DNA of 64,000 nucleotides from Escherichia phage vB_EcoM_phAPEC6, in the sequence record MK817115.1, one strand, 5' to 3'. Each line of letters opens with the position of its first letter. The first letter of the stretch is position 1. This document shows positions 1 through 64,000 of the stretch, piece after piece. The notes beneath the pieces were generated by a model that was not told the DNA's origin, made no database searches, and saw nothing but the letters and a program-made list of their open reading frames with translations. The translations under genes and the position numbers were made by a program.

Positions 1-308
1 ATTGTATCATTATTTCGCTCTATAGTAAAGCTCTTTTGACACAACTCTTCAGCTAAACCCTTTGCATAGTTTAATACATCTCGGTTGAGATATACTTCTT
101 CTTTTGGAAAGCGTGGGTACTGAATAATACGAGCACACATCCCACTTTCAAGACCGCCAGTGTAGATATATTCACAGGGAATTAATTGTACACAAAAGCC
201 ATGCTTAAACGCAAATTTTCTTGTGTACTCTCTTGCTGTTTGAATATCACCAGCAATATGGATATTCCAGTACTGTGTCTCCACTGTACCTTTATCGATG
301 TATTTCAT
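1..308 (-). CDS. hypothetical protein, partial (C-terminus beyond window start)
   Basis: ATG at 306-308 on minus strand opens a frame (MKYIDKGTVETQYWNIHIAGD...) that runs off the window edge without a stop; absent from ORF track for that reason. Confidence 0.4.
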   Translation of the reverse strand, partial: MKYIDKGTVETQYWNIHIAGDIQTAREYTRKFAFKHGFCVQLIPCEYIYTGGLESGMCARIIQYPRFPKEEVYLNRDVLNYAKGLAEELCQKSFTIERNNDT

Positions 309-337
309 ACTCATCTCCAATTATAGCACTAAAAATC

Positions 338-727
338 TCACTTTCCCAACTCTTCTATGATTCTTTTTATTGAATCATGGTTTTCCAGACATAAAGTACT
401 GTAATTTCTGCCAGTTTTTTCATTGATGTCGTCGATTTCAATCATAAGATATCCATATGTAATATCTTGAACCCTACTTCGTTTTACCCTTGAGTACAGC
501 TTGATTGGTACTGATACACGAGTATTCAAAAACAATTCAGATAAATCATAACGATACACCTGGTATTCATTCTTGGAACGCTTACGACTGTACGATGCTA
601 AACACTGCGGATAACGTCTATCAAAAATACTGGTCCTTAGCTGAAGATTCATCGGATCTAACTTATGTGAGTAATATTTTTTAATTATTTTGTCAAAACG
701 CTTAATGTGACGTTTCTTCCATCTCAT
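338..727 (-). CDS. hypothetical basic protein
   Basis: 129 aa ORF, Lys/Arg-rich; start overlaps stop of upstream gene. Confidence 0.4.
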   Translation of the reverse strand: MRWKKRHIKRFDKIIKKYYSHKLDPMNLQLRTSIFDRRYPQCLASYSRKRSKNEYQVYRYDLSELFLNTRVSVPIKLYSRVKRSRVQDITYGYLMIEIDDINEKTGRNYSTLCLENHDSIKRIIEELGK

Positions 728-1221
728 GTTCTAACTCCTTTCAATAATACAATAGGAAAATACTGTGTATCTGTATCAGAAATACTATTACAGTACTCAA
801 TTATTTCTTGATGGAGTGTGTTTATATAAATGCTAGGATATGGAATTGGTGTTTGTATTAGTCCAGAACTATAAACACAATCAGTTCTTTGACAATCAAT
901 ATAGTGTGTTGTTGGTATACCTTTACCACGTTCCTCAACTACAATTGAGTACGAGTCAGCAATAAAAATGAACGCATTGTTAATTGATACATATTGTAGG
1001 GAATACACATCATCATGAACTTCAATCAAAGGACCATCAAAATACATCAATACCGAACGGCGATAACCTAACACATCACTCATTGCATCGAACTGTTCTT
1101 GTGATGAAAGATAACAAAAACACGTATCACGACATACGTCAATAAAACGCTTAAATGTTGCTGTTTCTATAAGCATATAATTTTCCTTAAAAAAGACCCC
1201 ACATAGTGAGGTCAAATACAT
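724..1221 (-). CDS. hypothetical protein
   Basis: 165 aa ORF in tight minus-strand array. Confidence 0.45.
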   Translation of the reverse strand: MYLTSLCGVFFKENYMLIETATFKRFIDVCRDTCFCYLSSQEQFDAMSDVLGYRRSVLMYFDGPLIEVHDDVYSLQYVSINNAFIFIADSYSIVVEERGKGIPTTHYIDCQRTDCVYSSGLIQTPIPYPSIYINTLHQEIIEYCNSISDTDTQYFPIVLLKGVRT

Positions 1222-1446
1222 TTAATCGTTATCATCATCCAATGCGTCACGGTAAACATAATAAACATGTGCACCTAGCAGAGCAATAAGTACAATAAAG
1301 ATTAACCAGAATGGTACAAAATGCAGTACTAGTGAAAACGCCAGTACTGTAATAACCATTACAACTGAACTGAAAATAAGACTTGCTGCTTTTTCAAATC
1401 CAGATAGTAATTTTTTAAAGATTTTTTTCATAAATGAATCAACCAT
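1222..1446 (-). CDS. small membrane protein
   Basis: 74 aa, two hydrophobic helices (VVMVITVLAFSLVLHFVPFWLIFIVLIALLGAHVYYVY). Confidence 0.4.
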   Translation of the reverse strand: MVDSFMKKIFKKLLSGFEKAASLIFSSVVMVITVLAFSLVLHFVPFWLIFIVLIALLGAHVYYVYRDALDDDND

Positions 1447-1789
1447 TTTTAATCCTCAAGAAAGTATGCTTACATTTTAGTTTATTACCATAGAATGAAA
1501 TAGGAACATTAAACATTTCAATCTTATCTTCTTTCAACAAACGTAGAATATCAGGATCGTTTTTTGTTTGAATACAATGAAGACCATTAACCTGAATTTC
1601 TAAACCTTTCTTTAGATATTCATAAATTTTTTGACGACGCATCCCACCATAACTATCATTATGTACCACATCACATAATTCTTTATATTCTTGCTTCAAT
1701 GCTCGGTCTACAAGTGTTCCATCTTTCTTCTTGATCTCTGCAATACATTTATATTGATTTGAACCTCTAAGAGCCATGTTGTACCTCAT
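1439..1789 (-). CDS. hypothetical protein
   Basis: 116 aa ORF, overlapping start/stop with neighbours. Confidence 0.4.
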   Translation of the reverse strand: MRYNMALRGSNQYKCIAEIKKKDGTLVDRALKQEYKELCDVVHNDSYGGMRRQKIYEYLKKGLEIQVNGLHCIQTKNDPDILRLLKEDKIEMFNVPISFYGNKLKCKHTFLRIKNG

Positions 1790-2246
1790 TAGGGTATTTT
1801 TTCATCAATTCGTGTAAACGCTGAATCTCTTGTTCTTTTTTTCTATCACTCTCGTATTTTCGAGAAAGTTTCTTTTTTGTATTTGCTTCTTCTAATCTAA
1901 TATCAGTACAGAATTTGTCATTTTTAAAAAAATTGATACGCAATGCATCGAAAACAGACTTGAAATCGTTTCCTAATTCTTTAGACGTGTCAGTGTAATT
2001 ATGAAAATACATGTTATTTGTCATATTTACATGTTCAATAACTGCACCATTATGAGTTACGATAAACATTATATCTCCATACTGTTCACGTGGTTCAGTA
2101 CGATATAGATATATATGTTGACGTAAATAATCTTTTAATTCATGTTCAATGCCACTTTGTTCATAACTTTGATATACTAAAACCTCACCATCAGTTGAAC
2201 TGTTGTCAGATTCATATGGTTCGCGGATAATTATAAGATTATACAT
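1767..2246 (-). CDS. hypothetical protein
   Basis: 159 aa ORF. Confidence 0.4.
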   Translation of the reverse strand: MYNLIIIREPYESDNSSTDGEVLVYQSYEQSGIEHELKDYLRQHIYLYRTEPREQYGDIMFIVTHNGAVIEHVNMTNNMYFHNYTDTSKELGNDFKSVFDALRINFFKNDKFCTDIRLEEANTKKKLSRKYESDRKKEQEIQRLHELMKKYPNEVQHGS

Positions 2247-2254
2247 ATTACTCC

Positions 2255-2536
2255 TTATACCGGAGATACGGTACTCAACATTAGTAAAGCTGTATTTTCA
2301 TCAATTTCATGATAGTTGTCGCATACAAGTGTTTCCAACAAATCAGGATGATAATAATAATGTTCATAATCAGTATCATTAGGAATATGATGATATACAA
2401 ATACAATATCAAAAACATCATCATCATTTTCACACTTGAAACGCTTTAATTCATCGACACTTTCAACAAAGCCATATTCTTCAAAAGCAGTTGTACCATC
2501 TGGTAGTTTCATCCATGCACTTGCAACAATTTTCAT
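2255..2536 (-). CDS. hypothetical acidic protein
   Basis: 93 aa ORF. Confidence 0.4.
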   Translation of the reverse strand: MKIVASAWMKLPDGTTAFEEYGFVESVDELKRFKCENDDDVFDIVFVYHHIPNDTDYEHYYYHPDLLETLVCDNYHEIDENTALLMLSTVSPV

Positions 2537-2553
2537 AAATTTGTGAATCCTTA

Positions 2554-3138
2554 TTATTTTGTAATGTTTAGTTTAGAAACGAAGTATTCTTTGGCTTCTT
2601 CATATGTCATTGAAGTATACATAGGATTCCATTTATCGTCAATATCGATAAGTACTTTAACTTCCATTACATCTTCTGGTGTATAGAATTGCCATGTATT
2701 GTGATCTGGCTCATAGTTAGGGTCCAGTACAAAAACCGTACCATCCTGACCATAAACTTCTCCATCCTCTAATAGCTCACGGAAGAAATCTTCTCCAGTA
2801 GTTGGGTCTTCGTATGCATTATAAAAACGAAAAACAACATTCTCAACATCTGTTCGGGTAGTACCATCGTCTTCATCATATTCCACCAAACGGTCCTGAT
2901 GAAATACTAGGTCAATTGCACCAATGCGAGGTTTATTATGTGGAGTTTTGATTTCTTGCTGGGAATTGTAATCAATACGTTCAGTACTGATGAATACTCC
3001 ACTAGGGGTAATTTCAATACCAGACACATTTTCTGGTGAATAGTAAGCGTCACACATGTCATCAATGTGCATGTGCTCATTATACACTTCCATTTCAGGA
3101 TTCTGCAACAACAGTGCTGCTAAGTCTTTTGCTTTCAA
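2554..3138 (-). CDS. hypothetical protein, paralog of 3874..4491
   Basis: 194 aa; N-terminus MKAKDLAALLLQNPEMEVY matches MKSHDLAKLLLSQPNLEIY of 3874..4491; C-terminal TYEEAKEY vs SYDEAIEC. Confidence 0.5.
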   Translation of the reverse strand: MKAKDLAALLLQNPEMEVYNEHMHIDDMCDAYYSPENVSGIEITPSGVFISTERIDYNSQQEIKTPHNKPRIGAIDLVFHQDRLVEYDEDDGTTRTDVENVVFRFYNAYEDPTTGEDFFRELLEDGEVYGQDGTVFVLDPNYEPDHNTWQFYTPEDVMEVKVLIDIDDKWNPMYTSMTYEEAKEYFVSKLNITK

Positions 3139-3527
3139 TCTACAATCTCCATAGAATTATCATCATCATAATCATCACTGGTGTACTTAGTTTTTACCTC
3201 AATACCATTCTCATGTAGGTATGTGATAAAACCATTACCATAAACGAATTGATTATAATATGTATTTTCTTCTACATGTGCATCATAATCATCTTCATAA
3301 TATGTGGGTATTGTAACATCATGACCTACACTTTGCAAGTACTGGAACAATTCTTTCAGTACTACTTCGATATCACCTTCTTCTGTGCCATAACAATATG
3401 CAGGTTCACCGTGAGTGAATTTGAATCCTTTACAGGAAACTGTATAAATGTCACTCATGTTCATACCACAATCATCACATTCATGTATAGAACAATGCTG
3501 GTGGAATTTAATCTTTTTGATTTGCAT
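3135..3527 (-). CDS. hypothetical protein
   Basis: 130 aa ORF, several Cys/His near N-terminus. Confidence 0.4.
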   Translation of the reverse strand: MQIKKIKFHQHCSIHECDDCGMNMSDIYTVSCKGFKFTHGEPAYCYGTEEGDIEVVLKELFQYLQSVGHDVTIPTYYEDDYDAHVEENTYYNQFVYGNGFITYLHENGIEVKTKYTSDDYDDDNSMEIVD

Positions 3528-3867
3528 TTAGAAAATCCTGTAAAGATGTAGTAGACATTGGACTATCAGCACCATCATACCACAGTGATGTATATGGCTG
3601 AACTGAACTAATATCAATACACAACCCTTCACGCTCACATTTTTGAGCGAATTCTTCAGTAGTTAGTTTGTTACCAAAAGAAATCTCAAATTCATAACTA
3701 GACATATCAATATCAGTACTGTAAATCAATGCACCATCATATGTAATATGGAGTTTAGAATCTGCGTCAAAAAGACGATCTGAAATAGCTTCATAATCAT
3801 CTTCAGGAACTGCTTCAATAAGACGTGCCATTAGTCCAGATGTTACGCGGTAATCACTCATGTTCAA
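3508..3867 (-). CDS. hypothetical protein
   Basis: 119 aa ORF. Confidence 0.4.
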   Translation of the reverse strand: MNMSDYRVTSGLMARLIEAVPEDDYEAISDRLFDADSKLHITYDGALIYSTDIDMSSYEFEISFGNKLTTEEFAQKCEREGLCIDISSVQPYTSLWYDGADSPMSTTSLQDFLNANQKD

Positions 3868-3873
3868 CCTCTT

Positions 3874-4491
3874 TTATTTTTTAATTTTATCAATCATAGA
3901 AGGTGATACTTTTACATTGAATTCAGAATCAGGAAAATCTTTAGAAAATGAATCAATTTGTTCTTGTGAAAGTTCTTCTTTTTGTGGAAATAACATTTTA
4001 ACTAAATTTTTACCACATTCAATTGCTTCATCATACGACATAGTTTCCCATGTTCCATGCCAAGTACTAGGTTCATATTCTGTCAGTACAGAAATGAAAT
4101 CAATATCATCGGGTGTATACCAAACAGCATTTTGATTCCCTGATGGTGCTGATTGATTTTTACCTAATAAAACAATTGGCTTTTCATAAGGAATGTTAAA
4201 TATCAACCCAGATTCTAAGTTAAGAACAGTTTGAATAGATGAACCCTCCAATTTTGGAGTAATAGTACCATCCTTAAAGAAAATTTGTACATGACCCAAG
4301 AGCGGGGTTTCGTATGGTGTAAGTACATTTTCAGAAACTGATGTGGGTTTTACCGTTGTGAAAATGCCAGATGGGGTGACCATTAATTTATTATCAAAAT
4401 TCTGATAATGCAAGTCACTCTCTGCATCATAATGATAAATTTCTAGATTTGGTTGAGATAGTAGTAATTTTGCTAAATCATGAGATTTCAT
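3874..4491 (-). CDS. hypothetical protein, paralog of 2554..3138
   Basis: Track ORF extends to 4521 but that ATG lies inside the terminator hairpin; internal ATG at 4491 preceded by GGAG gives MKSHDLAKLLL... aligned with the paralog start. Confidence 0.5.
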   Translation of the reverse strand: MKSHDLAKLLLSQPNLEIYHYDAESDLHYQNFDNKLMVTPSGIFTTVKPTSVSENVLTPYETPLLGHVQIFFKDGTITPKLEGSSIQTVLNLESGLIFNIPYEKPIVLLGKNQSAPSGNQNAVWYTPDDIDFISVLTEYEPSTWHGTWETMSYDEAIECGKNLVKMLFPQKEELSQEQIDSFSKDFPDSEFNVKVSPSMIDKIKK

Positions 4492-4500
4492 TTTATTTCT

Positions 4501-4532
4501 CCAAAAGAAAAGGAGAGTCACAATGACTCTCC
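4501..4532 (-). terminator. rho-independent terminator (hairpin GGAGAGTCA/TGACTCTCC plus T-run on minus strand)
   Basis: 9-bp perfect stem 4512-4520/4524-4532, A-run 4504-4510 on plus = U-run after stem on minus; downstream of 4540..4980. Confidence 0.5.
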
Positions 4533-4539
4533 ATATATT

Positions 4540-4980
4540 TTATTGTAAAACTTTAAGTTTGTAAAGTGTTCCTTCAACAAAACTCATAATATCTTCTAAT
4601 GTGTTTACACTGCCGTAATCACCTGATTCTTCAAGCATATCATGAATTGCTCTACATTGCTCAACATATTCTTCAAGAATTGGTACACAATCTTCAATTG
4701 GTGTAAAACGATAACTATTACCAGTTCCAACTTGTAAAGCACCACGATTATTCATGATACCTTCAACAAATGCGTCTACATATTCTGGTAATTCTTTATA
4801 TAGTTCATCTAATTGTAAATGCTTTGTATAAAAATGACATTGTAAGTGCCAGTTATGTGCAGCAGAACTTAAAAACAAACTATTTTCAATAAAAGTTAAT
4901 AGTACTTCATCATACGAATTATCTTCTTCAGTACTTCCGATAAAGTCCATTACGTGTCGTAAATCATTAATATCTTCCAT
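4540..4980 (-). CDS. hypothetical protein
   Basis: 146 aa ORF. Confidence 0.45.
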   Translation of the reverse strand: MEDINDLRHVMDFIGSTEEDNSYDEVLLTFIENSLFLSSAAHNWHLQCHFYTKHLQLDELYKELPEYVDAFVEGIMNNRGALQVGTGNSYRFTPIEDCVPILEEYVEQCRAIHDMLEESGDYGSVNTLEDIMSFVEGTLYKLKVLQ

Positions 4981-5012
4981 AATATCTCTCCTTAGAGTTA
5001 TTCTCTTATTAT

Positions 5013-5441
5013 TTAGTTAATAATAAAGGTAATTTCAGGATTCATTTCAGAAACTGCATTGCGTTTACTTCTATCCCATAGTATTCTGTTATTATACAAA
5101 GAAGAATCACATACTACAAGTAAGCAATTTCTTAATCTACTTACAGTACTTTGATTATTTAAATCAGTTTCTGAAATAAAAAATACATTTTCAGGAACTA
5201 CTAAAGGAATAGATTTATCAAAAAACAAAACTACAATAGGTCTTGTTGTATGAACTGATTTAACGAAATCCAAAATACTATTATAAAAATTAGTTTCTTT
5301 AGTAATTACTGACGGATCTTTAATTCTTTTCAAATATTGCTGTGGTAATTGATGTTCGTCTTTTATCTGAAACTCAAAATATTCTTTGAATAACATTTGT
5401 GTTAATTCGGATTTATCGGATATTTTCGTTGTGTTACTCAT
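5013..5441 (-). CDS. hypothetical protein
   Basis: 142 aa ORF. Confidence 0.45.
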   Translation of the reverse strand: MSNTTKISDKSELTQMLFKEYFEFQIKDEHQLPQQYLKRIKDPSVITKETNFYNSILDFVKSVHTTRPIVVLFFDKSIPLVVPENVFFISETDLNNQSTVSRLRNCLLVVCDSSLYNNRILWDRSKRNAVSEMNPEITFIIN

Positions 5442-5526
5442 TCACTTCGTTCTCTCGTAACTCAAGAAGTCACTGCGTTTACTTCGTAAACTAGTTCCTT
5501 CTGAAAATGATAATGTACTTTAAAAA

Positions 5527-6096
5527 CTTGACGGGATTTGTTGAGGACTATTACATCCCCCCGCAGGGGAATGAAGGTAATAAAAAAGAGACAATTAAGT
5601 CTCTCTTGACGATGATGGCATCGGATATTATCGAATTGCGAATTTCTCAAATTTTGGACGGATCTTTCTTGTACCAAAATTTAGAGAGCGAAAGCGGGTT
5701 GCTCGGTTTCTCTCTATCGCAGTCATATGCAACGGTCGCTGGTCTTTTCATCAACAGCACTCAGTACTAACTCTATTCGATCAAAGTAGTACTTGTTCTC
5801 AAATTTTGGACGCAACTTTCTTGTAAAAATTGCGTCCGCTATCCTTGAACTCCCTTAGCAAATCTGGTAAGGTGCGAACCTTATACATCTATCTAGGAAC
5901 TCTCTGTATGCTTATCGGAGTTCTTTATACAGCCGTGTCGCCGTGATTCGTGGTCTTACATCGTGTTTGTTTGAATGCCAGTACTCTAACAGGTTTCTTC
6001 TGCTGTTCGCTACAACGGTAAAGCTCATCTATCCTTTACATTTTCAAGAGAAGTAGGTTCTCAGTGTCCATTTTTCAATGTCCGTTGTCATTTTCT
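5527..6096. ncRNA. candidate large structured non-coding element, copy A (paralog of 61208..61740)
   Basis: No conserved ORF; shares blocks with copy B (CATCCCCCCGCAGGGGA, GAAAGCGGGTTGCTC, GTTTCTCTCTATCGC, GCAACGGTCG, TGGTAAGGTGCGA, GGAGTTCTTTATACAGCCG, CTGCTGTTCG); hairpins with conserved stems and divergent loops; strand unresolved. Confidence 0.35.
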
Positions 6097-6103
6097 ATAT
6101 ACA

Positions 6104-6114
6104 TTATATCATTG
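6104..6114 (-). promoter_or_regulatory. extended -10 promoter-like motif TGATATAAT (minus strand), preceded by ATGGGACAT box
   Basis: Plus ATTATATCATT = minus AATGATATAAT; same 11-mer at 61748-61758 and TGATATAAT at 31238-31247. Confidence 0.3.
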
Positions 6115-6131
6115 GAACATATAATGTCCCA

Positions 6132-6530
6132 TTACATGTATACTTTTTTAAAATCCTTAGAACAACGATCAAAAATTGTGTTTATGAATTCAACATCTTC
6201 GATAATATTCGAATCGTTAGCAACATTTTCATTTCTTGTCGTGTTCCTATATGTGTGTTCAGGATGATTGTATACCACCTTGACTACATTATTTAGGTCT
6301 ATAAAATTTGACGTTTTTTGCGTATATGAAGCCTGAAGCTTGATGAGTTTACCATCATTCTCAAGATTGGTTTTATGAATTAGTTCTTCAATACCAGTTA
6401 AATGGCTATAGCTATCTTTTTCTTTTACAAAAGTAATAGTAACAAGAACTGCTTTCTCATCTCCCATATCGGAAATGTTTTTTACAGCACTGATAATTTC
6501 TAAGTTTGAAAAATCTAATTCTTTAAGCAT
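6132..6530 (-). CDS. hypothetical protein
   Basis: 132 aa ORF. Confidence 0.45.
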   Translation of the reverse strand: MLKELDFSNLEIISAVKNISDMGDEKAVLVTITFVKEKDSYSHLTGIEELIHKTNLENDGKLIKLQASYTQKTSNFIDLNNVVKVVYNHPEHTYRNTTRNENVANDSNIIEDVEFINTIFDRCSKDFKKVYM

Positions 6531-6531
6531 T

Positions 6532-6888
6532 TTACAAATATTTCCACAAAGTTCGATAAGTGATAATTTCTTCTCTGGTTACAGAAACTTCATTGCACTT
6601 AACACCATCAGTTTCATTACTGAATGGTTGTACTGGTCTATCTTCTGTTAAACCTCGTTCATAAGTACAATGATAAAACTTATTTGTACTCATGTCAAGA
6701 AATACGAGATCAAATTCTTCAGTCCATCTTCTGTGCCCTTTGCTTTCATTGCAGATGATTTTATATTTTACATCTGGTTTAAAAGTTTCAGTACTGTCAT
6801 CCCATGCACCATAGTCAGTATATTCATCATTTTCATCTAACTCTGCTAGATGCCACATTAATTGTGGTAAAAAGATTTTAGATTTCAT
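6532..6888 (-). CDS. hypothetical protein
   Basis: 118 aa ORF. Confidence 0.45.
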   Translation of the reverse strand: MKSKIFLPQLMWHLAELDENDEYTDYGAWDDSTETFKPDVKYKIICNESKGHRRWTEEFDLVFLDMSTNKFYHCTYERGLTEDRPVQPFSNETDGVKCNEVSVTREEIITYRTLWKYL

Positions 6889-6898
6889 TTATTTTCTC

Positions 6899-6929
6899 CA
6901 AAAAAAAGGACTTGAATACTCAAGTCCTT
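6899..6929 (-). terminator. rho-independent terminator
   Basis: Stem GGACTTGA/TCAAGTCC with loop ATAC, A-run on plus (U-run on minus) at 6901-6907; downstream of 6941..7597. Confidence 0.5.
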
Positions 6930-6940
6930 ATAATATCATA

Positions 6941-7597
6941 TCAATCATGTTTATTCAATTTCTTCTGTTCTTTTTTCAAAGCTTTCATATGACGACCAAA
7001 CTCTCGAACATGCCATAGATGATCAGTTTCCCATAATTCTTGACGTAACCTACGTTCTTCTAGTAGTTTCGACTTGTCAATGTTATTTTTCTTTTTTTGT
7101 ACATTAAAGAAATTATTCATATGTTCTTGGAGAAGATTACGACCTTTAACTTTCTCAAGAAACTCATCAACTGTTTCAGTTTTATTCGAACGTAGTTGAT
7201 TACATCTGGAGCACATAGTATTAAAGTTTGACTCTAAATCAGGTCCACCCTTAGATGCCAGATGATTATGGTCAACTGTCATTAAAACTTCATAAAGACC
7301 ACATACAGCATATACATTTAAATGTGGTTTACCATATACTGGATCAGAACATAATGAACGTTCAATGCGTACTTCAGTAGCTTCAATCCCACATGCCACG
7401 CATTTTGGATTCTTAACAAAAGTAAGAACTTTTTGTGGGAAATATCGAAAAGTAATACCATTTAAAGTGTAGCGTTTCATCTTAGTACTTCGTTGATTTA
7501 ATTCTTCAAGAAGTGATAATTTTGTCGTATAGTAAACATGATATTTGTTCATTTTATTCCTTGATATTGATTTTAATATCTTTACCTTGTAAATCAC
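6941..7597 (-). CDS. HNH-family endonuclease (free-standing, homing-endonuclease-like)
   Basis: 218 aa; Cys pair CVACG then DHNHLASKGGPDLESNFNTMCSRCN matching the HNH motif; bracketed by terminators. Confidence 0.55.
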   Translation of the reverse strand: MIYKVKILKSISRNKMNKYHVYYTTKLSLLEELNQRSTKMKRYTLNGITFRYFPQKVLTFVKNPKCVACGIEATEVRIERSLCSDPVYGKPHLNVYAVCGLYEVLMTVDHNHLASKGGPDLESNFNTMCSRCNQLRSNKTETVDEFLEKVKGRNLLQEHMNNFFNVQKKKNNIDKSKLLEERRLRQELWETDHLWHVREFGRHMKALKKEQKKLNKHD

Positions 7598-7862
7598 GAA
7601 TAGTTTTAATCAATGCGTCGTGTTTTAAAGCACATTCATTGTAGACTGCATCCCAACGAGTAAGTACTTTAAGAATTTCTGCACCATCATAACCTTTAAA
7701 ACCATTTTTGTCAATCATAATTTTTTGTGGTAGAGGTGTATCATCATCACATCTTTCTAACAGAATTTCTTGTTTAATTGGTGCGGGGGATTGTAGTTTT
7801 ACTTGCTCGGCACACCCACTTATAATTAAAAAAGAAATCATTGGAACTAATAATTTTTTCAT
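7554..7862 (-). CDS. outer-membrane spanin subunit (o-spanin lipoprotein)
   Basis: 102 aa; signal peptide with lipobox LIISGC; overlaps the upstream i-spanin-like gene, as in T4 pseT.3/pseT.2. Confidence 0.5.
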   Translation of the reverse strand: MKKLLVPMISFLIISGCAEQVKLQSPAPIKQEILLERCDDDTPLPQKIMIDKNGFKGYDGAEILKVLTRWDAVYNECALKHDALIKTIRDLQGKDIKINIKE

Positions 7863-8233
7863 TTGAATTTATTCCTCGCTGCTTGAGAATTTTGTTTTAG
7901 TTCATTCAGTACTTTTACACCATCTTCATCTAAACATACATTCTTATAAACTTCACGTTCTACAATAAAAGGAACCTTTGTTTCAATAACTTTAGCATTA
8001 TCTTCCATGATTTTTTTAGTTTCAAGGTAATTTTTTGCATTTTCTTGTTGCATTTTATCCAAGGCGGTATCAACTTTTTTAGCTATTTGTTGCTCTATGC
8101 TTTGTTGATATCCACTGTAATAAGTATTAGCTTCCCAACCAGCATAAGCTGAACCGCCAATTAATAATACAAAAGAAATTGGTTTCCAAAATGGAATAAG
8201 AATTTTTGAAACAATTATTTCTAACATACTCAT
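7859..8233 (-). CDS. inner-membrane spanin subunit (i-spanin)
   Basis: 124 aa; N-terminal TM helix then charged coiled-coil-like region; immediately upstream of and overlapping the lipoprotein gene. Confidence 0.5.
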   Translation of the reverse strand: MSMLEIIVSKILIPFWKPISFVLLIGGSAYAGWEANTYYSGYQQSIEQQIAKKVDTALDKMQQENAKNYLETKKIMEDNAKVIETKVPFIVEREVYKNVCLDEDGVKVLNELKQNSQAARNKFK

Positions 8234-8286
8234 AATAATATCTCCTATAGTTGATGATATTATTTAGAGTATACAATTGTATAGTT

Positions 8287-8706
8287 TTACAACATTTTTT
8301 GAATATGTTCTACTAGTTCATACAGCTTAGTTTCATTATTCTCGAACTTTTCATCAACTTCAACATTGAATTTTTCTTCTAGTTCCATTACCATTTCAAT
8401 CCAATCAAGCCAATCAAAATGGAATTTTTCTTCGACTTCCAATTTAGTAAGATTGAAGTTCGCTGATACATCATTCTCTGATGTATCACAATAACGAGTA
8501 GTGATGAATTTGACAATTTCTTTTTCAACATCGTTTAATTCACGAGTTTGATATTCGGGCTGAAGATACCACCACTCTCCCTTATTAATAGATTCCAATT
8601 CTTGTTTGATTTCATGCATTACTTTATAACGGTCAGTACTTTTATGAATAGAATTGACTTCTTGGTTCAATACATGTAGTGCATTTTTAATACGTTCATT
8701 TAACAT
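8287..8706 (-). CDS. acyl-carrier-protein-like protein lacking the phosphopantetheine serine
   Basis: C-terminus FDWLDWIEMVMELEEKFNVEVDEKFEN aligns with ACP helix II ([26 protein letters not shown]) but Ser is replaced by Trp. Confidence 0.4.
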   Translation of the reverse strand: MLNERIKNALHVLNQEVNSIHKSTDRYKVMHEIKQELESINKGEWWYLQPEYQTRELNDVEKEIVKFITTRYCDTSENDVSANFNLTKLEVEEKFHFDWLDWIEMVMELEEKFNVEVDEKFENNETKLYELVEHIQKML

Positions 8707-8718
8707 TTTATCACCTTA

Positions 8719-8750
8719 TAAAAAAAAGAGAACTCCATATGAAGTTCTCT
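8719..8750 (-). terminator. rho-independent terminator
   Basis: Stem AGAGAACT/AGTTCTCT, loop CCATATGA, A-run 8720-8727 on plus; downstream of 8782..11571. Confidence 0.5.
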
Positions 8751-8781
8751 GATTATACATAATTACTTTTTCTATGTCAAG

Positions 8782-11571
8782 TTATAAATCACGGAAACGA
8801 TTTGGTGTGTTTAAGCGGTACATTGAGTATAATCCCAATCCACGCATAATCTCACCTGCCCAGAAACCAAAAAACATACCATTATCAGTACCTTCTCTAA
8901 CTGCTGGACTCCATGAACCATTCATTGGTGAACCTGGATTTACAATAACATAATTCTTTTGAAGTTCGAGAACTAAGTTATCAGCGAGTGTTGTTAGACC
9001 TTCTATTTTACATCCAGCCAATCCAGCAGCACAAGCCCCAGCTAACCACAACCCACACATATGACCTGTAAAGTCCCAATCTGGACCTTCAACTGTGCCA
9101 TCTTTATTGAAGATTGTTGGTGAACGACCATCATTATCTTTTTGAAATTGAATTAAAAAGTGAATCCAATTCTCACAAAATTCAACAAGATCTGCTGGTG
9201 GTTCAATTCCTCTCTCTGCGAGTTCTTGCCATGCTCTGGCAGCCCCAAAGAACGCACGTGGTTCATACCCACTCCATGCTTGATCACCCCAATGTAGCAT
9301 AGTAAATGTATCTGGTTCACCATATTTTAAGTTATCCCAGCGGTTCCAAACATATGCTTGTGCACACGGACCAACAGTACCGAATTGTTGAGTAAACCAT
9401 GTTTGGGAATCTTTCATAAAGCTTAACATGTTTCCTAAGCGTGTGTTATCTACTGGCTGGTCTTTAAAACAATATATCACAGGATATTGATAACCTGGAT
9501 ACGGTAAACCACGCCATCCTGAATACTGGTTCGCATACGGGTCAGTGATGTTAGAAAATGGTATTGTTCCTGGTGTGTAATGCAATGAGTTTAACAAATA
9601 ATCCTTGATTACACAATCCCCTAACTGTGCAGTATATGGTGATTCACCTGCAATTGTTATTGAAAATGTCATAGTATAGTCATCACCGTCAGCATCCGTG
9701 TATAATTCTGGAATGTCATTAATACAATACCAATCAATTATTGCAGCAACACCATCTACTGGGGTTGTATCAGGTAAAATAGTAATATCTTCTAGTTCAC
9801 TATAAACTGGTGCATCTGGTCTTGGGTCAGAACTTGGATGATTTGGCTGATACCCAGATAAACGTAATGTATCGGAACTTAGTGTGATTGTAGTCCATTC
9901 CCCGTGTGTTGCAGGAATCATCCACCACCATCTCCAACCATTATCATCTACAATTCTTATATTGTAATCATCTTCATATGAACGATAGGTAAAAGATTTA
10001 ACTTCAGACTTATTTGTTGCTAATAGCCAAAATCCAATAACAGCACCATCATCTTCACCACAAACTAACTGATTAATGGTATCGCGGCGTGTAACTAATA
10101 TATCAGTACTATATATCATTTCGGACGTTGCTGCACCATAAGGAACAACAATTCTATTATCAGCAATTATATAAGGGGAACCATCTGCTTTCTTTTCTCT
10201 AACAAATGCACTTAAAGGTGTTAATGAATGTGTGATATTTTGGTCTTTACTTTCCGGTAAGCCACAACGATAACGAACAACATCATGGTCATTTTTTGTT
10301 TTTGACAATTCCAGTACTGGTTTAAATGATAACGGCTTACCATCATCACATACACCACCATAGTCTACAAGTAATTTAGAATCAGCATTGACCCTGAACC
10401 AAATAGCTTGTTGTTCCATAGTACTTTGTGCACTTTGGTCTTGCCTGATAGTAATATATCCTAGAGAATTTCTACCAAACTTAGCAATAGCATCACTAGG
10501 ATAAAAATATTCATAGGAAATACCATCAGTGAATGGTGTGGTTACAATTGTACTTTGTCTGAAAAATTTATCTCTGGAGTCAATATCACCATAAGCATAA
10601 CACGTTAGTAGTGAACATTTCCAACCCAAATAATGTTTTCTTTCTTTTGTTATTTTATATAACAAATAAGAAGCATCACTAAACCATAATTCTGCATCTG
10701 ATGCGTTATCAGCAAATTCCAAATCAATTGGAACATGAAGAGGGCGGTTGTGTTGCATTTCATTTCGTTGAATTATCACACCACCATATTCTACTGGTTG
10801 ACGATTTGCAAAATTTAATTTATATACACCATTAATTGTTGTATTCTTTAATTGAACAGTTCCTTTTTCAGATTCGTCAAAACCTTCTGCTAAAATATTA
10901 CCATCCCAGTCGATTTTTCTACCCATGAAATCGATAATCCAGTCAACATCATATTGTTCACCTGGTGTATCCCAATCAACACTACCATCTGGTAATAATG
11001 CTTTTACTGAAGCATTTATTTGGTTCCATGCTAACGCACCTTTGAATGCAAATGTCACTTTATCCAAGAACTGACCATAATATGGTGCACCATGTGGTAT
11101 TTTACATTGACCATTAGTAAATGTAAATTCTACTCCCTTGAAACCACCATGTGTGGGCCAGCCATCATCAGCTAAAGGCCAGTTAGCCAATATAGGTTCT
11201 TTGGCATTAACTATCCAGTTACATTGTAGTGGTGTAGGTGGATCTGGTAATTCACGTCCAGCATAAAAGTACTGATGATATGCGTCCCAATACCACTTTG
11301 CCTTATCTAAAAACATTGGATCATTTGTTGCCAGATACGCATAAATGTATCCTAAAATTAATAGACTTTGACCTTCTGTTGTCCCGTCACCGTTTGGTTG
11401 ACCTTCCATTGCAGAATAGTTAATAAAATGACGGTTGTTCGCCAAAACACCCTGATTATTCACCACATAATGTTGTACTGTTGGGTCTATTGTATCACCA
11501 GTATTTCTTTCAATAAATTTGTGATGCCCATAAAGAAGTTGTACAATATTATCAATATTATTGTTTAACAT
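8782..11571 (-). CDS. large virion-associated protein of unknown function
   Basis: 929 aa, Trp/Tyr/Gly-rich, lies in a cluster with tail-fiber genes; no catalytic motif recognised by eye. Confidence 0.5.
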   Translation of the reverse strand: MLNNNIDNIVQLLYGHHKFIERNTGDTIDPTVQHYVVNNQGVLANNRHFINYSAMEGQPNGDGTTEGQSLLILGYIYAYLATNDPMFLDKAKWYWDAYHQYFYAGRELPDPPTPLQCNWIVNAKEPILANWPLADDGWPTHGGFKGVEFTFTNGQCKIPHGAPYYGQFLDKVTFAFKGALAWNQINASVKALLPDGSVDWDTPGEQYDVDWIIDFMGRKIDWDGNILAEGFDESEKGTVQLKNTTINGVYKLNFANRQPVEYGGVIIQRNEMQHNRPLHVPIDLEFADNASDAELWFSDASYLLYKITKERKHYLGWKCSLLTCYAYGDIDSRDKFFRQSTIVTTPFTDGISYEYFYPSDAIAKFGRNSLGYITIRQDQSAQSTMEQQAIWFRVNADSKLLVDYGGVCDDGKPLSFKPVLELSKTKNDHDVVRYRCGLPESKDQNITHSLTPLSAFVREKKADGSPYIIADNRIVVPYGAATSEMIYSTDILVTRRDTINQLVCGEDDGAVIGFWLLATNKSEVKSFTYRSYEDDYNIRIVDDNGWRWWWMIPATHGEWTTITLSSDTLRLSGYQPNHPSSDPRPDAPVYSELEDITILPDTTPVDGVAAIIDWYCINDIPELYTDADGDDYTMTFSITIAGESPYTAQLGDCVIKDYLLNSLHYTPGTIPFSNITDPYANQYSGWRGLPYPGYQYPVIYCFKDQPVDNTRLGNMLSFMKDSQTWFTQQFGTVGPCAQAYVWNRWDNLKYGEPDTFTMLHWGDQAWSGYEPRAFFGAARAWQELAERGIEPPADLVEFCENWIHFLIQFQKDNDGRSPTIFNKDGTVEGPDWDFTGHMCGLWLAGACAAGLAGCKIEGLTTLADNLVLELQKNYVIVNPGSPMNGSWSPAVREGTDNGMFFGFWAGEIMRGLGLYSMYRLNTPNRFRDL

Positions 11572-11572
11572 A

Positions 11573-12109
11573 TCATACTCCTGCTCTAATTAATGCACCG
11601 TACCATGTAACTCCTTTATCATATGTTTCTAATGAAATAATATCTTTTTCACCAATTTCATAAGAAAGAACAACTGGTCTGTTATATGACCATTTAACAT
11701 TAGAACCCCAATTAACTAGGTTTGAACCTGTTTGTTGTGTTAATAGGATGGTAATTGAATAAACTTCAGTAGGAGCCGTACCAATCGAAATAGTAGTATT
11801 TCTATCAGATAAATTAATATTAAAAACAGAATTGCCCGACAGTGGATTAATTAAAATATTATTAGAACTTAATACATTATATAACTTATTACTTGCACTA
11901 TCATATAATGTTACCCATTCTGTTTCATGATTCTCGTTAGTAGCTTTAGCTTTTATCTTAACATTATTTTCAGAATCAGTCATTCCAGTCCATCCAGATA
12001 TAATAAAAGAACTGTTTTTATTAGTTCCGAATGATGCAATCACAGAATCACTAAGAGAACTATCTTCACCATCAATAGATCCGAGTACTGACAATGTTAA
12101 AACCATCAT
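11573..12109 (-). CDS. hypothetical Ser/Asn/Thr-rich protein
   Basis: 178 aa; overlaps 12072..12263 in another frame, possibly one gene with a frameshift. Confidence 0.4.
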   Translation of the reverse strand: MMVLTLSVLGSIDGEDSSLSDSVIASFGTNKNSSFIISGWTGMTDSENNVKIKAKATNENHETEWVTLYDSASNKLYNVLSSNNILINPLSGNSVFNINLSDRNTTISIGTAPTEVYSITILLTQQTGSNLVNWGSNVKWSYNRPVVLSYEIGEKDIISLETYDKGVTWYGALIRAGV

Positions 12110-12263
12110 TTTTAATGTCTACACCAGTAGCACCAGAAAAATTATTTTGAAATTTAATAACTCCGGTAGTGTGGATATCTGTGAAAATTTGTTGTGCCAT
12201 ACTTAATCCTTGTGTTAATTTATATTGAGTATTTATTGAGTGTAATGGCATTTTTAGTACCAT
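12072..12263 (-). CDS. hypothetical small protein (possibly N-terminal part of 11573..12109 via frameshift)
   Basis: 63 aa ORF overlapping the next ORF by 38 nt; similar composition. Confidence 0.3.
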   Translation of the reverse strand: MVLKMPLHSINTQYKLTQGLSMAQQIFTDIHTTGVIKFQNNFSGATGVDIKNDGFNIVSTRIY

Positions 12264-12277
12264 TACACTTGTATATG

Positions 12278-13510
12278 TTACTTATACCATTGCATTTCTC
12301 TAATATCAATGATAATTTTTGATGCTAACTTGATGTTTGGTTTTTTAGGAAGTACTGATTTCTTATATAGAACATCACGAATGTATTGTACTTTATCATC
12401 GAAATATTCTAATACTTCTTCATACTTCCATTTACCATTACGAATATCCATCAACATTTGTGCATCTGGTCGTTTAACTTGAATAATTCCACTTTGTAAC
12501 GCTTCTTCTGCACTATTCAAAAGTCGGATTGTGTGCATAGCATGTTTACAATCGTATCCGTGTTGTGATTCTAAAATAGCACGTTTGGCATTACGATTTT
12601 CTTTCCATTTATGATAACTTTTCCTATTCTCACTATTTTCCTGATATTCTTTTTCGTTAAATTTGACAATTAGTTCTGGTTTGGTTTTCAACTCTTCAGT
12701 ACTACGTTCTTTTGAAAAATAACGCAATGAACCATCATGGTTAATAGTGCTTTCATTAGGATTCTTAACAATCGCAAAAATGTTTTCTCCGTAATGAATT
12801 AGTTCATAACCATTATTAAAATTCAATAAATTGAAATCACGATCAAGAATTTTTTCAGTAGTGTAGTTATGCACTAATCTTACGAAATGATATTGCTTTA
12901 ATGGATTTTTCGAAACTAACTGCAATGATGTATCACGCATATATTTTTCAAAATCAATCTTTTTAGCATTAAATGGATGTAAGTTGGATGTATCTAAACG
13001 TTCAACAAGATACTGTGGGAATGAATCATACATCCACGCAAGAACCTCATCGACAGGGTGTTCTTCTAAAATCTCATTTAATCGTTTTTCAGCAATACGC
13101 TCTTTATCCATCCAACCGTGATGATTTGTCATACGCTTAATCTGATTATATGCATATCCAGTGTATGAAAATGCAATCTTGGAACTAAGAAGTTTTTGGT
13201 TAAATGAACGAAGATAGTCATAAATTTCAGTACTTTCCACAATGTGTTCAGGTTCAACCCAAAGTGATTCAAGAATATTAGGGTTAGCTTCAGTGTATAA
13301 TTTTAAATACTGATTCAACTCATAGAATTTAGTATCTTCTTCGCTTTTGTCAGCTACCTCGTTGACCTTATAGAAGGGTGTAAGAATAAATTCTTTATTA
13401 GCAAGAAAAATACCACGATAATCAGTATCACTTTCCGGTGTACTGGTTCCGTAGGCTTGTGACCCAGCCAAGTGTTTCACTATTGTTTGTTCAATATATT
13501 GGTTATTCAT
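12278..13510 (-). CDS. Pol-beta-superfamily nucleotidyltransferase-domain protein
   Basis: 410 aa; N-terminal GSQAYGTSTPESDTDYRG fits the minimal NTase motif GS-x10-DxD. Confidence 0.5.
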   Translation of the reverse strand: MNNQYIEQTIVKHLAGSQAYGTSTPESDTDYRGIFLANKEFILTPFYKVNEVADKSEEDTKFYELNQYLKLYTEANPNILESLWVEPEHIVESTEIYDYLRSFNQKLLSSKIAFSYTGYAYNQIKRMTNHHGWMDKERIAEKRLNEILEEHPVDEVLAWMYDSFPQYLVERLDTSNLHPFNAKKIDFEKYMRDTSLQLVSKNPLKQYHFVRLVHNYTTEKILDRDFNLLNFNNGYELIHYGENIFAIVKNPNESTINHDGSLRYFSKERSTEELKTKPELIVKFNEKEYQENSENRKSYHKWKENRNAKRAILESQHGYDCKHAMHTIRLLNSAEEALQSGIIQVKRPDAQMLMDIRNGKWKYEEVLEYFDDKVQYIRDVLYKKSVLPKKPNIKLASKIIIDIREMQWYK

Positions 13511-13908
13511 AGATAAATTGTTAACTCCTTTAAGAAACCATTATAATAACGATTAAAGTCATGTTCTAATGTTTTATAATCATCAAAACTAAAACCTAAA
13601 TTGATAATTGTATCTTCTTGAAAGAAAGTTTCTTCATTCATACATTCAATAGGTTCGTAATTAATTCCACCTTTGAAAACTTTTGTAAAAAACATTCCAT
13701 CATTATTAATTTCAACATACATAAAATTATTTTCTGGGTCACGAGGACAGACGATATTCAGTGAACTATTTCCACTTGTATTGTACTCATAAGAAATTAT
13801 ATCAAAAGAATCAATACCATAACACTTAGATTTTTCTTTATCGCCAAATACTTTTCTATCTGTACTCATATTGCGTATAGTGCTATAGATATCATCAACT
13901 GTAGTCAT
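13507..13908 (-). CDS. hypothetical protein
   Basis: 133 aa ORF. Confidence 0.4.
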   Translation of the reverse strand: MTTVDDIYSTIRNMSTDRKVFGDKEKSKCYGIDSFDIISYEYNTSGNSSLNIVCPRDPENNFMYVEINNDGMFFTKVFKGGINYEPIECMNEETFFQEDTIINLGFSFDDYKTLEHDFNRYYNGFLKELTIYL

Positions 13909-13910
13909 AG

Positions 13911-14420
13911 TTAACCACCATACTTTGACTTGTATGTTTCAAGTGATAAAGATATACGATTTTGCTTTTTAATTCTTTCATCAATATCCTTTGAATTCTT
14001 CACACTTCGGTATACGTCAGCTAATAAATTATAATCTTCTTTATTTGAGCTATGCTGTGTCCAACCTATGTCTGTTTTAATACGAACATTTGCTTTATTT
14101 GACGAGTAAAAGAAACTGAAACCATTTGACCCATCAAAAATATCAAAAGTATCTACCCAATCACCATAAGGAAAACTCATCGGGACTGACTCGTGGTCGA
14201 TTGTGATATCCGATAAATTTTTTGAACAGTACTTCGCAAAGTGATAAACAATTGGATCACATTTAGATAATTCATATTTGTATTCAATGATAGTTTTTCT
14301 ATTAGCATCATTGATAGCATATTCTTTCATCAATGGGCTTTTTTTGATGATAAGAGTCCACAGAAACGATTCTAATCCGGTTTCATCAACTTTTTGTTTC
14401 TTTTTGAAAAATGAAATCAT
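13911..14420 (-). CDS. hypothetical protein, member of tandem paralog triplet
   Basis: 169 aa; shares DANRKTIIEYKYELSK-type motif with 14417..14938 and 14945..15511. Confidence 0.45.
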   Translation of the reverse strand: MISFFKKKQKVDETGLESFLWTLIIKKSPLMKEYAINDANRKTIIEYKYELSKCDPIVYHFAKYCSKNLSDITIDHESVPMSFPYGDWVDTFDIFDGSNGFSFFYSSNKANVRIKTDIGWTQHSSNKEDYNLLADVYRSVKNSKDIDERIKKQNRISLSLETYKSKYGG

Positions 14421-14938
14421 TTATATAAACCCTTAATTTTCTGTCTATTATGTATATCATTTTGCTGGATTTTCAATTTAGTAAGGTTGTTTCTTACACC
14501 TTCAACTCCACGCATTATTTGTAACATAATTAGTGATTCGTCATATGTTAGTACATTGCTATTATTATCGATATATACTTTCACTCCACTTTCAAGATAA
14601 TCATTTTCTTTGGAGTTAAAGTTTCTAATAGCAAACTTAACGCCATTTGATGTATCACTGAAAACATATCGTTCCGCACCGTAGAATGTTTTTCCACGAA
14701 ATAAACCGCCGTCTTCCCACTTCCAACGACTAGATTCATAATCATTAACGTAATCAATGATTAAAGAAAGTAAAGGGTGTTTGCTCAATTTATATTTTGC
14801 ATCTAACAGGATACGTCTATCATTATCTGTGGTGATAATATCCTTTAGTGAGTAGCTTTTAGATATAATTTTAAAGATAATTTCATGCCAAATTAAAGTA
14901 CTGTTTTGTTTTCCAACTGATCCAAAAAACATATCCAT
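14417..14938 (-). CDS. hypothetical protein, member of tandem paralog triplet
   Basis: 173 aa; motif DNDRRILLDAKYKLSK. Confidence 0.45.
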   Translation of the reverse strand: MDMFFGSVGKQNSTLIWHEIIFKIISKSYSLKDIITTDNDRRILLDAKYKLSKHPLLSLIIDYVNDYESSRWKWEDGGLFRGKTFYGAERYVFSDTSNGVKFAIRNFNSKENDYLESGVKVYIDNNSNVLTYDESLIMLQIMRGVEGVRNNLTKLKIQQNDIHNRQKIKGLYK

Positions 14939-14944
14939 TCCTCA

Positions 14945-15511
14945 TTAGTATAAATCAGTAATGTCTTTGTATGCATTAATCTGTTTTTGTTGTAATGAAA
15001 GTTCATTGAGTTTAGTTACCATTTTATCTACACCAACACGTGTATAGAAAATAATAAATGAATCTAAATTGCCTAGAGTAATTCTTGAACTGTAATTTGA
15101 AAGTTTTCTTGCATAAACATAAATTTCTTCTTCACTTGGTAAACGTTTCTCAATCGGCCAGCTTTCCACACCATTCGGCTCATAATCGATTTCAAATTCA
15201 ACTCCCATCACTGTGTCTTGAATGAGATCCGTATATGAACCACCGTAAAAATACTCTCTTGGTTTGGCTCTCCAACGAGGACTAAATGGGTCAGATGCGT
15301 ATTCTTTTACAAATTTGTAAAAGGACATTTTACTGAGCATATACTTCATCTCAATTAGTGCTTTGCGGTCATCATCAGTTTTAAACTCTGCTTTGAGCGA
15401 TGGACTTTTACACAGTAACTTAACTAAATTGATGTACATCTTTAATGTACGTTGTTCTTTCATTTCTTTGATTTTGTGACGTTTTGGTGGCGGTAATAAA
15501 GATTTGACCAT
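14945..15511 (-). CDS. hypothetical protein, member of tandem paralog triplet
   Basis: 188 aa; motif DDDRKALIEMKYMLSK. Confidence 0.45.
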   Translation of the reverse strand: MVKSLLPPPKRHKIKEMKEQRTLKMYINLVKLLCKSPSLKAEFKTDDDRKALIEMKYMLSKMSFYKFVKEYASDPFSPRWRAKPREYFYGGSYTDLIQDTVMGVEFEIDYEPNGVESWPIEKRLPSEEEIYVYARKLSNYSSRITLGNLDSFIIFYTRVGVDKMVTKLNELSLQQKQINAYKDITDLY

Positions 15512-15544
15512 AATTTCCTCCTATTTTTATTCAATTATACACAT

Positions 15545-15573
15545 AAAAGAAAAGCCCGTCAATAGACGAGCTT
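15545..15573 (-). terminator. rho-independent terminator ending the tail-fiber operon
   Basis: Stem AGCCCGTC/GACGAGCT (one mismatch), A-run on plus 15547-15552; just downstream of 15579..18308. Confidence 0.45.
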
Positions 15574-15578
15574 TAAAT

Positions 15579-18308
15579 TTATTTCCAACGTGTACCTGGA
15601 CCTGATGGTACACCAGTACTGGCAGGTATCGCTGAACCACGTTTCGTTGTACTTGGACGATATGTCAAAAAACGAGTTACTTTTTCTGTATCAATTGAAG
15701 TTATTCCTGAAGTTCCAGTAACTATCTTACCAATGTAAGTGCTAGTTAAAGATTCATCAATTGTTTCAGTACTAATAACATATGACGCTTTCTTAGTATT
15801 CCTGTTCATTTGTATATACAAATAGAACGTAGTATTAGCTGGGTTACTTTTTACAGTACTTAAATCAACACTTTGTATAGGTAGTCTGTCGAAAATTCCA
15901 CCTAAAAACACCGGAACTTCACGTGTAAAGTACACTGAGAATCCTTGTGCAACGTCTTGTGATACTACCACAATCTTTTCTTTAACGCTACCATTTCCAC
16001 TAATTAAACCATCCATTTCAGCAGATGTTGTACCAAAAACGCTGAATACAGATTTGGTTTGATAGTCAGAATCTTGAAAATTGTAATATCCAAAACCAAC
16101 ACCAGGAATAACACCATGTTGATATGCTGCACCAAGTTGGATGTAACTAGATGATAAAAAACGATTTGATGTTATGACACCATCTACTGTTTTAGCTATC
16201 ATCATCTTAAATTGTGCATTACCTGGTTGTGAAAATTGATGAACAGCATCAACACCAATGTAACCAAATCCTGAATATTTTGCAACTGTTAGACCAGTAC
16301 AACGTTTCATATATGCTTCAGTAATAATTCCTGTAACAGAACTAAGTGTCTCATATCTAGTACTCACCAATGTAGCTGAAGTTATGTTAGTTCCAGATAA
16401 TACAACATCAACTTCGGCATAGATTGCATAACCTTGGTTATTGTTAAGATTATATGCTGAAACTACTGCGATGGATTTAGAAAAAGTATTATCAGGTACA
16501 TAATATAATACAATTTGTCCAGATAGTGTGCCAACAATGCCAGAGTTTCCTATATTAGCAAAAATATCTTGTTTTAATGATTCTAATACCGTTGGTTCTA
16601 TTGTATATGTTTCATCAAATTCTAAAGTATCTGGGTTTAATAATCCACCACTTGTTTTATATACACCTTCAATGAATGATGTTCCATAGCATCTAACACT
16701 ACCATCGGTATCAACAAGAGAAATCATAGCAGTGTATGTAAAATCATCGCCTATTTGTTTACGATTAGATTGTGGTGCAAAACCATTTAATGTAGTATTA
16801 TTTTGAACTGAGTTATATTGATATGTTGGTTGTGAACCTATTTCAGAAAAAACAGTATTATTATAATTATATGTTACATCATCATACGTACCAGAACATG
16901 CTAATAATATTTTTCTATTATCGATGAAACGTACACCTAAAAGGTTTGCACCAACAGCACTACCAAAAACTGGTAAAACGTTTGCATTTATAACGTTACT
17001 TGCGGTTCTAGTACTGGCAACCCATGAATCAAACGGTGTACCACTAACCTTATATCGTTGTAGACCATAAAATTCAGTTGAACTCCATCTAAATTTAGAT
17101 GCAAATACCAAACCATCTTTAGTTTGACATAAACCACCTGCGTTTCCTAATACACCAGCAGCAGTTGTCCCTGTGAAGTTGACCATATTAATTTCAAATG
17201 GGTTAGAAACTTGAAATCCATTATTATATGAAACAGTTGCAGGTGCACGAGCACTACCATCTAGTGACATAGATTTTGAGTTTATATTATAAACAAAACT
17301 TATTCCAGTACCATAAACTGTTGAAATATACAAAGGTGTAACCATTCGATGTGTTGGATATAAAGTTACACGTATTTTTGATAAATCAGTACTAACGTTG
17401 GCTTGAATGTTAAAGTCTGTATAGTCTGAAAATTCTACACGTGATACTGGTGATGTAACTTCGAATAATGAATCCGAGCTAGTACCAACACTATATAATT
17501 TATCGAACACTCTTATGTTATTAGATGCAGAATAACTTGTGTTTCGAACAGTTTGACCTGATAACCCAGTAACTTTTGTTAATGATGCCATTGAGCTTGC
17601 TTTCACATCACTTAGCTCTACTGTATAAATTGAAAGTGCTAATCCTAAATTAGAAACACTTTTATCTTTACACCAAATATAAACCTTTGTCCCAACAATA
17701 TGTGTATATATTGGCATATCATTACCAAAAGAAGTACTTGGCACTTTAGCATGAATATGTGATATTTCGTTAAATGTGCCATTGGTTATAGTAAAAATAT
17801 AATTATCTTCAGTACTTAAACATCCAAGCATCTCATAACCATTAGAGCCAATAAAATACTTAATATTTTCAGTACTACTCATAATTGAAGGTTTATACAT
17901 TGAATTGGTTGAAATAACACTTTCTTGTGAAATCATAGTTATATTTCGGAGTTCTCGTATAAATGAATAATAAAAACCTTTAGTACTACCATTGGTTCCG
18001 CTACGCAGAACAACGGCGGTTCCATCATCTTCAATAATTGTTGGCTGAACTACTTGGTCACTTGACATAGGTGTAGCACCTTCATACGACCCACTTACGT
18101 TTAATGGTAAGTAATCCATTTCTCCTACACGTGATATAGGCAACATATCTAAAATACTTTGAACTTCTGAACGCTTATATATTGGATATTGAACAATTCC
18201 AGTATTGGCATTCGGTGAGGTTCCATTAAAAGTACGCATAGCGTACCTTTGTCCAATTGCCAAGTTCCCAAGGATCTCGGCACTTCCTATAATTCGTTTT
18301 GATGACAT
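15579..18308 (-). CDS. tail fiber protein
   Basis: About 909 aa from ATG 18308 (RBS AAGGAAAAG); N-terminal LRSGTNGS and C-terminal VVSQDVAQGF...SRF.TYRPS module shared with 18924..21620 and 18325..18912; track ORF start 18398 is probably too long. Confidence 0.55.
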   Translation of the reverse strand: MSSKRIIGSAEILGNLAIGQRYAMRTFNGTSPNANTGIVQYPIYKRSEVQSILDMLPISRVGEMDYLPLNVSGSYEGATPMSSDQVVQPTIIEDDGTAVVLRSGTNGSTKGFYYSFIRELRNITMISQESVISTNSMYKPSIMSSTENIKYFIGSNGYEMLGCLSTEDNYIFTITNGTFNEISHIHAKVPSTSFGNDMPIYTHIVGTKVYIWCKDKSVSNLGLALSIYTVELSDVKASSMASLTKVTGLSGQTVRNTSYSASNNIRVFDKLYSVGTSSDSLFEVTSPVSRVEFSDYTDFNIQANVSTDLSKIRVTLYPTHRMVTPLYISTVYGTGISFVYNINSKSMSLDGSARAPATVSYNNGFQVSNPFEINMVNFTGTTAAGVLGNAGGLCQTKDGLVFASKFRWSSTEFYGLQRYKVSGTPFDSWVASTRTASNVINANVLPVFGSAVGANLLGVRFIDNRKILLACSGTYDDVTYNYNNTVFSEIGSQPTYQYNSVQNNTTLNGFAPQSNRKQIGDDFTYTAMISLVDTDGSVRCYGTSFIEGVYKTSGGLLNPDTLEFDETYTIEPTVLESLKQDIFANIGNSGIVGTLSGQIVLYYVPDNTFSKSIAVVSAYNLNNNQGYAIYAEVDVVLSGTNITSATLVSTRYETLSSVTGIITEAYMKRCTGLTVAKYSGFGYIGVDAVHQFSQPGNAQFKMMIAKTVDGVITSNRFLSSSYIQLGAAYQHGVIPGVGFGYYNFQDSDYQTKSVFSVFGTTSAEMDGLISGNGSVKEKIVVVSQDVAQGFSVYFTREVPVFLGGIFDRLPIQSVDLSTVKSNPANTTFYLYIQMNRNTKKASYVISTETIDESLTSTYIGKIVTGTSGITSIDTEKVTRFLTYRPSTTKRGSAIPASTGVPSGPGTRWK

Positions 18309-18324
18309 CTTTCTTTTCCTTAAT

Positions 18325-18912
18325 TTACCAACCAATTGTACCAGTTTCTGATGGTTTTCCAGTACTGACTGGGAATGAAGAACCTTTTTGTGTAACACTA
18401 GGTCTATATGTACTAAATCTGGATACTTTATTAATGTTTATATTTGTAATACCACTTGTACCAACGGTCAGTGTTCCAATAAACATTATAATTTCAGATT
18501 CTTGTATTTGTGTTGGTGATATTTTATAAATTGGTTCACCGAGAACTAACGTTGCATATACGTATTGTGTTTGTGTTCCAGATGAAACAGTTGAAGCAAA
18601 AATAGAAACTGCTGGAAATTTATAAAGATAACCACCAATAAATGATGGTATCTGTCTATTAAATGTAAGACTATAGCCTGATGAAGTAATATTTAGACTA
18701 GCGTCATCATACAATTCTCCGTATTGTGTAAGTGGTAATCCATTGACAATAAAGTTAACTTCATCTTTGGTAATAGAGGGGAATGTACATTCCCCATTTG
18801 AATTTGTTGGGTAATAAGTCATATTATTACCTAATACACCAAGACCAGTACTTTTACCCTGAACTGTAACTTGTTGCATTGCCTTAAGGTCTGCTCTTAT
18901 TTTATATGCCAT
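18325..18912 (-). CDS. small tail fiber-related protein carrying the shared C-terminal module
   Basis: 195 aa; C-terminus SRFSTYRPSVTQKGSSFPVSTGKPSETGTIGW matches the C-termini of both large fiber proteins. Confidence 0.5.
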   Translation of the reverse strand: MAYKIRADLKAMQQVTVQGKSTGLGVLGNNMTYYPTNSNGECTFPSITKDEVNFIVNGLPLTQYGELYDDASLNITSSGYSLTFNRQIPSFIGGYLYKFPAVSIFASTVSSGTQTQYVYATLVLGEPIYKISPTQIQESEIIMFIGTLTVGTSGITNININKVSRFSTYRPSVTQKGSSFPVSTGKPSETGTIGW

Positions 18913-18923
18913 TATGTAATCCT

Positions 18924-21620
18924 TTACCAGTTTATGGTTCCTGTTTGTGATGGTAGACCGTAGCTAACTGGGAACGATGAACCTGCTGATTCAAGTGAAG
19001 CACCAAATATATCTAAACGGGAACGTTTTTGTATATTAATTGTTTCGATTTGAATTGCATTAGTTTGAATTGTACCTATCCAAAAAATATTATATGCAGT
19101 TGTCCCTGTTTCAGAAATAACATCAGTAGTTATGTAATAGTTTGCCAATCCTTGTTCCAATTTAACATATACATAAAATGTTGTATTTGCTGGATTAGAC
19201 TTAATAGTTCTCAAATCAATATTTGAAACTGGTAGTGAAAATGACTTACCTGAAAGAATAACTGGTGTTTCCTCTGTAAAATATACAATAAACCCTTGAG
19301 CAACGTCCTGGGATACTACGTTAATTGGGCTACCTTGTGCAGTCCAGTTATTATAGTCTGCAATCGTTGTTCCATATTTTTTGAATGTCATTTTATTTGA
19401 GTAATCCATTGGTTCAAAAATTCCAAAACCAATACCAGGTAATGCTGCTGGTTGACTTCCTTGTTCATAACTGGCATGAGATCCAGTAATTATAAAACTT
19501 GTAAATTGTGCAGTTGATTTAGTTACATATGCTCTAAATTGATGAGTTGCAGTATTACCTATTGTTGGATGTGATAATGGGTCAGAACCACCAATGAAGT
19601 AGAATGAACCACCATCATATATGGTCAAACCAACAGAAGAAGATGCAATCGAACCATTCCCAGTTGGTGTAAAGTTATCACCATACGTATTCTCAAGTAC
19701 TAAACGCTTAAATGTAATAGATGTAATATTACCAACTCTAGTATTGACATTAACTTCAGCAATTCTAATATAGTTTCTATAATCATTAGTAATTGTACTC
19801 AACATAACAAAAGCTGGAATGTCTGTTTGTTGTGGAACAAATAGTGTCATATCACGGTATGCTTGTGCTGATAAATTCCAATCACTTAGAACTTTGGCAT
19901 ATTCAGTATTTCTAAAATTGTCCAGTACTGATTGTGTAACGCTTATAATTCCTGTGCCATTTAAGTTTTTATCATAGGATAATGATTGTGAATAACGTTG
20001 CCCAACCATAAAAATACCACCATTGGTTGTGACAGTTGACCCAGAAATACTACTAATAAAAATTCTATTATTTGCATTATCATCAACATTAGCACGTTCA
20101 ACTGTAGGTTCATAACCTTGTATTGTTCCTAAAGATAATGATTTAAATGTAAAATTAGGAGTACTTTTATGAACTGCATATGATGGTCTAAATCCACCAC
20201 TACCTGATGCACGTGAATATTGTTTAGTACTGTTATCTGGTAGTAATTCTACACCATTAATAAATGAACCAACCGCTGAACCAAAAGACGGGCGAACTAT
20301 ACCACCTTTGAAGTCAGTAGAAAGTACAGCACGGACATTCAGCATACTATAAACTATTTGAATAGGAAACTTAGCTTTTTGCATAAGTAATGGTTCTGCT
20401 AAGTTTGGACATGTAGTACAAAAAGCTTCACCAGAATTCAAATAAAAATATGAACTATAAATGTTTCTTGCATTTGCATGGTTATACAATGGATCGTTAT
20501 TTAAAACGTTACCAGTAGGAACTAATGCCGAACCAGTATTAGTTATAACTAATGGTGCTTGATATGAACCAATATCGTTACCCGCATCTAATGTACATTG
20601 TTTAGTACTCATATTGAACACAAAACTGTAACTATGCTGTGGACGTGTATTATATGTTGCCATTGTAAACCAAGCGTCCCCGTTCATTCTAAAGCGGAAA
20701 TTCTGCGTTCCTGGCTGCTGTGCAACATATAAATCAATTGATGTCATGTAAATCCCAATACCACGTAGATTTTGTGGAACATACACATAAGGTTTATCAG
20801 CAATATTTGTTGATGTTACCTGATTAGTAATAACCATATTATTTTGTGCAGAATATGTCGTGTTATAAAATGTTTTAGTAGTCCATCCAGTAATTCGAGT
20901 TGCAGTATAAGTACCATTGCTTATATTATAAACAACTTTTACAACAACTAATTGTAGTTGGTTATTTTCATTAAGTACGTTAAAAACATATATAGAACCA
21001 TCTTCTGCCATCATAGCATATTCAATACCACCTTCAGGTGATATATCTGCTTGGTTAACGAAAAAACCAGTATGCAATTTATCATCTAATGTACCATTGG
21101 TAATTGATATGAACAAACCATTAGTACTGTTAGAAGTATCAATATATCTACCGAGTAAAATATTTGGATCAGTATTGTATAAACCAATCGCAACTCTATT
21201 TGAACCAAAAAACCCAGGCTTGTATTGACGACTAGTGTTAATTGTACGGCTCATGTCATCAACTGATAATGCGTTAGCCAAATATGAATAAAATAATCCC
21301 TCAACACTACCGTTTGTCCCACTACGTAAAAGTACTAGTGTACCATCGTTTTCTAATAAAATTTTATTTCTACGTTGTGACTGGTTTTCTGATGCACCAT
21401 TGAAATCCCCAGAAACACCCGCAGGTAGATAGTTTTGTGAACCATAATGGGAGATTGGCATCATACTTACTATATCTAGTACTTCATCTCTGGAATAAGT
21501 ATCTAATTCCAAGTTACCGTTGGAATCAAAAACTTGTTCATTTATTCCTTGAATTGTTCTTTTACCATTAACTGTCACATTATGTGTGACATCTAAGCCA
21601 CCATATATTTTCTTTGACAT
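18924..21620 (-). CDS. tail fiber protein
   Basis: 898 aa; paralogous to 15579..18308; T4-type late promoter upstream. Confidence 0.55.
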   Translation of the reverse strand: MSKKIYGGLDVTHNVTVNGKRTIQGINEQVFDSNGNLELDTYSRDEVLDIVSMMPISHYGSQNYLPAGVSGDFNGASENQSQRRNKILLENDGTLVLLRSGTNGSVEGLFYSYLANALSVDDMSRTINTSRQYKPGFFGSNRVAIGLYNTDPNILLGRYIDTSNSTNGLFISITNGTLDDKLHTGFFVNQADISPEGGIEYAMMAEDGSIYVFNVLNENNQLQLVVVKVVYNISNGTYTATRITGWTTKTFYNTTYSAQNNMVITNQVTSTNIADKPYVYVPQNLRGIGIYMTSIDLYVAQQPGTQNFRFRMNGDAWFTMATYNTRPQHSYSFVFNMSTKQCTLDAGNDIGSYQAPLVITNTGSALVPTGNVLNNDPLYNHANARNIYSSYFYLNSGEAFCTTCPNLAEPLLMQKAKFPIQIVYSMLNVRAVLSTDFKGGIVRPSFGSAVGSFINGVELLPDNSTKQYSRASGSGGFRPSYAVHKSTPNFTFKSLSLGTIQGYEPTVERANVDDNANNRIFISSISGSTVTTNGGIFMVGQRYSQSLSYDKNLNGTGIISVTQSVLDNFRNTEYAKVLSDWNLSAQAYRDMTLFVPQQTDIPAFVMLSTITNDYRNYIRIAEVNVNTRVGNITSITFKRLVLENTYGDNFTPTGNGSIASSSVGLTIYDGGSFYFIGGSDPLSHPTIGNTATHQFRAYVTKSTAQFTSFIITGSHASYEQGSQPAALPGIGFGIFEPMDYSNKMTFKKYGTTIADYNNWTAQGSPINVVSQDVAQGFIVYFTEETPVILSGKSFSLPVSNIDLRTIKSNPANTTFYVYVKLEQGLANYYITTDVISETGTTAYNIFWIGTIQTNAIQIETINIQKRSRLDIFGASLESAGSSFPVSYGLPSQTGTINW

Positions 21621-21653
21621 TATATATCCCTTATAAATTAGATATTAGTTAAT

Positions 21654-21661
21654 GTATTTAT
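21654..21661 (-). promoter_or_regulatory. T4-type late promoter TATAAATA
   Basis: Plus TATTTATA = minus TATAAATA, about 34 nt upstream of the ATG at 21620. Confidence 0.45.
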
Positions 21662-21669
21662 ATACATAA

Positions 21670-21692
21670 TAAAAAAGCACCCAACGGGTGCT
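21670..21692 (-). terminator. rho-independent terminator after nrdG
   Basis: Stem AGCACCC/GGGTGCT, loop AAC, A-run 21671-21675 on plus. Confidence 0.5.
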
Positions 21693-21696
21693 TATG

Positions 21697-22167
21697 CTAA
21701 AAATCTTTATTTTTATATAGTATTCTTTGATTATTTGAACCACGGAAAGGTAATTTTAAATTCTTTTCGGACTCAATAAACTTACCATCAACTAATACAT
21801 CTAAGTACTGAAGTATATCTTTAGCATGATTTTTCATAATCTCATCTAAAGTATACCCACTCCAGCACCAAATAGTTTTACTAGGATAAGTTTCTTTAAC
21901 TACTTTGCATAGATTTAAAACTTCATCTATATTCTTTTTCATTAATGGATCGCCGCCTAGAAGTGACAAACCACTAACATATGGTTTTTTTAGTTCCTGT
22001 AGTATAATCTCAACTGTTTCAGTACTGAACAATTGACCACTTCTGTAATCCCATGCTTCTTCATTGAAGCAACCATCACATCCGTGCGAACACCCACTAA
22101 CAAATAAAGAGCAGCGAACGCCCTCTCCATTTACTAAATCATCCTTGATTATCGTCTGGTAATTCAT
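21697..22167 (-). CDS. nrdG: anaerobic ribonucleotide reductase activating protein (radical SAM)
   Basis: 156 aa; CSHGCDGC cluster; adjacent to nrdD. Confidence 0.85.
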   Translation of the reverse strand: MNYQTIIKDDLVNGEGVRCSLFVSGCSHGCDGCFNEEAWDYRSGQLFSTETVEIILQELKKPYVSGLSLLGGDPLMKKNIDEVLNLCKVVKETYPSKTIWCWSGYTLDEIMKNHAKDILQYLDVLVDGKFIESEKNLKLPFRGSNNQRILYKNKDF

Positions 22168-22471
22168 CTAATATTGCACTCACTATTTCGACAAGAACAT
22201 CGCCGTGACATGATTTTGGTTTACAGAAACAACCAAGGCGTTTCCCTGCGAGTTCAAGTAATTCATCAATCTTAACTTCTCCACAAGAAATACGTTCAAT
22301 AATGTATTCTCTGAATTTTTCAATTGATTCTTCTCTTGTACTAACAATGAACTCGGCTTTGGTTTGTTTATCTTTAATATGGGTAAATGGGTTTCCCCAT
22401 TTAGACCCACGTCCAATATACACATCATACGGTTCTTTGTATTTGTTAACCACAATTGGCTTTAAATCCAT
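22139..22471 (-). CDS. conserved phage protein (DUF4326-like)
   Basis: 110 aa; YDVYIGRGSKWGNPF motif; sits between nrdD and nrdG. Confidence 0.45.
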   Translation of the reverse strand: MDLKPIVVNKYKEPYDVYIGRGSKWGNPFTHIKDKQTKAEFIVSTREESIEKFREYIIERISCGEVKIDELLELAGKRLGCFCKPKSCHGDVLVEIVSAILDELPDDNQG

Positions 22472-22479
22472 AATTTACC

Positions 22480-24348
22480 TTATTTGTGCTGAATACGCTC
22501 ACAACACTCTTGTTGCTTGCCTTTATTGAAGCCACGCGAAGAAGGATTACCCAAGTACCCAGAAACACGACGAATCACTGAGATTGTCTTCTCATTACGA
22601 TTATCACATACAGGACAGTGGAAACCATGTTTATCTACACTGAACTCACCCTGGAAGCCACATTCATAACAATGGTCAACTGGTTGGTTAATACCAAAAT
22701 ATGGTATCTTAGTGTACGCATAGTTAACTAATGTTTCAAGTGCTTGAATGTTGTTTGCTAAGTTTGGAGATTCAACATAACTGATGTTTCCACCGTTACT
22801 TAGGTAAGCAAACCCTTCTTCATAACTCCATTTATCAAATGGAGAACTTTCTACCCATACTGGTTGATGGAAGGAATTTGTGATGTAATCACGTTTTAGT
22901 ACTGAAGGATATTTTGCTTCAATGCAACGTGCAAATTTATAACAAAGCGACTCTGCTGGAGTTCCATATAGACTAAAAGCAATATTACTTTCTTTTTTGA
23001 ACTCATCACATTTTACTTTCATATAATTCAGTACTGACATACAAAACTCCTTACTGATAGAACCAGTGAGGATTTCTGAACATTCAACAAGACCAACATA
23101 ACCAATACTAATACTAGCATAACCATTGTAAAATAGCTTGTCAATAGTTTCTTCTGCACCTAAACGTGCTAATGCACCTTCCATGAACAAAATTGGATTC
23201 TGCTTCGCTTTAGTGCCTTTTAAACGCTCCACACGGTTCATCTGAGCACGATATGCAATATTCATATGCTCGTCTATCTTATCAAAAAACTCTCCATCAG
23301 AATCACTCTCAAGAGCAATTAGAGGTAAATTGATAGAAACCACACCTAAATTGAAACGACCGTTGTATTGTTCATTTCCATTTGAATCTTCCCATTTTCC
23401 TAAGAATGAACGACATCCCATCGGTGTTACAGCAGTACTACTACTTCCCGTCACTTTGTGATTTAATGGAACTGAAACAAAGTCTGGGTAGATTCGTTTT
23501 GATGCACAACGCATAGCTAACTGTTTAAGGTCATAATTACTATCATTGGTATTCATGTTTATACCATCTTGTAAAAAGAAAATTACTTTAGGAAACACTG
23601 GAGTAATCTTATCTTTACCTAAACCATTCTCATGAACTTTTAAGTACTGTTCAGTGATTAATTTACCAAATTTAGAAGTATTAAGCCCTAAACTAAGAGA
23701 AATGAATGCAGCTTGTCCATTAGTGCTAATCATTGAATTAGTCTGGTAAAGTAATGTTTGACATCCATCGTATACTTCTTTTCGTAATTCTTCTTCAATG
23801 AACTCATCACTTAGATTATATTTCTTTTGTTTTTCTAACAGCTTATCCCATGACTTTTGAACGTAAGGTTCTAAACCGACATCAATGTGAGCCAACGATT
23901 GACCGCCGTATTGGGAACTAGCTACAGCTTGTACAATCTGTGTCAGTACTGTACATGCTACACTAAAACTCTTTGGTTCTTCAATTTTGGCACAACCAAT
24001 GGTAAATCCATTTTTTAGCATATCTGGGTAGTTAACTAAGCAACAGTTGGTTAATGGGCTGATATAGTAGTCTAAATCATGAATATGACCATAACCATCA
24101 TTATGCCACTGCATTAGCTCATTTGGAATAACATCTTGTGAATAATGCTTAGATAGGATACCTGCAAGTAAATCCCTGTGTGTATTGACGCATTTCGCAT
24201 CTTTGTTCGCATTTTCGTTGGTAAGATCAGTATTGCTCTGATTGAGGAAATTCGTTACGTCAGTATATAATTTATCTAATTGCATTGTACATTCCTTGTA
24301 TTTTGAAATCATCTGGGGGTGAAGATATTTAATATCACCAGACAACAT
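22480..24348 (-). CDS. nrdD: anaerobic ribonucleoside-triphosphate reductase
   Basis: 622 aa; C-terminal glycyl-radical motif RVSGYLG and Cys cluster CYECG...CPVC; uninterrupted (no intron). Confidence 0.9.
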   Translation of the reverse strand: MLSGDIKYLHPQMISKYKECTMQLDKLYTDVTNFLNQSNTDLTNENANKDAKCVNTHRDLLAGILSKHYSQDVIPNELMQWHNDGYGHIHDLDYYISPLTNCCLVNYPDMLKNGFTIGCAKIEEPKSFSVACTVLTQIVQAVASSQYGGQSLAHIDVGLEPYVQKSWDKLLEKQKKYNLSDEFIEEELRKEVYDGCQTLLYQTNSMISTNGQAAFISLSLGLNTSKFGKLITEQYLKVHENGLGKDKITPVFPKVIFFLQDGINMNTNDSNYDLKQLAMRCASKRIYPDFVSVPLNHKVTGSSSTAVTPMGCRSFLGKWEDSNGNEQYNGRFNLGVVSINLPLIALESDSDGEFFDKIDEHMNIAYRAQMNRVERLKGTKAKQNPILFMEGALARLGAEETIDKLFYNGYASISIGYVGLVECSEILTGSISKEFCMSVLNYMKVKCDEFKKESNIAFSLYGTPAESLCYKFARCIEAKYPSVLKRDYITNSFHQPVWVESSPFDKWSYEEGFAYLSNGGNISYVESPNLANNIQALETLVNYAYTKIPYFGINQPVDHCYECGFQGEFSVDKHGFHCPVCDNRNEKTISVIRRVSGYLGNPSSRGFNKGKQQECCERIQHK

Positions 24349-24423
24349 TATAGCGTCAGAACAGGTTATTTCTCTTGACCTATATCAAGGAAAAGTCACA
24401 TTGGTTTTTATTTGCACAAATAG

Positions 24424-24444
24424 AAAAAGCACCACTAGGGTGCT
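24424..24444 (-). terminator. rho-independent terminator-like hairpin
   Basis: Stem AGCACC/GGTGCT, loop ACTA, preceded on plus by A-run. Confidence 0.35.
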
Positions 24445-24561
24445 TTAAAGTACTGCTAATATAACAACTGCCCAAATTAACAGTAATACATTGGTTGGTG
24501 CGGAAAAAAGCATATATGCAGCAAGTGCACTACAACCTATGACAAGTTTAGCTAGTCTCAT
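24445..24561 (-). CDS. small hydrophobic peptide (38 aa)
   Basis: Unlisted ORF MRLAKLVIGCSALAAYMLFSAPTNVLLLIWAVVILAVL; start overlaps end of upstream ORF; below track size cutoff. Confidence 0.3.
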   Translation of the reverse strand: MRLAKLVIGCSALAAYMLFSAPTNVLLLIWAVVILAVL

Positions 24562-24733
24562 CTGGACTCCATGTAATAGTCACTGTGAAAGTGCCTTCCT
24601 GAAAACCAAACTCATCTTGTGGGATTTGTTCAGCTAATGGGTTAAATCTTGAATCGAAGGCTTCATGTACGTCTCTTTGAATATCATAGAGACTTTCACC
24701 ATCGTATTCTTTTTTGAAGATTTCATTCTGCAT
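24548..24733 (-). CDS. hypothetical protein
   Basis: 61 aa ORF. Confidence 0.35.
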   Translation of the reverse strand: MQNEIFKKEYDGESLYDIQRDVHEAFDSRFNPLAEQIPQDEFGFQEGTFTVTITWSPDETS

Positions 24734-25133
24734 TTAAACGTAACGACCCTCGGATTGTATATGGATAATTATCTAATAGATCGATTAGTCTATTAAATGT
24801 ATGAGTACTGATGAATGGATGTTTCTTAGCTAGTTCAATGCGTTTTTCAAAATCCATTATTGTAATCTCGGTTCTATTGAAACTACCTTTACGTCTGTAC
24901 GTTAGTAAACGCTCTTTATGTCCATCAAGCTGGAAATCAAAATATGTTGTTGCATTATAATCACTATCATCACTGATAGGCTTTGAAAGATCCAGATTAT
25001 ACGTAGTTCCAATCGCAAAAAAGTATCCACCATCTTCCAATGGAATATCTTTGTCGCTTAGATTGAAATCTGTTTCATCACCTAGTATATCAAATATCTT
25101 GATACTTAGTGACATAAATTCATCAGCTAACAT
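24723..25133 (-). CDS. hypothetical protein
   Basis: 136 aa ORF. Confidence 0.4.
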   Translation of the reverse strand: MLADEFMSLSIKIFDILGDETDFNLSDKDIPLEDGGYFFAIGTTYNLDLSKPISDDSDYNATTYFDFQLDGHKERLLTYRRKGSFNRTEITIMDFEKRIELAKKHPFISTHTFNRLIDLLDNYPYTIRGSLRLNAE

Positions 25134-25144
25134 TTCTTTTTACC

Positions 25145-25363
25145 TTATTTGATAACTCTACAGTAGTACTGAATAATGTAAGGAAATAAAGGATTATTTA
25201 CGTATGTTGCAAAATTAGCTATTGTAACTTTTTTATAGTACGAATTATGAATTGTTATAAGAGTGTGGGGGTCTATTGATTCTCTATTAGAGAGTTCAAC
25301 ATAACGCCCACACTTCATATAAGCCTTACCATAATAATCGTAAATTATCTCGTATTTTTCCAT
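25145..25363 (-). CDS. hypothetical protein
   Basis: 72 aa ORF. Confidence 0.35.
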   Translation of the reverse strand: MEKYEIIYDYYGKAYMKCGRYVELSNRESIDPHTLITIHNSYYKKVTIANFATYVNNPLFPYIIQYYCRVIK

Positions 25364-25768
25364 TTATTCAGGATCTTTATTTTTATCAACTGTGTTGTTT
25401 TTATTCAAATCAATTTGCAAAGCCATTGCAGCTTCAGCATTTTCTTCATGTGTGCCATTGAATTTATACCCATTCTTGATGAGATTCACGGTGTAGTACT
25501 TATTATAAAGAAATGCCCATACAACCATTGCAATTGTACCCACAATCCAAAATGACACTGCGTTGAGGATGAAGTAAATTACGAATGCACCGATGAACGT
25601 AATAAAGTCACCACGAAACAATGCAGGGAACGGTCCAAAGAATAATGTTGTCCAAGAAAAACCAAAGAAACCATCTTTGCGTTGTCCTACATTTTCATTT
25701 TTTAAAGAAATTGTTTTAGCCATTTTTAATCTCCTACTTTTTATTTGGGTTTGGTATACAGTACACAA
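25364..25768 (-). CDS. membrane protein
   Basis: 134 aa; hydrophobic segments FFGPFPALF and FIGAFVIYFILNAVSFWIVGTIAMVVWAFL. Confidence 0.4.
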   Translation of the reverse strand: MCTVYQTQIKSRRLKMAKTISLKNENVGQRKDGFFGFSWTTLFFGPFPALFRGDFITFIGAFVIYFILNAVSFWIVGTIAMVVWAFLYNKYYTVNLIKNGYKFNGTHEENAEAAMALQIDLNKNNTVDKNKDPE

Positions 25769-26003
25769 ATACTAAATGATTAAAATGTTCTGTATTCGCA
25801 TACTTTGCTAAGTCGGTTATGAGGAAGTTTGTATCTTTAAATCTGCCATCATTGTATGTTGTGATTTGAAAACGTAGTTCCGGTGCAAAAATATAATAAT
25901 AGAATATATCATTTACACACCCAACAGTATGCTTAGCATATCTTTCAATTTTCATGTGTGGATAATCTCTTTCACCCCATATTCTTTTATTGCTAATGAG
26001 CAA
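25734..26003 (-). CDS. hypothetical protein
   Basis: 89 aa ORF. Confidence 0.35.
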   Translation of the reverse strand: MLISNKRIWGERDYPHMKIERYAKHTVGCVNDIFYYYIFAPELRFQITTYNDGRFKDTNFLITDLAKYANTEHFNHLVFVYCIPNPNKK

Positions 26004-26320
26004 ATTTCACATGGTTTAGCCGGAACAGGAATTCCATCTTTACTTATCCGTGCAATCAGTAAAGTATGAACATCAGCACGAGCAGCCAGTAAACATGAAA
26101 TTTCAGCATGAAGAAACTCACCTTGCGGTCGCCCAGCACGAATGGCGAAACCCTTCTGTACTGGGTGAGTCTGTGTATAAGAATTTGTGCGAGTTGCCAG
26201 TACTCTACCTTTTTTATCAAGTGCACGAGCAATAACACGATACCGTTTGTAATTTCCTACTTGTTCAATAGGTGGCATCTGGCGTAATTCTTCGATTAGT
26301 TTCTCCAATTTACTATTCAT
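25952..26320 (-). CDS. cytidine/deoxycytidylate deaminase-fold zinc enzyme
   Basis: 122 aa; HAEISCL and PCEICS zinc-binding motifs of the CDA fold. Confidence 0.5.
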   Translation of the reverse strand: MNSKLEKLIEELRQMPPIEQVGNYKRYRVIARALDKKGRVLATRTNSYTQTHPVQKGFAIRAGRPQGEFLHAEISCLLAARADVHTLLIARISKDGIPVPAKPCEICSLAIKEYGVKEIIHT

Positions 26321-26943
26321 AAGTCTAAGTCTATACCCTTTTCAATAGATTTCTCTAGAACCCAAAGTTTACATTCTTCACTCTCCAAATGTATCTTTGC
26401 CTCTTTCTGTTGTTCTATTGTACAAGACATTATGAATTCACGCAAGGCTTCTATCGTATTTTTTAAATTTTTTATATCATCGATGATTTTTTCTTTGGTT
26501 TCTTCATCGATTACACATGAACTCCAACTGTGTCGTTCCTCCCAAACAGTTTTAGTAGGATTAAAAATTGATGGAGTAGATTTGAATGCATGGATCTTAT
26601 TAAATGTGTTATCTGCTTCTTGTTGGGTGTAATCACCATATGTGTTTAGCACATTTTTGTATAATTTATCAATCGCCTCTTCATACGTATCACCACCACA
26701 ATCCAATTGATAATCATGTGCTTGTACCCATTCGTCGTCTTGCTCAATATACATTGGTGAAAGAAATTCTACCCAAAATTGAGTCTTTGTATTCAATGCT
26801 TTGAAATCTTCAATTCGATTTGTCATTGGACACACATCATGAGGTTCTATATCAATCCTAGCTGGAACCATATCTTTGTTTATGAATTTAGGATGAGCCA
26901 AAATCCACCAGTACTTTTCAGATGTAGTCATAGTAATCTCCAA
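26317..26943 (-). CDS. hypothetical protein
   Basis: 208 aa ORF. Confidence 0.45.
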   Translation of the reverse strand: MEITMTTSEKYWWILAHPKFINKDMVPARIDIEPHDVCPMTNRIEDFKALNTKTQFWVEFLSPMYIEQDDEWVQAHDYQLDCGGDTYEEAIDKLYKNVLNTYGDYTQQEADNTFNKIHAFKSTPSIFNPTKTVWEERHSWSSCVIDEETKEKIIDDIKNLKNTIEALREFIMSCTIEQQKEAKIHLESEECKLWVLEKSIEKGIDLDL

Positions 26944-26977
26944 TTAAAAAGTACTGCCCACTGTGGTAGTACTGATA

Positions 26978-27337
26978 TTAAATGTAACGTTTCTTTTTAT
27001 AATCATACCCTACTGCTTTGTAAAAATCAAACAAAGAAGCATGTTCAAATGTAGGTAATAAGTCATATGGGTGCTGATAGTTCGCAATACCAACAATAGC
27101 CAGCATTGATTCAGCAGTTCTTACGTTCTCACTATCCCATTCATCCAAACGCCACAGTGAGCAAAGTACCTCTCGTTCATGTTGCTTACCCAGAAAGAAT
27201 CCAGCTTCACGGTCACGAAATGCACCTACACTTATAGTACTTTTGTACCAGTCTTTTTCACCATATAATGGCATACGGATAATATGTTTTTCTTTAGCTT
27301 CTCCAAAGCGATGAAGAAATGCTACATAATCACTCAT
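26978..27337 (-). CDS. hypothetical protein
   Basis: 119 aa ORF. Confidence 0.4.
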   Translation of the reverse strand: MSDYVAFLHRFGEAKEKHIIRMPLYGEKDWYKSTISVGAFRDREAGFFLGKQHEREVLCSLWRLDEWDSENVRTAESMLAIVGIANYQHPYDLLPTFEHASLFDFYKAVGYDYKKKRYI

Positions 27338-27504
27338 AATTTATAACCCATTACAGGTTTGGTATGTTCCGGTTCGTAAGACTTTTCAGTACTGAACCCG
27401 CTGAAATTACCACGATCTGGATTCGGGCAAGCCATCCCTTGTACTGAATGCTTACCCTTATCTTTGCCACAATTTTTACATTTGTAGTCAATTACTTCTT
27501 TCAT
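27334..27504 (-). CDS. small Cys-containing protein (56 aa)
   Basis: Unlisted ORF MKEVIDYKCKNCGKDKGKHSVQGMACPNPD...; ATGA-type overlaps with both neighbours. Confidence 0.35.
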   Translation of the reverse strand: MKEVIDYKCKNCGKDKGKHSVQGMACPNPDRGNFSGFSTEKSYEPEHTKPVMGYKL

Positions 27505-27734
27505 TGTGCATCCTTCGGAACAGTATTAAGACGTTTGCGATTCACAATCTTCCTGCACATGAGATTAAGATCTTGCCCATGACGCATAGTATGACATGCG
27601 TATAGTGTTCCTTGGTGATTTAGTTTTGTTAAACCTTGACGGATGATTTCAGCATCCATCTCATCAACTTTAGGAGCACAACCACAGAGAATAATGGATA
27701 CAAATATTGTTAATGTAATGAATATATTTTTCAT
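27501..27734 (-). CDS. lipoprotein
   Basis: 77 aa; signal peptide with lipobox ILCGC. Confidence 0.45.
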   Translation of the reverse strand: MKNIFITLTIFVSIILCGCAPKVDEMDAEIIRQGLTKLNHQGTLYACHTMRHGQDLNLMCRKIVNRKRLNTVPKDAQ

Positions 27735-27746
27735 GATATTTTTTTC

Positions 27747-28127
27747 TCATTTAGTAAAACACGAATTATTACTGATAAGTTCATCAAGTACGTTTTGTAC
27801 TTCGATAGAATTAATATCAACTTTGTAATAATTATAGTTTTTAACTCTAAAATGTTCTTTTGATATATCAACTTTAAATTCAATAATATCAAGATTACCA
27901 ATAAAATCAGACTTATCAGTTCTTAAATCCAAAATACCTAATTCCGGTTTTTGTGGTTTACATAAAATCAAACCAAATTTATTTTCTTCAAATGCCTGAT
28001 TAAACATATCATAATAATCACTAATAACAAATCTAATATTATCAGTGCTTAACTTTCCTGATTTTCCTTTTTTATAAACAGAAACAATGTTTAGTTCAAA
28101 GGTTTTACCAAAGCGTGTGATTTTCAT
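27747..28127 (-). CDS. hypothetical protein
   Basis: 126 aa ORF. Confidence 0.4.
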   Translation of the reverse strand: MKITRFGKTFELNIVSVYKKGKSGKLSTDNIRFVISDYYDMFNQAFEENKFGLILCKPQKPELGILDLRTDKSDFIGNLDIIEFKVDISKEHFRVKNYNYYKVDINSIEVQNVLDELISNNSCFTK

Positions 28128-29095
28128 TTTGGGCTATAACCACTTTTAATTTTGGAAATTACTTTCTTCTCGAAGAACTTACGTGCTTCTTCAATAGTTT
28201 CGAATTCTTCACCATCAGTAGTACTGGTTTTACCAATAGCACCGTACTCAATAATTACTTCACACACTGGAGCATTCAATTCAATATTATAGAATTTGTT
28301 TGAAGAACCGTGAACATATTCCAAATGAACATTATCAGGAATGTTCTGTACATAATCATAGTTCTTGAAGATAATATCAATCATATTTTCTTCGCCGCGA
28401 TCAGGAAATAGTTCAGTATTATTCAGTACTAAACGCTGTGCAGCACGGAACATATCAAAATATTGTTCGCCTTTTTTCAGTTCTTTTGTATCAGAACAGA
28501 AATGACCATAATATTCTACATAATCATTCCAAGGATAAATTCCTTCATCAGCAGTTTCAAAAACGTAAGTTTCATCTTGTGGAACTTTAAAACCACGAGT
28601 TTTTGGATGAGAAATTAAGCACAGTGAAATATTATGACCGATATCTGAATCATCAGTAATACTACCACCAACCATATGAACAACATTTTTAATACGTTCA
28701 AAATCTACATCTTCAATTTCATGATACATTAAATGTTCTTCAATATTACTTACTAGTAATGAATTACCATTTCCGGCATCGAATTCAAAAATGAAAAGTT
28801 CTACACAATCTTCTTCTTTCATTTCAATAGTATCACTGAGTTTAATATACTCATTTTTTAATTGTTCAATATTTTCATGAGAACCAAAACTATAACGTGA
28901 ACTGATATAACTACTACCGTCCAACCATCCCATATCCCAAGGTTCTTCTGACATGTATTCTGAGCTATAGAAATGAGTCAAATCATCTCTCTGAGTACAA
29001 ACCGTAAGAGAGCGAACATTATTAAGACCTTGAACTTCAAGATTCAGTACTGTAGTATTGCCAATTTTTTGTTCAGAAATAATTTTAGTTTTCAT
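28124..29095 (-). CDS. hypothetical protein
   Basis: 323 aa ORF. Confidence 0.5.
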   Translation of the reverse strand: MKTKIISEQKIGNTTVLNLEVQGLNNVRSLTVCTQRDDLTHFYSSEYMSEEPWDMGWLDGSSYISSRYSFGSHENIEQLKNEYIKLSDTIEMKEEDCVELFIFEFDAGNGNSLLVSNIEEHLMYHEIEDVDFERIKNVVHMVGGSITDDSDIGHNISLCLISHPKTRGFKVPQDETYVFETADEGIYPWNDYVEYYGHFCSDTKELKKGEQYFDMFRAAQRLVLNNTELFPDRGEENMIDIIFKNYDYVQNIPDNVHLEYVHGSSNKFYNIELNAPVCEVIIEYGAIGKTSTTDGEEFETIEEARKFFEKKVISKIKSGYSPK

Positions 29096-29139
29096 TTAAA
29101 ATACCTATTGAATTGATTTACGCCATTTGGCTAGTTTAA

Positions 29140-29185
29140 CATTCATGTAAGTAAGGAACTCACGTTCCATCTCTTCTGAACTCAT
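29140..29185 (-). repeat. degenerate duplicate of the 3' end of gene 29227..29877
   Basis: About 75 percent identity to 29255..29300; encodes SSEEMEREFLTYMNVKLAKWRKS vs gene C-terminus SAEEVEREFITRVQIALFQSKK. Confidence 0.4.
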
Positions 29186-29226
29186 ATTATCGCATTGCAA
29201 AGCGAACATGTCAAGTGTACATCATC

Positions 29227-29877
29227 CTACTTTTTCGATTGGAACAATGCAATCTGTACGCGTGTAATGAACTCACGCTCTACTTCTTCAGCACTGTGTC
29301 CTTCATATTGTGTCTTGAAAAGTTCCATTGCTTTTAGTGCCATCTGTACAGAAATGTCTGTAATACTTTCAGTACTGGTACTTTCAAATACATTTTTGAG
29401 GCTTAGTTCATCATCACTAACAACATTAACTTCAACTGGGGTGTTGTTTTGTTCATCAATGTAACGTAAAGCTTTGTACTCTGCTTTTGTTAGATTTTCA
29501 TACCAACGTGGGTGGTGGAACAAATCATGCATTGTAACTTTTGCTGCTTCCATGAGAAGTAATAGCTCTTCATTTCGGCGAATATGTTTTTCTTCACCTT
29601 TATGATTTTTGTAAGTATATGCACAACGCATAATGGCTAATCGAACTTCACCTGCTTTGGTGATAGTGTATGAATGTATTGCATTATCATAATCACTTTC
29701 CCATTTCTGACCAGCATATTCGTACCAAAGTTCATTAGTTTCCCATTTAATGAAATCAAATTCTAACAAACTGTCAATCAACTTAGCCAAATTACCACTG
29801 TACTCACGGCTAATGATATTGAAACCACCATTGTACTTTGCAAGGTACAGAATCTTTTCTTGAGTTACATTTTTCAT
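29227..29877 (-). CDS. hypothetical protein
   Basis: 216 aa ORF. Confidence 0.45.
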   Translation of the reverse strand: MKNVTQEKILYLAKYNGGFNIISREYSGNLAKLIDSLLEFDFIKWETNELWYEYAGQKWESDYDNAIHSYTITKAGEVRLAIMRCAYTYKNHKGEEKHIRRNEELLLLMEAAKVTMHDLFHHPRWYENLTKAEYKALRYIDEQNNTPVEVNVVSDDELSLKNVFESTSTESITDISVQMALKAMELFKTQYEGHSAEEVEREFITRVQIALFQSKK

Positions 29878-30215
29878 TACATGTAATCCTTGATGTATTT
29901 TAGCAGTTTAGATTTCTCTTCGGTACTTAATGATTTCTTGTTCATTAAGTGTTTCATTTCTTGACGTTCAATTTCTTCACATCTTTTAGATTCAGCTTCA
30001 ATTCGTGTATTATATTCTTCGTCAGTTTCTTCTCTGGTCCAAATTACATTGTATCCATGAAAACCGCCGTAACCACCGTCGGGGGAAAGACTAATGGGAC
30101 CGTTATATTCAGCACGATACTTATTAAGAGTGTCAATAAAGGTATCAATGCCACACGGTTCAATTTCAATATAACCAATCACTACAGTAACGTCAATTTT
30201 GTTCATAAAGTTCAC
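29877..30215 (-). CDS. hypothetical protein
   Basis: 112 aa ORF. Confidence 0.4.
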   Translation of the reverse strand: MNFMNKIDVTVVIGYIEIEPCGIDTFIDTLNKYRAEYNGPISLSPDGGYGGFHGYNVIWTREETDEEYNTRIEAESKRCEEIERQEMKHLMNKKSLSTEEKSKLLKYIKDYM

Positions 30216-30233
30216 CTATAAAATTAGGGAGCA

Positions 30234-30791
30234 TTAGCTCCCTTTGTATTGATGTTTACGTTTAGTACTGTATTTCCAGCCAGTACTGTGTCTTGTTCTG
30301 ATATCGTCCCAATACGATGGTAATGAACGCATCTTACGTCTTCCACGTATTTCAGGTTCCCCCTCATCCTTCAGTACTGCACAAGCCATACGACGCTCTT
30401 GCTGAGTCTTAGGACGCTTGTATCGGGAGTGGTTATGTTTGTACATATACGAACGCTTATGTCGCCATTCCTTATCACGAGCTTTACGTTTATGTTCCCA
30501 GTACTCATTATAGAGTATCATGTATTCACCCATAAGTAAATCAGGAGATACAAGTAATCCTTTTTCAGTACAAAGATAATAACCCACAAACTTTTCTGGA
30601 AACATTTCGTAATAGAAACGGTTCTTCCAAAATGTTTCACGATTCTTTTTGTTGAATTCAGCTAAATCGAATTTCATCTTACTGTGGAAACGGTCTATAC
30701 CGTCATGTTCCGCAATGTACTCTAACAGATTATCAATAATCTCAACTTTACCAGAATCGTGATACAACGTAAATGTTTGGTCAAAAAACAT
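30234..30791 (-). CDS. hypothetical protein with basic C-terminus
   Basis: 185 aa ORF; Arg/Lys-rich C-terminal third. Confidence 0.45.
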   Translation of the reverse strand: MFFDQTFTLYHDSGKVEIIDNLLEYIAEHDGIDRFHSKMKFDLAEFNKKNRETFWKNRFYYEMFPEKFVGYYLCTEKGLLVSPDLLMGEYMILYNEYWEHKRKARDKEWRHKRSYMYKHNHSRYKRPKTQQERRMACAVLKDEGEPEIRGRRKMRSLPSYWDDIRTRHSTGWKYSTKRKHQYKGS

Positions 30792-30885
30792 ATGAAATCT
30801 CCTTTAAGTTAAAATAACCTAATGGAAAGTCATTCTTCCTTTAATACATGTTCTCATGATTTGTTCCTTTTGTCAAGATATAGAT

Positions 30886-30913
30886 ATAAAAAATCCCTGC
30901 CAAAAGACAGGGA
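30886..30913 (-). terminator. terminator-like hairpin
   Basis: Stem CCCTG/CAGGG flanked by A-runs on both sides; downstream of 31018..31206. Confidence 0.3.
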
Positions 30914-31017
30914 CGAAAAACTGAAATAACACATGGAGTTCTTTTTAATTTAATAAAAAGTATTATTATTCTTATAAAAGTATTTATTAAGAACTCCACA
31001 ATATGGCTTCAAATGAA

Positions 31018-31206
31018 TCAAAAACCTTTCTGAGCTACTAGTTCACGGTACTGTGCACGAGTTAGTACACCTTGTTTGCGTAGAGCTTGTAGACCGGATA
31101 GGGTTTCACTCTTACGTTGTTCGTACATACGTTGTTCTTTAGATTGAATAACTTTCTCTTTCTTAACTTTTGCTACTGGTTCTTTTTTCTTAGGTTGTTT
31201 AGCCAT
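31018..31206 (-). CDS. small basic protein
   Basis: 62 aa, Lys-rich N-terminus. Confidence 0.4.
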   Translation of the reverse strand: MAKQPKKKEPVAKVKKEKVIQSKEQRMYEQRKSETLSGLQALRKQGVLTRAQYRELVAQKGF

Positions 31207-31237
31207 TTTATATCTCCTTCTGTATTATGATAACAAC

Positions 31238-31271
31238 ATTATATCATGTATGGGACATTATGTCCCATACA
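31238..31271 (-). promoter_or_regulatory. perfect 12-bp palindrome abutting an extended -10 element (operator-promoter candidate)
   Basis: TGTATGGGACAT-T-ATGTCCCATACA at 31247..31271; minus-strand TGATATAAT at 31238..31247, about 30 nt upstream of ATG 31206 with GGAG RBS. Confidence 0.35.
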
Positions 31272-31274
31272 ATA

Positions 31275-32714
31275 TTACATATTTTCTTCAGCAAATTCTG
31301 CAAGTGGTGAACGAACAACACCTTCTAGTTCGATGACACGACAACCTGCCCAATCTTTAAACTTCTCAGTTACATATGTCAAACCACTGTTAACAGGACT
31401 AATAAACTTACTGTCAATCTGACTCAAGTTACCCATAATTACTACTTTACAGTTTAATCCTGCTCGTGTCAAGATTGTTTTGGCTTGTGCAGGTGTAATG
31501 TTTTGGAATTCATCAACTACTAGAATAGTGTTGGTGAATGAACGTCCACGTACAAAGTTTAGTGCTTTAAATTGAATAACATTACGTTTCATAATCTCTT
31601 CAATACTACCTTGAGGGTTAGCATCATCTTTATGAAGAAACTCTAACGCGTCAATTGCGGCTCCACAGAATGGAATCACTTTTTCTGCTTCTGAACCTGG
31701 CAAGAAACCAATATCTTCAAACTGTGAGTCTTGAGTTTTAGAGAAGATGATTCGGTCGTATTTACGTTTTTCCAGTACTAATTCTAATGCAGTAGCAATC
31801 GTAATTAGTGTTTTACCAGTACCAGCAGAACCTAGCAGTACTGTTAGATGTACATCAGGATCGAGAATACTGTTGATGGCGAGTGCTTGTTGGATATTCT
31901 TTGCTTTAATATCCCATACTTTAGCACGTAAAGCTACTGATTGTCCAATATCTTGGAATACCAAAATATCTTCTGGTGTTAGTGTTCCATCATCTTCCTC
32001 AATTGCTGATTGACCTTCGTACACAAATAATACGTCTGCATCATCATATAGATAATCACCGATGCATAGATTTTGTGGGAGCAAATGCTCAATCAAGCTT
32101 TTGGAAATGTAATGATACAAACGACGACCAACTTGTTCGGATTGAATATTAGTATTGGTTAAGTTGCTGTATACTTCCCAAAAATTGATTTCCAAATGGT
32201 GTTGACCAATGTGAATCAAATCACTATCACCAATAACAATATCATGGCGATAATCTTGTACCTCGACACCATAACTTAGTGCTTTGATACGCATGTTGAT
32301 ATCACGAGTTACCAGTACTGATTCTGTTGCTAAAGCTACCAGAATGATTTTATCATCAGGTACTGTGCTTTTGAGAAGGGTTTGAACTTTCTCTTCTGAA
32401 CCTTTAGTACGAATTAGTGCTTCAGCTTCTTCGTTTGTAATAACAAACAATTTGCTATCAGGATTCATATTGGTATGAACATCAGCAATATTAACACCAG
32501 TACTACTAATCTCATCATGTGATGCATCTGCAATAATTGCTTCAATGTTACGAATAGCAACACGAGCATCGCGTGAAACATCTACATTACGACTCTTAAT
32601 TGAATCCAATTCTTCCAGTACTGTAAATGGTAGAATGATTGCAGCACCATCAAAAGCAATAGATGCATTAGGGTCAGATAGTAGTACGTTTGTGTCAATT
32701 GTATATTTTTTCAT
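31275..32714 (-). CDS. phoH: PhoH-like ATPase with N-terminal PIN domain
   Basis: 479 aa; Walker A LGSAGTGKT, Walker B VVDEFQN; N-terminal PIN-like acidic residues. Confidence 0.8.
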   Translation of the reverse strand: MKKYTIDTNVLLSDPNASIAFDGAAIILPFTVLEELDSIKSRNVDVSRDARVAIRNIEAIIADASHDEISSTGVNIADVHTNMNPDSKLFVITNEEAEALIRTKGSEEKVQTLLKSTVPDDKIILVALATESVLVTRDINMRIKALSYGVEVQDYRHDIVIGDSDLIHIGQHHLEINFWEVYSNLTNTNIQSEQVGRRLYHYISKSLIEHLLPQNLCIGDYLYDDADVLFVYEGQSAIEEDDGTLTPEDILVFQDIGQSVALRAKVWDIKAKNIQQALAINSILDPDVHLTVLLGSAGTGKTLITIATALELVLEKRKYDRIIFSKTQDSQFEDIGFLPGSEAEKVIPFCGAAIDALEFLHKDDANPQGSIEEIMKRNVIQFKALNFVRGRSFTNTILVVDEFQNITPAQAKTILTRAGLNCKVVIMGNLSQIDSKFISPVNSGLTYVTEKFKDWAGCRVIELEGVVRSPLAEFAEENM

Positions 32715-32774
32715 AAAACATCCTTGAGTTATGAGTACATCCTTGTACTCGACTAATGTTATTGACTCGGATTA

Positions 32775-33077
32775 TTACATATTTGGTTCGTATTCAACAT
32801 AGCAACGTGAACCTCGAACCTTTTCTTCCCAGCACTCCTGGTAAACAAGTTGACCAATTGAAACTGGTTCTCTTGATAGTCCATTACGTACTTCACCATT
32901 TTGGGTTTTATACATAAATGAACATTTGGACTCGCTACATTGTCCTAAACTAACAACTTCTGCGGTATTGTAGTGAATGTTGGTACGCTTAGTGTTCTCG
33001 TGATACTGTCCGAACCAAAGAACTCCTGCACCTAACAGAACAGTACAAATAAGACTTTTGATGTGTGTTTGAATCAT
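32775..33077 (-). CDS. hypothetical secreted/membrane protein
   Basis: 100 aa; N-terminal hydrophobic segment LICTVLLGAGVLWF. Confidence 0.4.
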   Translation of the reverse strand: MIQTHIKSLICTVLLGAGVLWFGQYHENTKRTNIHYNTAEVVSLGQCSESKCSFMYKTQNGEVRNGLSREPVSIGQLVYQECWEEKVRGSRCYVEYEPNM

Positions 33078-33394
33078 AATGAGTTAAATCCATTGTTTAA
33101 GTATGTTTCAATATTAATTTTACCAACAGGATTACTACTGTGAACAAAGTACTCAAACGGTTCTTTAATATTATTATCAAACATATAATCAATAAGAAAC
33201 TTAGCAAAAGAATATCCAGTCTTTTCGTCTTCGCTCACATCACCCAAGTCATGGTCGAATGATACAAATGCTGGAATTCCATTTTCAATAACATATTCAC
33301 ATGCACTTTTAAAGTCACGACATACCACCATATCTTGGTTTGGATAATATAGATTTGCATCACGAATATCATCCAAAAACATTGAGTAAGACAT
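33074..33394 (-). CDS. hypothetical protein
   Basis: 106 aa; FLDDIR...SFDHDLG motifs, function not identified by eye; co-oriented with Nudix and Sir2. Confidence 0.4.
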   Translation of the reverse strand: MSYSMFLDDIRDANLYYPNQDMVVCRDFKSACEYVIENGIPAFVSFDHDLGDVSEDEKTGYSFAKFLIDYMFDNNIKEPFEYFVHSSNPVGKINIETYLNNGFNSL

Positions 33395-33403
33395 GTTAAA
33401 CTC

Positions 33404-33955
33404 CTATAGATAACTAATTAGTAAGTTTTCTTTTTGAACCAGATACTCCAATTCTTGTCTTGCTGTACCGATGAAGTTCTGTGTCATAAGATTATTATAT
33501 CCCGCTTCTCGATTTTGTCCCTTAGAATAACGAGAAATATGACATAAATTTACACCAGCAACTTCTGCACTTGCATGTTTAGCATTAGTGTATCCATCTC
33601 TAATGTGTTTCAACTCGTCATAGGTTACTTCATAGCTAAAACTGTGACTGTTTGCACCTGGGTAAATTTCAAAAGTTTTGAGTGGTCGAAGATGGGAAAC
33701 AAAAATATTGTAATCCATTTCTTCTTGAACTTCACGACGCAACGCATCTTCTAGTGAGATATCAGTACTTTCTACGGTTCCACCACATCCACCAAGAAGA
33801 CCATCCCATCGTAATTGCAGTAATACTAAATTTACTTCTGGTATATCATTCAACTCATAGTTTTTGTAAGGGTTGCATTTTCTTGCAAAGAAATAACAAA
33901 ATACAAAATTTGCACGTGTGCCATATTCACCAAAGGGAACTTCTTTAACACTCAT
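33404..33955 (-). CDS. Nudix hydrolase
   Basis: 183 aa; Nudix-box-like GGTVESTDISLEDALRREVQEEMDY (REUxEE core present, spacing and final Gly atypical). Confidence 0.55.
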   Translation of the reverse strand: MSVKEVPFGEYGTRANFVFCYFFARKCNPYKNYELNDIPEVNLVLLQLRWDGLLGGCGGTVESTDISLEDALRREVQEEMDYNIFVSHLRPLKTFEIYPGANSHSFSYEVTYDELKHIRDGYTNAKHASAEVAGVNLCHISRYSKGQNREAGYNNLMTQNFIGTARQELEYLVQKENLLISYL

Positions 33956-34710
33956 TTCATACGTTCCTTAATTATAGTCTCTAGATGCGGTATTGCTTTG
34001 GTTGCTGGCTTGATAACTTTTTCATTAAACAAAAAATCATTATCATTTTTACGAATGTTAACATTAACACTATAACATGGTAATGCTGCTGCTAATCTCG
34101 ACCATACCAGTACTGTATCGCTACTACCAATTACAATAACTGTATCATTTTCATTAAGAGATTTCAACACATTATTTCGTTCTTCGTAAATTGGTAAGCG
34201 AATACCATCAACATAACGATGATATTCTCCAATCATTACTACATTTGGTTTAGCAAAAACATCATGTTTTGGTATGTATGGTTCGTATCCGCAGTTAATA
34301 ACATTATAATCATCGGAATTGATACTATAATTTTCAATAACTTCGCACAAGTTTCCATGAAGTTTAAGCTCATGACCACCAATACGAGTATAAAGATCGT
34401 CCATGTTAGAAGTCATATGAAGGAAGCAATCACCATATTGATCTTCTAACGATTTTATAAAATAATGCATTGCATTCGGTTCGCATTGTCCCAATTTTAC
34501 ACGTAATGTATTATAGAAAGAATGAACAACATGATATTTTGTAGTTAAACTAGCAATGTTACATACATCATTAATTTTAAATGTATCCCACAAACCATCA
34601 TCAAATCGAAAAGGTTCCATACCACTTTCAACAGAAAGTCCTGCACCTGATATAATCAGTAATCGCTTTTTACCTTCATTGCTTATAAATTTTTCTGATA
34701 TCATATTCAA
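33952..34710 (-). CDS. Sir2-family NAD-dependent protein
   Basis: 252 aa; sirtuin motifs GAGLSVESGMEPFR, HG, GSS; no obvious Zn ribbon. Confidence 0.55.
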   Translation of the reverse strand: MNMISEKFISNEGKKRLLIISGAGLSVESGMEPFRFDDGLWDTFKINDVCNIASLTTKYHVVHSFYNTLRVKLGQCEPNAMHYFIKSLEDQYGDCFLHMTSNMDDLYTRIGGHELKLHGNLCEVIENYSINSDDYNVINCGYEPYIPKHDVFAKPNVVMIGEYHRYVDGIRLPIYEERNNVLKSLNENDTVIVIGSSDTVLVWSRLAAALPCYSVNVNIRKNDNDFLFNEKVIKPATKAIPHLETIIKERMK

Positions 34711-34907
34711 TCCTTATAAAAAACAATTAAATATATTGATAATAACAGAATGATTCCAATATGATAGGCATACATAAAATTATTATCTTTGTGATAACCA
34801 TTGGATTTCAAGTCCCTATATAAGCATTTAGCATTGTTATAAATTACAACAATAGAAAAAACTATAAAAAAACTCAAAACCCATTCATAAATTGTGTATG
34901 CCATCAT
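34707..34907 (-). CDS. small membrane protein
   Basis: 66 aa, two hydrophobic helices. Confidence 0.35.
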   Translation of the reverse strand: MMAYTIYEWVLSFFIVFSIVVIYNNAKCLYRDLKSNGYHKDNNFMYAYHIGIILLLSIYLIVFYKD

Positions 34908-34934
34908 CTATTCTCTCTTATAATATTAGTACTT

Positions 34935-35528
34935 TTAATATTTTAAAACATCAAACTCTTCGCTTACGCTTGTTACATTATCACTAACAATTTTAAAAAT
35001 TGATTTGATACGTTCGTGTAGTGGTTTTTTAGATTCGTTCTCAACTTCAATATATGCTTGCATTGCTGCAATTGCATGATATGTCCCACTACCTACTGCG
35101 GTAATTCTTGTTTTAGGTTGTAGTACTGAAAAGTCTTCTTGAACTTCATAGATTGTATGATTGTGGAGAATGATAAATTGTCCACCTCCTACATCTTGTG
35201 ATGCATCTCGTGCACCCCATTCTTCTTTAAACATTTGACGAATAATTGGAATAACTTTAAGAACCAAATATTGTGAAAATGTTTGACTAGCATCTTGTTC
35301 AGGTAAATTAAGGTTATAATTTAACAACTGACCCATACGAAATGATGTAGTATAACCCAATGCCATTACTTCTTTAGTTCTAGTTAGTCCATCATCATGT
35401 AACTTGATAAATTCTTTCTCGAATACCTTTGGCTCAGTTTGAACAGTTTTTGTAAATCCATTGCTTCCTAACTTATCCCCAGCAATAAAAGAACTTACTC
35501 CGTCAGTGTGTGCAATAATACAGGTCAT
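34935..35528 (-). CDS. HslV-like Ntn-hydrolase peptidase
   Basis: Start moved to ATG 35528 (MTCIIAHTDGVSSFIAGDKLGSNG resembles HslV MTTIVSV...VIAGDGQATLGN); AVGSGTYHAIAA resembles HslV GSGSPYALGAA. Confidence 0.45.
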   Translation of the reverse strand: MTCIIAHTDGVSSFIAGDKLGSNGFTKTVQTEPKVFEKEFIKLHDDGLTRTKEVMALGYTTSFRMGQLLNYNLNLPEQDASQTFSQYLVLKVIPIIRQMFKEEWGARDASQDVGGGQFIILHNHTIYEVQEDFSVLQPKTRITAVGSGTYHAIAAMQAYIEVENESKKPLHERIKSIFKIVSDNVTSVSEEFDVLKY

Positions 35529-35785
35529 AAAATAGCTCCAATTGCAAATAATGTTGTGTATAAGATATAAATTAGTGCTCCTAACAACATTAGGCACACC
35601 AAGTATGAAGTTGATAGTACATAATAAATTATTGCTTCGAATTTTGAATTGAACTTCATTGTAGTTGAATCAATAAAGCCATTACGATAATCTTTGTAAA
35701 TGAAAACTGTTAGAAAAATAACTGTAGCATACATTACTACAGTAGCATAAAAAATAATAGATGTCAAGTTTTGGATGTTTGTCAT
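35525..35785 (-). CDS. membrane protein
   Basis: 86 aa, three hydrophobic segments. Confidence 0.4.
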   Translation of the reverse strand: MTNIQNLTSIIFYATVVMYATVIFLTVFIYKDYRNGFIDSTTMKFNSKFEAIIYYVLSTSYLVCLMLLGALIYILYTTLFAIGAIL

Positions 35786-35855
35786 AGTTATATAATCTCA
35801 ATATAATTAATAACAAAGGAAGTACATCATAATCATCCTGTTATTTTAATTATTT

Positions 35856-36479
35856 TTATTGTTTGACTGAACCGTAAAAAACCAGTTCTGGTTTTGTTAA
35901 TATTACAACATCTTCACCACGAGAACGACTAACTCTAAATAGAACTTCTGGTGGGATTCCATTTGCTGCATATAGTGAAAAAAGGAAACCTACCTTTGTT
36001 GCCATTTCTTCGGTAAAAGTTGATAACTGTCTTACAGACACAAATGAATTATCACCATCAGTAACATTACTTTTAATCGAAATGTTATGAAGACCCAGTA
36101 CTGAGCGATTTGTCATATATCGCTTTTCGGGAGATACACTAAAGAATACCACAGTACATGCTGAATTGCAATACCTAGAAACAATTAAATTTATCCCATT
36201 GTCTCTAACAAAGTTTGCCATTCGAATACCTGCATCAAAATCACCACCAGGAGATGTAATTGTGATGGTATCATAGTGTTCTTTATCATACAACTCTATC
36301 ATACGCTTGAGTGACCCATCTGTAATATCTGATATGAAATATACATTTCGGGTTTCAGGATTATACTTTATCACATTTTTACTTTCAATACCAGCACTGG
36401 CTGGAAAATTTATTAACAATAGAAACATTGCTGCTTGTATCACTTCAAGCCATAGTCTTTTCATATAACAAGTCCTCAA
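35856..36479 (-). CDS. secreted ClpP/SppA-fold serine peptidase-like protein
   Basis: 207 aa; signal peptide; ITSPGGDFDAGIRMANFV matches the ClpP-fold SPGG motif; start may be the internal ATG (MKRLWLEV). Confidence 0.45.
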   Translation of the reverse strand: MRTCYMKRLWLEVIQAAMFLLLINFPASAGIESKNVIKYNPETRNVYFISDITDGSLKRMIELYDKEHYDTITITSPGGDFDAGIRMANFVRDNGINLIVSRYCNSACTVVFFSVSPEKRYMTNRSVLGLHNISIKSNVTDGDNSFVSVRQLSTFTEEMATKVGFLFSLYAANGIPPEVLFRVSRSRGEDVVILTKPELVFYGSVKQ

Positions 36480-36500
36480 TTTTGTTTAGGAAGATATAAA

Positions 36501-36529
36501 TAATATAGTACTTAAACACTTAAGTCAAA
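36501..36529 (-). promoter_or_regulatory. sigma70-like promoter (TTGACT-N17-TATTAT) for 35856..36479
   Basis: Reverse complement of 36501-36529 reads TTGACT, 17-nt spacer, TATTAT. Confidence 0.3.
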
Positions 36530-36689
36530 CTTTTTCTGTACTTAACTCAAATTTTTAAAAATAAAACTTAAGGTGTACAGTTTATAACAGATCATATCAT
36601 ACCACTGATGTTTTGTCAACTAGTTCATGGTGCATCTGATGTAAAAAACAAATATATTTCATACTTATATTTAAAAAAGGAAATAAAAT

Positions 36690-37067
36690 ATGAAAGCTAT
36701 CGCAGCACAAGGTAAACTACCATTCAATATCGGCGGGTTTTGTGTAACCGCAGCTAATATAAACGGTGAATTGAAATATAACTTGAACATCTTTAATCAA
36801 CGTTCTAGTTGTGTTTACGATCTCATTGATACTGATTTTAATGTTTATCGTTTTGTAACTATCACTAGTTATGATAAAGATAAAATTAGATTAGATGCAT
36901 CTAAAACAGCATTGGAAATTGCACCAACTCTAGCCAAAAATACTTTTTGTATTAAGATTGACGATAGTGCATTTGCTGAATCATTCCAGTTTCATAAAAT
37001 TAAATTGAGTACTGGGGCGATGAAATATCACCCTTGGGATTTGTATTATTGCAACCTCCCAGGTTAA
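36690..37067 (+). CDS. hypothetical protein; only convincing plus-strand gene in the window
   Basis: 125 aa; RBS AAGGAAATAAAATATG; followed on plus by hairpin and T-run. Confidence 0.5.
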   Translation: MKAIAAQGKLPFNIGGFCVTAANINGELKYNLNIFNQRSSCVYDLIDTDFNVYRFVTITSYDKDKIRLDASKTALEIAPTLAKNTFCIKIDDSAFAESFQFHKIKLSTGAMKYHPWDLYYCNLPG

Positions 37068-37098
37068 CAAAAAAGGAGCCTTGTGGCTCCTTTTTTTA
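37066..37098. terminator. bidirectional rho-independent terminator
   Basis: Stem AGGAGCC/GGCTCCT, loop TTGT, A-run before and T-run after on plus; sits between the plus gene and the convergent minus gene. Confidence 0.55.
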
Positions 37099-37353
37099 TT
37101 CTACAGTATTAAGCTTCTGACAAATCATATCAGCTTCTACTCGGTCTTTATAATAAATGGTAAATCCAAATCTACTTGTTACCCTTTTCTCACTACGGTG
37201 TATACAGTTTACAATATAGTACTTATTATTTTGTGCAGAAAAACGAACTTCATAATTTCGAAAAGAAGTATTAGGTTCATCCATAGCAACTATATATAAC
37301 ATAAAAATAAAAAACACTGTTATTAGAAAAGCAATAATAATTATTACTGTCAT
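37096..37353 (-). CDS. small membrane protein
   Basis: 85 aa; N-terminal TM helix. Confidence 0.4.
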   Translation of the reverse strand: MTVIIIIAFLITVFFIFMLYIVAMDEPNTSFRNYEVRFSAQNNKYYIVNCIHRSEKRVTSRFGFTIYYKDRVEADMICQKLNTVE

Positions 37354-37841
37354 TTATCAAGACCCTTATCATAAATGCAATTAACAATAATTCCAGCATC
37401 TTCCAGTACTTTAATAGCTTCTGGTGGTGTACGAGGATAATTTTTGAGATAAATTACACGTGAAATCCCACTACCTGCGATCAACTTAGAACAAGTATAA
37501 CATGGTTGTAGTGTTGTGTAAAGAGTAGCACCTTGACGTTCAGTAGGAGAACTATAGAGTAAAGCGTTCATTTCAGCATGGATTTCATGAATATTACTCC
37601 ACTCATGATGTTCATGCTTTGCTTCATCACTAACCCAGTCTTGAAAACGTCCATCATTGACTAAGTGTTGATTCACATCACAACAATTTGGTTGTTTTGA
37701 TGGAGTACCATTGTATCCAGTACTCAATACTCGGTTATTTTTAACAATAACACAACCAACTTTTTGTGAAATACATTTACTTTCCTCAGCAACTACTTCT
37801 GCTATCTTCAACCAAGTCGTATGTTTCATTATAAGCTCCAA
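37350..37841 (-). CDS. dCMP deaminase
   Basis: 163 aa; HAEMNAL and PCYTCSKLI zinc-binding motifs. Confidence 0.75.
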   Translation of the reverse strand: MELIMKHTTWLKIAEVVAEESKCISQKVGCVIVKNNRVLSTGYNGTPSKQPNCCDVNQHLVNDGRFQDWVSDEAKHEHHEWSNIHEIHAEMNALLYSSPTERQGATLYTTLQPCYTCSKLIAGSGISRVIYLKNYPRTPPEAIKVLEDAGIIVNCIYDKGLDK

Positions 37842-38310
37842 TACTTAACAATGCGTTTTTACACAAATCATGAATTTTCATAACTCGAATATAGTTTAAC
37901 ACATCTGTTTCATTAATTTCAAATGGTTTATCTGCATATGTGGACCACGTTTGATTTAATTCAATAACAAATGTAATTTTATCTGTATCCATAATATTAT
38001 CACAAAATCTACGAAAATCTTGCTCTTCATCGGAAAGTCTGAAATTTAAATCATTTTTTAAACCATTAACTGTGAAGCAAATACCAGTACTGTAACCGAT
38101 GCAAATATCTTCAATATCATATAATCCATAAATTAATTTAGAGATAAACGTGCTATATTTGTTTCTATGATAATAGTTTAATATTTCTTGTTTAATATTA
38201 ATTTCAATATCAGTAGTTTTTTGTAATGTAAGTTTAATTAATTCTAATGTCTTGATTATGTTATCTAACCAGATATTAGTATCATCTATACTTAGGTGTG
38301 TGTATTTCAT
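37786..38310 (-). CDS. hypothetical protein
   Basis: 174 aa ORF. Confidence 0.4.
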   Translation of the reverse strand: MKYTHLSIDDTNIWLDNIIKTLELIKLTLQKTTDIEINIKQEILNYYHRNKYSTFISKLIYGLYDIEDICIGYSTGICFTVNGLKNDLNFRLSDEEQDFRRFCDNIMDTDKITFVIELNQTWSTYADKPFEINETDVLNYIRVMKIHDLCKNALLSIGAYNETYDLVEDSRSSC

Positions 38311-38836
38311 TATGTCCCTCTAGATTCCAATCATCAACGAGTTTAGAACAAACTTCCATATGATTATAGTACTTTTCATCCAATACATACGGTTTATTAT
38401 GATATTGTCGTACATCAGTGAATATATCATAATTTCTATATATGAATGACATATTTTTATGCATTAATTCTATAGTTTTCCAAATTTTCTCAATATCATA
38501 TAGAATTGTTTCTAATGACAAACCTGTTAACTTGGAAATTCTTTCAACTTTAAACCCTGATAACATCATAGTACTGTTGTGTTTAGTTAAGTAACTATAT
38601 CCAATAGAACTATGTATTAACTCAATACTATCAGTGTATGTGATTGTTTTTAGAAATGATTTTATATTTCTATTAAACCAATACCACTTTTTGTTTTTAT
38701 TATAACAACTATACCATTTCTTCAATATATCAATTGCTTCAGAATTAATTTTTAAAGCAAATTCATCAATTAAAAACATATGATGGTAAAAAATATCACT
38801 TTGTTCTTCAGTTAAATTATATTGCTGCATATTCAC
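38282..38836 (-). CDS. hypothetical protein
   Basis: 184 aa ORF. Confidence 0.4.
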   Translation of the reverse strand: MNMQQYNLTEEQSDIFYHHMFLIDEFALKINSEAIDILKKWYSCYNKNKKWYWFNRNIKSFLKTITYTDSIELIHSSIGYSYLTKHNSTMMLSGFKVERISKLTGLSLETILYDIEKIWKTIELMHKNMSFIYRNYDIFTDVRQYHNKPYVLDEKYYNHMEVCSKLVDDWNLEGHNEIHTPKYR

Positions 38837-38914
38837 CTACCCTAGTAACAATGATTCCTTGGGTATTTAGCTCATATAGATCAAAATATGATCAATGGAA
38901 AATTGATATACAGC

Positions 38915-38945
38915 AATAAAAATAGGAATCCCATGATAGGATTCC
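38915..38945 (-). terminator. rho-independent terminator
   Basis: Stem GGAATCC/GGATTCC, loop CATGATA, A-run 38915-38924 on plus. Confidence 0.45.
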
Positions 38946-38956
38946 TTTTCACAATA

Positions 38957-39403
38957 TTATTTTTGATATGGGGTGTACTGATATTTTTCACAATCAGCGA
39001 CAGTTAGAACACCTTCATCATAACCATATTGAAGTACAAGGTCAAATGCTTTATCAACCATAGCAACAACATCTTTATAACGAACAATCTTATGAGATTG
39101 ATTCTCAACTGCTTTCATAATCCCCATTAGCAACCAGCGACCTTCATCGGTGTGTAATTTAGCAAAGCGTGGACGCTTTGTCGCTGCCATAATATCAGTC
39201 CATTCAGCTTTAAAAATGTGTGGACGTTTTGGAATATCATATAGTGTAGTAGGGAAAGTTACATTATTTTTCTTCATTGCTTCTGCTTGTGCTGCACGAT
39301 AGCCCTGACGATATAATGGATGCTGCATTTTTAGCTGTTCAGCACTTAGAACTACTTTTGCTTTGTATGCGTCATAACCATCTTTATATTGTGCATTGGA
39401 CAT
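38957..39403 (-). CDS. hypothetical protein
   Basis: 148 aa ORF. Confidence 0.45.
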   Translation of the reverse strand: MSNAQYKDGYDAYKAKVVLSAEQLKMQHPLYRQGYRAAQAEAMKKNNVTFPTTLYDIPKRPHIFKAEWTDIMAATKRPRFAKLHTDEGRWLLMGIMKAVENQSHKIVRYKDVVAMVDKAFDLVLQYGYDEGVLTVADCEKYQYTPYQK

Positions 39404-39404
39404 A

Positions 39405-39722
39405 TTATTCTTTTACCTCATCAGTTTGAATGTATTTTTTGTCAGAGAATGTACCGTGTTCTTTACGCACAGCTTCTGCATGTTGAACCGCATCAACTGG
39501 ATTAATGTTCTTTTTAATTAGTACTTCCTTCATTAATTCAAGTACAATTGCAAAACCATTCAGCACACGCTCAGATTCATCTACATTTTTTAATTCAAGT
39601 GCTACTGCACTAATTTGATCGAACGCAACATTAATAAAATCGGAATCTTCTAATACATTTGCAACTTCAGTATTATTACGCACTAGTACTTTCATATAAT
39701 CTCCACAAAGATGATGCCCCAT
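39405..39722 (-). CDS. hypothetical protein
   Basis: 105 aa ORF. Confidence 0.4.
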   Translation of the reverse strand: MGHHLCGDYMKVLVRNNTEVANVLEDSDFINVAFDQISAVALELKNVDESERVLNGFAIVLELMKEVLIKKNINPVDAVQHAEAVRKEHGTFSDKKYIQTDEVKE

Positions 39723-39743
39723 ATTGAGGCATCAAAATCTATC

Positions 39744-40439
39744 TTACACCCACTCTTCCACGCCACCGCGACGCTTAACTAAGTACTTGCCTTCTTCGTT
39801 ACGTGGTCCAAGAATAATACCATCAATGAAACCATGTTCACCATATTCAAGAGCTTCTTCTGCATTTAACCACAAATCACGGTCAGCATCTTTAAGTAGT
39901 TGTTCGTGTGTTACACCAACTGCTTCTGCAATTTCTTTAGTCAATAGAGTGTTTAGGGCATCAGAATGTTTAAGTGAAATCTTCTGGTCAGTAATTAGAC
40001 CTTGTGTACCAGAACTTACTTGGTGACACATGAAATAAGAACGCTTACCACCTAAACGGAAACCTTTAGTACCAATTACAGATTGTGTATAGCAACCCAT
40101 TGATGCTGCATAGCCCATTACTACAGTGCGAATTGGAGAAATACAAGACTTAGCAACATCTGCAATACCCAAACCTGCGTGTACTGAACCACCCGGTGAA
40201 CTAATGTAGAATGTAATAGGGGAATCACCTTGTGAGTCTAACCATACCAATTGTTGTTTGATGATATGTGCCATTTGATCATTGAAATCAGTATCAAGGA
40301 AAATGATACGGTCTTGCATCATACGAGATGCTAGATCATATGTACGTTCTGAACCATTAACTTTCTCAACTACGTAAGGAATAGAAATGTTACGTACTTC
40401 GCCATTAGCATAACCACCAAACATGAATTGTTCAACCAT
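39744..40439 (-). CDS. clpP: ClpP-family serine protease
   Basis: 231 aa; SSPGGSVHAG and GYAASMG active-site region, His in FMCHQVSSG. Confidence 0.8.
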   Translation of the reverse strand: MVEQFMFGGYANGEVRNISIPYVVEKVNGSERTYDLASRMMQDRIIFLDTDFNDQMAHIIKQQLVWLDSQGDSPITFYISSPGGSVHAGLGIADVAKSCISPIRTVVMGYAASMGCYTQSVIGTKGFRLGGKRSYFMCHQVSSGTQGLITDQKISLKHSDALNTLLTKEIAEAVGVTHEQLLKDADRDLWLNAEEALEYGEHGFIDGIILGPRNEEGKYLVKRRGGVEEWV

Positions 40440-40503
40440 TATTAATTTCCTCTATTATTTCGTTGTTGTGAGTATTATATCACTAAGATTTAAAATGTCC
40501 AAA

Positions 40504-40944
40504 CTATTTTACTGGAATATTTGAAAAGAAATCAGTCATCCAATACGCCGTCTCTTTGTTGAATAATACTGGATCAAACTTAAGTAACTCAACATGACTT
40601 GTATCATACACGCTTGTATCGGTAATGTCAAACAAAGTTTTAGTACTGAATAGTGGATTACTCACTAGAAAGTAGTAATCAGCAGTAGTGCTAATGTCAT
40701 CATAAAACACACCGTCATACCATCCATCATCATATACATAAACAGAATCGTCATGAAGATAGTAAACTTCTATATGTAAACTCAAGTTCTTCATGGTTTC
40801 AATCATTTTTGCCGTATGAGGATTTAACTTATTGACATTTTCAAACACATAAGAGTGTTTTTTATTCATATCAACAAATGAAAATATTCGTACTGAACGT
40901 ATATTCATATTACTCCAAATAAACAAGTGAATTAATGAAATCAT
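40504..40944 (-). CDS. hypothetical protein
   Basis: 146 aa ORF. Confidence 0.4.
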   Translation of the reverse strand: MISLIHLFIWSNMNIRSVRIFSFVDMNKKHSYVFENVNKLNPHTAKMIETMKNLSLHIEVYYLHDDSVYVYDDGWYDGVFYDDISTTADYYFLVSNPLFSTKTLFDITDTSVYDTSHVELLKFDPVLFNKETAYWMTDFFSNIPVK

Positions 40945-41293
40945 ATTTCAATTTATCATCAACATAATTCAAATCAACTTTAATCATCGGAGCATGGGAA
41001 CGTATAGACAGTGTTTCCATAAAGTACTGATTAAGTTTGTATGTATGGAAAAGATGAATATCTCGTTTCAACACCACCATTACTTCCCCGAACAGATCAC
41101 AGAGTTCAACTTCAGTGTTAGTTGGGTCAAACCCATAACGATTCTTTAATGTACGTGGTTCTTTATTTCGATAATAATGCACAGCTTTATTACTATTCAC
41201 TAACAAGTGATGATATGCATTACTATAAACTGAGCAAATAACTCGGCTTGGATAATTGGTATATTCTGGTAGTTCAAAATAAATTAATGACAC
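40910..41293 (-). CDS. hypothetical protein
   Basis: 127 aa ORF. Confidence 0.4.
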   Translation of the reverse strand: MSLIYFELPEYTNYPSRVICSVYSNAYHHLLVNSNKAVHYYRNKEPRTLKNRYGFDPTNTEVELCDLFGEVMVVLKRDIHLFHTYKLNQYFMETLSIRSHAPMIKVDLNYVDDKLKYDFINSLVYLE

Positions 41294-41305
41294 AATATCC
41301 TCTCA

Positions 41306-42097
41306 TTAAATTTCAAATACAAATTTAGGATTGTAATCAAAATTCTCACAAGCTCCACTGTATGATTCATAGCCTCGTGGATTACAAATGATACGTGTCT
41401 TACCAATGTGGTAGTCAAAACTACTATGAACATGACCATGAATCCAAACATCAGCACCCAAATCTTCAATGTACTGATCCATATCGGAACAGTAACAACC
41501 ATTCAGTGAATCATTTTTATATTTTGGTGAAACACTTTGATAACTTGGTGCGTGATGGGTAACCACGATTACCTTGAAATCATTATCATGCATAAAGCGA
41601 ACTGTGTCAATAGAATTTTTGATAAATTGTTTATCTTTGTGATGCATAAACTCAGTATCATCTGGTGTCAGTTTCTTACGCCAAGGCTCTGATGTTGTTC
41701 CATGACGGATATGTTTGTAATCGTTCATCTTCAGACGAGCATCAAACTTCGTCAAAGAATTACCTTTATCGAAGTCTGTCCACAGAGTACTACCAACAAG
41801 CAGTACTCCATCCAGCCATACAAATTTGTTTTGCAAAAAGATGAAATTAGGAATCTCATCTTGCATATCGGACAGTACTTTATGCGTTTTGTGGATATTG
41901 GAACCATAATATTCATGATTGCCAGGAACCAGTACTACATTCTTAAACTGCTTACATAGTGATTCTATACCAGTACGGTAACGACTGCGTTTAACTTCAT
42001 CGAAGTCCCCAGCAATAATCAGTACTGTATCACTGTAATCACCACTATGGAGGTAATCAGTACCACCGTGTACGTCAGACGTTACAACAAATTTCAT
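41306..42097 (-). CDS. calcineurin-like metallophosphoesterase
   Basis: 263 aa; motifs SDVHGG, GDFDE, GNHEY, VTHHAP, IHGHVH. Confidence 0.7.
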   Translation of the reverse strand: MKFVVTSDVHGGTDYLHSGDYSDTVLIIAGDFDEVKRSRYRTGIESLCKQFKNVVLVPGNHEYYGSNIHKTHKVLSDMQDEIPNFIFLQNKFVWLDGVLLVGSTLWTDFDKGNSLTKFDARLKMNDYKHIRHGTTSEPWRKKLTPDDTEFMHHKDKQFIKNSIDTVRFMHDNDFKVIVVTHHAPSYQSVSPKYKNDSLNGCYCSDMDQYIEDLGADVWIHGHVHSSFDYHIGKTRIICNPRGYESYSGACENFDYNPKFVFEI

Positions 42098-42116
42098 AAT
42101 TACCTCCTATAAGTGT

Positions 42117-43535
42117 TTAGCCAAGTGATTCAATGATACTGTTTGAGAACACCTCAACAGCACTATCACGAATTTCTAAAATACGAGTATAGTCGTCACA
42201 AGTGTTTTTGTCAAATCTAAATTCAATAAACACTGGTAAGAACAGTGATGGCTCACCAGTACGCTTGTCGAATACAATGTCATTACACTCAACTGTAACC
42301 ACTTTACCAATAAGTTCTTGCATTCTTTCCCAAATGGTTTTAAATGTCCATTCAGCATCTTTCTCTTTGATACCAGTACCCACATTAACTTTCAATGAAC
42401 CACAAGCACTTTCCAGTTGTAAAGAACCTAGGCTTCCTTTACGTTTACCTTCACCTTCATTGAAACCAACAATACGCAAGTCTAGTTGCATTTTCAATTT
42501 CATTTTCAACTGCTTCGGAGAAGTGTGAGATTTCCAGATACCATCTTCACATTTCAGTACTGAACCCTCTTCACCTTCGTTCATTAGTTCACTATTGTAC
42601 TCAAATGCTTCTTTGATGTTTAGAACTTTACGGAATCCAACCATACGAACAAAATCACTATTGAGTTCGTTAATTGCATCTACTAAGATCTCGCGACGTT
42701 CTTTACGTTTTACATCCCATACACCTTCACAAAATGCATCATATGGAACAACATCCCATAGAACGAATACAGTACGCATTGCTTCATTCTGACTGATGCT
42801 ATCTTTACCAGCTTTCTGAATTATACCGTTGCCAGTAGTGCGTGGGAGAATGGTTTCCCCATCATTGTCCAGTACTACACCTTCCCCCATAAAGACCACA
42901 CCACTACTAAAACGTTCATCTTTACTTTGGATGATGTGAGCAAGACCTGCCATCTCACCATCACGACAACCCAGGAAGTCGTATAGTTTACCATTACGGG
43001 ATGTAGAAGTTAATGAACCATTAATAACAACGTGGTTCAAGTACTGACCATCCATTTTCACTTCTGATATAGCGTAACCATAATCTTTGAAGTTGATGTT
43101 CTTTGCAGTCTTTTTGTCAATCAAAGAACAACGCATATATGGTTCGTCTTTAATAAAGCCTTTACCAAATACATCATTGCAGTTCTTTTCTTGAATACCA
43201 CAATCAAGGTTTTTAGTAAGCATTTTACGGAGAACTTCCTGATCATCTTCAGATACAGAACCCAGTACTGAAGCAATGAAATCACGCCCCGCATTTCCTG
43301 TCACATCACGCTTGTAAATGCATTCTAGCTTATCAATTGCTTCATCTAACGTCATATGTTGATATACGTCATCAGCGGCAGGGAGCTTCTTATAGCCACT
43401 AACGATAGAAGGGTCTAGAGTATATTTCAGTACTTTTTGTAAAGTTACATTATCTTTATTTTGTTCAAGAATAGCTTTTTTGCCTAGTGTACTGCTAGTA
43501 TTTTTAATGCTTTCAAGAATTGCTAAAATGCTCAT
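42117..43535 (-). CDS. ATP-dependent DNA ligase (T4 gp30-like)
   Basis: 472 aa; adenylation motif EVKMDGQ (KxDG); N-terminus MSILAILESIKNTSSTLGKKAILEQNKDN resembles T4 DNA ligase N-terminus. Confidence 0.85.
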   Translation of the reverse strand: MSILAILESIKNTSSTLGKKAILEQNKDNVTLQKVLKYTLDPSIVSGYKKLPAADDVYQHMTLDEAIDKLECIYKRDVTGNAGRDFIASVLGSVSEDDQEVLRKMLTKNLDCGIQEKNCNDVFGKGFIKDEPYMRCSLIDKKTAKNINFKDYGYAISEVKMDGQYLNHVVINGSLTSTSRNGKLYDFLGCRDGEMAGLAHIIQSKDERFSSGVVFMGEGVVLDNDGETILPRTTGNGIIQKAGKDSISQNEAMRTVFVLWDVVPYDAFCEGVWDVKRKERREILVDAINELNSDFVRMVGFRKVLNIKEAFEYNSELMNEGEEGSVLKCEDGIWKSHTSPKQLKMKLKMQLDLRIVGFNEGEGKRKGSLGSLQLESACGSLKVNVGTGIKEKDAEWTFKTIWERMQELIGKVVTVECNDIVFDKRTGEPSLFLPVFIEFRFDKNTCDDYTRILEIRDSAVEVFSNSIIESLG

Positions 43536-43546
43536 TGTATATTCCT

Positions 43547-44749
43547 TTATAGATAATACTTTCCAATATAAAGTGGATTACTAATTGATAGTTGAACGTG
43601 ACACGGCTTATCTTGGTAGTAACGAGAACTTGATGTTTTGCGTTCATTTGGTGGGAAGAATGGGGAACGATAGCCATTCCATGTACTAAATGATGAGTGT
43701 TCATTAATATCAACATCCATTACCATAATCCCATTATCATCAATTTGAACTGGATATGCACTAAAGCGTTCAAATTTATCATTATAATGGATATTATAAT
43801 CTCCACTACGCCCATAATAACTACGCGTTGTATTATTACTTACACCAAAAAATACGCGATATGTTTGTTCATTATCTTTAGTCATAAATGGTACGTTCTC
43901 GTTGAAACGTCCATTATTCATAAGATCATCAACATTTATTTCTTCATATTTAATTTTTAGGTCTTTTGCTTTAAATGATTTATTGTGTACCAGTACTGGA
44001 ATGTTAGATTCACCTAATGGGTTATGTCTGTTTGTTCTATAGCTTTGCCAAAAATCATTAGCAAGTTTAATTTCTTCATCTGCCGTAGTCTTCTTATTCA
44101 AGAGTGCACGAGGTTCCAGATTGTAATTATCCAAACGTTGATTCAATGCATAAGTTCCACGAGTACTGTTGAAAAGTAAATGATAAACAGAACTTTTGTC
44201 GGGGTATGCAAATTCTTTAGTTTTCTTTATACAAATTGCATGAACTTTACCGCAGTAATAGTAATCTTCTTTGAGATAAGTGAAACCATCACCAACTTTA
44301 AGACCTGCTACAGTTTCTTTTTGTTGTTCTTTTTTATTTTCTTTTTCAACTAACTTAGCAAACGTTTTTGTTTTACCATTAATTAATTCTAAGTTATTGT
44401 TGAAAAACATTGGGTCTACAAAAACACCTTTGATTATATCGTTATTGATAATTAAATCATTCATGTTTTTGGCACTAATCATAAATTCAAATCCTTCTGG
44501 GTGACGGATCGTGAAATATGTTTCTCGTGCATGAGTTGTTAATTTATCAACTACACAAAATCCCGTAGTTGGAACGTTGTCAATATATAACGATGGAAGA
44601 TTGTTCTTCTTTGCCCAGTACTCTGCTCTCTCTTTCTTTGTTTCAAACGCTTTTGTATGTGATTTTGTTGCATCGATAATAAAACCATCAACTTGGTTGT
44701 GGTTTACATAGGAACGTGCAACAAATAACTTCTCTGGAAAATCCATCAA
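43547..44749 (-). CDS. hypothetical protein
   Basis: 400 aa ORF. Confidence 0.5.
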   Translation of the reverse strand: MMDFPEKLFVARSYVNHNQVDGFIIDATKSHTKAFETKKERAEYWAKKNNLPSLYIDNVPTTGFCVVDKLTTHARETYFTIRHPEGFEFMISAKNMNDLIINNDIIKGVFVDPMFFNNNLELINGKTKTFAKLVEKENKKEQQKETVAGLKVGDGFTYLKEDYYYCGKVHAICIKKTKEFAYPDKSSVYHLLFNSTRGTYALNQRLDNYNLEPRALLNKKTTADEEIKLANDFWQSYRTNRHNPLGESNIPVLVHNKSFKAKDLKIKYEEINVDDLMNNGRFNENVPFMTKDNEQTYRVFFGVSNNTTRSYYGRSGDYNIHYNDKFERFSAYPVQIDDNGIMVMDVDINEHSSFSTWNGYRSPFFPPNERKTSSSRYYQDKPCHVQLSISNPLYIGKYYL

Positions 44750-45165
44750 ATAGTCCTCATTGTGCTGATTGCTTTTAATGTGTCAAACAATGCACCATAT
44801 TTTACTTGCATTAGTTGATCACCAGCAGGAAGATTCATACGCATAACAGCCATGTCTTCAATCATTTCAGACGTACACAGTACTGCTACACAGGTAATAG
44901 CATCATTCAATCCAGCTTCATTGAATTTGGCAAACGGAACTTTTCCCTGTTTGCTAAGGTTGTTATAATAAGAATTTAACTTATCATGTCCACCAGCATT
45001 TAGTACTACAATAGTTTCGTGTTCATAGTACCATTCATCAATAATAGTACTGAAAGCAGTACCTTCATATTCTTTAATTAGTTTAACACCAGCATGGAAT
45101 GCTTGAATACCAGCTTGGACACCTTGGCAGTACATATTAGTTAAACAATACAATTTCATTTCCAT
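44746..45165 (-). CDS. hypothetical protein
   Basis: 139 aa ORF. Confidence 0.4.
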   Translation of the reverse strand: MEMKLYCLTNMYCQGVQAGIQAFHAGVKLIKEYEGTAFSTIIDEWYYEHETIVVLNAGGHDKLNSYYNNLSKQGKVPFAKFNEAGLNDAITCVAVLCTSEMIEDMAVMRMNLPAGDQLMQVKYGALFDTLKAISTMRTI

Positions 45166-45383
45166 ACCTCTTGTTTTTCTACGTAGCCTTTCCCATCACA
45201 GTGTGGACAAGCATAAAAGCTGCGGTAATCTTCTGACGGTACTTGTTGTGTTCCATTACATGTAGGACATACTTTACGTGCACCCGAAATAATACGTTCA
45301 TGGTGTTCAGCTTGTTTAGCTGAATCAAAAATACGACCATCTTCAGTTTGGTATTTTTCTACCATAACTTGAATTACTTTCAT
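45156..45383 (-). CDS. zinc-ribbon protein
   Basis: 75 aa; CPTCNG...CPHCDG. Confidence 0.4.
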   Translation of the reverse strand: MKVIQVMVEKYQTEDGRIFDSAKQAEHHERIISGARKVCPTCNGTQQVPSEDYRSFYACPHCDGKGYVEKQEVWK

Positions 45384-45393
45384 TTCTATTTCC

Positions 45394-45663
45394 TTATAAA
45401 AATGTTAAATCTTCAGTACTTAATTGTGATAATTTACCATCATATTCAATTTCAACATATACATTTTGGTCATAAACAGCAACTACACGTTTAATAACTC
45501 CAATCTTCACGACATTCTTTTTGTAGTTGAACTCAACTGAACAACCAATAAGTTTATTTGATAGAATCTCACGTATTTGATTAGCATGGTCTTTTAGGAT
45601 AGAATTAATAGATTTTTTCATAATATATCTATCATTCAAATATTTTTTAACTACATCATGCAT
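45394..45663 (-). CDS. small protein, dispersed paralog family
   Basis: 89 aa; motif LSNKLIGCSV like the family's DL..KY.G..V. Confidence 0.4.
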   Translation of the reverse strand: MHDVVKKYLNDRYIMKKSINSILKDHANQIREILSNKLIGCSVEFNYKKNVVKIGVIKRVVAVYDQNVYVEIEYDGKLSQLSTEDLTFL

Positions 45664-45668
45664 AATTA

Positions 45669-46427
45669 TTACCTTTTGAAACGATTGAATGAGTACTCAT
45701 CTTTTTCTTTACGTAAGTATCTCATTCCACCACTTTGTGGAGTAGCGAGAGTTAAGTCACCCGTCAAGAACTGACTATCAATCCAAATGCGATTACCGTA
45801 AATTAGTGGATCTGTAACTGCTGTATGTCCACTAAAGACACAATGCACTCCATCTAACTTAGGTGCATAATATGTATTATTAGTTCTACAATAATCGAAT
45901 GTTTTTCTATCCCACAAGCACTTATCAATTATATCAGCACTAAGTGATTTTGTCCCATTAACAAATCGTTCCCATGTTGTATATTCCAACGGAACTCCAG
46001 CATGAACTAACCCAATCTTCAATCCTCGGTGATTGATTTGGATAATCATAGGGAGATCCTTTAAGTACTGACGAAAGAATTGAATGCCTGTTCCTCCAAC
46101 TTCATCAAGGAATTTATCACCACCATTACTTATCCAACAATGATACCAATCTCGAAGTGTTTCCGAATCAACGCACATCATCTCATGATTACCCGCAATC
46201 ATGTAACGATTTTCTCCGAACAAAAATTCAAAAAGGAGCTTTGAATTTTGTTCTCCACGGTCGATAATATCACCTACACTGAAAACATAATCATTGTGTG
46301 TAATACCAAATTCTTTCACTGTAGCATCCCATAGTTTACCATTACCATGCAAATCACCTACAATGTATAAATCTTTATCATCAGGTACGGTTACTTCTAA
46401 GAAGTGTTTCATTATTACTCCAACCAT
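45669..46427 (-). CDS. PPP-family Ser/Thr protein phosphatase
   Basis: 252 aa; GDLHGN, GDIIDRG, GNHE motifs. Confidence 0.75.
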   Translation of the reverse strand: MVGVIMKHFLEVTVPDDKDLYIVGDLHGNGKLWDATVKEFGITHNDYVFSVGDIIDRGEQNSKLLFEFLFGENRYMIAGNHEMMCVDSETLRDWYHCWISNGGDKFLDEVGGTGIQFFRQYLKDLPMIIQINHRGLKIGLVHAGVPLEYTTWERFVNGTKSLSADIIDKCLWDRKTFDYCRTNNTYYAPKLDGVHCVFSGHTAVTDPLIYGNRIWIDSQFLTGDLTLATPQSGGMRYLRKEKDEYSFNRFKR

Positions 46428-46666
46428 ATAATATTAGTGTGTTTAGTAACTTGTGTTCCAGCAAAAGAACCATCTTTAAGATAAGTATTAATTTTAAAAC
46501 GCCATTCACCACCACTAATATACATATCAGTAATAATATACTTTCCATACCCTCTGGAGTTTATTAATCGTACTTCTTGACCAATATATTTTGGCTTCAG
46601 ATCATTTATAAAATCATCAGCCAAAGACATAAGATATCGCAGATGTGATAAGTCAGTGTTGAACAT
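46415..46666 (-). CDS. small protein, dispersed paralog family
   Basis: 83 aa; motif INDLKPKYIGQEV. Confidence 0.4.
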   Translation of the reverse strand: MFNTDLSHLRYLMSLADDFINDLKPKYIGQEVRLINSRGYGKYIITDMYISGGEWRFKINTYLKDGSFAGTQVTKHTNIIWLE

Positions 46667-46881
46667 TATTTCTTTCTCTTATATTTGTTAATAATATCTT
46701 GGGTAAGTGAAATAAAAATATATACTAATGTTACAGGCCAAATAATAGCCATCAGTGCTGCTGTTTGGAGATTCATGATAATCATGATTTCATCTTTAAA
46801 ACAACCCCAATTGAGTACTAGAAAGTTGGTTATAAATGTAACAAATGCTACAAATCCATATATTGCAAAAAATGTTATCAT
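46666..46881 (-). CDS. small membrane protein
   Basis: 71 aa, two TM helices. Confidence 0.35.
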   Translation of the reverse strand: MITFFAIYGFVAFVTFITNFLVLNWGCFKDEIMIIMNLQTAALMAIIWPVTLVYIFISLTQDIINKYKRKK

Positions 46882-46883
46882 AA

Positions 46884-47213
46884 TTATTCCTCATCATCCA
46901 CTAAAACAAGATAATCCAAACTCAACTCGGTATCTATGTAACAATCACAATTCAAGTACTCAATTTCAGCACCTATAGTTCTCCCATTCTTAAATATCTC
47001 AATGATTTTCATTCTAGTATTGGGATTAATGTGTTCAATGTCGTATTCGTATTCAGGGTCAATATACTCACTTGTCATACGTTTGATGTATTGTTCCGAA
47101 TATCGTACAGTTTTACCTATAAGATCATTACTCAACGTCTGATAAAAATCATCTTGAATTTTGAATAATGACCTATAAAAAATATTATGTTGAATTAGTG
47201 GTTTCATTGACAT
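46884..47213 (-). CDS. small protein, dispersed paralog family
   Basis: 109 aa; motif LSNDLIGKTV. Confidence 0.4.
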   Translation of the reverse strand: MSMKPLIQHNIFYRSLFKIQDDFYQTLSNDLIGKTVRYSEQYIKRMTSEYIDPEYEYDIEHINPNTRMKIIEIFKNGRTIGAEIEYLNCDCYIDTELSLDYLVLVDDEE

Positions 47214-47830
47214 TAATCACAACTTCCAGACGATGAACTTGAATCAGAACTAGAGCTATCATAGGAACAAGAATCAGAGGAAGAACTGCTGTGACGGCTA
47301 TAATCACTGTAATCATCATTGTTGTAGATTGGTGATGTTACGATTGCTGCTGCGGTCGCTGCCGTTGCAATTTGTGCAGTATGGTCATGAACATCTAGTT
47401 TTGGTTCATCCTTAGATTTACCTTTGTTCTTACCTTTAGTGTAACGAGCTTTCTTTGCAGTTTTAGTATTTTTCTGTACTTTAGGAGCTTTTGGTTTCAC
47501 ATCTTCAACTACTGGAACTACATTCACTACAACTTTAGGATCAGTTTCTTCAAGTGTATTATACACTTTAACTTGCATTTGAACTTCAACTTCTTTAACT
47601 TCTGGAATAACTGTTTCTGGTGCTGGAGTGATTTTATCAAGTTCTTTAGTAATAAAGAAGCTTGTATTTTTCTCACCTAGCATAACAAGAAGACCAATGG
47701 CAATCACTGGACTTAGTACTGTACCAAGTACTACATAACCTAGAACACTTCTGTTATAGTTATATGCAAGCATACCAGAAATAATAATACCGATTACATA
47801 TGCACTGCTAAGAATAATTGGGGTTAACAT
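47213..47830 (-). CDS. membrane-anchored protein with Lys-rich and Ser-rich low-complexity tail
   Basis: 205 aa; N-terminal TM helices, KPKAPKVQKNTKTAKKARYTKGKNKGK, C-terminal SSSSSDSCSYDSSSSDSSSSSGSCD. Confidence 0.45.
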   Translation of the reverse strand: MLTPIILSSAYVIGIIISGMLAYNYNRSVLGYVVLGTVLSPVIAIGLLVMLGEKNTSFFITKELDKITPAPETVIPEVKEVEVQMQVKVYNTLEETDPKVVVNVVPVVEDVKPKAPKVQKNTKTAKKARYTKGKNKGKSKDEPKLDVHDHTAQIATAATAAAIVTSPIYNNDDYSDYSRHSSSSSDSCSYDSSSSDSSSSSGSCD

Positions 47831-48134
47831 ATTCTACTCCTTTGTATATAAATTTACTAACTTCTTCGATGTATAAAGACAACCCTGAACGTTCATTTAG
47901 AACTAACCAAGCACCAAAACCACATCGAATCTCGGATATACGAAACTCTTCTACACTATAAATTGAATACGCGTTAAATGGACATATTTCATCAGATATA
48001 CTTACCACATAGTTATTATTAATTGAATCTAACACCTGGGTATTGTATAAATTATTAGTACTGAAAATCTGCATTAACGAGCTAGAAAGCATCTCGGTTG
48101 TCTTTTCTAATATTGTTAAAAACGAACCATTCAC
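47808..48134 (-). CDS. hypothetical protein
   Basis: 108 aa ORF. Confidence 0.35.
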   Translation of the reverse strand: MNGSFLTILEKTTEMLSSSLMQIFSTNNLYNTQVLDSINNNYVVSISDEICPFNAYSIYSVEEFRISEIRCGFGAWLVLNERSGLSLYIEEVSKFIYKGVEYVNPNYS

Positions 48135-48191
48135 TTCAACTTCTCCCTATTGGTGATGTAATCAAATTATATCACCGAATTCTGATACGTC

Positions 48192-48497
48192 TCATGATAT
48201 TCGCATTTCATCTATATATAATGAACATGATTCAGAATTATCGTCTAAACTTAAACCTAAATCGACCATCAAACCGCAATGCGTTCCCCAGAATTTCTTT
48301 ATGTATAGTTTTTTGCTACTATTACCTAAATCATAAACATATTCATTTTTAAATATACTTTTTAATTCTTCACATATACATTTTATTATCTTCATTACTT
48401 GATTATGATATTCGTATGGTATTCCATCAAGTTCGTTAATTATTAATGCAAAACCATTATCATAGTACTTAAGTTTATTGAATGTTTGTATATCCAT
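48192..48497 (-). CDS. hypothetical protein
   Basis: 101 aa ORF. Confidence 0.4.
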   Translation of the reverse strand: MDIQTFNKLKYYDNGFALIINELDGIPYEYHNQVMKIIKCICEELKSIFKNEYVYDLGNSSKKLYIKKFWGTHCGLMVDLGLSLDDNSESCSLYIDEMRIS

Positions 48498-48794
48498 TTA
48501 ATATATAATCTCACTAGCTTCTATTGTGTAGACACCATCATCAGTCATTAATCTTACTGCAACTTTAATATTACTAGACATTCGTGTAACTATCAATCCA
48601 ATAATTATACCATTCTTTAAAGTACCATTATGGTATCTAACTTTTACTTCAGTTTTATTATCAATTAAGTATCTTCTAATTATGTGTATTTCATTTCTGA
48701 ATAATTCTAAAAAAGCTTCACTATTTTCTTTATCTGACCCGTCTGAACACCAGTACAATAAATTTACTTGTTCAAATAATTTTTTTATATTCAT
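48498..48794 (-). CDS. small protein, possible member of dispersed paralog family
   Basis: 98 aa. Confidence 0.4.
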   Translation of the reverse strand: MNIKKLFEQVNLLYWCSDGSDKENSEAFLELFRNEIHIIRRYLIDNKTEVKVRYHNGTLKNGIIIGLIVTRMSSNIKVAVRLMTDDGVYTIEASEIIY

Positions 48795-49150
48795 AAAAAT
48801 CTCACAGATTTAATATTACTGGTTACATGATTTACCCAAGTGTTATCGAACTTGTAAACAATTGTATTAAGTGATTTATGAAAATTAACCTCGCACACTA
48901 AAGCCTTGGAACCATTGATTGTACAGACCGTGGATGGTAAGTTGTTTGCTAATATCTCTTTTTCATCTAAACATAGTGAACTAATACAATCATAATAGAG
49001 AGGTTCAAGAACTTTTTCAGTACTGAGAAAGTCAAAAGAAAGATCATCTATTAGTTTTATGTAATCGAATAAATTATGATAATATTCATTCATTGTAGAT
49101 CCTTTTAAATTTAGCATTATTAGAATATGTATATGAATGACCAAAATCAT
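48791..49150 (-). CDS. hypothetical protein
   Basis: 119 aa ORF; 3' end overlaps next ORF, start uncertain. Confidence 0.35.
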   Translation of the reverse strand: MILVIHIHILIMLNLKGSTMNEYYHNLFDYIKLIDDLSFDFLSTEKVLEPLYYDCISSLCLDEKEILANNLPSTVCTINGSKALVCEVNFHKSLNTIVYKFDNTWVNHVTSNIKSVRFL

Positions 49151-49337
49151 TTACACCATGTACATTTAGTACACCGTCACTGAAATAAATTCGATCAATA
49201 GTGAGTTCACGTTTATAATCCCAATCATCATACCAGCACAGAACACGAATGCCTTTGTACTTTGTAGTTAAATCATTTTCTAATATAGTCAAGTAATCAA
49301 TATGACTTTTGAATATCTCTAAGTCCTGCTCAAACAT
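49086..49337 (-). CDS. small protein, dispersed paralog family
   Basis: 83 aa; motif ENDLTTKYKGIRV. Confidence 0.4.
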   Translation of the reverse strand: MFEQDLEIFKSHIDYLTILENDLTTKYKGIRVLCWYDDWDYKRELTIDRIYFSDGVLNVHGVNDFGHSYTYSNNAKFKRIYNE

Positions 49338-49597
49338 TATTGTTCCTCGTATAATTCTATATCATCAACTCCAACTTGGCGAATTGCAGTACTTCTGATG
49401 AATGTATTTTTTTCAAACAAACATACTGTTAAACGTATTTCACACTTCAATGCACTGTAATAAATCATATCAATAACACCATATGTTTCATACATTTCTA
49501 CGTATACATTTCGACCTAAGTACTTTTCTTCTAAATCAGTAATTAGACTATTGATAAGATTACCTATCTGTGTTATATCTGTGTGAAATTTATCCAT
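49337..49597 (-). CDS. small protein, dispersed paralog family
   Basis: 86 aa; motif ITDLEEKYLGRNV. Confidence 0.4.
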   Translation of the reverse strand: MDKFHTDITQIGNLINSLITDLEEKYLGRNVYVEMYETYGVIDMIYYSALKCEIRLTVCLFEKNTFIRSTAIRQVGVDDIELYEEQ

Positions 49598-49842
49598 TAT
49601 AATAAACCTCTCACATAAAACATTGATGAAAATAGATAATCATCAGTACTTGTGTTTAGATGTTTAGAAAAGCTATATTTTTTATGTTTTTTTTCGTATA
49701 AAGACAATCTATAGAACATTTCTATATTTTCTAAGTATTCTTTTTGTAATAACATCTGTGTTTTTACATTCATTATAATATTCCTTAAAAGAAAAAGGGA
49801 CCAACATATGATCCCTTTTGTATTAGAAATTTCCTTCTGCAA
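49597..49842 (-). CDS. hypothetical protein
   Basis: 81 aa ORF overlapping the pnk 3' region; uncertain. Confidence 0.3.
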   Translation of the reverse strand: MQKEISNTKGIICWSLFLLRNIIMNVKTQMLLQKEYLENIEMFYRLSLYEKKHKKYSFSKHLNTSTDDYLFSSMFYVRGLL

Positions 49843-50755
49843 CTTGAAAAACTTTCAAGCCAAGTAGCTTACGCCACATGAATACGACTTGTGTTCGGTC
49901 ATCATATACCTTTTTAACATCGTAATGATCAACCACATTTTTCATGTACAGGTCGAATTTTACAACATCATCAGGACGTTTATCATCGATATCTCGCATA
50001 AACAATGCATCGTAAGGAACACCCCAATTCTTAAGCCACTGTTCGGTATCCGCACGACACCCTTCAGTACGCCCACTCATGACGATAATCTTGCGTTTAT
50101 GAAAAACTGCTTCAGCGATAATAGACAAAATAACTTCTTCATCAGGTGTATCCTGAAGAACAGTACTTTCATCGTAAGGATTACGACCCCATTTATGAGC
50201 AAGAGTTCCATCGATATCAACGATGATAGCAGCTTCGCGTGAATTACCATAGTAACCAATGTGTAATGCTTTACTATAATAGTACGTATCTGCCATTTTG
50301 TCAATGATATCATCTGGTACTGAACGCTCACGCTGGAGGTTATATTTCTTACAAAGTTTTACGAACTCTTTAATCTTAAAGAATTCATGAACATCTGCAC
50401 CACGGTCTTCATTAGGTACAAAATCATCATAGAAGTTCTTTTCTTTGTAATCATAACCATTATCTGTAGCCCATACTTTCCAGAGATTACGGAAATGTGG
50501 TTTAAGGTTTGTATCGGATACTATGATGTTCCAACCATTCTCTGCTGCTGAATTTGCTGCACTGAACTGTAAATTATCTACGTACTGCTCATTAGCATCG
50601 TTGAATTTGTAAGCATCATGTGACCCAGCCATAGATTCACGAATATCATCACGGTTGATGTTGATAGTCTTGGATTTGGCTTTTTTAATCTCTTGCACTG
50701 CCCATGTAGTTTTACCACACCCAGGCAATCCAACTGTTAGTGTGATAGTTGGCAT
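49823..50755 (-). CDS. pseT: polynucleotide 5'-kinase / 3'-phosphatase (T4 PseT-like)
   Basis: 310 aa; P-loop GLPGCGKTT; HAD phosphatase motif DIDGTL; C-terminus DDRTQVVFMWRKLLGLKVFQVAEGNF matches T4 Pnk C-terminus. Confidence 0.85.
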   Translation of the reverse strand: MPTITLTVGLPGCGKTTWAVQEIKKAKSKTININRDDIRESMAGSHDAYKFNDANEQYVDNLQFSAANSAAENGWNIIVSDTNLKPHFRNLWKVWATDNGYDYKEKNFYDDFVPNEDRGADVHEFFKIKEFVKLCKKYNLQRERSVPDDIIDKMADTYYYSKALHIGYYGNSREAAIIVDIDGTLAHKWGRNPYDESTVLQDTPDEEVILSIIAEAVFHKRKIIVMSGRTEGCRADTEQWLKNWGVPYDALFMRDIDDKRPDDVVKFDLYMKNVVDHYDVKKVYDDRTQVVFMWRKLLGLKVFQVAEGNF

Positions 50756-50758
50756 CCT

Positions 50759-51088
50759 TTAATCCTCTAAAAATTTAACATGCTCTATATTATGATAGGT
50801 GAGCCATTCCTGTGGTGTTCCCTTTCGTATTAAAACACCAATATACGCAATACCATTAATTAGACCATTACTATCAGTATTCACATCAACTTTCACAATC
50901 TCGGAATCGTACCAGTGTTTAAATGTGTAATCCCAACATCTGACTTTCTTCCCAATAAGATTGCTCTTGTATTTGTCAATCATTTCATCGACGATAGTTT
51001 GTACTGAATTTTTAATTTCAGCTTCTACTGACTTTATATATAGTAAATTACTTTGTGCATTGTTTATCATTATATTTCCCAACTCCAA
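50759..51088 (-). CDS. small protein, dispersed paralog family
   Basis: 109 aa; motif KYKSNLIGKKV. Confidence 0.4.
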   Translation of the reverse strand: MELGNIMINNAQSNLLYIKSVEAEIKNSVQTIVDEMIDKYKSNLIGKKVRCWDYTFKHWYDSEIVKVDVNTDSNGLINGIAYIGVLIRKGTPQEWLTYHNIEHVKFLED

Positions 51089-51284
51089 ATCGCTTGGAGA
51101 TTTTCACAAGTACAGATTCATCACAACGAATACTAGCAGTATCATTGGATGAACTGTACTTTAATGGGGTCCACTGTAATTGAGATTCTTCTAGGAACTT
51201 GATACATCTGAAATAATCTTTCAAGGAAAGAAATTTAACTACTGACATATCCTGAACAATACTATGCTGAACTTCAACTTTCAT
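51048..51284 (-). CDS. hypothetical protein
   Basis: 78 aa ORF. Confidence 0.35.
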   Translation of the reverse strand: MKVEVQHSIVQDMSVVKFLSLKDYFRCIKFLEESQLQWTPLKYSSSNDTASIRCDESVLVKISKRFGVGKYNDKQCTK

Positions 51285-51293
51285 ATGAACTCC

Positions 51294-51551
51294 TTATAGT
51301 GGGTCAAATTTATTTTCACGTTTCGATGTATAGCGAGTTACATCATGTATTCTCGGCTTAACACCTTTTGGTTTCCTTTTCTTCTTGTATTCAGTACTAC
51401 TACATCCGAAGGTATTCTCGATTCGTTTCTTACTTATCTTCACACCTTTCATTGAGCGTTTGTGCTGTAATTCATCGATTTCTTCTTGTATTTTCCTGAA
51501 CTCAGTCGGAGAAAGGGAACCGTCATTTTTATACTTAGGTTTAGCCATCAC
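51294..51551 (-). CDS. small basic protein
   Basis: 85 aa, Lys/Arg-rich. Confidence 0.4.
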   Translation of the reverse strand: MMAKPKYKNDGSLSPTEFRKIQEEIDELQHKRSMKGVKISKKRIENTFGCSSTEYKKKRKPKGVKPRIHDVTRYTSKRENKFDPL

Positions 51552-51578
51552 TTCTCCTTGTGCTTAGGCTAGATAGTA

Positions 51579-52721
51579 CTAAAAATCCTTTAGTACAATT
51601 TTCATGTATTTTATAAGAGTCTCTTTGTAATCAACTTTCTTATTGTTATACATTGCAAAGGCCAAGCCCTGACGATTCAGTTCATTAGTTAAACACTCCT
51701 GAACCTTCATTGCGAATTCCTTTCGCTCCAAGTGCTTGTGTTCCTTGACGAAGCTTTCTACTTCATCTTGTAATGCATTATAGCACGAAAATACCAATTG
51801 TTCCATTCTTAATATCTTTTGCATAGCATATTCATCAGTACTGAACAATTGTTTTAAATCATCACTTGAACCATTTAATACTGCTTCATATAAATGAGAA
51901 TCAATAATAATACTATCTTTTGTAAGATGTAATGAACTGTACCAGTCAGTCTTTATTTTACACATTGTCCCATTATTTAGGATGCACACAAAACCCTCAA
52001 TATCAAGCATTTTATGAACTTCCTCCACGCTTTCACGGAAGGTATTTCGTACCGGAAAAGTGTGATGAATATCTTTTCCAGTCATATTAGTACTGTACTG
52101 TGCAAGACATGGAAACTTATCACGTAGTGCTTTACCACATAGCAACTCACCACTCACACGATGACGAACGTTCAGTACAAACAGTTGTTCTACCTGATAT
52201 GGTAATACAATTCGGTACTCTGGGCTTGTATACTCCATATTAACTGTGTAACCTAAACGTTCCGCTTCGTCGATGTACTGATACAAATTCTGGTTCTCGT
52301 TAATAAGTCGAGTACTGTTAATCGCATGGTCAGAATACAATGCAGTATGTGATTTACAACGAATCTCACCATCATTATCACGGTAAGTACTGATAATCGA
52401 ACCATCCAACTTAGGCATCACTACCGCAATGTCATCGCATGTGGTGTTAGCAGGGAACATTGTAGCAGGATTCTCGTAAGCATTGAAGAACTTTTTCATT
52501 GTACGTGCTGCACAACGTATCATTTCACCTTCTTCATCAATTTCCCACATAGAGCCACGGGTTTCCAACGCATTTGGTTGCATGAAATCAGTGTATGATG
52601 CTAGACGATAACTGAATACACGATACGTGCCACCAGCAGGACTTTTATGATCCACATAAAAGAATGCATCGTTTGTATTACATAAGTGCATTAAATCTTC
52701 ATATATTTGCAAAAGGGTCAT
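51579..52721 (-). CDS. rnlA: RNA ligase 1 (T4 Rnl1/gp63-like)
   Basis: 380 aa; adenylation motif KLDGS; YRVFSYRLASY, KIKTDWYSSLH and GSSDDLKQLFSTDEY align with T4 Rnl1 segments. Confidence 0.85.
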   Translation of the reverse strand: MTLLQIYEDLMHLCNTNDAFFYVDHKSPAGGTYRVFSYRLASYTDFMQPNALETRGSMWEIDEEGEMIRCAARTMKKFFNAYENPATMFPANTTCDDIAVVMPKLDGSIISTYRDNDGEIRCKSHTALYSDHAINSTRLINENQNLYQYIDEAERLGYTVNMEYTSPEYRIVLPYQVEQLFVLNVRHRVSGELLCGKALRDKFPCLAQYSTNMTGKDIHHTFPVRNTFRESVEEVHKMLDIEGFVCILNNGTMCKIKTDWYSSLHLTKDSIIIDSHLYEAVLNGSSDDLKQLFSTDEYAMQKILRMEQLVFSCYNALQDEVESFVKEHKHLERKEFAMKVQECLTNELNRQGLAFAMYNNKKVDYKETLIKYMKIVLKDF

Positions 52722-53026
52722 TTTATTACCTCTATATCTACATCAGTTCCATAATATGATATTAATCCATCATCAGATTCACACTGAATAGACAACTCAG
52801 ATTCATAGTATGTTACTTTATTCACTGTTAGTACTTGTTCTTCAATTACTCCAGAAAAATAATTCATCTCACGTACACGAACTTTAGTTCCTTTAGGTAG
52901 TTCATCTGAGATTTTTCGAACAAGATCATAAGCAGCCTGTTCAAGTGTGTACAGTAATTGTAATCTATCTTGAATATTCATATTATTTCCACCAACTGGT
53001 ATCACGTCCATTAGACAAAGATTCAT
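52718..53026 (-). CDS. small protein, dispersed paralog family
   Basis: 102 aa; motif ISDELPKGTKV. Confidence 0.4.
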   Translation of the reverse strand: MNLCLMDVIPVGGNNMNIQDRLQLLYTLEQAAYDLVRKISDELPKGTKVRVREMNYFSGVIEEQVLTVNKVTYYESELSIQCESDDGLISYYGTDVDIEVIK

Positions 53027-53672
53027 TGTACTGATGCCTAAAATTAGTTTTTGGATTATTGTTCATAGTACTAATAAAATCAAATTTAACATTCTCTTGA
53101 ATATATTTTTTAACACTATCTTTAAATTTAATAGTACTGAAGTCTAAATCTAGATGTTCATACAATACCGGATGACAAAACTCATGTGTACGCAACGCTG
53201 GCATGGTATCCTTAATGTATTGCACAGTGTTAATCATTGCATTGTATTCCGGCATAGCACGCATCATCATTAGCTGAAAGTGTTCTTCCTCTGACATTGA
53301 CTCATCCAAATCAATAACGACTTCATCATTTTTAGAGTCATAAACTTTAATGGTACTCTTGGTTGGATCAAGCATAGCCCACTCTGGATACAGGCATGTT
53401 TTCCAAAAAGGATTATTGCACTGAAACATACTAATGAGATTTTGATCTTTATCAAAAATAGCAAATCCAAGATCCGAACTTGGTTGTACTTCACATACAC
53501 AAATATCGTAAGACGAGTCTTCAGTACTGAGTGAACCAACTACATTTGATATATGTGAATATGGAGTTTCTCTTGACTCCAACTGAAATGTACTTTCAAT
53601 TCGATTGATTTGTGGATGTAATGTAATTACACCCCTTAGTACATATAAAATTCTATCTAAATCTTTAATCAA
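52983..53672 (-). CDS. hypothetical protein
   Basis: 229 aa ORF. Confidence 0.45.
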   Translation of the reverse strand: MIKDLDRILYVLRGVITLHPQINRIESTFQLESRETPYSHISNVVGSLSTEDSSYDICVCEVQPSSDLGFAIFDKDQNLISMFQCNNPFWKTCLYPEWAMLDPTKSTIKVYDSKNDEVVIDLDESMSEEEHFQLMMMRAMPEYNAMINTVQYIKDTMPALRTHEFCHPVLYEHLDLDFSTIKFKDSVKKYIQENVKFDFISTMNNNPKTNFRHQYNESLSNGRDTSWWK

Positions 53673-54247
53673 AATTCTATCCCCGTATCAGTTAATTTCG
53701 TTCCGTCCATGTACTTAACAGTTATTTCAATGCGTCGATCAGTACTCAATTTTTGAAGATCATTGTAGTACAATTTAAATTCTTCAAAGAACTCAAGTGG
53801 TGGAATATCGTATAAAGTACTAATCTGGAAGTGCTCAGGTAATCCAAATTCCAATATATCAATCTTAGGCATAAGTCCATCGGCTGCTGCACCTTCTGGA
53901 GTACTGCTATCTGCTACATAAAACATAGAATTACCATGACGCTGGATAACGAATATGCAATCATCTTCACTTACATAAATCATATTTCCAAGGTATGGAT
54001 CGTTATCACACCAATTATCATGGACGAGTTGTTCAACTTGAAGTAAATCTTTTATAATTCCCTGACCACTATCGTCAACTAGAATATGTAAACCAGAACA
54101 ATCTTTGCTCAACCAGCGGTATCTTGCATCACATCCTGATTCCATAAATGGATATTTTGAAAAATCCATATCAGTACCATTATAAAACCAATCGTACCAC
54201 TCATTACGCATACTAATCAGCTTAGTACTTAATTCTAATACATTCAT
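53669..54247 (-). CDS. hypothetical protein
   Basis: 192 aa ORF. Confidence 0.45.
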   Translation of the reverse strand: MNVLELSTKLISMRNEWYDWFYNGTDMDFSKYPFMESGCDARYRWLSKDCSGLHILVDDSGQGIIKDLLQVEQLVHDNWCDNDPYLGNMIYVSEDDCIFVIQRHGNSMFYVADSSTPEGAAADGLMPKIDILEFGLPEHFQISTLYDIPPLEFFEEFKLYYNDLQKLSTDRRIEITVKYMDGTKLTDTGIEF

Positions 54248-54254
54248 TTTAGTT

Positions 54255-54557
54255 TTATCCTCTTAATTTAATAGTACTGGCTGGATATTCTACAAAAGTA
54301 TTATCTGGTAATCCTATACAGTAATAAGGTAAATACCCCATCTTTATATTAATACCAATTAAAATTCCTGTTTTATATGAAGTATTAATTCCATAGTAAT
54401 CGTCTATATCAACAGCAAGTCCATATAATGATATGTTACAATCCTTGATGTATCGGTCAAACATTTTATACATTGATGGATATAAAGTTCCATTGGATTG
54501 TCTCACCAAATCAGCCAACATTTTGATAGTACTGTTAATTAAATCTATACTGAACAT
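54255..54557 (-). CDS. hypothetical protein
   Basis: 100 aa ORF. Confidence 0.4.
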   Translation of the reverse strand: MFSIDLINSTIKMLADLVRQSNGTLYPSMYKMFDRYIKDCNISLYGLAVDIDDYYGINTSYKTGILIGINIKMGYLPYYCIGLPDNTFVEYPASTIKLRG

Positions 54558-54570
54558 CTTTGTACCTGCG

Positions 54571-54594
54571 AAAAAAGACCAGCAAACGCTGGCC
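54571..54594 (-). terminator. rho-independent terminator-like hairpin
   Basis: Stem CCAGC/GCTGG, loop AAAC, A-run 54571-54576 on plus. Confidence 0.35.
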
Positions 54595-54601
54595 TAAGAA
54601 T

Positions 54602-54883
54602 TTAAATTATTTCATAAAGACAATATACACCATCAACGCCAGCATCAGGAAAATCAACATAGAAATTCACACTAACAGTGTCGTAATCTATATCAGTGAT
54701 TCGTCCGGTTTTACCTACACTTTTTACAAATATATCAGACCCAAGATACACAAACTCGAACTCGTCAGCATACTCTTTTATGATATCTGCGAACCTACAA
54801 CCACACCTAGGTTCTGTGTTAATAATTTCAAGATATAATGTAATATATTGTTCGTATGTCCATGTGTGTAGATAAAAATCCAT
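54602..54883 (-). CDS. hypothetical protein
   Basis: 93 aa ORF. Confidence 0.4.
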   Translation of the reverse strand: MDFYLHTWTYEQYITLYLEIINTEPRCGCRFADIIKEYADEFEFVYLGSDIFVKSVGKTGRITDIDYDTVSVNFYVDFPDAGVDGVYCLYEII

Positions 54884-54893
54884 AGAAGTTTCC

Positions 54894-55631
54894 TTAGAAA
54901 TATATCATACCCATCAATTCAGAATCGGCGGGGCGAGTATAACCTTGCTTCTTAACTTTAAAATAGAATGATTCATGCTCTTCTAAATTATAACGTTTTT
55001 TCAAGCAACGAGTGTATGTCTGACAATTTGGGTGAACCCATTCATAAATGTGAATGCCATTTTCGTCATAACCATTTATACTACAACGATTTCCTTCATG
55101 CTTCATAAAGTTTTTACTTTTTTCAGTAAATTCTTTCACTGTAGTTGTATATGGAGATTTGTATTCAAAAGGAACTTCAGTCATACGAAAATAATAGTAT
55201 TCTTCGTCTTCATCATATCCCAAGAGCACTGTGTTAGTTTCACGTACATTGTAATGATTCTTACTTTTTAATTCATTTTCGTATATATCTTTCAGTACTT
55301 CTGCAAAAACTTCATCGCTTGATGCATTAGGATTAGATACACCTGATACTCGGCGTTCAATAATAAAATCAGTGAATTTGCGGTCTTCGGCAATATCTTC
55401 GTTCATATAAAGACTAACAAACTTATCCTTATATGTCTTTACACTATATTGCTTACTTTGTACTTCACTATAAACATCTGCTAACATATTCTCCTGACCA
55501 CACTGCACACCACTTACAGAATAAGCACATGCATGTTCAGCCATTACTGATGTTAACATTTGGAAATTTGCCATGTTTAATTCATTCGCCATCTCTGTAG
55601 CGAAACGGATACGGTCAAGCATTTCACACAC
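54894..55631 (-). CDS. hypothetical protein
   Basis: 245 aa ORF. Confidence 0.45.
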   Translation of the reverse strand: MCEMLDRIRFATEMANELNMANFQMLTSVMAEHACAYSVSGVQCGQENMLADVYSEVQSKQYSVKTYKDKFVSLYMNEDIAEDRKFTDFIIERRVSGVSNPNASSDEVFAEVLKDIYENELKSKNHYNVRETNTVLLGYDEDEEYYYFRMTEVPFEYKSPYTTTVKEFTEKSKNFMKHEGNRCSINGYDENGIHIYEWVHPNCQTYTRCLKKRYNLEEHESFYFKVKKQGYTRPADSELMGMIYF

Positions 55632-55680
55632 TCCTTGTGTTAATTATTGTTCCTTACCCATTATTATATCATGAATTAGA

Positions 55681-55959
55681 CTATTGTCCCTGTTTATAGC
55701 AATAAAGATTCTCTAATTTAAAATCTACTAGATCACATTCAGAACGTACTCGATTCTTGTTCCAGAATAAAATACGAATCCTTTCATAATCACGATAAAC
55801 ACTAATAATGCTTCTGTGCTTGGATTTGTAGTACTCCTGTACTATCCCCAGATACACAGTCCTCAATAAAGACTTAGTTGGATATGGCATATTCTGTGCT
55901 GACGTGATATCGTAAATCATCTTCATTGTTTCAGCAACAAGTACTTCATTTGTTCTCAT
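55681..55959 (-). CDS. hypothetical protein
   Basis: Track ORF starts at GTG 55977; ATG at 55959 (MRTNEVLV) overlaps the stop of the upstream small ORF. Confidence 0.4.
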   Translation of the reverse strand: MRTNEVLVAETMKMIYDITSAQNMPYPTKSLLRTVYLGIVQEYYKSKHRSIISVYRDYERIRILFWNKNRVRSECDLVDFKLENLYCYKQGQ

Positions 55960-56122
55960 TGTAATCCTTACATACACTATGTAAAGTAAATCCTAATCCA
56001 ACACCGACAAATGGAAATAGTAAATTGATATACCAAGTATTAATTGTTGAAAGGAAACAAATCCCACATACTGTCAGTACTGCCAATGAAAAAAGACTCC
56101 AGATAAAAAATACTGTTCTCAT
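55952..56122 (-). CDS. small membrane protein (56 aa)
   Basis: Unlisted ORF MRTVFFIWSLFSLAVLTVCGICFLSTINTWYINLLFPFVGVGLGFTL...; ATGA overlap with upstream gene. Confidence 0.3.
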
Positions 56123-56409
56123 AAAAATGTTACCTCATCAAATGAAAAGTTTAAGTACGTTGTTGAATCTTGGTCTAAACTATGAATAGTAATATGACCA
56201 TTGAAATAAAAAGAAACATCAACTATTTGAAGTTTTGGGTATTTTCTAGTACTGAAATACCTTCCTACTACTAAGTCAGAAAACATATTTCTGTATTCTT
56301 GTGTTACGTTTTTGTATAGGTTATGTAGAGCACTTTCTTGTGAATCGAAAGTAATGGAATAATCTTTCACCAATATAGCATATGTTTTCTGCATTAAAAT
56401 GATATTCAT
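56119..56409 (-). CDS. small protein, tandem paralog array
   Basis: 96 aa. Confidence 0.4.
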   Translation of the reverse strand: MNIILMQKTYAILVKDYSITFDSQESALHNLYKNVTQEYRNMFSDLVVGRYFSTRKYPKLQIVDVSFYFNGHITIHSLDQDSTTYLNFSFDEVTFL

Positions 56410-56666
56410 AAATCTCCTAATATCTCAAAAATTATTGATATTGGGTATACTGGGTTATCAGATGAAGTAACACATACTATTAGTACGTTTTTTCCAGGTG
56501 CTACATCCTTTACCGTGAAATTAATATTATTAAGAATCAGTGATTTACCAATATAATGCTCTTTCAATAATTCAACAAAATAATCCAGTACTGGATTATC
56601 TGCACTATATGATAACTCAGTACTTGATATCATTTTATATGTATGAACTATTAGTTCAGCTTTAGT
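56406..56666 (-). CDS. small protein, tandem paralog array
   Basis: Track ORF runs to 56792 but overlaps the zinc-ribbon ORF; internal ATG at 56666 (MTKAELIV) preferred; motif LKEHYIGKSL. Confidence 0.35.
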   Translation of the reverse strand, partial: TKAELIVHTYKMISSTELSYSADNPVLDYFVELLKEHYIGKSLILNNINFTVKDVAPGKNVLIVCVTSSDNPVYPISIIFEILGDL

Positions 56667-56862
56667 CATGAACACGCTCACAATTAAGGCAATAAATGCA
56701 CTCAATGTCAGGTCGCCATGATTTATCAAAATCTTTGTGCTGTTCTTCGGTGTATTCTGCATCATCATTAATAGGGAAGAAATCACCAGCACCAGTCGCC
56801 CAGTCTGAATCTAAACGGAAACGAGCTAATTGAGTACTGTTACAATATGGACATTTATTCAA
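56662..56862 (-). CDS. zinc-ribbon protein
   Basis: 66 aa; CPYCNS...CIYCLNC. Confidence 0.4.
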   Translation of the reverse strand: MNKCPYCNSTQLARFRLDSDWATGAGDFFPINDDAEYTEEQHKDFDKSWRPDIECIYCLNCERVHD

Positions 56863-57139
56863 AATTTATTCCTTCTAACTGATATACGTTTAATGAAAAT
56901 GACCCATTATTATTATCGCATCTGAAACACAGTGTTAAAGAACCATTAAAACTAACAACATCAGTACATATACATTTTTCACCATTGGATATGATAGATT
57001 TTCCTATATATAAATCTCTTACTATAGTACGGTAATGTTGCCATAAAAAATAATACACACTTTCATAGTACTCATCTTTTACATATGACAAGTATAAGAA
57101 TTTATAAAATACTTGTATTTCCTTTAAGTTGTTTTTCAT
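56855..57139 (-). CDS. small protein, tandem paralog array
   Basis: 94 aa; VRDLYIGKSI. Confidence 0.4.
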   Translation of the reverse strand: MKNNLKEIQVFYKFLYLSYVKDEYYESVYYFLWQHYRTIVRDLYIGKSIISNGEKCICTDVVSFNGSLTLCFRCDNNNGSFSLNVYQLEGINFE

Positions 57140-57413
57140 TCTCCAACTCCAGTAAATTTACACCAATCCAATCAACATCACTATCAGTACTTAATTCCAA
57201 TCGTAGCTTACCGCTATGACTAACAATATCGCGGAATTTGTATATTTTATTATCACGAACTATACACAAATCATGGTAATATTCATGTAATTCATCCAAA
57301 AACTTTATCCATACCGAACGATAGATTTCACCGTAGAGATATTCTCCAGCATCAACCGTAGCGTATTGGATATACAAAAATTTGTATGTGAATTGTATAT
57401 CATTTAATAACAT
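57102..57413 (-). CDS. small protein, tandem paralog array
   Basis: 103 aa; N-terminus LNDIQFTYKFLY shared with 57424..57735. Confidence 0.45.
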   Translation of the reverse strand: MLLNDIQFTYKFLYIQYATVDAGEYLYGEIYRSVWIKFLDELHEYYHDLCIVRDNKIYKFRDIVSHSGKLRLELSTDSDVDWIGVNLLELENEKQLKGNTSIL

Positions 57414-57423
57414 ATGTAACCTC

Positions 57424-57735
57424 TTATAAATTCACCAACTTCACAACTTTAATCTCGATAAATCCCCTATCGGTTATTTCAAGAAATTCAACATGGATAA
57501 TCCCATTGTATGATTTAACTCCAGAGAACTCGAATATATCATTTCCGTCGATAAAAGTACTGTAATTCTTTTTTATATATTCACCTACTGAATCTAAGTA
57601 CTCAATATATAAATCAATAAATGGTTGTTCTTTGTATGGGTTATGTGAACCTATTTTGTTACTAACAAGGTATACATCATACAAATCATATAGGATCTTA
57701 TAAGTGAATTGTATATCATTTAAATTTAATCCCAA
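57424..57735 (-). CDS. small protein, tandem paralog array
   Basis: 103 aa; N-terminus LNDIQFTYKILY. Confidence 0.45.
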   Translation of the reverse strand: MGLNLNDIQFTYKILYDLYDVYLVSNKIGSHNPYKEQPFIDLYIEYLDSVGEYIKKNYSTFIDGNDIFEFSGVKSYNGIIHVEFLEITDRGFIEIKVVKLVNL

Positions 57736-57992
57736 GGGAATATCTCCAACGGAATACTGGTAAATCCAAAATCAGTGTAGTACTGAACCTCAACTTTACC
57801 ATCACGTCTAATGATTATATCAGAAAATTCTGCATGGTCATCACCAATAATAACAGTACTGAATTTTTTTTTAATCTTACCACGAATTGTATGAATCATT
57901 TCAGTGCATGTGTCTTCTAGACTAGGGCTATCATTGTCGTGTGCTAAATCTCGAATAATCTTGTATGTTAGTAGGAAATCTTTATAATTCAT
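57726..57992 (-). CDS. small protein, tandem paralog array
   Basis: 88 aa; MNYKDFLLTYK. Confidence 0.4.
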   Translation of the reverse strand: MNYKDFLLTYKIIRDLAHDNDSPSLEDTCTEMIHTIRGKIKKKFSTVIIGDDHAEFSDIIIRRDGKVEVQYYTDFGFTSIPLEIFPWD

Positions 57993-58264
57993 ATGTCCAC
58001 CAAATCTATACTATATCTTTCATTAGTATTACTATCTATAAATGATAGTACTAATTTACCACCAAAACTATTAACTTGTTCTATCTTCTGTTTTTTACCA
58101 CGAATGATTATCTCACTATTAACAAAATATTCACGTATCATTATTAAGTGATTAATCCAGATAGTATGAGTGAATGTGTTTTCTCGTATTGTATTGAGAT
58201 ATCTTCCATTGTGATGTAAATCAAACAAAACACTGTATGTATATTGTAGAACTTTATAATTCAT
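57989..58264 (-). CDS. small protein, tandem paralog array
   Basis: 91 aa; MNYKVLQYTY. Confidence 0.4.
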   Translation of the reverse strand: MNYKVLQYTYSVLFDLHHNGRYLNTIRENTFTHTIWINHLIMIREYFVNSEIIIRGKKQKIEQVNSFGGKLVLSFIDSNTNERYSIDLVDI

Positions 58265-58274
58265 ATATCCCCTT

Positions 58275-58305
58275 ACAAAAATAGCCCGAACTTATGTCGG
58301 GCTAT
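58275..58305 (-). terminator. rho-independent terminator
   Basis: Stem ATAGCCCGA/TCGGGCTAT (9 bp), A-run 58275-58280 on plus. Confidence 0.5.
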
Positions 58306-58310
58306 GTACA

Positions 58311-58925
58311 TTATTCATCGTCGTCATCGTCATCTAGATCGATATAGATACTATCATCACCATCATCAAAGTACTCCACAATAACTCCTGGAATATTAAG
58401 AGCAGTAAACATTGCATCATATTTCTCATCAGATGGAATCAAAACAAATTCATCAATGTTTTGAACTTCTGGCATTTTATCTTCGGGGATACCCATATCA
58501 ACAAGTGACTGAATAATCTTTTCTTTGAATTCTAAAAACTTCTCTTCAGATTCAAAATCCATAATAAGCTGTGCAACATATCCTTCATCGTTACCGAATG
58601 AAATTGACATTTGTGCATCAGTACCGACATAGCACCAAACACGTTTACCTGTGTGCTGCTCAATAAAGTTTTGAATCTGTAACACAATGTCATGGCGAGA
58701 ACTGTTAGCAATGTTGTTAAGATTTTCTACACCAGCATTAATTCCAGTACTGTCATTTGTTTCTTCAAATTCACCATAATCACCCAATACATACTGTACA
58801 CCTTCATGATGTAATGCATATGCATAGTCAAGGTCAGCGAGTGAATCGCACTTTCCACGGATCGGACGTAGGGAAAGACCTAAGCGAAGATAACGGAAGT
58901 ATGTATTAGTATTTGTATTTGTCAA
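58311..58925 (-). CDS. hypothetical protein with poly-acidic C-terminus
   Basis: Ends DDGDDSIYIDLDDDDDDE; track ORF (to 58997) overlaps upstream gene, real start uncertain (possibly TTG 58925 or a later ATG). Confidence 0.4.
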   Translation of the reverse strand: MTNTNTNTYFRYLRLGLSLRPIRGKCDSLADLDYAYALHHEGVQYVLGDYGEFEETNDSTGINAGVENLNNIANSSRHDIVLQIQNFIEQHTGKRVWCYVGTDAQMSISFGNDEGYVAQLIMDFESEEKFLEFKEKIIQSLVDMGIPEDKMPEVQNIDEFVLIPSDEKYDAMFTALNIPGVIVEYFDDGDDSIYIDLDDDDDDE

Positions 58926-59205
58926 CGTAATGCTCCTTAACAATATAAAAGTAGTTGCTGTTATTGTCAAAAAAGATAACCATCCCTTTATAGACATTTA
59001 CACCAATTTTGATTTCACATATGTTATTTGATTTACTCGCTTCAGTCAATAACATTTTGTGCTCTTTACTGAAAGTGTGGAACAGTGGTTTGACATGCCA
59101 CATTTCGATACCATCCAGTACTGAAAATTTTTCACTAAATTTAATCATTGATTCTTGTAAAAAATATCCTGTAAGATTTATTTCATCACACATGCAAGTT
59201 TCCAA
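58906..59205 (-). CDS. hypothetical protein
   Basis: 99 aa ORF. Confidence 0.4.
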   Translation of the reverse strand: METCMCDEINLTGYFLQESMIKFSEKFSVLDGIEMWHVKPLFHTFSKEHKMLLTEASKSNNICEIKIGVNVYKGMVIFFDNNSNYFYIVKEHYVDKYKY

Positions 59206-59479
59206 GAAAATTAATCACATCTGCATGTGATAATGTATCATTACCTTCTAGTACATTAATGATAAACGGCACTTGGCGATATAGTTCAGCCAGGAATTGT
59301 ACCTCATCAGATGTGTAAGAATATCCCATAGGAACAACCTGTGCAGTCCAGTTTCCTAGAGTTTTGTTAGCAATAATTGCAACTACAGTATTACCTTTGT
59401 ATTCAACATGGATGGAACGAAATCCTGATTGCTCATTTTGATCCCAAAGTACTGGATTGGTTTTGAACAGTACTGACAT
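59186..59479 (-). CDS. hypothetical protein
   Basis: 97 aa ORF. Confidence 0.4.
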   Translation of the reverse strand: MSVLFKTNPVLWDQNEQSGFRSIHVEYKGNTVVAIIANKTLGNWTAQVVPMGYSYTSDEVQFLAELYRQVPFIINVLEGNDTLSHADVINFLGNLHV

Positions 59480-59481
59480 AA

Positions 59482-60015
59482 TTATTTCCTCATGTATTTT
59501 ATAACGTCTTCAAATAATTGTATTTTTAAGTCCTCGTCATTTCCAGGTAAAAACTCACGAAAACTATCAAAATCTTCATTTTTTGCGAAGTTACGCATTT
59601 GTGTTGAGCTATATTGACTTACATTACGGTCAATACCTGCCTGAATTGCTTTTATACTACAAAAATTATACAACTTACCATTGTACATGTCAAGAGTTTT
59701 TTGAAAAGAATCAATACGGTCAGAACCACAAATGAAAAGAACATCTAAGTACTTTCCATCCAGTTCTCTCATTATATCAAATAGATTGTCTTCTGTGTAG
59801 ATGTTCTCTTGCACTGAAGGATAGAATCCCTCTGTATAATACATTTTTAGTTCAGGTGGGAGTGGGTTTTTTATATTGTCAGTACTGGTGCTTAGATATA
59901 TTTTTAAATCAGCATTGTACTGTTCTTGTAATGTTTTGGCCTTTTCAAAAACTAAACCATGTCCACGATGTACAGGATTAATACGACCAAACGTTAATAC
60001 ACATGTTTCTTTCAT
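59482..60015 (-). CDS. HxGH-type nucleotidyltransferase, likely NMN adenylyltransferase-like
   Basis: 177 aa; FGRINPVHRGH (HxGH) near N-terminus and SSTQMR (ISSTxxR-like) near C-terminus. Confidence 0.5.
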   Translation of the reverse strand: MKETCVLTFGRINPVHRGHGLVFEKAKTLQEQYNADLKIYLSTSTDNIKNPLPPELKMYYTEGFYPSVQENIYTEDNLFDIMRELDGKYLDVLFICGSDRIDSFQKTLDMYNGKLYNFCSIKAIQAGIDRNVSQYSSTQMRNFAKNEDFDSFREFLPGNDEDLKIQLFEDVIKYMRK

Positions 60016-60533
60016 AAATTCTTCATCACCAACCCAAGAGATTTAAGATAATTGATTTTAGCAGTGGTTAAGTACTTATCCAGTACTATCAGACACGAAG
60101 GAAATGGTGCTGAATCTGTTTTCTTATCGGGTTCTTCTGGTATACCAAATCGTAATCTTCCCTTAATAAAACAAATACAATCACATATTTTAGCAGCATA
60201 ATCCTGAAAAGCAATTGTGTCGGTTCTTGAGGGTACAAGAATAACTACAGTTGCCCCGTTATTATATGCATCTACTGCTTTAGATAACCAAGTTTTCAAG
60301 TCACTGTATGGTGGATTCAACCAAACTATATTATTTCCCCAATCCTGTGATAGTGAATCATCTTCTGGAGTGAAAAAATTATCACACAATGCAGTCTCAT
60401 CAACACAAGCAGCATCAAGTGTAAATCCCCATAACTCATCCAAATCTTCAAAGAAATCTTTGGGAGTTGTCCAGTTATCTTTTCCAGTACTGAAATGTAC
60501 TGAATGTTTTTTCGAAGCATCCTTCTTCGACAT
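60012..60533 (-). CDS. phage-type DNA N6-adenine methyltransferase (Dam-like)
   Basis: 173 aa; WGFTLDAAC and NPPY motifs. Confidence 0.5.
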   Translation of the reverse strand: MSKKDASKKHSVHFSTGKDNWTTPKDFFEDLDELWGFTLDAACVDETALCDNFFTPEDDSLSQDWGNNIVWLNPPYSDLKTWLSKAVDAYNNGATVVILVPSRTDTIAFQDYAAKICDCICFIKGRLRFGIPEEPDKKTDSAPFPSCLIVLDKYLTTAKINYLKSLGLVMKNL

Positions 60534-60549
60534 TATATAATTCCTTTTG

Positions 60550-61170
60550 TTAGAGACAGTTGTGTACTATCTTATCAAAAGTACTACTGTCAATGTTATA
60601 TTCATATAAAAATTTAAAATGTGAACCGTAACGCATCATCAGATTAAACTCTTCTTCAGTATTGAACTTGTAATCATGAATAGTCTCAGGGGTACATTTT
60701 AAACCCAAGAACTCTATAATTTCAGATGTTACATCATATCCTGAATTGAAGTATTTAACCCAAACACATTTTCCTTGTGGGTTGTATTTTCTATATTCTC
60801 CTTCTAGTTCTCCTTTAATAATATGAGCCTTAACACTTATTGAATTATTACTATATCTTTCTTCAAAATAATTACCATACTGGGCTTTTGATATTGTTGG
60901 TTTTTGAGTAGGAAGTAATTTAACTGAAGTCACTTCAATTCCATTTTGTAATTCCTTTATATAAGAAATGCATCCTTTTTCTTTAATAACCACATATCCA
61001 GTAAAGATATCTTCGTCTTGTGATTGATTAATGCAATCATCAAAATTCAAAGTTTTATAAGTAACAGTTTTTTCTTTTCTAATAAATGCCATCATTATTC
61101 CTATGGAAACATCAATGAATATACGTGACGTTGATTGCATCAACATCAGTAGAATTATCATGCTACGCAT
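60550..61170 (-). CDS. hypothetical protein
   Basis: 206 aa track ORF; N-terminal 26 codons hydrophobic, true start may be ATG near 61092. Confidence 0.4.
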   Translation of the reverse strand: MRSMIILLMLMQSTSRIFIDVSIGIMMAFIRKEKTVTYKTLNFDDCINQSQDEDIFTGYVVIKEKGCISYIKELQNGIEVTSVKLLPTQKPTISKAQYGNYFEERYSNNSISVKAHIIKGELEGEYRKYNPQGKCVWVKYFNSGYDVTSEIIEFLGLKCTPETIHDYKFNTEEEFNLMMRYGSHFKFLYEYNIDSSTFDKIVHNCL

Positions 61171-61207
61171 GTCTAATTCTACAAGTACTATTTTCTTTTA
61201 ATTAATA

Positions 61208-61740
61208 TTGACGGGGTTTGCTTGAGCATATTTCATCCCCCCGCAGGGGAAAGAACAAAAAAATTTGACGCTGGTGGCCTTCACATAGTTCATATCACGA
61301 ATTCTCTTACGAGACGAAAGCGGGTTGCTCTGTTTCTCTCTATCGCGGTTCTTGTAGCAACGGTCGTCGGTCTTAAACATCCCGACACATAATACAAATA
61401 CCATATGACCAGTACTTGTATTTGATTTCACAAAATTTGGACGCAACTATATTGTATAATTCCGACCGCATATTTCTTATGAAATCTCCCTTAGATAATT
61501 GGTAAGGTGCGATCCTTATATGTCTATCGAGGAACTCTCTTTATCCTATTGGAGTTCTTTATACAGCCGCATTGCCGTGAGTGGTTCAAACTATGCCATC
61601 ATCTAACGGGTTTCATCTGCTGTTCGTACTGAAAGGACTACTCATCTACCCTCTACATTTTCGAGTGGATTAGGCTTTTAATCATTTCCTTATGGGAACC
61701 TTTCAGGATTAAAAAAAGGTGACTAACATATTATGTTGTC
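61208..61740. ncRNA. candidate large structured non-coding element, copy B (paralog of 5527..6096)
   Basis: Same conserved blocks and hairpins as copy A; no conserved ORF; strand unresolved. Confidence 0.35.
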
Positions 61741-61743
61741 ACC
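61711..61743 (-). terminator. rho-independent terminator (long bulged hairpin)
   Basis: GGTGACTAACAT-ATT-ATGTTGTCACC, A-run 61711-61717 on plus. Confidence 0.45.
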
Positions 61744-61747
61744 TTAT

Positions 61748-61758
61748 ATTATATCATT
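61748..61758 (-). promoter_or_regulatory. extended -10 promoter-like motif TGATATAAT (minus strand)
   Basis: Plus ATTATATCATT identical to 6104-6114; directly followed on minus by the hairpin (PeSL-like arrangement). Confidence 0.3.
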
Positions 61759-61773
61759 AACTTATCATTTGTC

Positions 61774-62661
61774 TCAGTTATATTCGGTTTTTTCTGTGAA
61801 ATTTGTTAGTATATCAACACTAAAACTTCGAATAACCTCAATCCTGCTTGGCATGAAACGATGTTTATTTTTAATATACAACTCATCATCTTCAATAAAA
61901 GACGTAAAAATAAATGTCATATCTTCACGTGGAATTTGTAAAATATCACACATTTCATTTGCCGATGCTACTGGTGAATCGTTGTAGTACTGAGAGTATG
62001 CACTAGATTGGCGACCGATTATAATAGAATTTCTGATTAGAAAATTACTACAGTACTGAAAATCTTTGTAGTACTTTTCAATAATGTACGGCATAAGTGC
62101 TTCTTTCACGTCTTCATAACCATTAGTACTATCAATTGCTATACAGTAATCTTCACGTTCTTTTTTCTCATGATGGTAATCATAAACATACTCAAAGAAT
62201 GAATTTTTATTTAATGAATCATTTAAACCAACTGACCCACTATAGTATGATTTTCTATCATTCATTCGATCATCTGGGCATGATGCATACATAGAAGTGT
62301 CATGTGATGATGTACCAATATAAATTTTCTTAGTAATATGATTATACGCTATGTAATCATAATCTTGAACTCCAGTCAGCATTAACTGGAACATTAAATC
62401 ATCAGGAACATCAATTAACGGGTACTCAAACTTCGAATATCTACTGCGGCAGAAGTTCTTTTCAAATGCTCGGTATGCGATAAAATCTTTTAGATTTTTA
62501 CAAGATTCATGCTCATGAGCACTACTGCTACGTACATTGACATTAGTCGATGTGCAATATCCATCCGAATCTTCGGTGAAGTTACCAGCATAATCCTTAT
62601 TGTAGTCAACGATTAGATAAAGTTTCATACATCTCCAGACAAAAAAAGGACGAGATAACAA
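61774..62661 (-). CDS. hypothetical protein
   Basis: 295 aa ORF. Confidence 0.5.
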   Translation of the reverse strand: MLSRPFFVWRCMKLYLIVDYNKDYAGNFTEDSDGYCTSTNVNVRSSSAHEHESCKNLKDFIAYRAFEKNFCRSRYSKFEYPLIDVPDDLMFQLMLTGVQDYDYIAYNHITKKIYIGTSSHDTSMYASCPDDRMNDRKSYYSGSVGLNDSLNKNSFFEYVYDYHHEKKEREDYCIAIDSTNGYEDVKEALMPYIIEKYYKDFQYCSNFLIRNSIIIGRQSSAYSQYYNDSPVASANEMCDILQIPREDMTFIFTSFIEDDELYIKNKHRFMPSRIEVIRSFSVDILTNFTEKTEYN

Positions 62662-62679
62662 ATCCCGTCCTTTGGTTTA

Positions 62680-62985
62680 TTAGTGACTTGCCCAGCAGTA
62701 AACAGGACGTAGATTTTCCATTGGATTTACTTCAGGCTTCAGTACTGTTACACGTACTTCATATGGAGTTCCATCTGCATGATGGAATGTTTCATAATGA
62801 ATACTTTCAATAAATGTTTCGTATTCTTCTTGTGAACGTGAACGTACTGCTGATGAATATTTCTTCTTAGAATCTGCTTTAAGTGTAACACTGACTAGTT
62901 CTGATTCCTCACCTTCTTCAAGTTTGTTGAAATCGAACTCTGGTACACCTTCAAACATATCAAATTTCATTCCATTGTCTTCCAT
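62680..62985 (-). CDS. hypothetical protein
   Basis: 101 aa ORF; terminator-like hairpin downstream at 62650-62678. Confidence 0.45.
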   Translation of the reverse strand: MEDNGMKFDMFEGVPEFDFNKLEEGEESELVSVTLKADSKKKYSSAVRSRSQEEYETFIESIHYETFHHADGTPYEVRVTVLKPEVNPMENLRPVYCWASH

Positions 62986-63034
62986 TTTTAAATTCCTTTT
63001 ATATAATGTTAATTAGATATTTTTAATAAGCAGA

Positions 63035-63421
63035 TTAGATTGTGTCATACTGTAGTGTTCCGTGACGGAATTTTTCAAGTCGTGCTAGAACTTCTTTTCG
63101 TTCAACAATTTCTGGAACATCTTCTTGTAGTTGATCACAAACTTCAACAATGAAGTCCCAATCACTCTCACAACTTTGTCGTACCGCCTCAATTGTTTTC
63201 CAATCAGTACTGATATCACCATCAGCATTTTGATATACAGGCCAAACTTTTCCATAATCAGCAATGGATTTGTCATTTAGAATACGAATGGCATTGAAAA
63301 TCTGACCAGTACTGAAGTGTTTTGTATTCTTCATATCTTCTAAACAGCATAGCTTTGGCTCACCTTTTACTTCAATGAGTAAAACACCACCAATTGCTTT
63401 TAGGACTGAACTTGTATTCAT
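63035..63421 (-). CDS. hypothetical protein
   Basis: 128 aa ORF. Confidence 0.45.
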   Translation of the reverse strand: MNTSSVLKAIGGVLLIEVKGEPKLCCLEDMKNTKHFSTGQIFNAIRILNDKSIADYGKVWPVYQNADGDISTDWKTIEAVRQSCESDWDFIVEVCDQLQEDVPEIVERKEVLARLEKFRHGTLQYDTI

Positions 63422-63492
63422 CTATATCTCCGTTATCAAAAAAAGATGTGAACATTATATCACAAGAATCTAATATGTTCACATTATTTTCA

Positions 63493-63786
63493 TTAGATTT
63501 TAATAATATTGTACCAGTTATCAAAATCCTCAATTGCTAGAATGAACATATTTTCATCATTGAAATCTAAAATATGTTCATTGTATAGGTAACTAATGTA
63601 CTTGTTTTTGCATAGTCTAGCATTCATTAGTAACATTTCTACTGCACGTTCATAAGAACAAGGAACAAGGTATAACTTAGTACCATCTTGGTGAATAATT
63701 TCCTCAGCACCATGTGGTATAAAACGTTCTGCTGTATGTGGAATATACGGCTTAGTTTTAAAAATAATTTTGAATTTAGTATCCAT
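63493..63786 (-). CDS. hypothetical protein
   Basis: 97 aa ORF; GGAGG RBS 8 nt upstream. Confidence 0.45.
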   Translation of the reverse strand: MDTKFKIIFKTKPYIPHTAERFIPHGAEEIIHQDGTKLYLVPCSYERAVEMLLMNARLCKNKYISYLYNEHILDFNDENMFILAIEDFDNWYNIIKI

Positions 63787-63808
63787 ACCAAATCCTCCAG
63801 ATTTATAA

Positions 63809-64000
63809 TGTTTCTTTTATGTTATGTAACATAGTATTAACTATGCACATCTTACCACCTAACTTGTAGTAATATTCTAACTTATTAATAATATTACTTT
63901 TTAATATATCAAATATTTGATATTCATTTGGATCGAAACTAAGTTCGAATTGGAATGTATATAAATTGTTAAAGAGGTGAACTAATGATGCATCTGGTGA
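63809..64000 (-). CDS. hypothetical protein, partial (N-terminus beyond window end)
   Basis: Open frame from window edge to stop at 63809 (...KLEYYYKLGGKMCIVNTMLHNIKETL). Confidence 0.35.

Follow-up and report, generated by a model that had tools for sequence, protein, structure and literature searches.

A predicted T4-type RNA repair gene pair, an Rnl1-like ligase and a PseT-like kinase/phosphatase, in an Asteriusvirus jumbo coliphage

The window analysed here, a stretch of 64,000 nucleotides from Escherichia phage vB_EcoM_phAPEC6 (MK817115.1), shares 99.9% identity with Escherichia phage SHEFM2K and 98.3% with PBECO4. Its source is, judging from these matches, a PBECO4/121Q-type jumbo coliphage of the genus Asteriusvirus (PBECO4-like giant E. 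coli phages). Two ORFs on the minus strand, found exactly where a preliminary description of this DNA had placed them, encode a homolog of the T4 RnlA-family ATP-dependent RNA ligase 1 (rnlA; 51579..52721, 380 aa) and a homolog of T4 PseT, the bifunctional polynucleotide 5'-kinase/3'-phosphatase (Pnkp or Pnk; 49823..50755, 310 aa). Both were assigned by homology and domain content. The 824 bp that separate them had been described as containing five small ORFs; we found three, all on the minus strand (50759-51088, 51048-51284 and 51294-51551), and three are likewise present in the RefSeq record of PBECO4 (gp126-128). Four are found in some sister strains and five in RaK2.

The ligase comprises an N-terminal Rnl1-specific subdomain, a nucleotidyltransferase domain and an Rnl1 C-terminal helical domain. 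Its likeness to T4 Rnl1, noted earlier from the KLDGS motif and several matching segments, was substantiated by 35.7% identity in a pairwise alignment, by matches to the T4 Rnl1 structures 2c5u/5tt6 (E ~1e-56), phrog_562 (3.5e-109), Pfam RNA_lig_T4_1 (PF09511; 58.7 bits for a cutoff of 28.3) and T4_Rnl1_C (PF20819; aa 268-379, E 6.6e-17, 62.4 bits for a cutoff of 27), and by a score of 293.2 bits with the NCBIfam equivalog TIGR02308, whose cutoff is 242.25. On the minus strand, motif I (KLDGS, aa 104-108) lies at 52398-52412, motif Ia (CKSHT) at 52344-52358, motif III at 52227-52241, motif IV (IEGFV) at 51987-52001 and motif V (KIK) at 51945-51962. Lys104-Leu-Asp-Gly, Glu163, Glu242-Gly243 and Lys255/Lys257 correspond to T4 Lys99, Glu159, Glu227-Gly228 and Lys240/242 and are invariant in 120 homologs, while Arg55, Lys77 and Phe79 of the N-terminal subdomain correspond to T4 Arg54, Lys75 and Phe77, whose roles are described in PMC6379707. 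Altogether, the equivalents of T4 Tyr37, Arg54, Lys75, Phe77, Lys99, Asp101, Gly102, Ser103, Glu159, Arg182, Glu227, Gly228, Lys240, Lys242, Tyr246 and Asp272/273 are kept, and nearly all of the retained catalytic residues are invariant across the alignment of 120 family members. From its sequence, the protein is assigned to the Rnl1 clade and not to a DNA ligase clade; a separate ATP-dependent DNA ligase is encoded at 42117-43535.

The kinase/phosphatase carries the P-loop, the DxDGT motif and the T4 Pnk-like C-terminus that had been reported for it: the P-loop is GLPGCGKT (aa 9-16; 50708-50731), the phosphatase motif is DIDGT (aa 180-184; 50204-50218), and the C-terminal ...FQVAEGNF parallels ...WQVASGDF of T4 Pnk. 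The catalytic Asp/Arg motif NRDDIR (50639-50656), the lid arginine motif NLQRERS (50321-50341) and further phosphatase residues (49889-50188) are found on the same, minus strand. Identity with T4 Pnk reaches 34.3%, and the protein matched the T4 Pnk structure 1ltq (E 1.3e-41), Pfam HAD_PNKP (PF25109; 1.6e-43, 148.7 bits for a cutoff of 27.6), AAA_33 and phrog_505 (4.9e-96). For both enzymes, such scores lie well outside what chance would produce. The kinase residues Lys15, Asp36, Arg39 and lid Arg142 are equivalent to T4 Lys15, Asp35, Arg38 and Arg126; among 122 homologs, the positions of T4 Lys15, Asp35 and Arg126 are invariant and that of Arg38 is kept in 121. With regard to the phosphatase, the equivalents of T4 Asp165, Asp167, Arg176, Arg213, Asp254, Lys258 and Asp278 are retained and invariant in the same 122 homologs; both residues of the T4 Asp277/278 pair are kept, and the full Pnk catalytic set is invariant or nearly so. 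An apparent loss of the lid arginine, with T4 Arg126 opposite a glutamine in pairwise and three-sequence alignments, was found to be an artefact: in the 122-sequence alignment the arginine is invariant and T4 carries a one-residue insertion.

According to these alignments, the essential catalytic residues of both enzymes, including the motif I lysine and the HAD aspartates, are all retained, with the motif Ia lysine of the ligase as the sole exception. The position of T4 Lys119 is occupied by His125, preceded by a conserved Ser124, so that the window ligase has Ser-His where T4 Rnl1 has Ser-Lys. Wang, Ho and Shuman reportedly found in 2003 that Lys119 of T4 Rnl1 is essential and specific to RNA adenylylation (step 2). 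In the 120 family members, the column contains histidine (47), glutamine (18) or asparagine (14) in 79 sequences, which make up the Rak2-like clade, and lysine in the other 41; step-2 chemistry may therefore differ in the Rak2-like clade. The neighbouring lysine (T4 Lys117) is invariant, and the Lys117 and Ser118 positions are both invariant or nearly so in the same alignment. [quoted passage not shown] In the window ligase, either His125 or the neighbouring lysine may provide this contact.

The first gene downstream of rnlA (51294..51551, minus strand; phrog_15306) encodes a conserved and very basic 85-aa protein (84 aa from the ATG at 51548; pI 10.1, 24 K+R), and 15 of the 16 other Rak2-like loci have a homolog located between the two enzyme genes. 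It has no match in Pfam or NCBIfam, and an exhaustive HMMER search of 1.84 billion proteins returned six representative clusters, all restricted to the clade. The second gene (51048..51284, minus strand) encodes a conserved 78-aa protein with a predicted beta-beta-alpha-beta-beta-alpha (ferredoxin/ACT-like) fold; 18 of its positions are invariant, many of them polar, and its mean conservation (67%) exceeds that of Rnl1 (59%) and Pnk (58%). Both proteins are kept in 15-16 of the 16 other Rak2-like loci, always between Rnl1 and Pnk. The third ORF, directly upstream of pnk (50759..51088, minus strand; 103 aa from the ATG at 51070), is specific to Asteriusvirus, with no counterpart in the 16 non-Asteriusvirus loci. 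Its low-confidence structural model (pLDDT 67) comprises a long helix and a 5-strand beta unit. HMM comparison ties it to 45394-45663 and, via RaK2 ORF463, to 52718-53026, as a small paralog group; the latter ORF (minus strand), whose stop codon overlaps the rnlA start (ATGA), is the positional equivalent of RaK2 ORF463. The suggestion that the intervening ORFs include members of an expanded small-protein family is thus correct for 50759-51088, while the other two constitute conserved families of their own. Membership of any of these three ORFs in the tandem five-gene family at 56855-58264 was rejected by BLAST, iterative HMM and hhalign searches, and homology to T4 alc or pseT.1-3 was likewise rejected, as BLASTP and profile-profile hhalign comparisons found none. 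Elsewhere in the 41-61.5 kb region, 25 of 27 other small ORFs are without homolog in the 16 other Rak2-like loci, and most small ORFs around the pair appear to be lineage-specific.

In T4, in RaK2, in all 17 Rak2-like loci and in 48 of 80 Rnl1 loci overall, rnlA is followed on the same strand by small ORFs and then by pseT. From rnlA to pnk, the genes of the window are tightly spaced and have Shine-Dalgarno sequences, and no terminator-like site was found between the two enzyme genes. An intrinsic-terminator-like hairpin (49793..49819, minus strand), with an 11-bp stem followed by a U-run, is located 3 nt past the pnk stop codon; its RNA fold has an energy of -14.4 kcal/mol (z = -3.26), and transcription from rnlA through pnk likely stops there. 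Scanning for sigma-70-like promoters was uninformative, with fewer sites in the window than in shuffled controls. The co-oriented rnlA, pnk and two conserved small genes are probably co-transcribed up to this hairpin. As the two small families are kept between Rnl1 and Pnk while most of their neighbours are lineage-specific, a four-gene core that ends at the terminator can be delineated. The earlier proposal that the intervening ORFs are part of the same functional neighbourhood gains some support for these two from their conserved position across the clade, on which that association is based.

For the pair, the analysis shows homology, domain architecture, retained catalytic residues, linkage and existing annotation. 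The proposal of a T4-type Rnl1 and PseT-like RNA repair pair agrees with the homology to the solved T4 enzymes, the scores above curated thresholds, the catalytic residues and the same-strand T4 gene order. Very probably, the two genes represent a system for healing and sealing RNA ends in a jumbo coliphage of the genus Asteriusvirus, and are counterparts, orthologous in kind, of pseT and rnlA in T4. In such a system, the HAD domain of Pnkp (nucleophile Asp180 and acid-base Asp182, equivalent to T4 Asp165 and Asp167) would remove a cyclic or 3' phosphate, and its P-loop kinase domain (Lys15, Asp36, Arg39, lid Arg142) would phosphorylate the 5'-OH. T4-type Pnkp is a homotetramer that has 5'-kinase, 3'-phosphatase and 2',3'-cyclic phosphodiesterase activities. 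The resulting 3'-OH and 5'-PO4 ends would be sealed by Rnl1 through adenylylation of Lys104, transfer of AMP to the 5'-PO4 and formation of the phosphodiester, and the C-terminal helical domain of Rnl1 would steer the ligase to broken tRNA loops. The T4 tRNA-repair pathway and the roles of its catalytic residues are described in PMC3592404, PMC6379707 and PMC1807946. We infer that both enzymes would be active, with tRNA as a presumed in vivo substrate and a possible role in counter-defence. By analogy with T4 biology (PMC6379707, PMC7824862), the pair may restore tRNA that PrrC or another anticodon nuclease of the host has cut. Points that weigh against this reading are His125 at motif Ia and the finding that the window contains neither tRNA genes nor an identifiable anticodon-nuclease inhibitor.

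An extension of this explanation, tentative and in our view unlikely, is a four-protein RNA repair module in which the 85-aa and 78-aa proteins would assist Rnl1 and Pnkp as accessory subunits. Conceivable roles for the two are recruitment of substrate by RNA binding together with regulation or scaffolding, or else inhibition of the host nuclease. The sandwiched position of both genes among small ORFs that are mostly lineage-specific points in this direction, as do the conservation of the 78-aa protein above that of the enzymes, its many polar invariant positions, the pI of the 85-aa protein, and the tight spacing and Shine-Dalgarno sequences of a unit with no internal terminator and one past pnk. 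A further-reaching form, which we consider distinctly doubtful, is a conserved Rak2-like cassette Rnl1/85-aa/78-aa/Pnkp. Here the two small proteins would serve the enzymes as dedicated partners (for example, one recruiting RNA or tRNA and the other regulating, or an inhibitor of a host tRNA nuclease), and the non-canonical motif Ia (Lys-Ser-His/Gln/Asn) would reflect a partner-dependent ligase.

T4 Rnl1 also acts in tail-fibre attachment, independently of its ligase activity. In SHEFM2K and PBECO4, the kinase gene is annotated 'polynucleotide kinase' and the ligase gene 'RNA ligase and tail fiber protein attachment catalyst'. This dual name and the loss of the motif Ia lysine in the Rak2-like clade could indicate that the ligase persists chiefly because of a function in structure or assembly, comparable with that of T4 gp63 in tail-fibre attachment, and that Pnkp mainly processes DNA ends or nucleotides, tRNA repair not being the selected function. 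We regard this as very unlikely: the invariance of all other adenylyltransferase residues in the 120 homologs speaks for selection on catalysis, the ligase has the C-terminal domain that specifies tRNA, tight linkage to Pnkp is kept across distant clades, and the phage carries its separate DNA ligase. It is hardly credible that the change of the canonical motif Ia Ser-Lys or Ser-Arg to Ser-His disabled or re-purposed the ligase, for example for self-adenylylation without transfer of AMP to RNA, given that the substitution is clade-wide with every other catalytic position invariant, a pattern of tolerated variation and not of decay, that the adjacent lysine (T4 Lys117) and Ser118 could make the phosphate contact, and that histidine, glutamine and asparagine can all hydrogen-bond phosphate.

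The RNA end-healing and end-sealing reading was already available for this group, as both enzyme genes already carry names in the GenBank and RefSeq records of Asteriusvirus; PMC7824862 reviews how jumbo phages repair RNA with Rnl1 and PNK-HAD, and rnlA of Rak2-like phages is mentioned in PMC5259590. The value of the present finding for the pair is confirmatory. With intact heal-and-seal genes, the phage is probably equipped against tRNA-cleaving host defences, which bears on the choice of hosts in phage therapy. In addition, the two proteins conserved between Rnl1 and Pnk across the whole Rak2-like clade could seed experiments, and structure-function studies of Rnl1-type ligases could draw on the loss of the motif Ia lysine throughout this clade.

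Among known systems, T4 RNA ligase 1 (gp63, RnlA; PDB 2C5U, 5TT6) has the same three-part architecture as the window ligase and shares with it motifs I, III, IV and V and the Arg54/Lys75/Phe77 triad, whereas the window ligase has an insertion of ~17 aa ahead of motif IV and a shorter C-terminus. T4 Pnkp (PseT; PDB 1LTQ) and the window Pnkp both combine an N-terminal P-loop kinase with a C-terminal DxDxT phosphatase. The window protein has every residue for which an essential role in T4 Pnk is reported, and the C-terminal motif is nearly identical, but the window protein has a clade-specific insertion of ~20 aa in the kinase domain (roughly aa 109-130) and replaces T4 Arg122 with tyrosine and Ser16 with threonine. 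In both phages rnlA is upstream of pseT on one strand; in contrast to T4, the window has neither denA upstream nor alc downstream. The fungal and plant tRNA ligase Trl1 (Rnl6 clade) resembles the window ligase in its Rnl1-like N-terminal subdomain and adenylyltransferase core, with SKHS as motif Ia. However, Trl1 combines three functions in one polypeptide, has another C-domain, requires a 2'-PO4 and functions in tRNA splicing. Bacterial Pnkp1 (e.g. PDB 4XRP) is a full-length homolog of the window Pnk (E 2e-31), and the bacterial Pnkp1-Rnl-Hen1 and Pnkp/Hen1 systems have in common with the window pair a heal-then-seal logic (PMC4411300). The Hen1 methyltransferase of these systems is missing from the window, and the ligases differ in type, bacterial Rnl there and Rnl1 in the window. 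Among the Rak2-like jumbo phages, Klebsiella phage RaK2, GAP32, CBB, fHe-Yen9-04 and PBECO4 (gp129, gp125) have direct, already annotated orthologs of both rnlA and pseT with 55-100% identity. Their loci contain 3 to 5 intervening ORFs, among them a middle small-protein family found in 15 of 17 Rak2-like loci and missing from the window, whereas the ORF directly before pnk is an Asteriusvirus feature of the window. These phages share with the window both the gene order and the two small-protein families sandwiched between the enzymes.

For the T4-type RNA repair pair of the window, comprising the ligase Rnl1 and the kinase-phosphatase Pnk, we observed homology, architecture, retention of catalytic residues and gene linkage. 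The 380-aa ligase (rnlA, 51579-52721, minus strand) matches the Pfam families RNA_lig_T4_1 and T4_Rnl1_C, phrog_562 (3.5e-109) and the crystal structures of T4 Rnl1 (about 1e-56). It scores 293 bits with the NCBIfam equivalog model for T4 RnlA, whose curated cutoff is 242, and is 35.7% identical to the T4 protein. The 310-aa Pnk (49823-50755, minus strand) combines a P-loop kinase domain with a HAD_PNKP match (1.6e-43), matches phrog_505 (4.9e-96) and T4 Pnk 1LTQ (1.3e-41), is 34.3% identical to the T4 protein and, along its whole length, also matches a bacterial Pnkp1 structure. The preliminary description had placed both ORFs exactly, and the motifs that it had read are real: KLDGS at aa 104-108 of the ligase and, in Pnk, the P-loop GLPGCGKT at aa 9-16, the DxDGT motif as DIDGT at aa 180-184, and a T4-like C-terminus, in which FQVAEGNF parallels T4 WQVASGDF. 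The alternative it had raised, that 51579-52721 is a DNA ligase, was rejected, given the Rnl1-type matches and a distinct ATP-dependent DNA ligase at 42117-43535.

Over the 4.7 kb at 49000-53700, identity is 99.9% to Escherichia phage SHEFM2K and 98.3% to PBECO4, a member of Asteriusvirus, which belongs to the Rak2-like jumbo myoviruses (~350 kb). Each of the 44 window ORFs that reach 150 aa is encoded on the minus strand. The whole window has a G+C content of ~33%, a GC skew that stays negative from end to end, and no tRNA genes.

Catalytic residues were audited in two steps, first in alignments with the T4 protein and then in deeper ones with 120 Rnl1 or 122 Pnk homologs. Rnl1 keeps the equivalents of T4 Tyr37, Arg54, Lys75, Phe77, Lys99 (the motif I lysine), Asp101, Gly102, Ser103, Glu159, Arg182, Glu227, Gly228, Lys240, Lys242, Tyr246 and Asp272/273, nearly all of them invariant among the 120 homologs. 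Pnk has the kinase residues Lys15, Asp35 and Arg38, the HAD aspartates Asp165 and Asp167, and Arg176, Arg213, Asp254, Lys258 and Asp277/278 (T4 numbering; roles described in PMC3592404). Pairwise alignments paired the lid residue Arg126 with glutamine; this substitution was rejected, as the arginine is invariant in the 122-homolog alignment, where a one-residue insertion in T4 Pnk explains the apparent pairing. T4 Arg122 is a tyrosine in the window and in RaK2, and Rak2-like Pnks carry a ~20-residue insertion in the kinase domain (window aa ~109-130), which the homologs of T4 and bacteria lack.

The only exception in the ligase is motif Ia, where T4 Ser118-Lys119 corresponds to Ser124-His125. 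[quoted passage not shown] Among the 120 homologs, the column holds Lys in T4-like phages (n=41) and His (n=47), Gln (n=18) or Asn (n=14) in the Rak2-like clade; Ser-His is no private lesion. The position of T4 Lys117, two residues before the basic residue of the motif, is Lys in 120/120 sequences. T4 Lys119 itself was reportedly found by Wang, Ho and Shuman in 2003 to be essential, specifically for the RNA-adenylylation step. Because all other catalytic positions are invariant, we read the histidine as a probably tolerated, clade-specific variant rather than as decay.

Three small minus-strand ORFs separate the enzymes, at 51294-51551 (85 aa), 51048-51284 (78 aa) and 50759-51088 (103-109 aa), rather than the five described previously; RefSeq PBECO4 annotates the same three (gp126-128). 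The 78-aa family lies between the enzymes in 16/16 other Rak2-like loci and the 85-aa family in 15/16, and only 2 of the 27 remaining small ORFs (<135 aa) in 41-61.5 kb have any homolog in these loci. Mean conservation is 67% for the 78-aa protein, versus 59% for Rnl1 and 58% for Pnk. From rnlA to pnk the genes stand close together and carry Shine-Dalgarno sequences, no terminator-like site was found between rnlA and pnk, and a strong hairpin with a U-run stands 3 nt past the pnk stop codon (-14.4 kcal/mol, z = -3.3). This sandwiched conservation, spacing and terminator placement therefore suggest that rnlA, the 85-aa and 78-aa genes and pnk form a conserved, co-transcribed four-gene core.

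The cassette position between 51048-51284 and 50759-51088 is a hotspot for small-gene insertion and loss. Some sister Asteriusvirus strains have an extra 84-aa ORF there (~+273 bp; for example, 9652-9906 of locus L005), and most other Rak2-like phages have a different middle family (fam5) in the cassette; the window has neither. Of the expanded small-protein families in the window, the clearest is Asteriusvirus-specific and consists of five tandem paralogous genes at 56855-58264 (minus strand, 88-103 aa each), which match the family HMM with E-values of 1e-33 to 1e-39. A second, more diverged family comprises 45394-45663, 50759-51088 and 52718-53026 (all minus strand), its members bridged by RaK2 ORF463; its predicted structure has a long helix at the N-terminus and is rich in beta structure in the C-terminal half. 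One copy immediately precedes rnlA, and another immediately precedes pnk.

The 410-aa RlaP-like protein at 12278-13510 (minus strand; phrog_388; PF10127 RlaP, 8.4e-16), named only 'nucleotidyltransferase' in PBECO4, is probably a third component of RNA repair, ~38 kb from the pair. PF10127 denotes an 'RNA ligase-associating Pol-beta' nucleotidyltransferase, and RlaP enzymes add 1-2 nucleotides at damaged RNA 3' ends (PMC12776372). The 139-aa protein at 44746-45165 (minus strand), conserved in 9/16 related loci, matches peptidyl-tRNA hydrolase PTH2 marginally (25.1 bits, cutoff 23); encoded near the repair genes, it could have another role connected with tRNA. A 245-aa protein encoded ~2 kb upstream of rnlA (54894-55631, minus strand, phrog_16105) matches nothing in Pfam or the PDB and stands out by its conservation (mean 67% identity, 14/16 Rak2-like loci). 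Two calcineurin-like metallophosphoesterases, of a type sometimes suggested to act in jumbo phages as phosphatases on RNA ends (PMC7824862), are encoded at 45669-46427 (annotated NinI-like, kept downstream of pnk in 13/16 related loci) and 41306-42097, both on the minus strand. A protein with a C-terminal WGR domain and an adjacent Nudix hydrolase/Sir2-like pair, the latter identified from PBECO4 annotation, lie at 28124-29095 and 33404-34710 (both minus strand); the pair are candidates for NAD/ADP-ribose-related conflict functions.

Both genes of the repair pair are already annotated in many records; the observation is correct, if ordinary. The rnlA of Rak2-like phages has been discussed as a possible tRNA-repair enzyme (PMC5259590), and a 2021 survey of jumbo phages by Iyer et al. 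covered Rnl1, PNK-HAD and RlaP (PMC7824862). The proposed four-gene core and the motif Ia variant add modestly to this; we met no description of either in the literature consulted on the two enzymes.

In 48 of 80 IMG/VR loci that encode Rnl1 homologs, Pnk lies 0.5-4.2 kb downstream on the same strand; ~30 have no Pnk in the sequence at hand, a few of these being truncated loci. The 48 include 17/17 Rak2-like loci, with a gap of 0.7-1.2 kb. The genes between rnlA and pseT are not homologous between the Rak2-like and T4 lineages: no hhalign probability of the intervening genes against T4 alc and pseT.1-3 exceeds 1.4%. In RaK2, rnlA is followed by five ORFs and then pseT, and T4 has the order and strand of the window (rnlA-alc-pseT.3-pseT.2-pseT.1-pseT). 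The T4 paradigm is the best-supported reading for Rnl1 and Pnk, whose enzymatic activity, substrate and counter-defence role may be expected to follow those of T4.

Follow-up and report, generated by a model that had tools for sequence, protein, structure and literature searches.

A duplicated non-coding element in an Asteriusvirus genome

The window analyzed here is a 64-kb stretch of the genome of Escherichia phage vB_EcoM_phAPEC6 (MK817115.1), an Asteriusvirus close to the Escherichia phage 121Q. Its segment 61208-61758 is non-coding and richer in G+C (0.404 in the core versus 0.333 for the window). This segment is one (copy B) of two related units in the window: direct-repeat families D1, D6, D7, D9 and D14 link 61208-61585 to 5528-5951 in copy A, and a pairwise alignment of the two copies gives a mean column identity of 77% with indels (blastn E 7e-49), in keeping with a preliminary description of the locus that had the two copies sharing conserved blocks. 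Its further observation that the AAATTTTGGACG block is single in copy B (61427-61456) and double in copy A (5644-5673 and 5796-5825) also held good, as did its view of the element as a duplicated unit independent of its coding neighbors: the proteins flanking copies A and B are unrelated to each other (all blastp E > 3). In 121Q these flanking proteins are without annotated function.

The structured, conserved core of copy B, delineated using nhmmer, RNAalifold, curated helices and G+C content, lies on the minus strand at 61208..61706, extending from a helix that we term P1 to a repeat termed R2, and matches the family profile with an nhmmer E-value of 1e-122. It is about 500 nt long, or about 535 nt when counted from the predicted start. 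The preliminary description had ended the element at 61208; conservation actually continues for about 100 nt in a 3′ extension that runs to about 61105, such that core and extension span about 640 nt in copy B and an estimated 730 nt or so in paralogs with a terminator of their own. A predicted SD, TAGGAAT (61103-61097), and the ATG at 61095 (together 61095..61103, minus strand; blastp and SD evidence) follow, and mark the beginning of the downstream gene (121Q gene 416). The long ORF at 60550..61170 probably has its true start at about 61095, because its match to GAP32_067 begins only at ORF residue 54 (residues 54-205 align to residues 20-171; blastp E 3e-30) and this SD precedes the ATG.

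Copy B is not protein-coding. The element has 10-14 stop codons per frame, the longest ORF measures 27-77 aa across 29 copies, and only 2 of the 10 indels between copies A and B are multiples of 3. A protein-coding or pseudogene reading was rejected on these stop codons, ORF lengths and indel phases.

A shared promoter type and a PeSL-like cassette

Copy B is predicted to be read on the minus strand from the extended -10 promoter element TGATATAAT (61748..61756), an equivalent of which is present in all 64 family members. The promoter scan places a -35-like hexamer, GAGACA (61770..61775, minus strand), upstream of it, separated by a 16-nt spacer from a TATAAT that is preceded by TG, for 10/12 matches overall. 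The extended -10 is found in 64/64 distinct full-length copies, as TGNTATAAT in 59 and as TGCTATACT in 5. In the window, TGNTATAAT occurs 17 times versus 9.05 expected, with the same G(G/A)GACA box upstream of its other occurrences, yielding a window-wide promoter consensus of G(G/A)GACA-N16-17-TGNTATAAT. Each copy of the element is thereby predicted to have a promoter of the sigma-70 extended -10 type, the same type as the other early-looking promoters of the phage.

Past the promoter, copy B displays a 5′ hairpin (61745-61716; -13.9 kcal/mol, z -4.6, a stability reached by 0/200 shuffles) followed by a U7 run (61717-61711), which together make up a PeSL-like feature (61711..61745, minus strand), an accessory as far as the RNA family is concerned. 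Covariation in the stem is seen among B-type orthologs (GGACAGUA../GGACGAUG..); a consensus terminator scan made no call on it because it is bulged. The arrangement claimed earlier, namely AATGATATAAT on the minus strand (61758-61748) followed by a hairpin and a U-run, is thus borne out. The resemblance of this edge to the T4-type PeSL, drawn in the same description, stands as a likeness, but the cassette does not qualify as part of the element. A hairpin with a U-run after the promoter is confined to B-type orthologs and is absent there in copies A, C and D: in copy C a terminator hairpin precedes the promoter, in copy A the hairpin covers the -35, and copy D is devoid of one. Moreover, promoter-plus-hairpin cassettes also precede ordinary genes in the window, at 63462 (where the hairpin encloses its promoter) and 31246. 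As the cassette occurs in one paralog class only, it is a neighbor of the RNA gene rather than a part of it, and we predict the promoter, hairpin and U-run at the edge of copy B to be a generic PeSL-like promoter/terminator cassette of the phage, lying outside the family core.

PeSLs combine a strong early promoter with an upstream-terminating stem-loop, and are intergenic and repeated through the early region (PMC2839356, PMC4122927). The upstream edge of copy B, with its near-consensus sigma-70-like early promoter, and the sites at 63462 and 31246 are of such make-up. The stem-loop of a PeSL mostly overlaps the -10 box or sits in the interval separating it from the -35 box, and the SD and ATG of the following ORF close the cassette (PMC2839356, PMC4122927); in contrast, the copy B hairpin lies downstream of the -10 as a predicted terminator, and that of copy A overlaps the -35. 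Likewise, the total conserved length of a PeSL is about 100 bp, whereas in copy B the cassette is continued by a structured RNA some 500 nt in length, and conserved non-coding sequence occupies about 600 nt ahead of the next SD and ATG (61103-61095).

A conserved, pseudoknotted fold

The 29 copies aligned for the structural work show a conserved fold of the body with at least 13 helices, three of them pseudoknotted, which is kept by compensatory substitutions. In 12 curated helices, 99.6% of the cells are paired versus 82.9% in shuffles and 39-49% when the helices are slid; double changes are seen at 37/56 pairs versus 5-11 in slid controls; and the covariation score is 0.488 versus 0.177 in shuffles, with 0/500 shuffles as high, although the shuffle statistics are optimistic since the helices were picked from the same alignment in which they were scored, a circumstance that affects the slid controls and RNAalifold runs less. 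Two runs of the latter gave compensatory changes at 33/66 and 30/63 predicted pairs. Variation from G-U to A-U or G-C at pairs 485:506, 477:561 and 276:291 identifies the RNA strand as the minus strand of the window. Folded as a single sequence, copy B has no exceptional stability (z -1.3). Far from lacking structural conservation beyond primary sequence identity, an outcome that the preliminary description had named as counting against its reading, the element clearly displays extensive compensatory base-pair changes. That description was right about the independence of the unit, the minus strand and the PeSL likeness, mistook the cassette for a feature of the element, and missed the structured RNA gene.

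At its 5′ end, the core opens with P1 (61629..61706, minus strand), in which CUGAAAGG (61706-61699) pairs with CCUUUCAG (61636-61629). The 3′ strand of P1 sits in the loop of a 3-bp hairpin, GUA/UAC (61641-61639 / 61628-61626), thereby creating a pseudoknot. P1 is a perfect complement of 7-9 bp in 28/29 copies with more than 10 different sequence variants, and the GNA/UN′C pair around its 3′ strand also covaries (UA:16, AU:10, CG:3). A 5′ domain follows (61532..61623, minus strand) that comprises the helix ACAGC/GCUGU (61623-61619 / 61567-61563; changes on both sides at 4/5 pairs), the helix CCGU/ACGG (61609-61606 / 61578-61575; 1/4 pairs) and the hairpin GAACUC/GAGUUC (61557-61552 / 61537-61532; 5/6 pairs). 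Between the two domains lies an invariant single-stranded block, UAAGGGAG (61486..61493, minus strand), identical in 29/29 aligned copies; it also served as the anchor of the collection scan for family copies.

The 3′ domain (61289..61422, minus strand) is built on a long-range helix (61409-61403 / 61295-61289), which is crossed by the arms of a hairpin (61422-61419 / 61394-61391) to form a pseudoknot. Further covarying helices are found at 61387-61384 / 61368-61365, 61347-61343 / 61300-61296, 61340-61336 / 61320-61316 and 61313-61311 / 61306-61304, along with another pseudoknot, GUUGC/GCAAC (61361-61357 / 61328-61324). Both pseudoknots of this domain came from an all-pairs covariation scan, and helices 5-11 show double changes at 6/7, 3/4, 3/4, 3/5, 4/5, 2/5 and 3/3 pairs.

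Three further structural candidates were discarded. RNAalifold proposed that the 3′ tail (UCYCGUC) pairs over a long range with GGGA/GAC or UGA; this was not accepted because the columns are invariant or unconstrained (G:U 23, G:C 4, G:G 1, G:A 1). A pairing of the repeats R1 and R2 (see below) with the 5′ strand of P1 was rejected, as P1 covaries with its local partner while the repeats stay constant. Finally, in a hammerhead-like motif spotted by eye (CAGAUGAG ... GAAAC), the intervening segment proved to be the covarying P1 strand, and no hammerhead model matched.

The 3′ module and extension

The core closes with a 3′ module evident in the alignment of copies (61208..61274, minus strand), which consists of the repeat R1 CCAGCGUCAA (61274-61265), a U7 run (61263-61257), the hairpin UUUCCCC-UGC-GGGGGGAUGAAA (61252-61231) and the repeat R2 ACCCCGUCAA (61217-61208). 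The hairpin (helix 12) varies only from C-G to U-G. The two repeats change in concert, with UGUCA in both in two lineages and CUUCA in both in the phage RaK2, and their variable N matches in most copies (U/U, A/A, G/G or C/C). In 13/29 copies, a terminator-like hairpin with U7 precedes the conserved 3′ module; these hairpins sit awkwardly with a single full-length functional RNA.

The 3′ extension (61105..61207, minus strand; local fold -29.7 kcal/mol) is predicted to contain the helix GUAGAAUU/AAUUCUAC (61182-61175 / 61156-61149), which encloses the hairpin CAUGC-GUA-GCAUG (61171-61159), and a second hairpin, GUUGAU-GCA-AUCAAC (61144-61130). The majority of the 54 distinct tails, those of unrelated paralogs among them, share this layout of an outer helix, an inner C-GNA-G triloop hairpin and a second GNA-loop hairpin just ahead of the next SD.

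Paralogs and distribution

Copy A of the same RNA gene (5442..6130, minus strand; nhmmer E 6e-115) comprises the hairpin over the -35 (6130-6114), the promoter element TGATATAAT (6111-6103), P1 (6088-6082 / 6018-6012), a peripheral sub-domain that is present twice (5823-5796 and 5671-5644), R1 (5615-5606), an inserted terminator-like hairpin with U6 (5605-5582; -14.7 kcal/mol, z -4.9), the 3′ hairpin (5576-5554), R2 (5537-5528) and a GNA-loop hairpin (5491-5477). The 121Q-like genomes have four co-oriented paralogs, and related jumbo phages four or five; copy D was placed in the 121Q sequence and copy C is known only from the IMG/VR locus L003. Among 43 surveyed phage copies with a same-strand gene downstream, 31 have co-directional genes on both sides and 12 have too little upstream DNA to judge. 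The D-type copies (121Q D, GAP32 L067, CBB L050 and others) are antisense to both neighbors and end, after the 3′ extension, in a predicted hairpin-plus-U terminator. Identity between paralogs falls to 66-77% with 99.6% of base pairs kept, and the synteny of copy B extends from Asteriusvirus to Mimasvirus, although the identity is about 70%. The co-orientation of all copies in a genome would also fit a genome-directional, DNA-linked role.

Homologs were collected with nhmmer profiles and a looser pattern, which was needed as two stricter patterns recovered one paralog class only. The family is matched at 271 places across 61 phage records, with four or five matches in each genome, and phage and metagenome contigs furnished 64 distinct full-length copies; together with the excess of TGNTATAAT in the window, this puts the repeat element far beyond chance. 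A divergent homolog is present in RaK2 (E 2e-36). Full-length homologs also occur in rare enterobacterial integrative islands, in E. coli LR-29-1 (E 6e-115; its similarity to the phages is confined to the RNA core, 546 nt), Silvania and RIT714. The island layout is conserved, with genes for an integrase, the RNA, a CI-like repressor and a Cro-like protein; the RNA gene is convergent with the repressor gene, and the islands hold it alone, without any phage protein gene. When the flank proteins of the E. coli island were compared by tblastn with the collected loci, which are mostly from phages and metagenomes, only a resolvase and a membrane protein recurred, in island-type loci alone. No recognizable replication gene was found in the RNA-carrying islands.

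Absence from known RNA families

Neither strand of the whole 64-kb window has a match in Rfam 15 at gathering thresholds (cmscan). A more permissive search of 61100-61850 (E <= 10) gave six unrelated small-RNA hits (E 0.16-8.2), all on the promoter/hairpin or outside the conserved body, and none of the known Rfam families matches, including GOLLD, ROOL, OLE, HEARO, group I/II introns, RNase P, tmRNA, 6S and riboswitches. There is no tRNA or tmRNA in the window and no tRNA beside 28/29 scanned loci. No ToxI-like tandem repeat array was reported in the element, and neither RT nor ToxN-like domains were found in the neighboring proteins searched, the Pfam scan covering loci other than the window copies. 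The same-strand downstream genes of related function that mark a cis-leader or riboswitch were not seen: the proteins downstream of A and B are unrelated, and one class has opposite-strand neighbors. The attributes of a structured RNA and of a non-coding RNA gene are, on the other hand, present, with compensatory pairs beyond the controls (37/56 versus 5-11, and P1 in 28/29), a predicted promoter in 64/64 copies, a predicted terminator in the D-type and no conserved ORF. We found no description of this family in the literature. Thus, the large structured RNA of jumbo phages is a new family that is in no RNA family library.

A probable trans-acting RNA and the alternatives to it

Judging from these sequence features, copy B probably encodes a large structured non-coding RNA that is expressed early, stands alone and acts in trans, and whose family is absent from Rfam. 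The host RNA polymerase would transcribe it early in infection, from a start a few nucleotides before P1 that, in B-type copies, would follow the 5′ hairpin, which might also terminate the upstream gene. The folded RNA could then act in trans, either by itself, as an RNA-only assembly, or in a ribonucleoprotein, with the several gene copies supplying a high dosage and a process of the host or of rival elements being the conceivable target. We infer the start site, 3′ end, abundance and stability of the RNA from sequence.

As most paralogs have the SD of a same-strand gene directly at the end of the conserved 3′ extension, the RNA could instead be the 5′ part of an mRNA acting in cis. It would then be a giant leader that modifies the polymerase or the transcript, by HK022 put-like antitermination or by stabilizing or activating the mRNA, such that a few strong early promoters are read through promoter/terminator cassettes to express the downstream genes. 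The placement of the extension immediately before the SD/AUG, the same-strand downstream gene of the 43 surveyed phage copies, the terminator-like hairpins and U runs inside or just after the element in 13/29 copies with the sequence beyond still conserved, and the density of promoter-plus-terminator cassettes in the early region are all compatible with this. We nevertheless regard it as unlikely, given that an entire paralog class (the D-type) is flanked on either side by opposite-strand genes and carries a terminator of its own, that the RNA converges on the repressor gene in the islands, that the downstream genes are unrelated between paralogs, and that 550-730 nt with three pseudoknots is far above the roughly 70-120 nt of known RNA antiterminators. 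A different kind of cis action, distinctly improbable in our view, would be that of an RNA-primed replication origin, where the folded transcript forms a persistent R-loop priming DNA synthesis, and the satellite-like islands carry one copy so that a helper phage replicates them. In ColE1 RNA II and T4 oriF/oriG, a transcript of about 550 nt is made from a sigma-70 or phage promoter, and its fold and, in ColE1, a G-rich segment set R-loop formation. The four or five dispersed, co-oriented copies per 350-kb genome, the invariant G6 run (GGGGGGAUGAAA) with a strong promoter some 550 nt upstream, the small downstream C-GNA-G triloop hairpins, which are reminiscent of d(GCGNAGC), a stable mini-hairpin reported from the origins of single-strand phages, the RNase H, UvsW-like helicase and T4-like replication proteins encoded by the phage, and the want of a recognizable replication gene in the islands speak for an origin. 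The likeness in the G6 run and the dispersed co-oriented copies is superficial, however. The RNA has compensatory changes along all of its 500 nt as well as three pseudoknots and invariant loops, which exceeds known priming needs and amounts to a structural conservation much more elaborate than that of these origins (to our knowledge, T4 origin transcripts have no conserved fold). Further, neither an AT-rich unwinding element nor DNA conserved outside the RNA came to light, no promoter for an antisense regulator had a good score, and the cumulative GC skew changes monotonically along the window, without turning at either copy.

Two other explanations draw on the 3′ module and the islands. The element might specify an immunity or regulatory RNA of a mobile element, like the P4 CI or P1 c4 RNA, with a processed part pairing with R1, R2 and their relatives to control transcription of its own genes, and the phage copies interfering with or mimicking that control. 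Its position in the islands, where it is flanked by the integrase and a divergent CI-like/Cro-like switch and converges on the repressor gene, the identical changes in R1 and R2, and a putative pairing of UUGAC in the 3′ extension with the complementary GUCAA of R1/R2 (both altered in RaK2, as CUUCAA with UUGAA) are suggestive in this regard. Yet a short antisense interaction would leave the bulk of the conserved structure unexplained, and the phage clade is virulent without a known repressor switch, which leaves this reading very little probability. At the DNA level, the repeat could be an enlarged PeSL serving as a dispersed cassette for recombination or shuffling, or else a selfish mobile insertion, in either case conserved as DNA and devoid of RNA function. 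Dispersed copies flanked by unrelated genes, the PeSL-like cassette at the edge, the sub-domain that occupies alternative positions, or is present twice, in different copies, the 10-nt direct repeats R1/R2 evolving in concert like duplicated target sites, and horizontal transfer into bacterial islands are reminiscent of such elements. Against it, the synteny of copy B between Asteriusvirus and Mimasvirus at about 70% identity shows that the copies are old residents and not recent insertions; there are neither terminal inverted repeats nor a transposase; and the retention of 99.6% of the pairs at 66-77% identity by double substitutions, with G-U intermediates valid on one strand only, is not accounted for by selection on duplex DNA. 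We therefore hold this explanation to be highly improbable.

Relationship to other large phage RNAs and wider implications

Among the closest parallels are the GOLLD and ROOL RNAs, which are phage/prophage non-coding RNAs of about 580-800+ nt, with multi-pseudoknot folds established by covariation, variable or dispensable internal regions, and unknown function and protein partner; they are usually near tRNA islands, and GOLLD expression goes up during phage-induced lysis (PMC12286853). The jumbo-phage RNA is alike in its size range, phage association and ornate, pseudoknotted character. It differs in having no Rfam 15 match and no tRNA in the window or beside 28/29 loci, and in its presence in four or five copies per genome, each with an extended -10 promoter, in virulent Enterobacterales phages. 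In the related jumbo phage PA5oct, RNAs of 236-619 nt (ncRNA001-004, annotated in MK797984) come from ORF-free intergenic regions, and two of these each constitute 1.2-5.1% of the phage reads at the three time points sampled (PMC7318152). The family profile has no similarity to PA5oct ncRNA002 or ncRNA004 (nhmmer, filters off, E <= 10); hence, the PA5oct RNAs offer an analogy only, with homology being unsupported.

New classes of large, highly structured RNAs are rare, and RNase P, group I/II introns, OLE, GOLLD, ROOL and HEARO/omega RNA turned out to be catalysts, guides or striking assemblies. We tentatively entertain the possibility that a new ornate RNA class, common to a jumbo phage clade and satellite-like islands, serves as an RNA machine where mobile elements and hosts are in conflict. 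It might take the form of a self-assembling RNA-only complex or a ribonucleoprotein that captures or disables a factor of the host or of a rival element, with the island copy then exploiting or countering the phage, by satellite hijack or as a decoy. The occurrence of the RNA gene in islands with an integrase and a CI/Cro-like switch points to an RNA-level interaction of jumbo phages with satellite-like or defense islands; we know of no satellite or RNA-based mechanism for this jumbo phage group. The RNA is easy to study, as it is borne by culturable jumbo phages of E. coli, Salmonella, Erwinia, Yersinia and Klebsiella, which are already candidates for therapy. Its recognition also corrects annotation, since public records leave the locus unannotated or label it "hypothetical protein", with up to six ORFs annotated over the match in some of them and the annotated ORF245 of RaK2 overlapping the homolog of that phage.

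A predicted gene for a large structured RNA, with two copies in the window

We firmly interpret the element at 61208–61758 on the minus strand of the window (copy B), on comparative sequence grounds, as a gene that is transcribed autonomously and specifies a large structured RNA. Positions 61170–61790 are 100% identical to positions 192728–193348, in the opposite orientation, of Escherichia phage 121Q (KM507819), a jumbo myovirus of the genus Asteriusvirus with a 348.5 kb genome. The identity to 121Q is 100% around copy B (compared: 60000–62000) but only 96.6–97.5% around the homologous copy A at 5528–6111, minus strand (compared: 3901–10415), from which the source genome appears to be closely related to 121Q or else mosaic. 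Phage 121Q itself carries four copies on one common strand, of which A and B lie in the window; copy C corresponds to the IMG/VR locus L003, and copy D has the endonuclease VII gene on one side and gene 595 on the other, these two genes being on the opposite strand.

The preliminary description had presented copy B as a duplicate of copy A set between genes unrelated to those around copy A, and this holds: direct-repeat families connect 5528–5951 with 61208–61585, the pairwise alignment shows 77% column identity with several indels, the AAATTTTGGACG block occurs once in copy B and twice in copy A, and the flanking proteins of the two are unrelated (blastp E > 3). Its low-coordinate boundary has to be moved, as a conserved 3′ extension runs beyond it. 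Its G+C fraction is 0.40, against 0.33 for the window and 0.28–0.33 for the flanking genes. The element is non-coding: each frame of copy B has 10–14 stop codons; the longest ORF varies from 27 to 77 aa across 29 homologs and is not conserved; and only 2 of the 10 indels between copies A and B are multiples of three. Many GenBank records annotate one to six “hypothetical protein” ORFs over the locus (in several records of Escherichia and Salmonella phages as many as six cover the match), and the annotated ORF245 of phage RaK2 (RaK2_00245, L136 2487–2693) overlies its homolog; these are probably spurious calls.

Covariation and the folded body

For 17 copies, RNAalifold predicted 66 pairs, 33 of them with compensatory double changes, and for 29 copies 63 pairs, 30 of them with double changes; an all-against-all scan added two pseudoknots. 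Twelve curated helices (56 pairs in a MAFFT alignment of 29 copies) have standard pairs in 99.6% of the cells, against 82.9 ± 0.6% in column shuffles and 39–49% when the partner is slid by 1–3 columns. Changes on both sides were seen in 37 pairs, versus 5–11 in the slid controls, and the covariation score is 0.488 versus 0.177 in shuffles (0 of 500 as high), a shuffle test that is flattered by the choice of these helices from the same alignment, with RNAalifold and the slid controls being less affected. The first conserved helix, P1, is misaligned in this alignment and was examined separately: a perfect 7–9 bp complement is present in all but one of the 29 copies and takes more than ten different sequences, including CUGAAAGG/CCUUUCAG, ACAACGG/CCGUUGU and CUGAUUGA/UCAAUCAG. 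Since its 3′ strand sits within the loop of a covarying 3-bp hairpin, P1 makes a third pseudoknot. The frequent alternation of G-U with A-U or G-C pairs identifies the minus strand of the window as the functional one, in agreement with the strand of the promoter.

The helices are separated by long single-stranded stretches that do not vary, for example UAAGGGAG, GAAACCCGUUAG and CGACCGUUG, and the single-sequence fold of copy B is not unusually stable (z −1.3). A 28-nt sub-domain, CAAGAAAGUUGCGUCCAAAAUUUGAGAA, occupies one position in copy B (61427–61456) and a second one, inside a hairpin loop, in the copies typified by locus L020; it is found at both positions in copy A (5644–5671 and 5796–5823) and at neither in copy D. 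By these placements it behaves like a movable peripheral domain.

The 3′ module and its extension

The 3′ hairpin is flanked by two 10-nt direct repeats of the form AUC-N-CGUCAR, R1 and R2, located at 61274–61265 and 61217–61208 in copy B and at 5615–5606 and 5537–5528 in copy A. R1 lies within a local hairpin GACGA...UCGUC, and 13 of the 29 copies, among them A, D and that of E. coli, have a covarying terminator-like hairpin with U6–7 between R1 and the 3′ hairpin. The two repeats change identically across lineages rather than complementarily: both read UGUCA in two separate lineages and both CUUCA in RaK2, while at N most copies have U/U, A/A, G/G or C/C, the 121Q type having G/C.

Past CGUCAR, a layout of ~100–150 nt is common to most of the 54 distinct tails listed, including those of paralogs with unrelated flanks. 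As predicted from this shared layout and local folding, it comprises a short conserved block, an outer helix GAAUU...AAUUC around a C-GNA-G triloop hairpin, and a second GNA-loop hairpin with flanks UUGAC...GGCAA just before the Shine–Dalgarno (SD) sequence of the next gene; in copy B the outer helix with its hairpin and the second hairpin lie at 61182–61149 and 61144–61130 on the minus strand (local fold −29.7 kcal/mol). The UUGAC of this extension is complementary to the GUCAA of R1 and R2, and in RaK2, where the repeats read UUCAA, the extension has UUGAA, which hints at a pairing between them. The concerted change of the repeats could reflect a shared pairing partner (e.g., UUGAC), a common protein or RNase site, or a target-site-like duplication. 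The annotated N-terminus of the ORF at 60550..61170 (121Q gene 416; start 61170 or 61161) overlaps the extension, and ortholog alignment together with the SD sequence indicates that the real start of this gene is probably the ATG at 61095. Both neighbours of the D-type copies lie on the opposite strand, and in several of these copies (GAP32, CBB and related metagenome copies) a hairpin-and-U terminator follows the extension; these would constitute a stand-alone transcription unit, by our estimate of roughly 730 nt.

Promoter and upstream cassette

Each of the 64 full-length copies has either TGNTATAAT (59) or TGCTATACT (5) at its 5′ edge. Across the window TGNTATAAT is found 17 times where 9.05 would be expected, 15 of these being on the coding strand, usually with G(G/A)GACA 16–17 nt upstream; this shared layout suggests that the RNA genes use the ordinary sigma-70-type promoter of the phage. 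Since P1 starts 13–14 nt past the −10 box in many copies, the 5′ end of the RNA is probably the transcription start itself.

The promoter and stem-loop that the preliminary description placed at the edge of copy B are both there: AATGATATAAT at 61758–61748 on the minus strand, the only one with genes in this region of the window, is the top promoter-like site of the region (10/12 matches, with TG), and it is directly followed by a 30-nt bulged hairpin (61745–61716, −13.9 kcal/mol, z −4.6) and U7. The proposed resemblance to the promoter-early stem-loop (PeSL) cassettes of T4-type phages holds in substance. PeSLs combine a strong sigma-70 promoter with a stem-loop terminator and are repeated through early regions (PMC2839356, PMC4122927); the edge of copy B is alike in this make-up but departs from it in where the hairpin lies and in the sequence it leads into. 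A hairpin and U-run directly after the promoter, with a covarying stem, is confined to the B-type orthologs; in copy C a terminator hairpin precedes the promoter, in copy A a hairpin lies over the −35 box, and copy D has none at its promoter. Canonical PeSL-type cassettes stand before ordinary genes on the minus strand at 63410–63470, where at 63462 the arms ATGTGAACAT/ATGTTCACAT enclose a TGATATAAT promoter followed by T9, and at 31225–31292, where at 31246 the hairpin TATGGGACAT/ATGTCCCATA covers the −35 box. The earlier observation is confirmed and its interpretation is right in part, with the edge read as generic and the body as a structured RNA. In our reading, the cassette is an insulator of a generic kind in this phage, which would end the transcript of the upstream gene and abuts copy B by chance. 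Its hairpin may also serve as a protective 5′ stem-loop of the RNA.

Distribution in phages and bacterial islands

Searches with blastn matched the element at 271 places, spread over 61 phage records with four or five in each genome, from phages of Escherichia, Salmonella, Erwinia, Yersinia, Xanthomonas, Serratia, Cronobacter, Pectobacterium and Klebsiella; scanning IMG/VR and metagenomes for motifs, followed by nhmmer, yielded the 64 distinct full-length copies. All copies are co-oriented within every genome from which several were recovered. Asteriusvirus and Mimasvirus show synteny at copy B, where the flanking genes are orthologs of GAP32_066 and GAP32_067, beside a Dam methyltransferase gene. 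RaK2 and K64-1 carry a divergent homolog (E 2e-36) just downstream of a sigma-factor gene.

We also found a full-length homolog in 2 of 5426 complete E. coli genomes. That of strain LR-29-1 (nhmmer E 6e-115; 9417–8837 of locus L137, NZ_AP027515 3470139–3488515) comes with a TGATATAAT promoter of its own; the island around it, ~10.5 kb in length and situated between ybaA and ffs, contains an IS3-split tyrosine integrase, a resolvase, several hypothetical proteins and the candidate defence system PDC-M45 (DuOB, DUF488, DUF4326). At the DNA level only the 546-nt RNA core of this island matches phages, being 80.6% identical to the copy of Serratia phage BF/Eneladusvirus. A scan of one genome per bacterial species added Silvania hatchlandensis (8292–7772 of locus L140), Enterobacteriaceae bacterium RIT714 and a 2.8-kb MAG contig. 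Clustering the ORFs of the bacterial loci and eight metagenome loci (island-type loci besides L137 and L140: L088, L096, L097, L100, L102, L103, L117 and L119) revealed a common order along the direction of the RNA: a large serine or tyrosine integrase, the RNA, a CI-like S24/HTH repressor on the opposite strand, an HTH_35 Cro-like protein, a 286-aa membrane protein, an LprI-like protein, a resolvase and cargo, such as DarT with an ADP-ribosylglycohydrolase or the defence-type PDC-M45. By its presence in both settings, the RNA gene is a self-contained module that has moved between jumbo phages and small integrative elements. These islands look like satellites or defence islands, and may either parasitize jumbo phages as satellites or defend against them; the deep, universal and multi-copy presence in the phage clade suggests that phages are the older home of the gene.

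In one paralog class (L020, L123, L028 and L082) the product of the next gene starts with M(I/S)..(D/N)R(A/S)IG(A/S)LVGLA, and we take it to resemble an ADP-ribosylglycohydrolase. The DarT–ADP-ribosylglycohydrolase pair of the Silvania island lies ~4–6 kb from the RNA, a parallel that may be coincidental.

Relationship to known RNAs and possible modes of action

No Rfam 15 family matches this RNA, and full-text searches of the literature outside subscription journals found no description of it. The closest kind are GOLLD and ROOL, large ornate RNAs of phages and prophages that form RNA-only nanocages (PMC12286853). They share its size range, phage association and pseudoknots but differ in sequence and fold, copy number, host clade and their linkage to tRNAs, which is absent here; the RNA belongs to neither family. 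It represents a previously undescribed class of large structured RNAs of jumbo phages, with island-borne relatives. The related phage PA5oct accumulates ORF-less RNAs of similar size, two of which account for 1–5% of phage reads at each time point (PMC7318152); they have no detectable homology to this RNA.

We propose that the RNA would act in trans. This is favoured by the unrelated neighbours of the different paralogs, by its solitary recurrence in bacterial islands, by the several gene copies, each behind a strong-looking promoter, and by the paralog class that runs antisense to the adjacent genes and ends in a terminator of its own. The last of these, along with the island layout, argues against a cis-acting leader or processive antiterminator, which would otherwise account for the abutment of the 3′ extension on the next SD and for the terminators inside the unit. 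A cassette for shuffling at the DNA level, in turn, is at odds with the synteny and the strand-specific covariation.

Two further alternatives are modeled on known systems. The dispersed, co-oriented copies, a G6 run, the GNA mini-hairpins and the phage genes for RNase H and UvsW would be consistent with an RNA-primed origin comparable to ColE1 RNA II or T4 oriF, while the island context and the R1/R2 repeats are reminiscent of an immunity RNA like the P4 CI RNA. For the trans-acting RNA that we favour, the ornate pseudoknotted fold and invariant loops are as would be expected of an RNP scaffold, a ribozyme or an RNA-only assembly, and its occurrence in phages and in mobile elements borne on islands points to a role in takeover or in conflict between elements.

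A recurrent palindrome in the window

Aside from the RNA, the 8-bp palindrome CAGTACTG occurs 43 times in the 64 kb (e.g., at 268–275, 22020–22027, 59116–59123 and 62740–62747) versus 0.74 expected (largest shuffle 3), and AGTACT 182 times versus ~22 estimated from base composition. The CAGTACTG sites are mostly intragenic, with a spacing of 91–5302 bp and flanks that are weakly T-rich upstream and A-rich downstream, and may be recognition sites for a DNA-level function of the phage. The stems of many RNA copies also contain GUAC/AGUACU.
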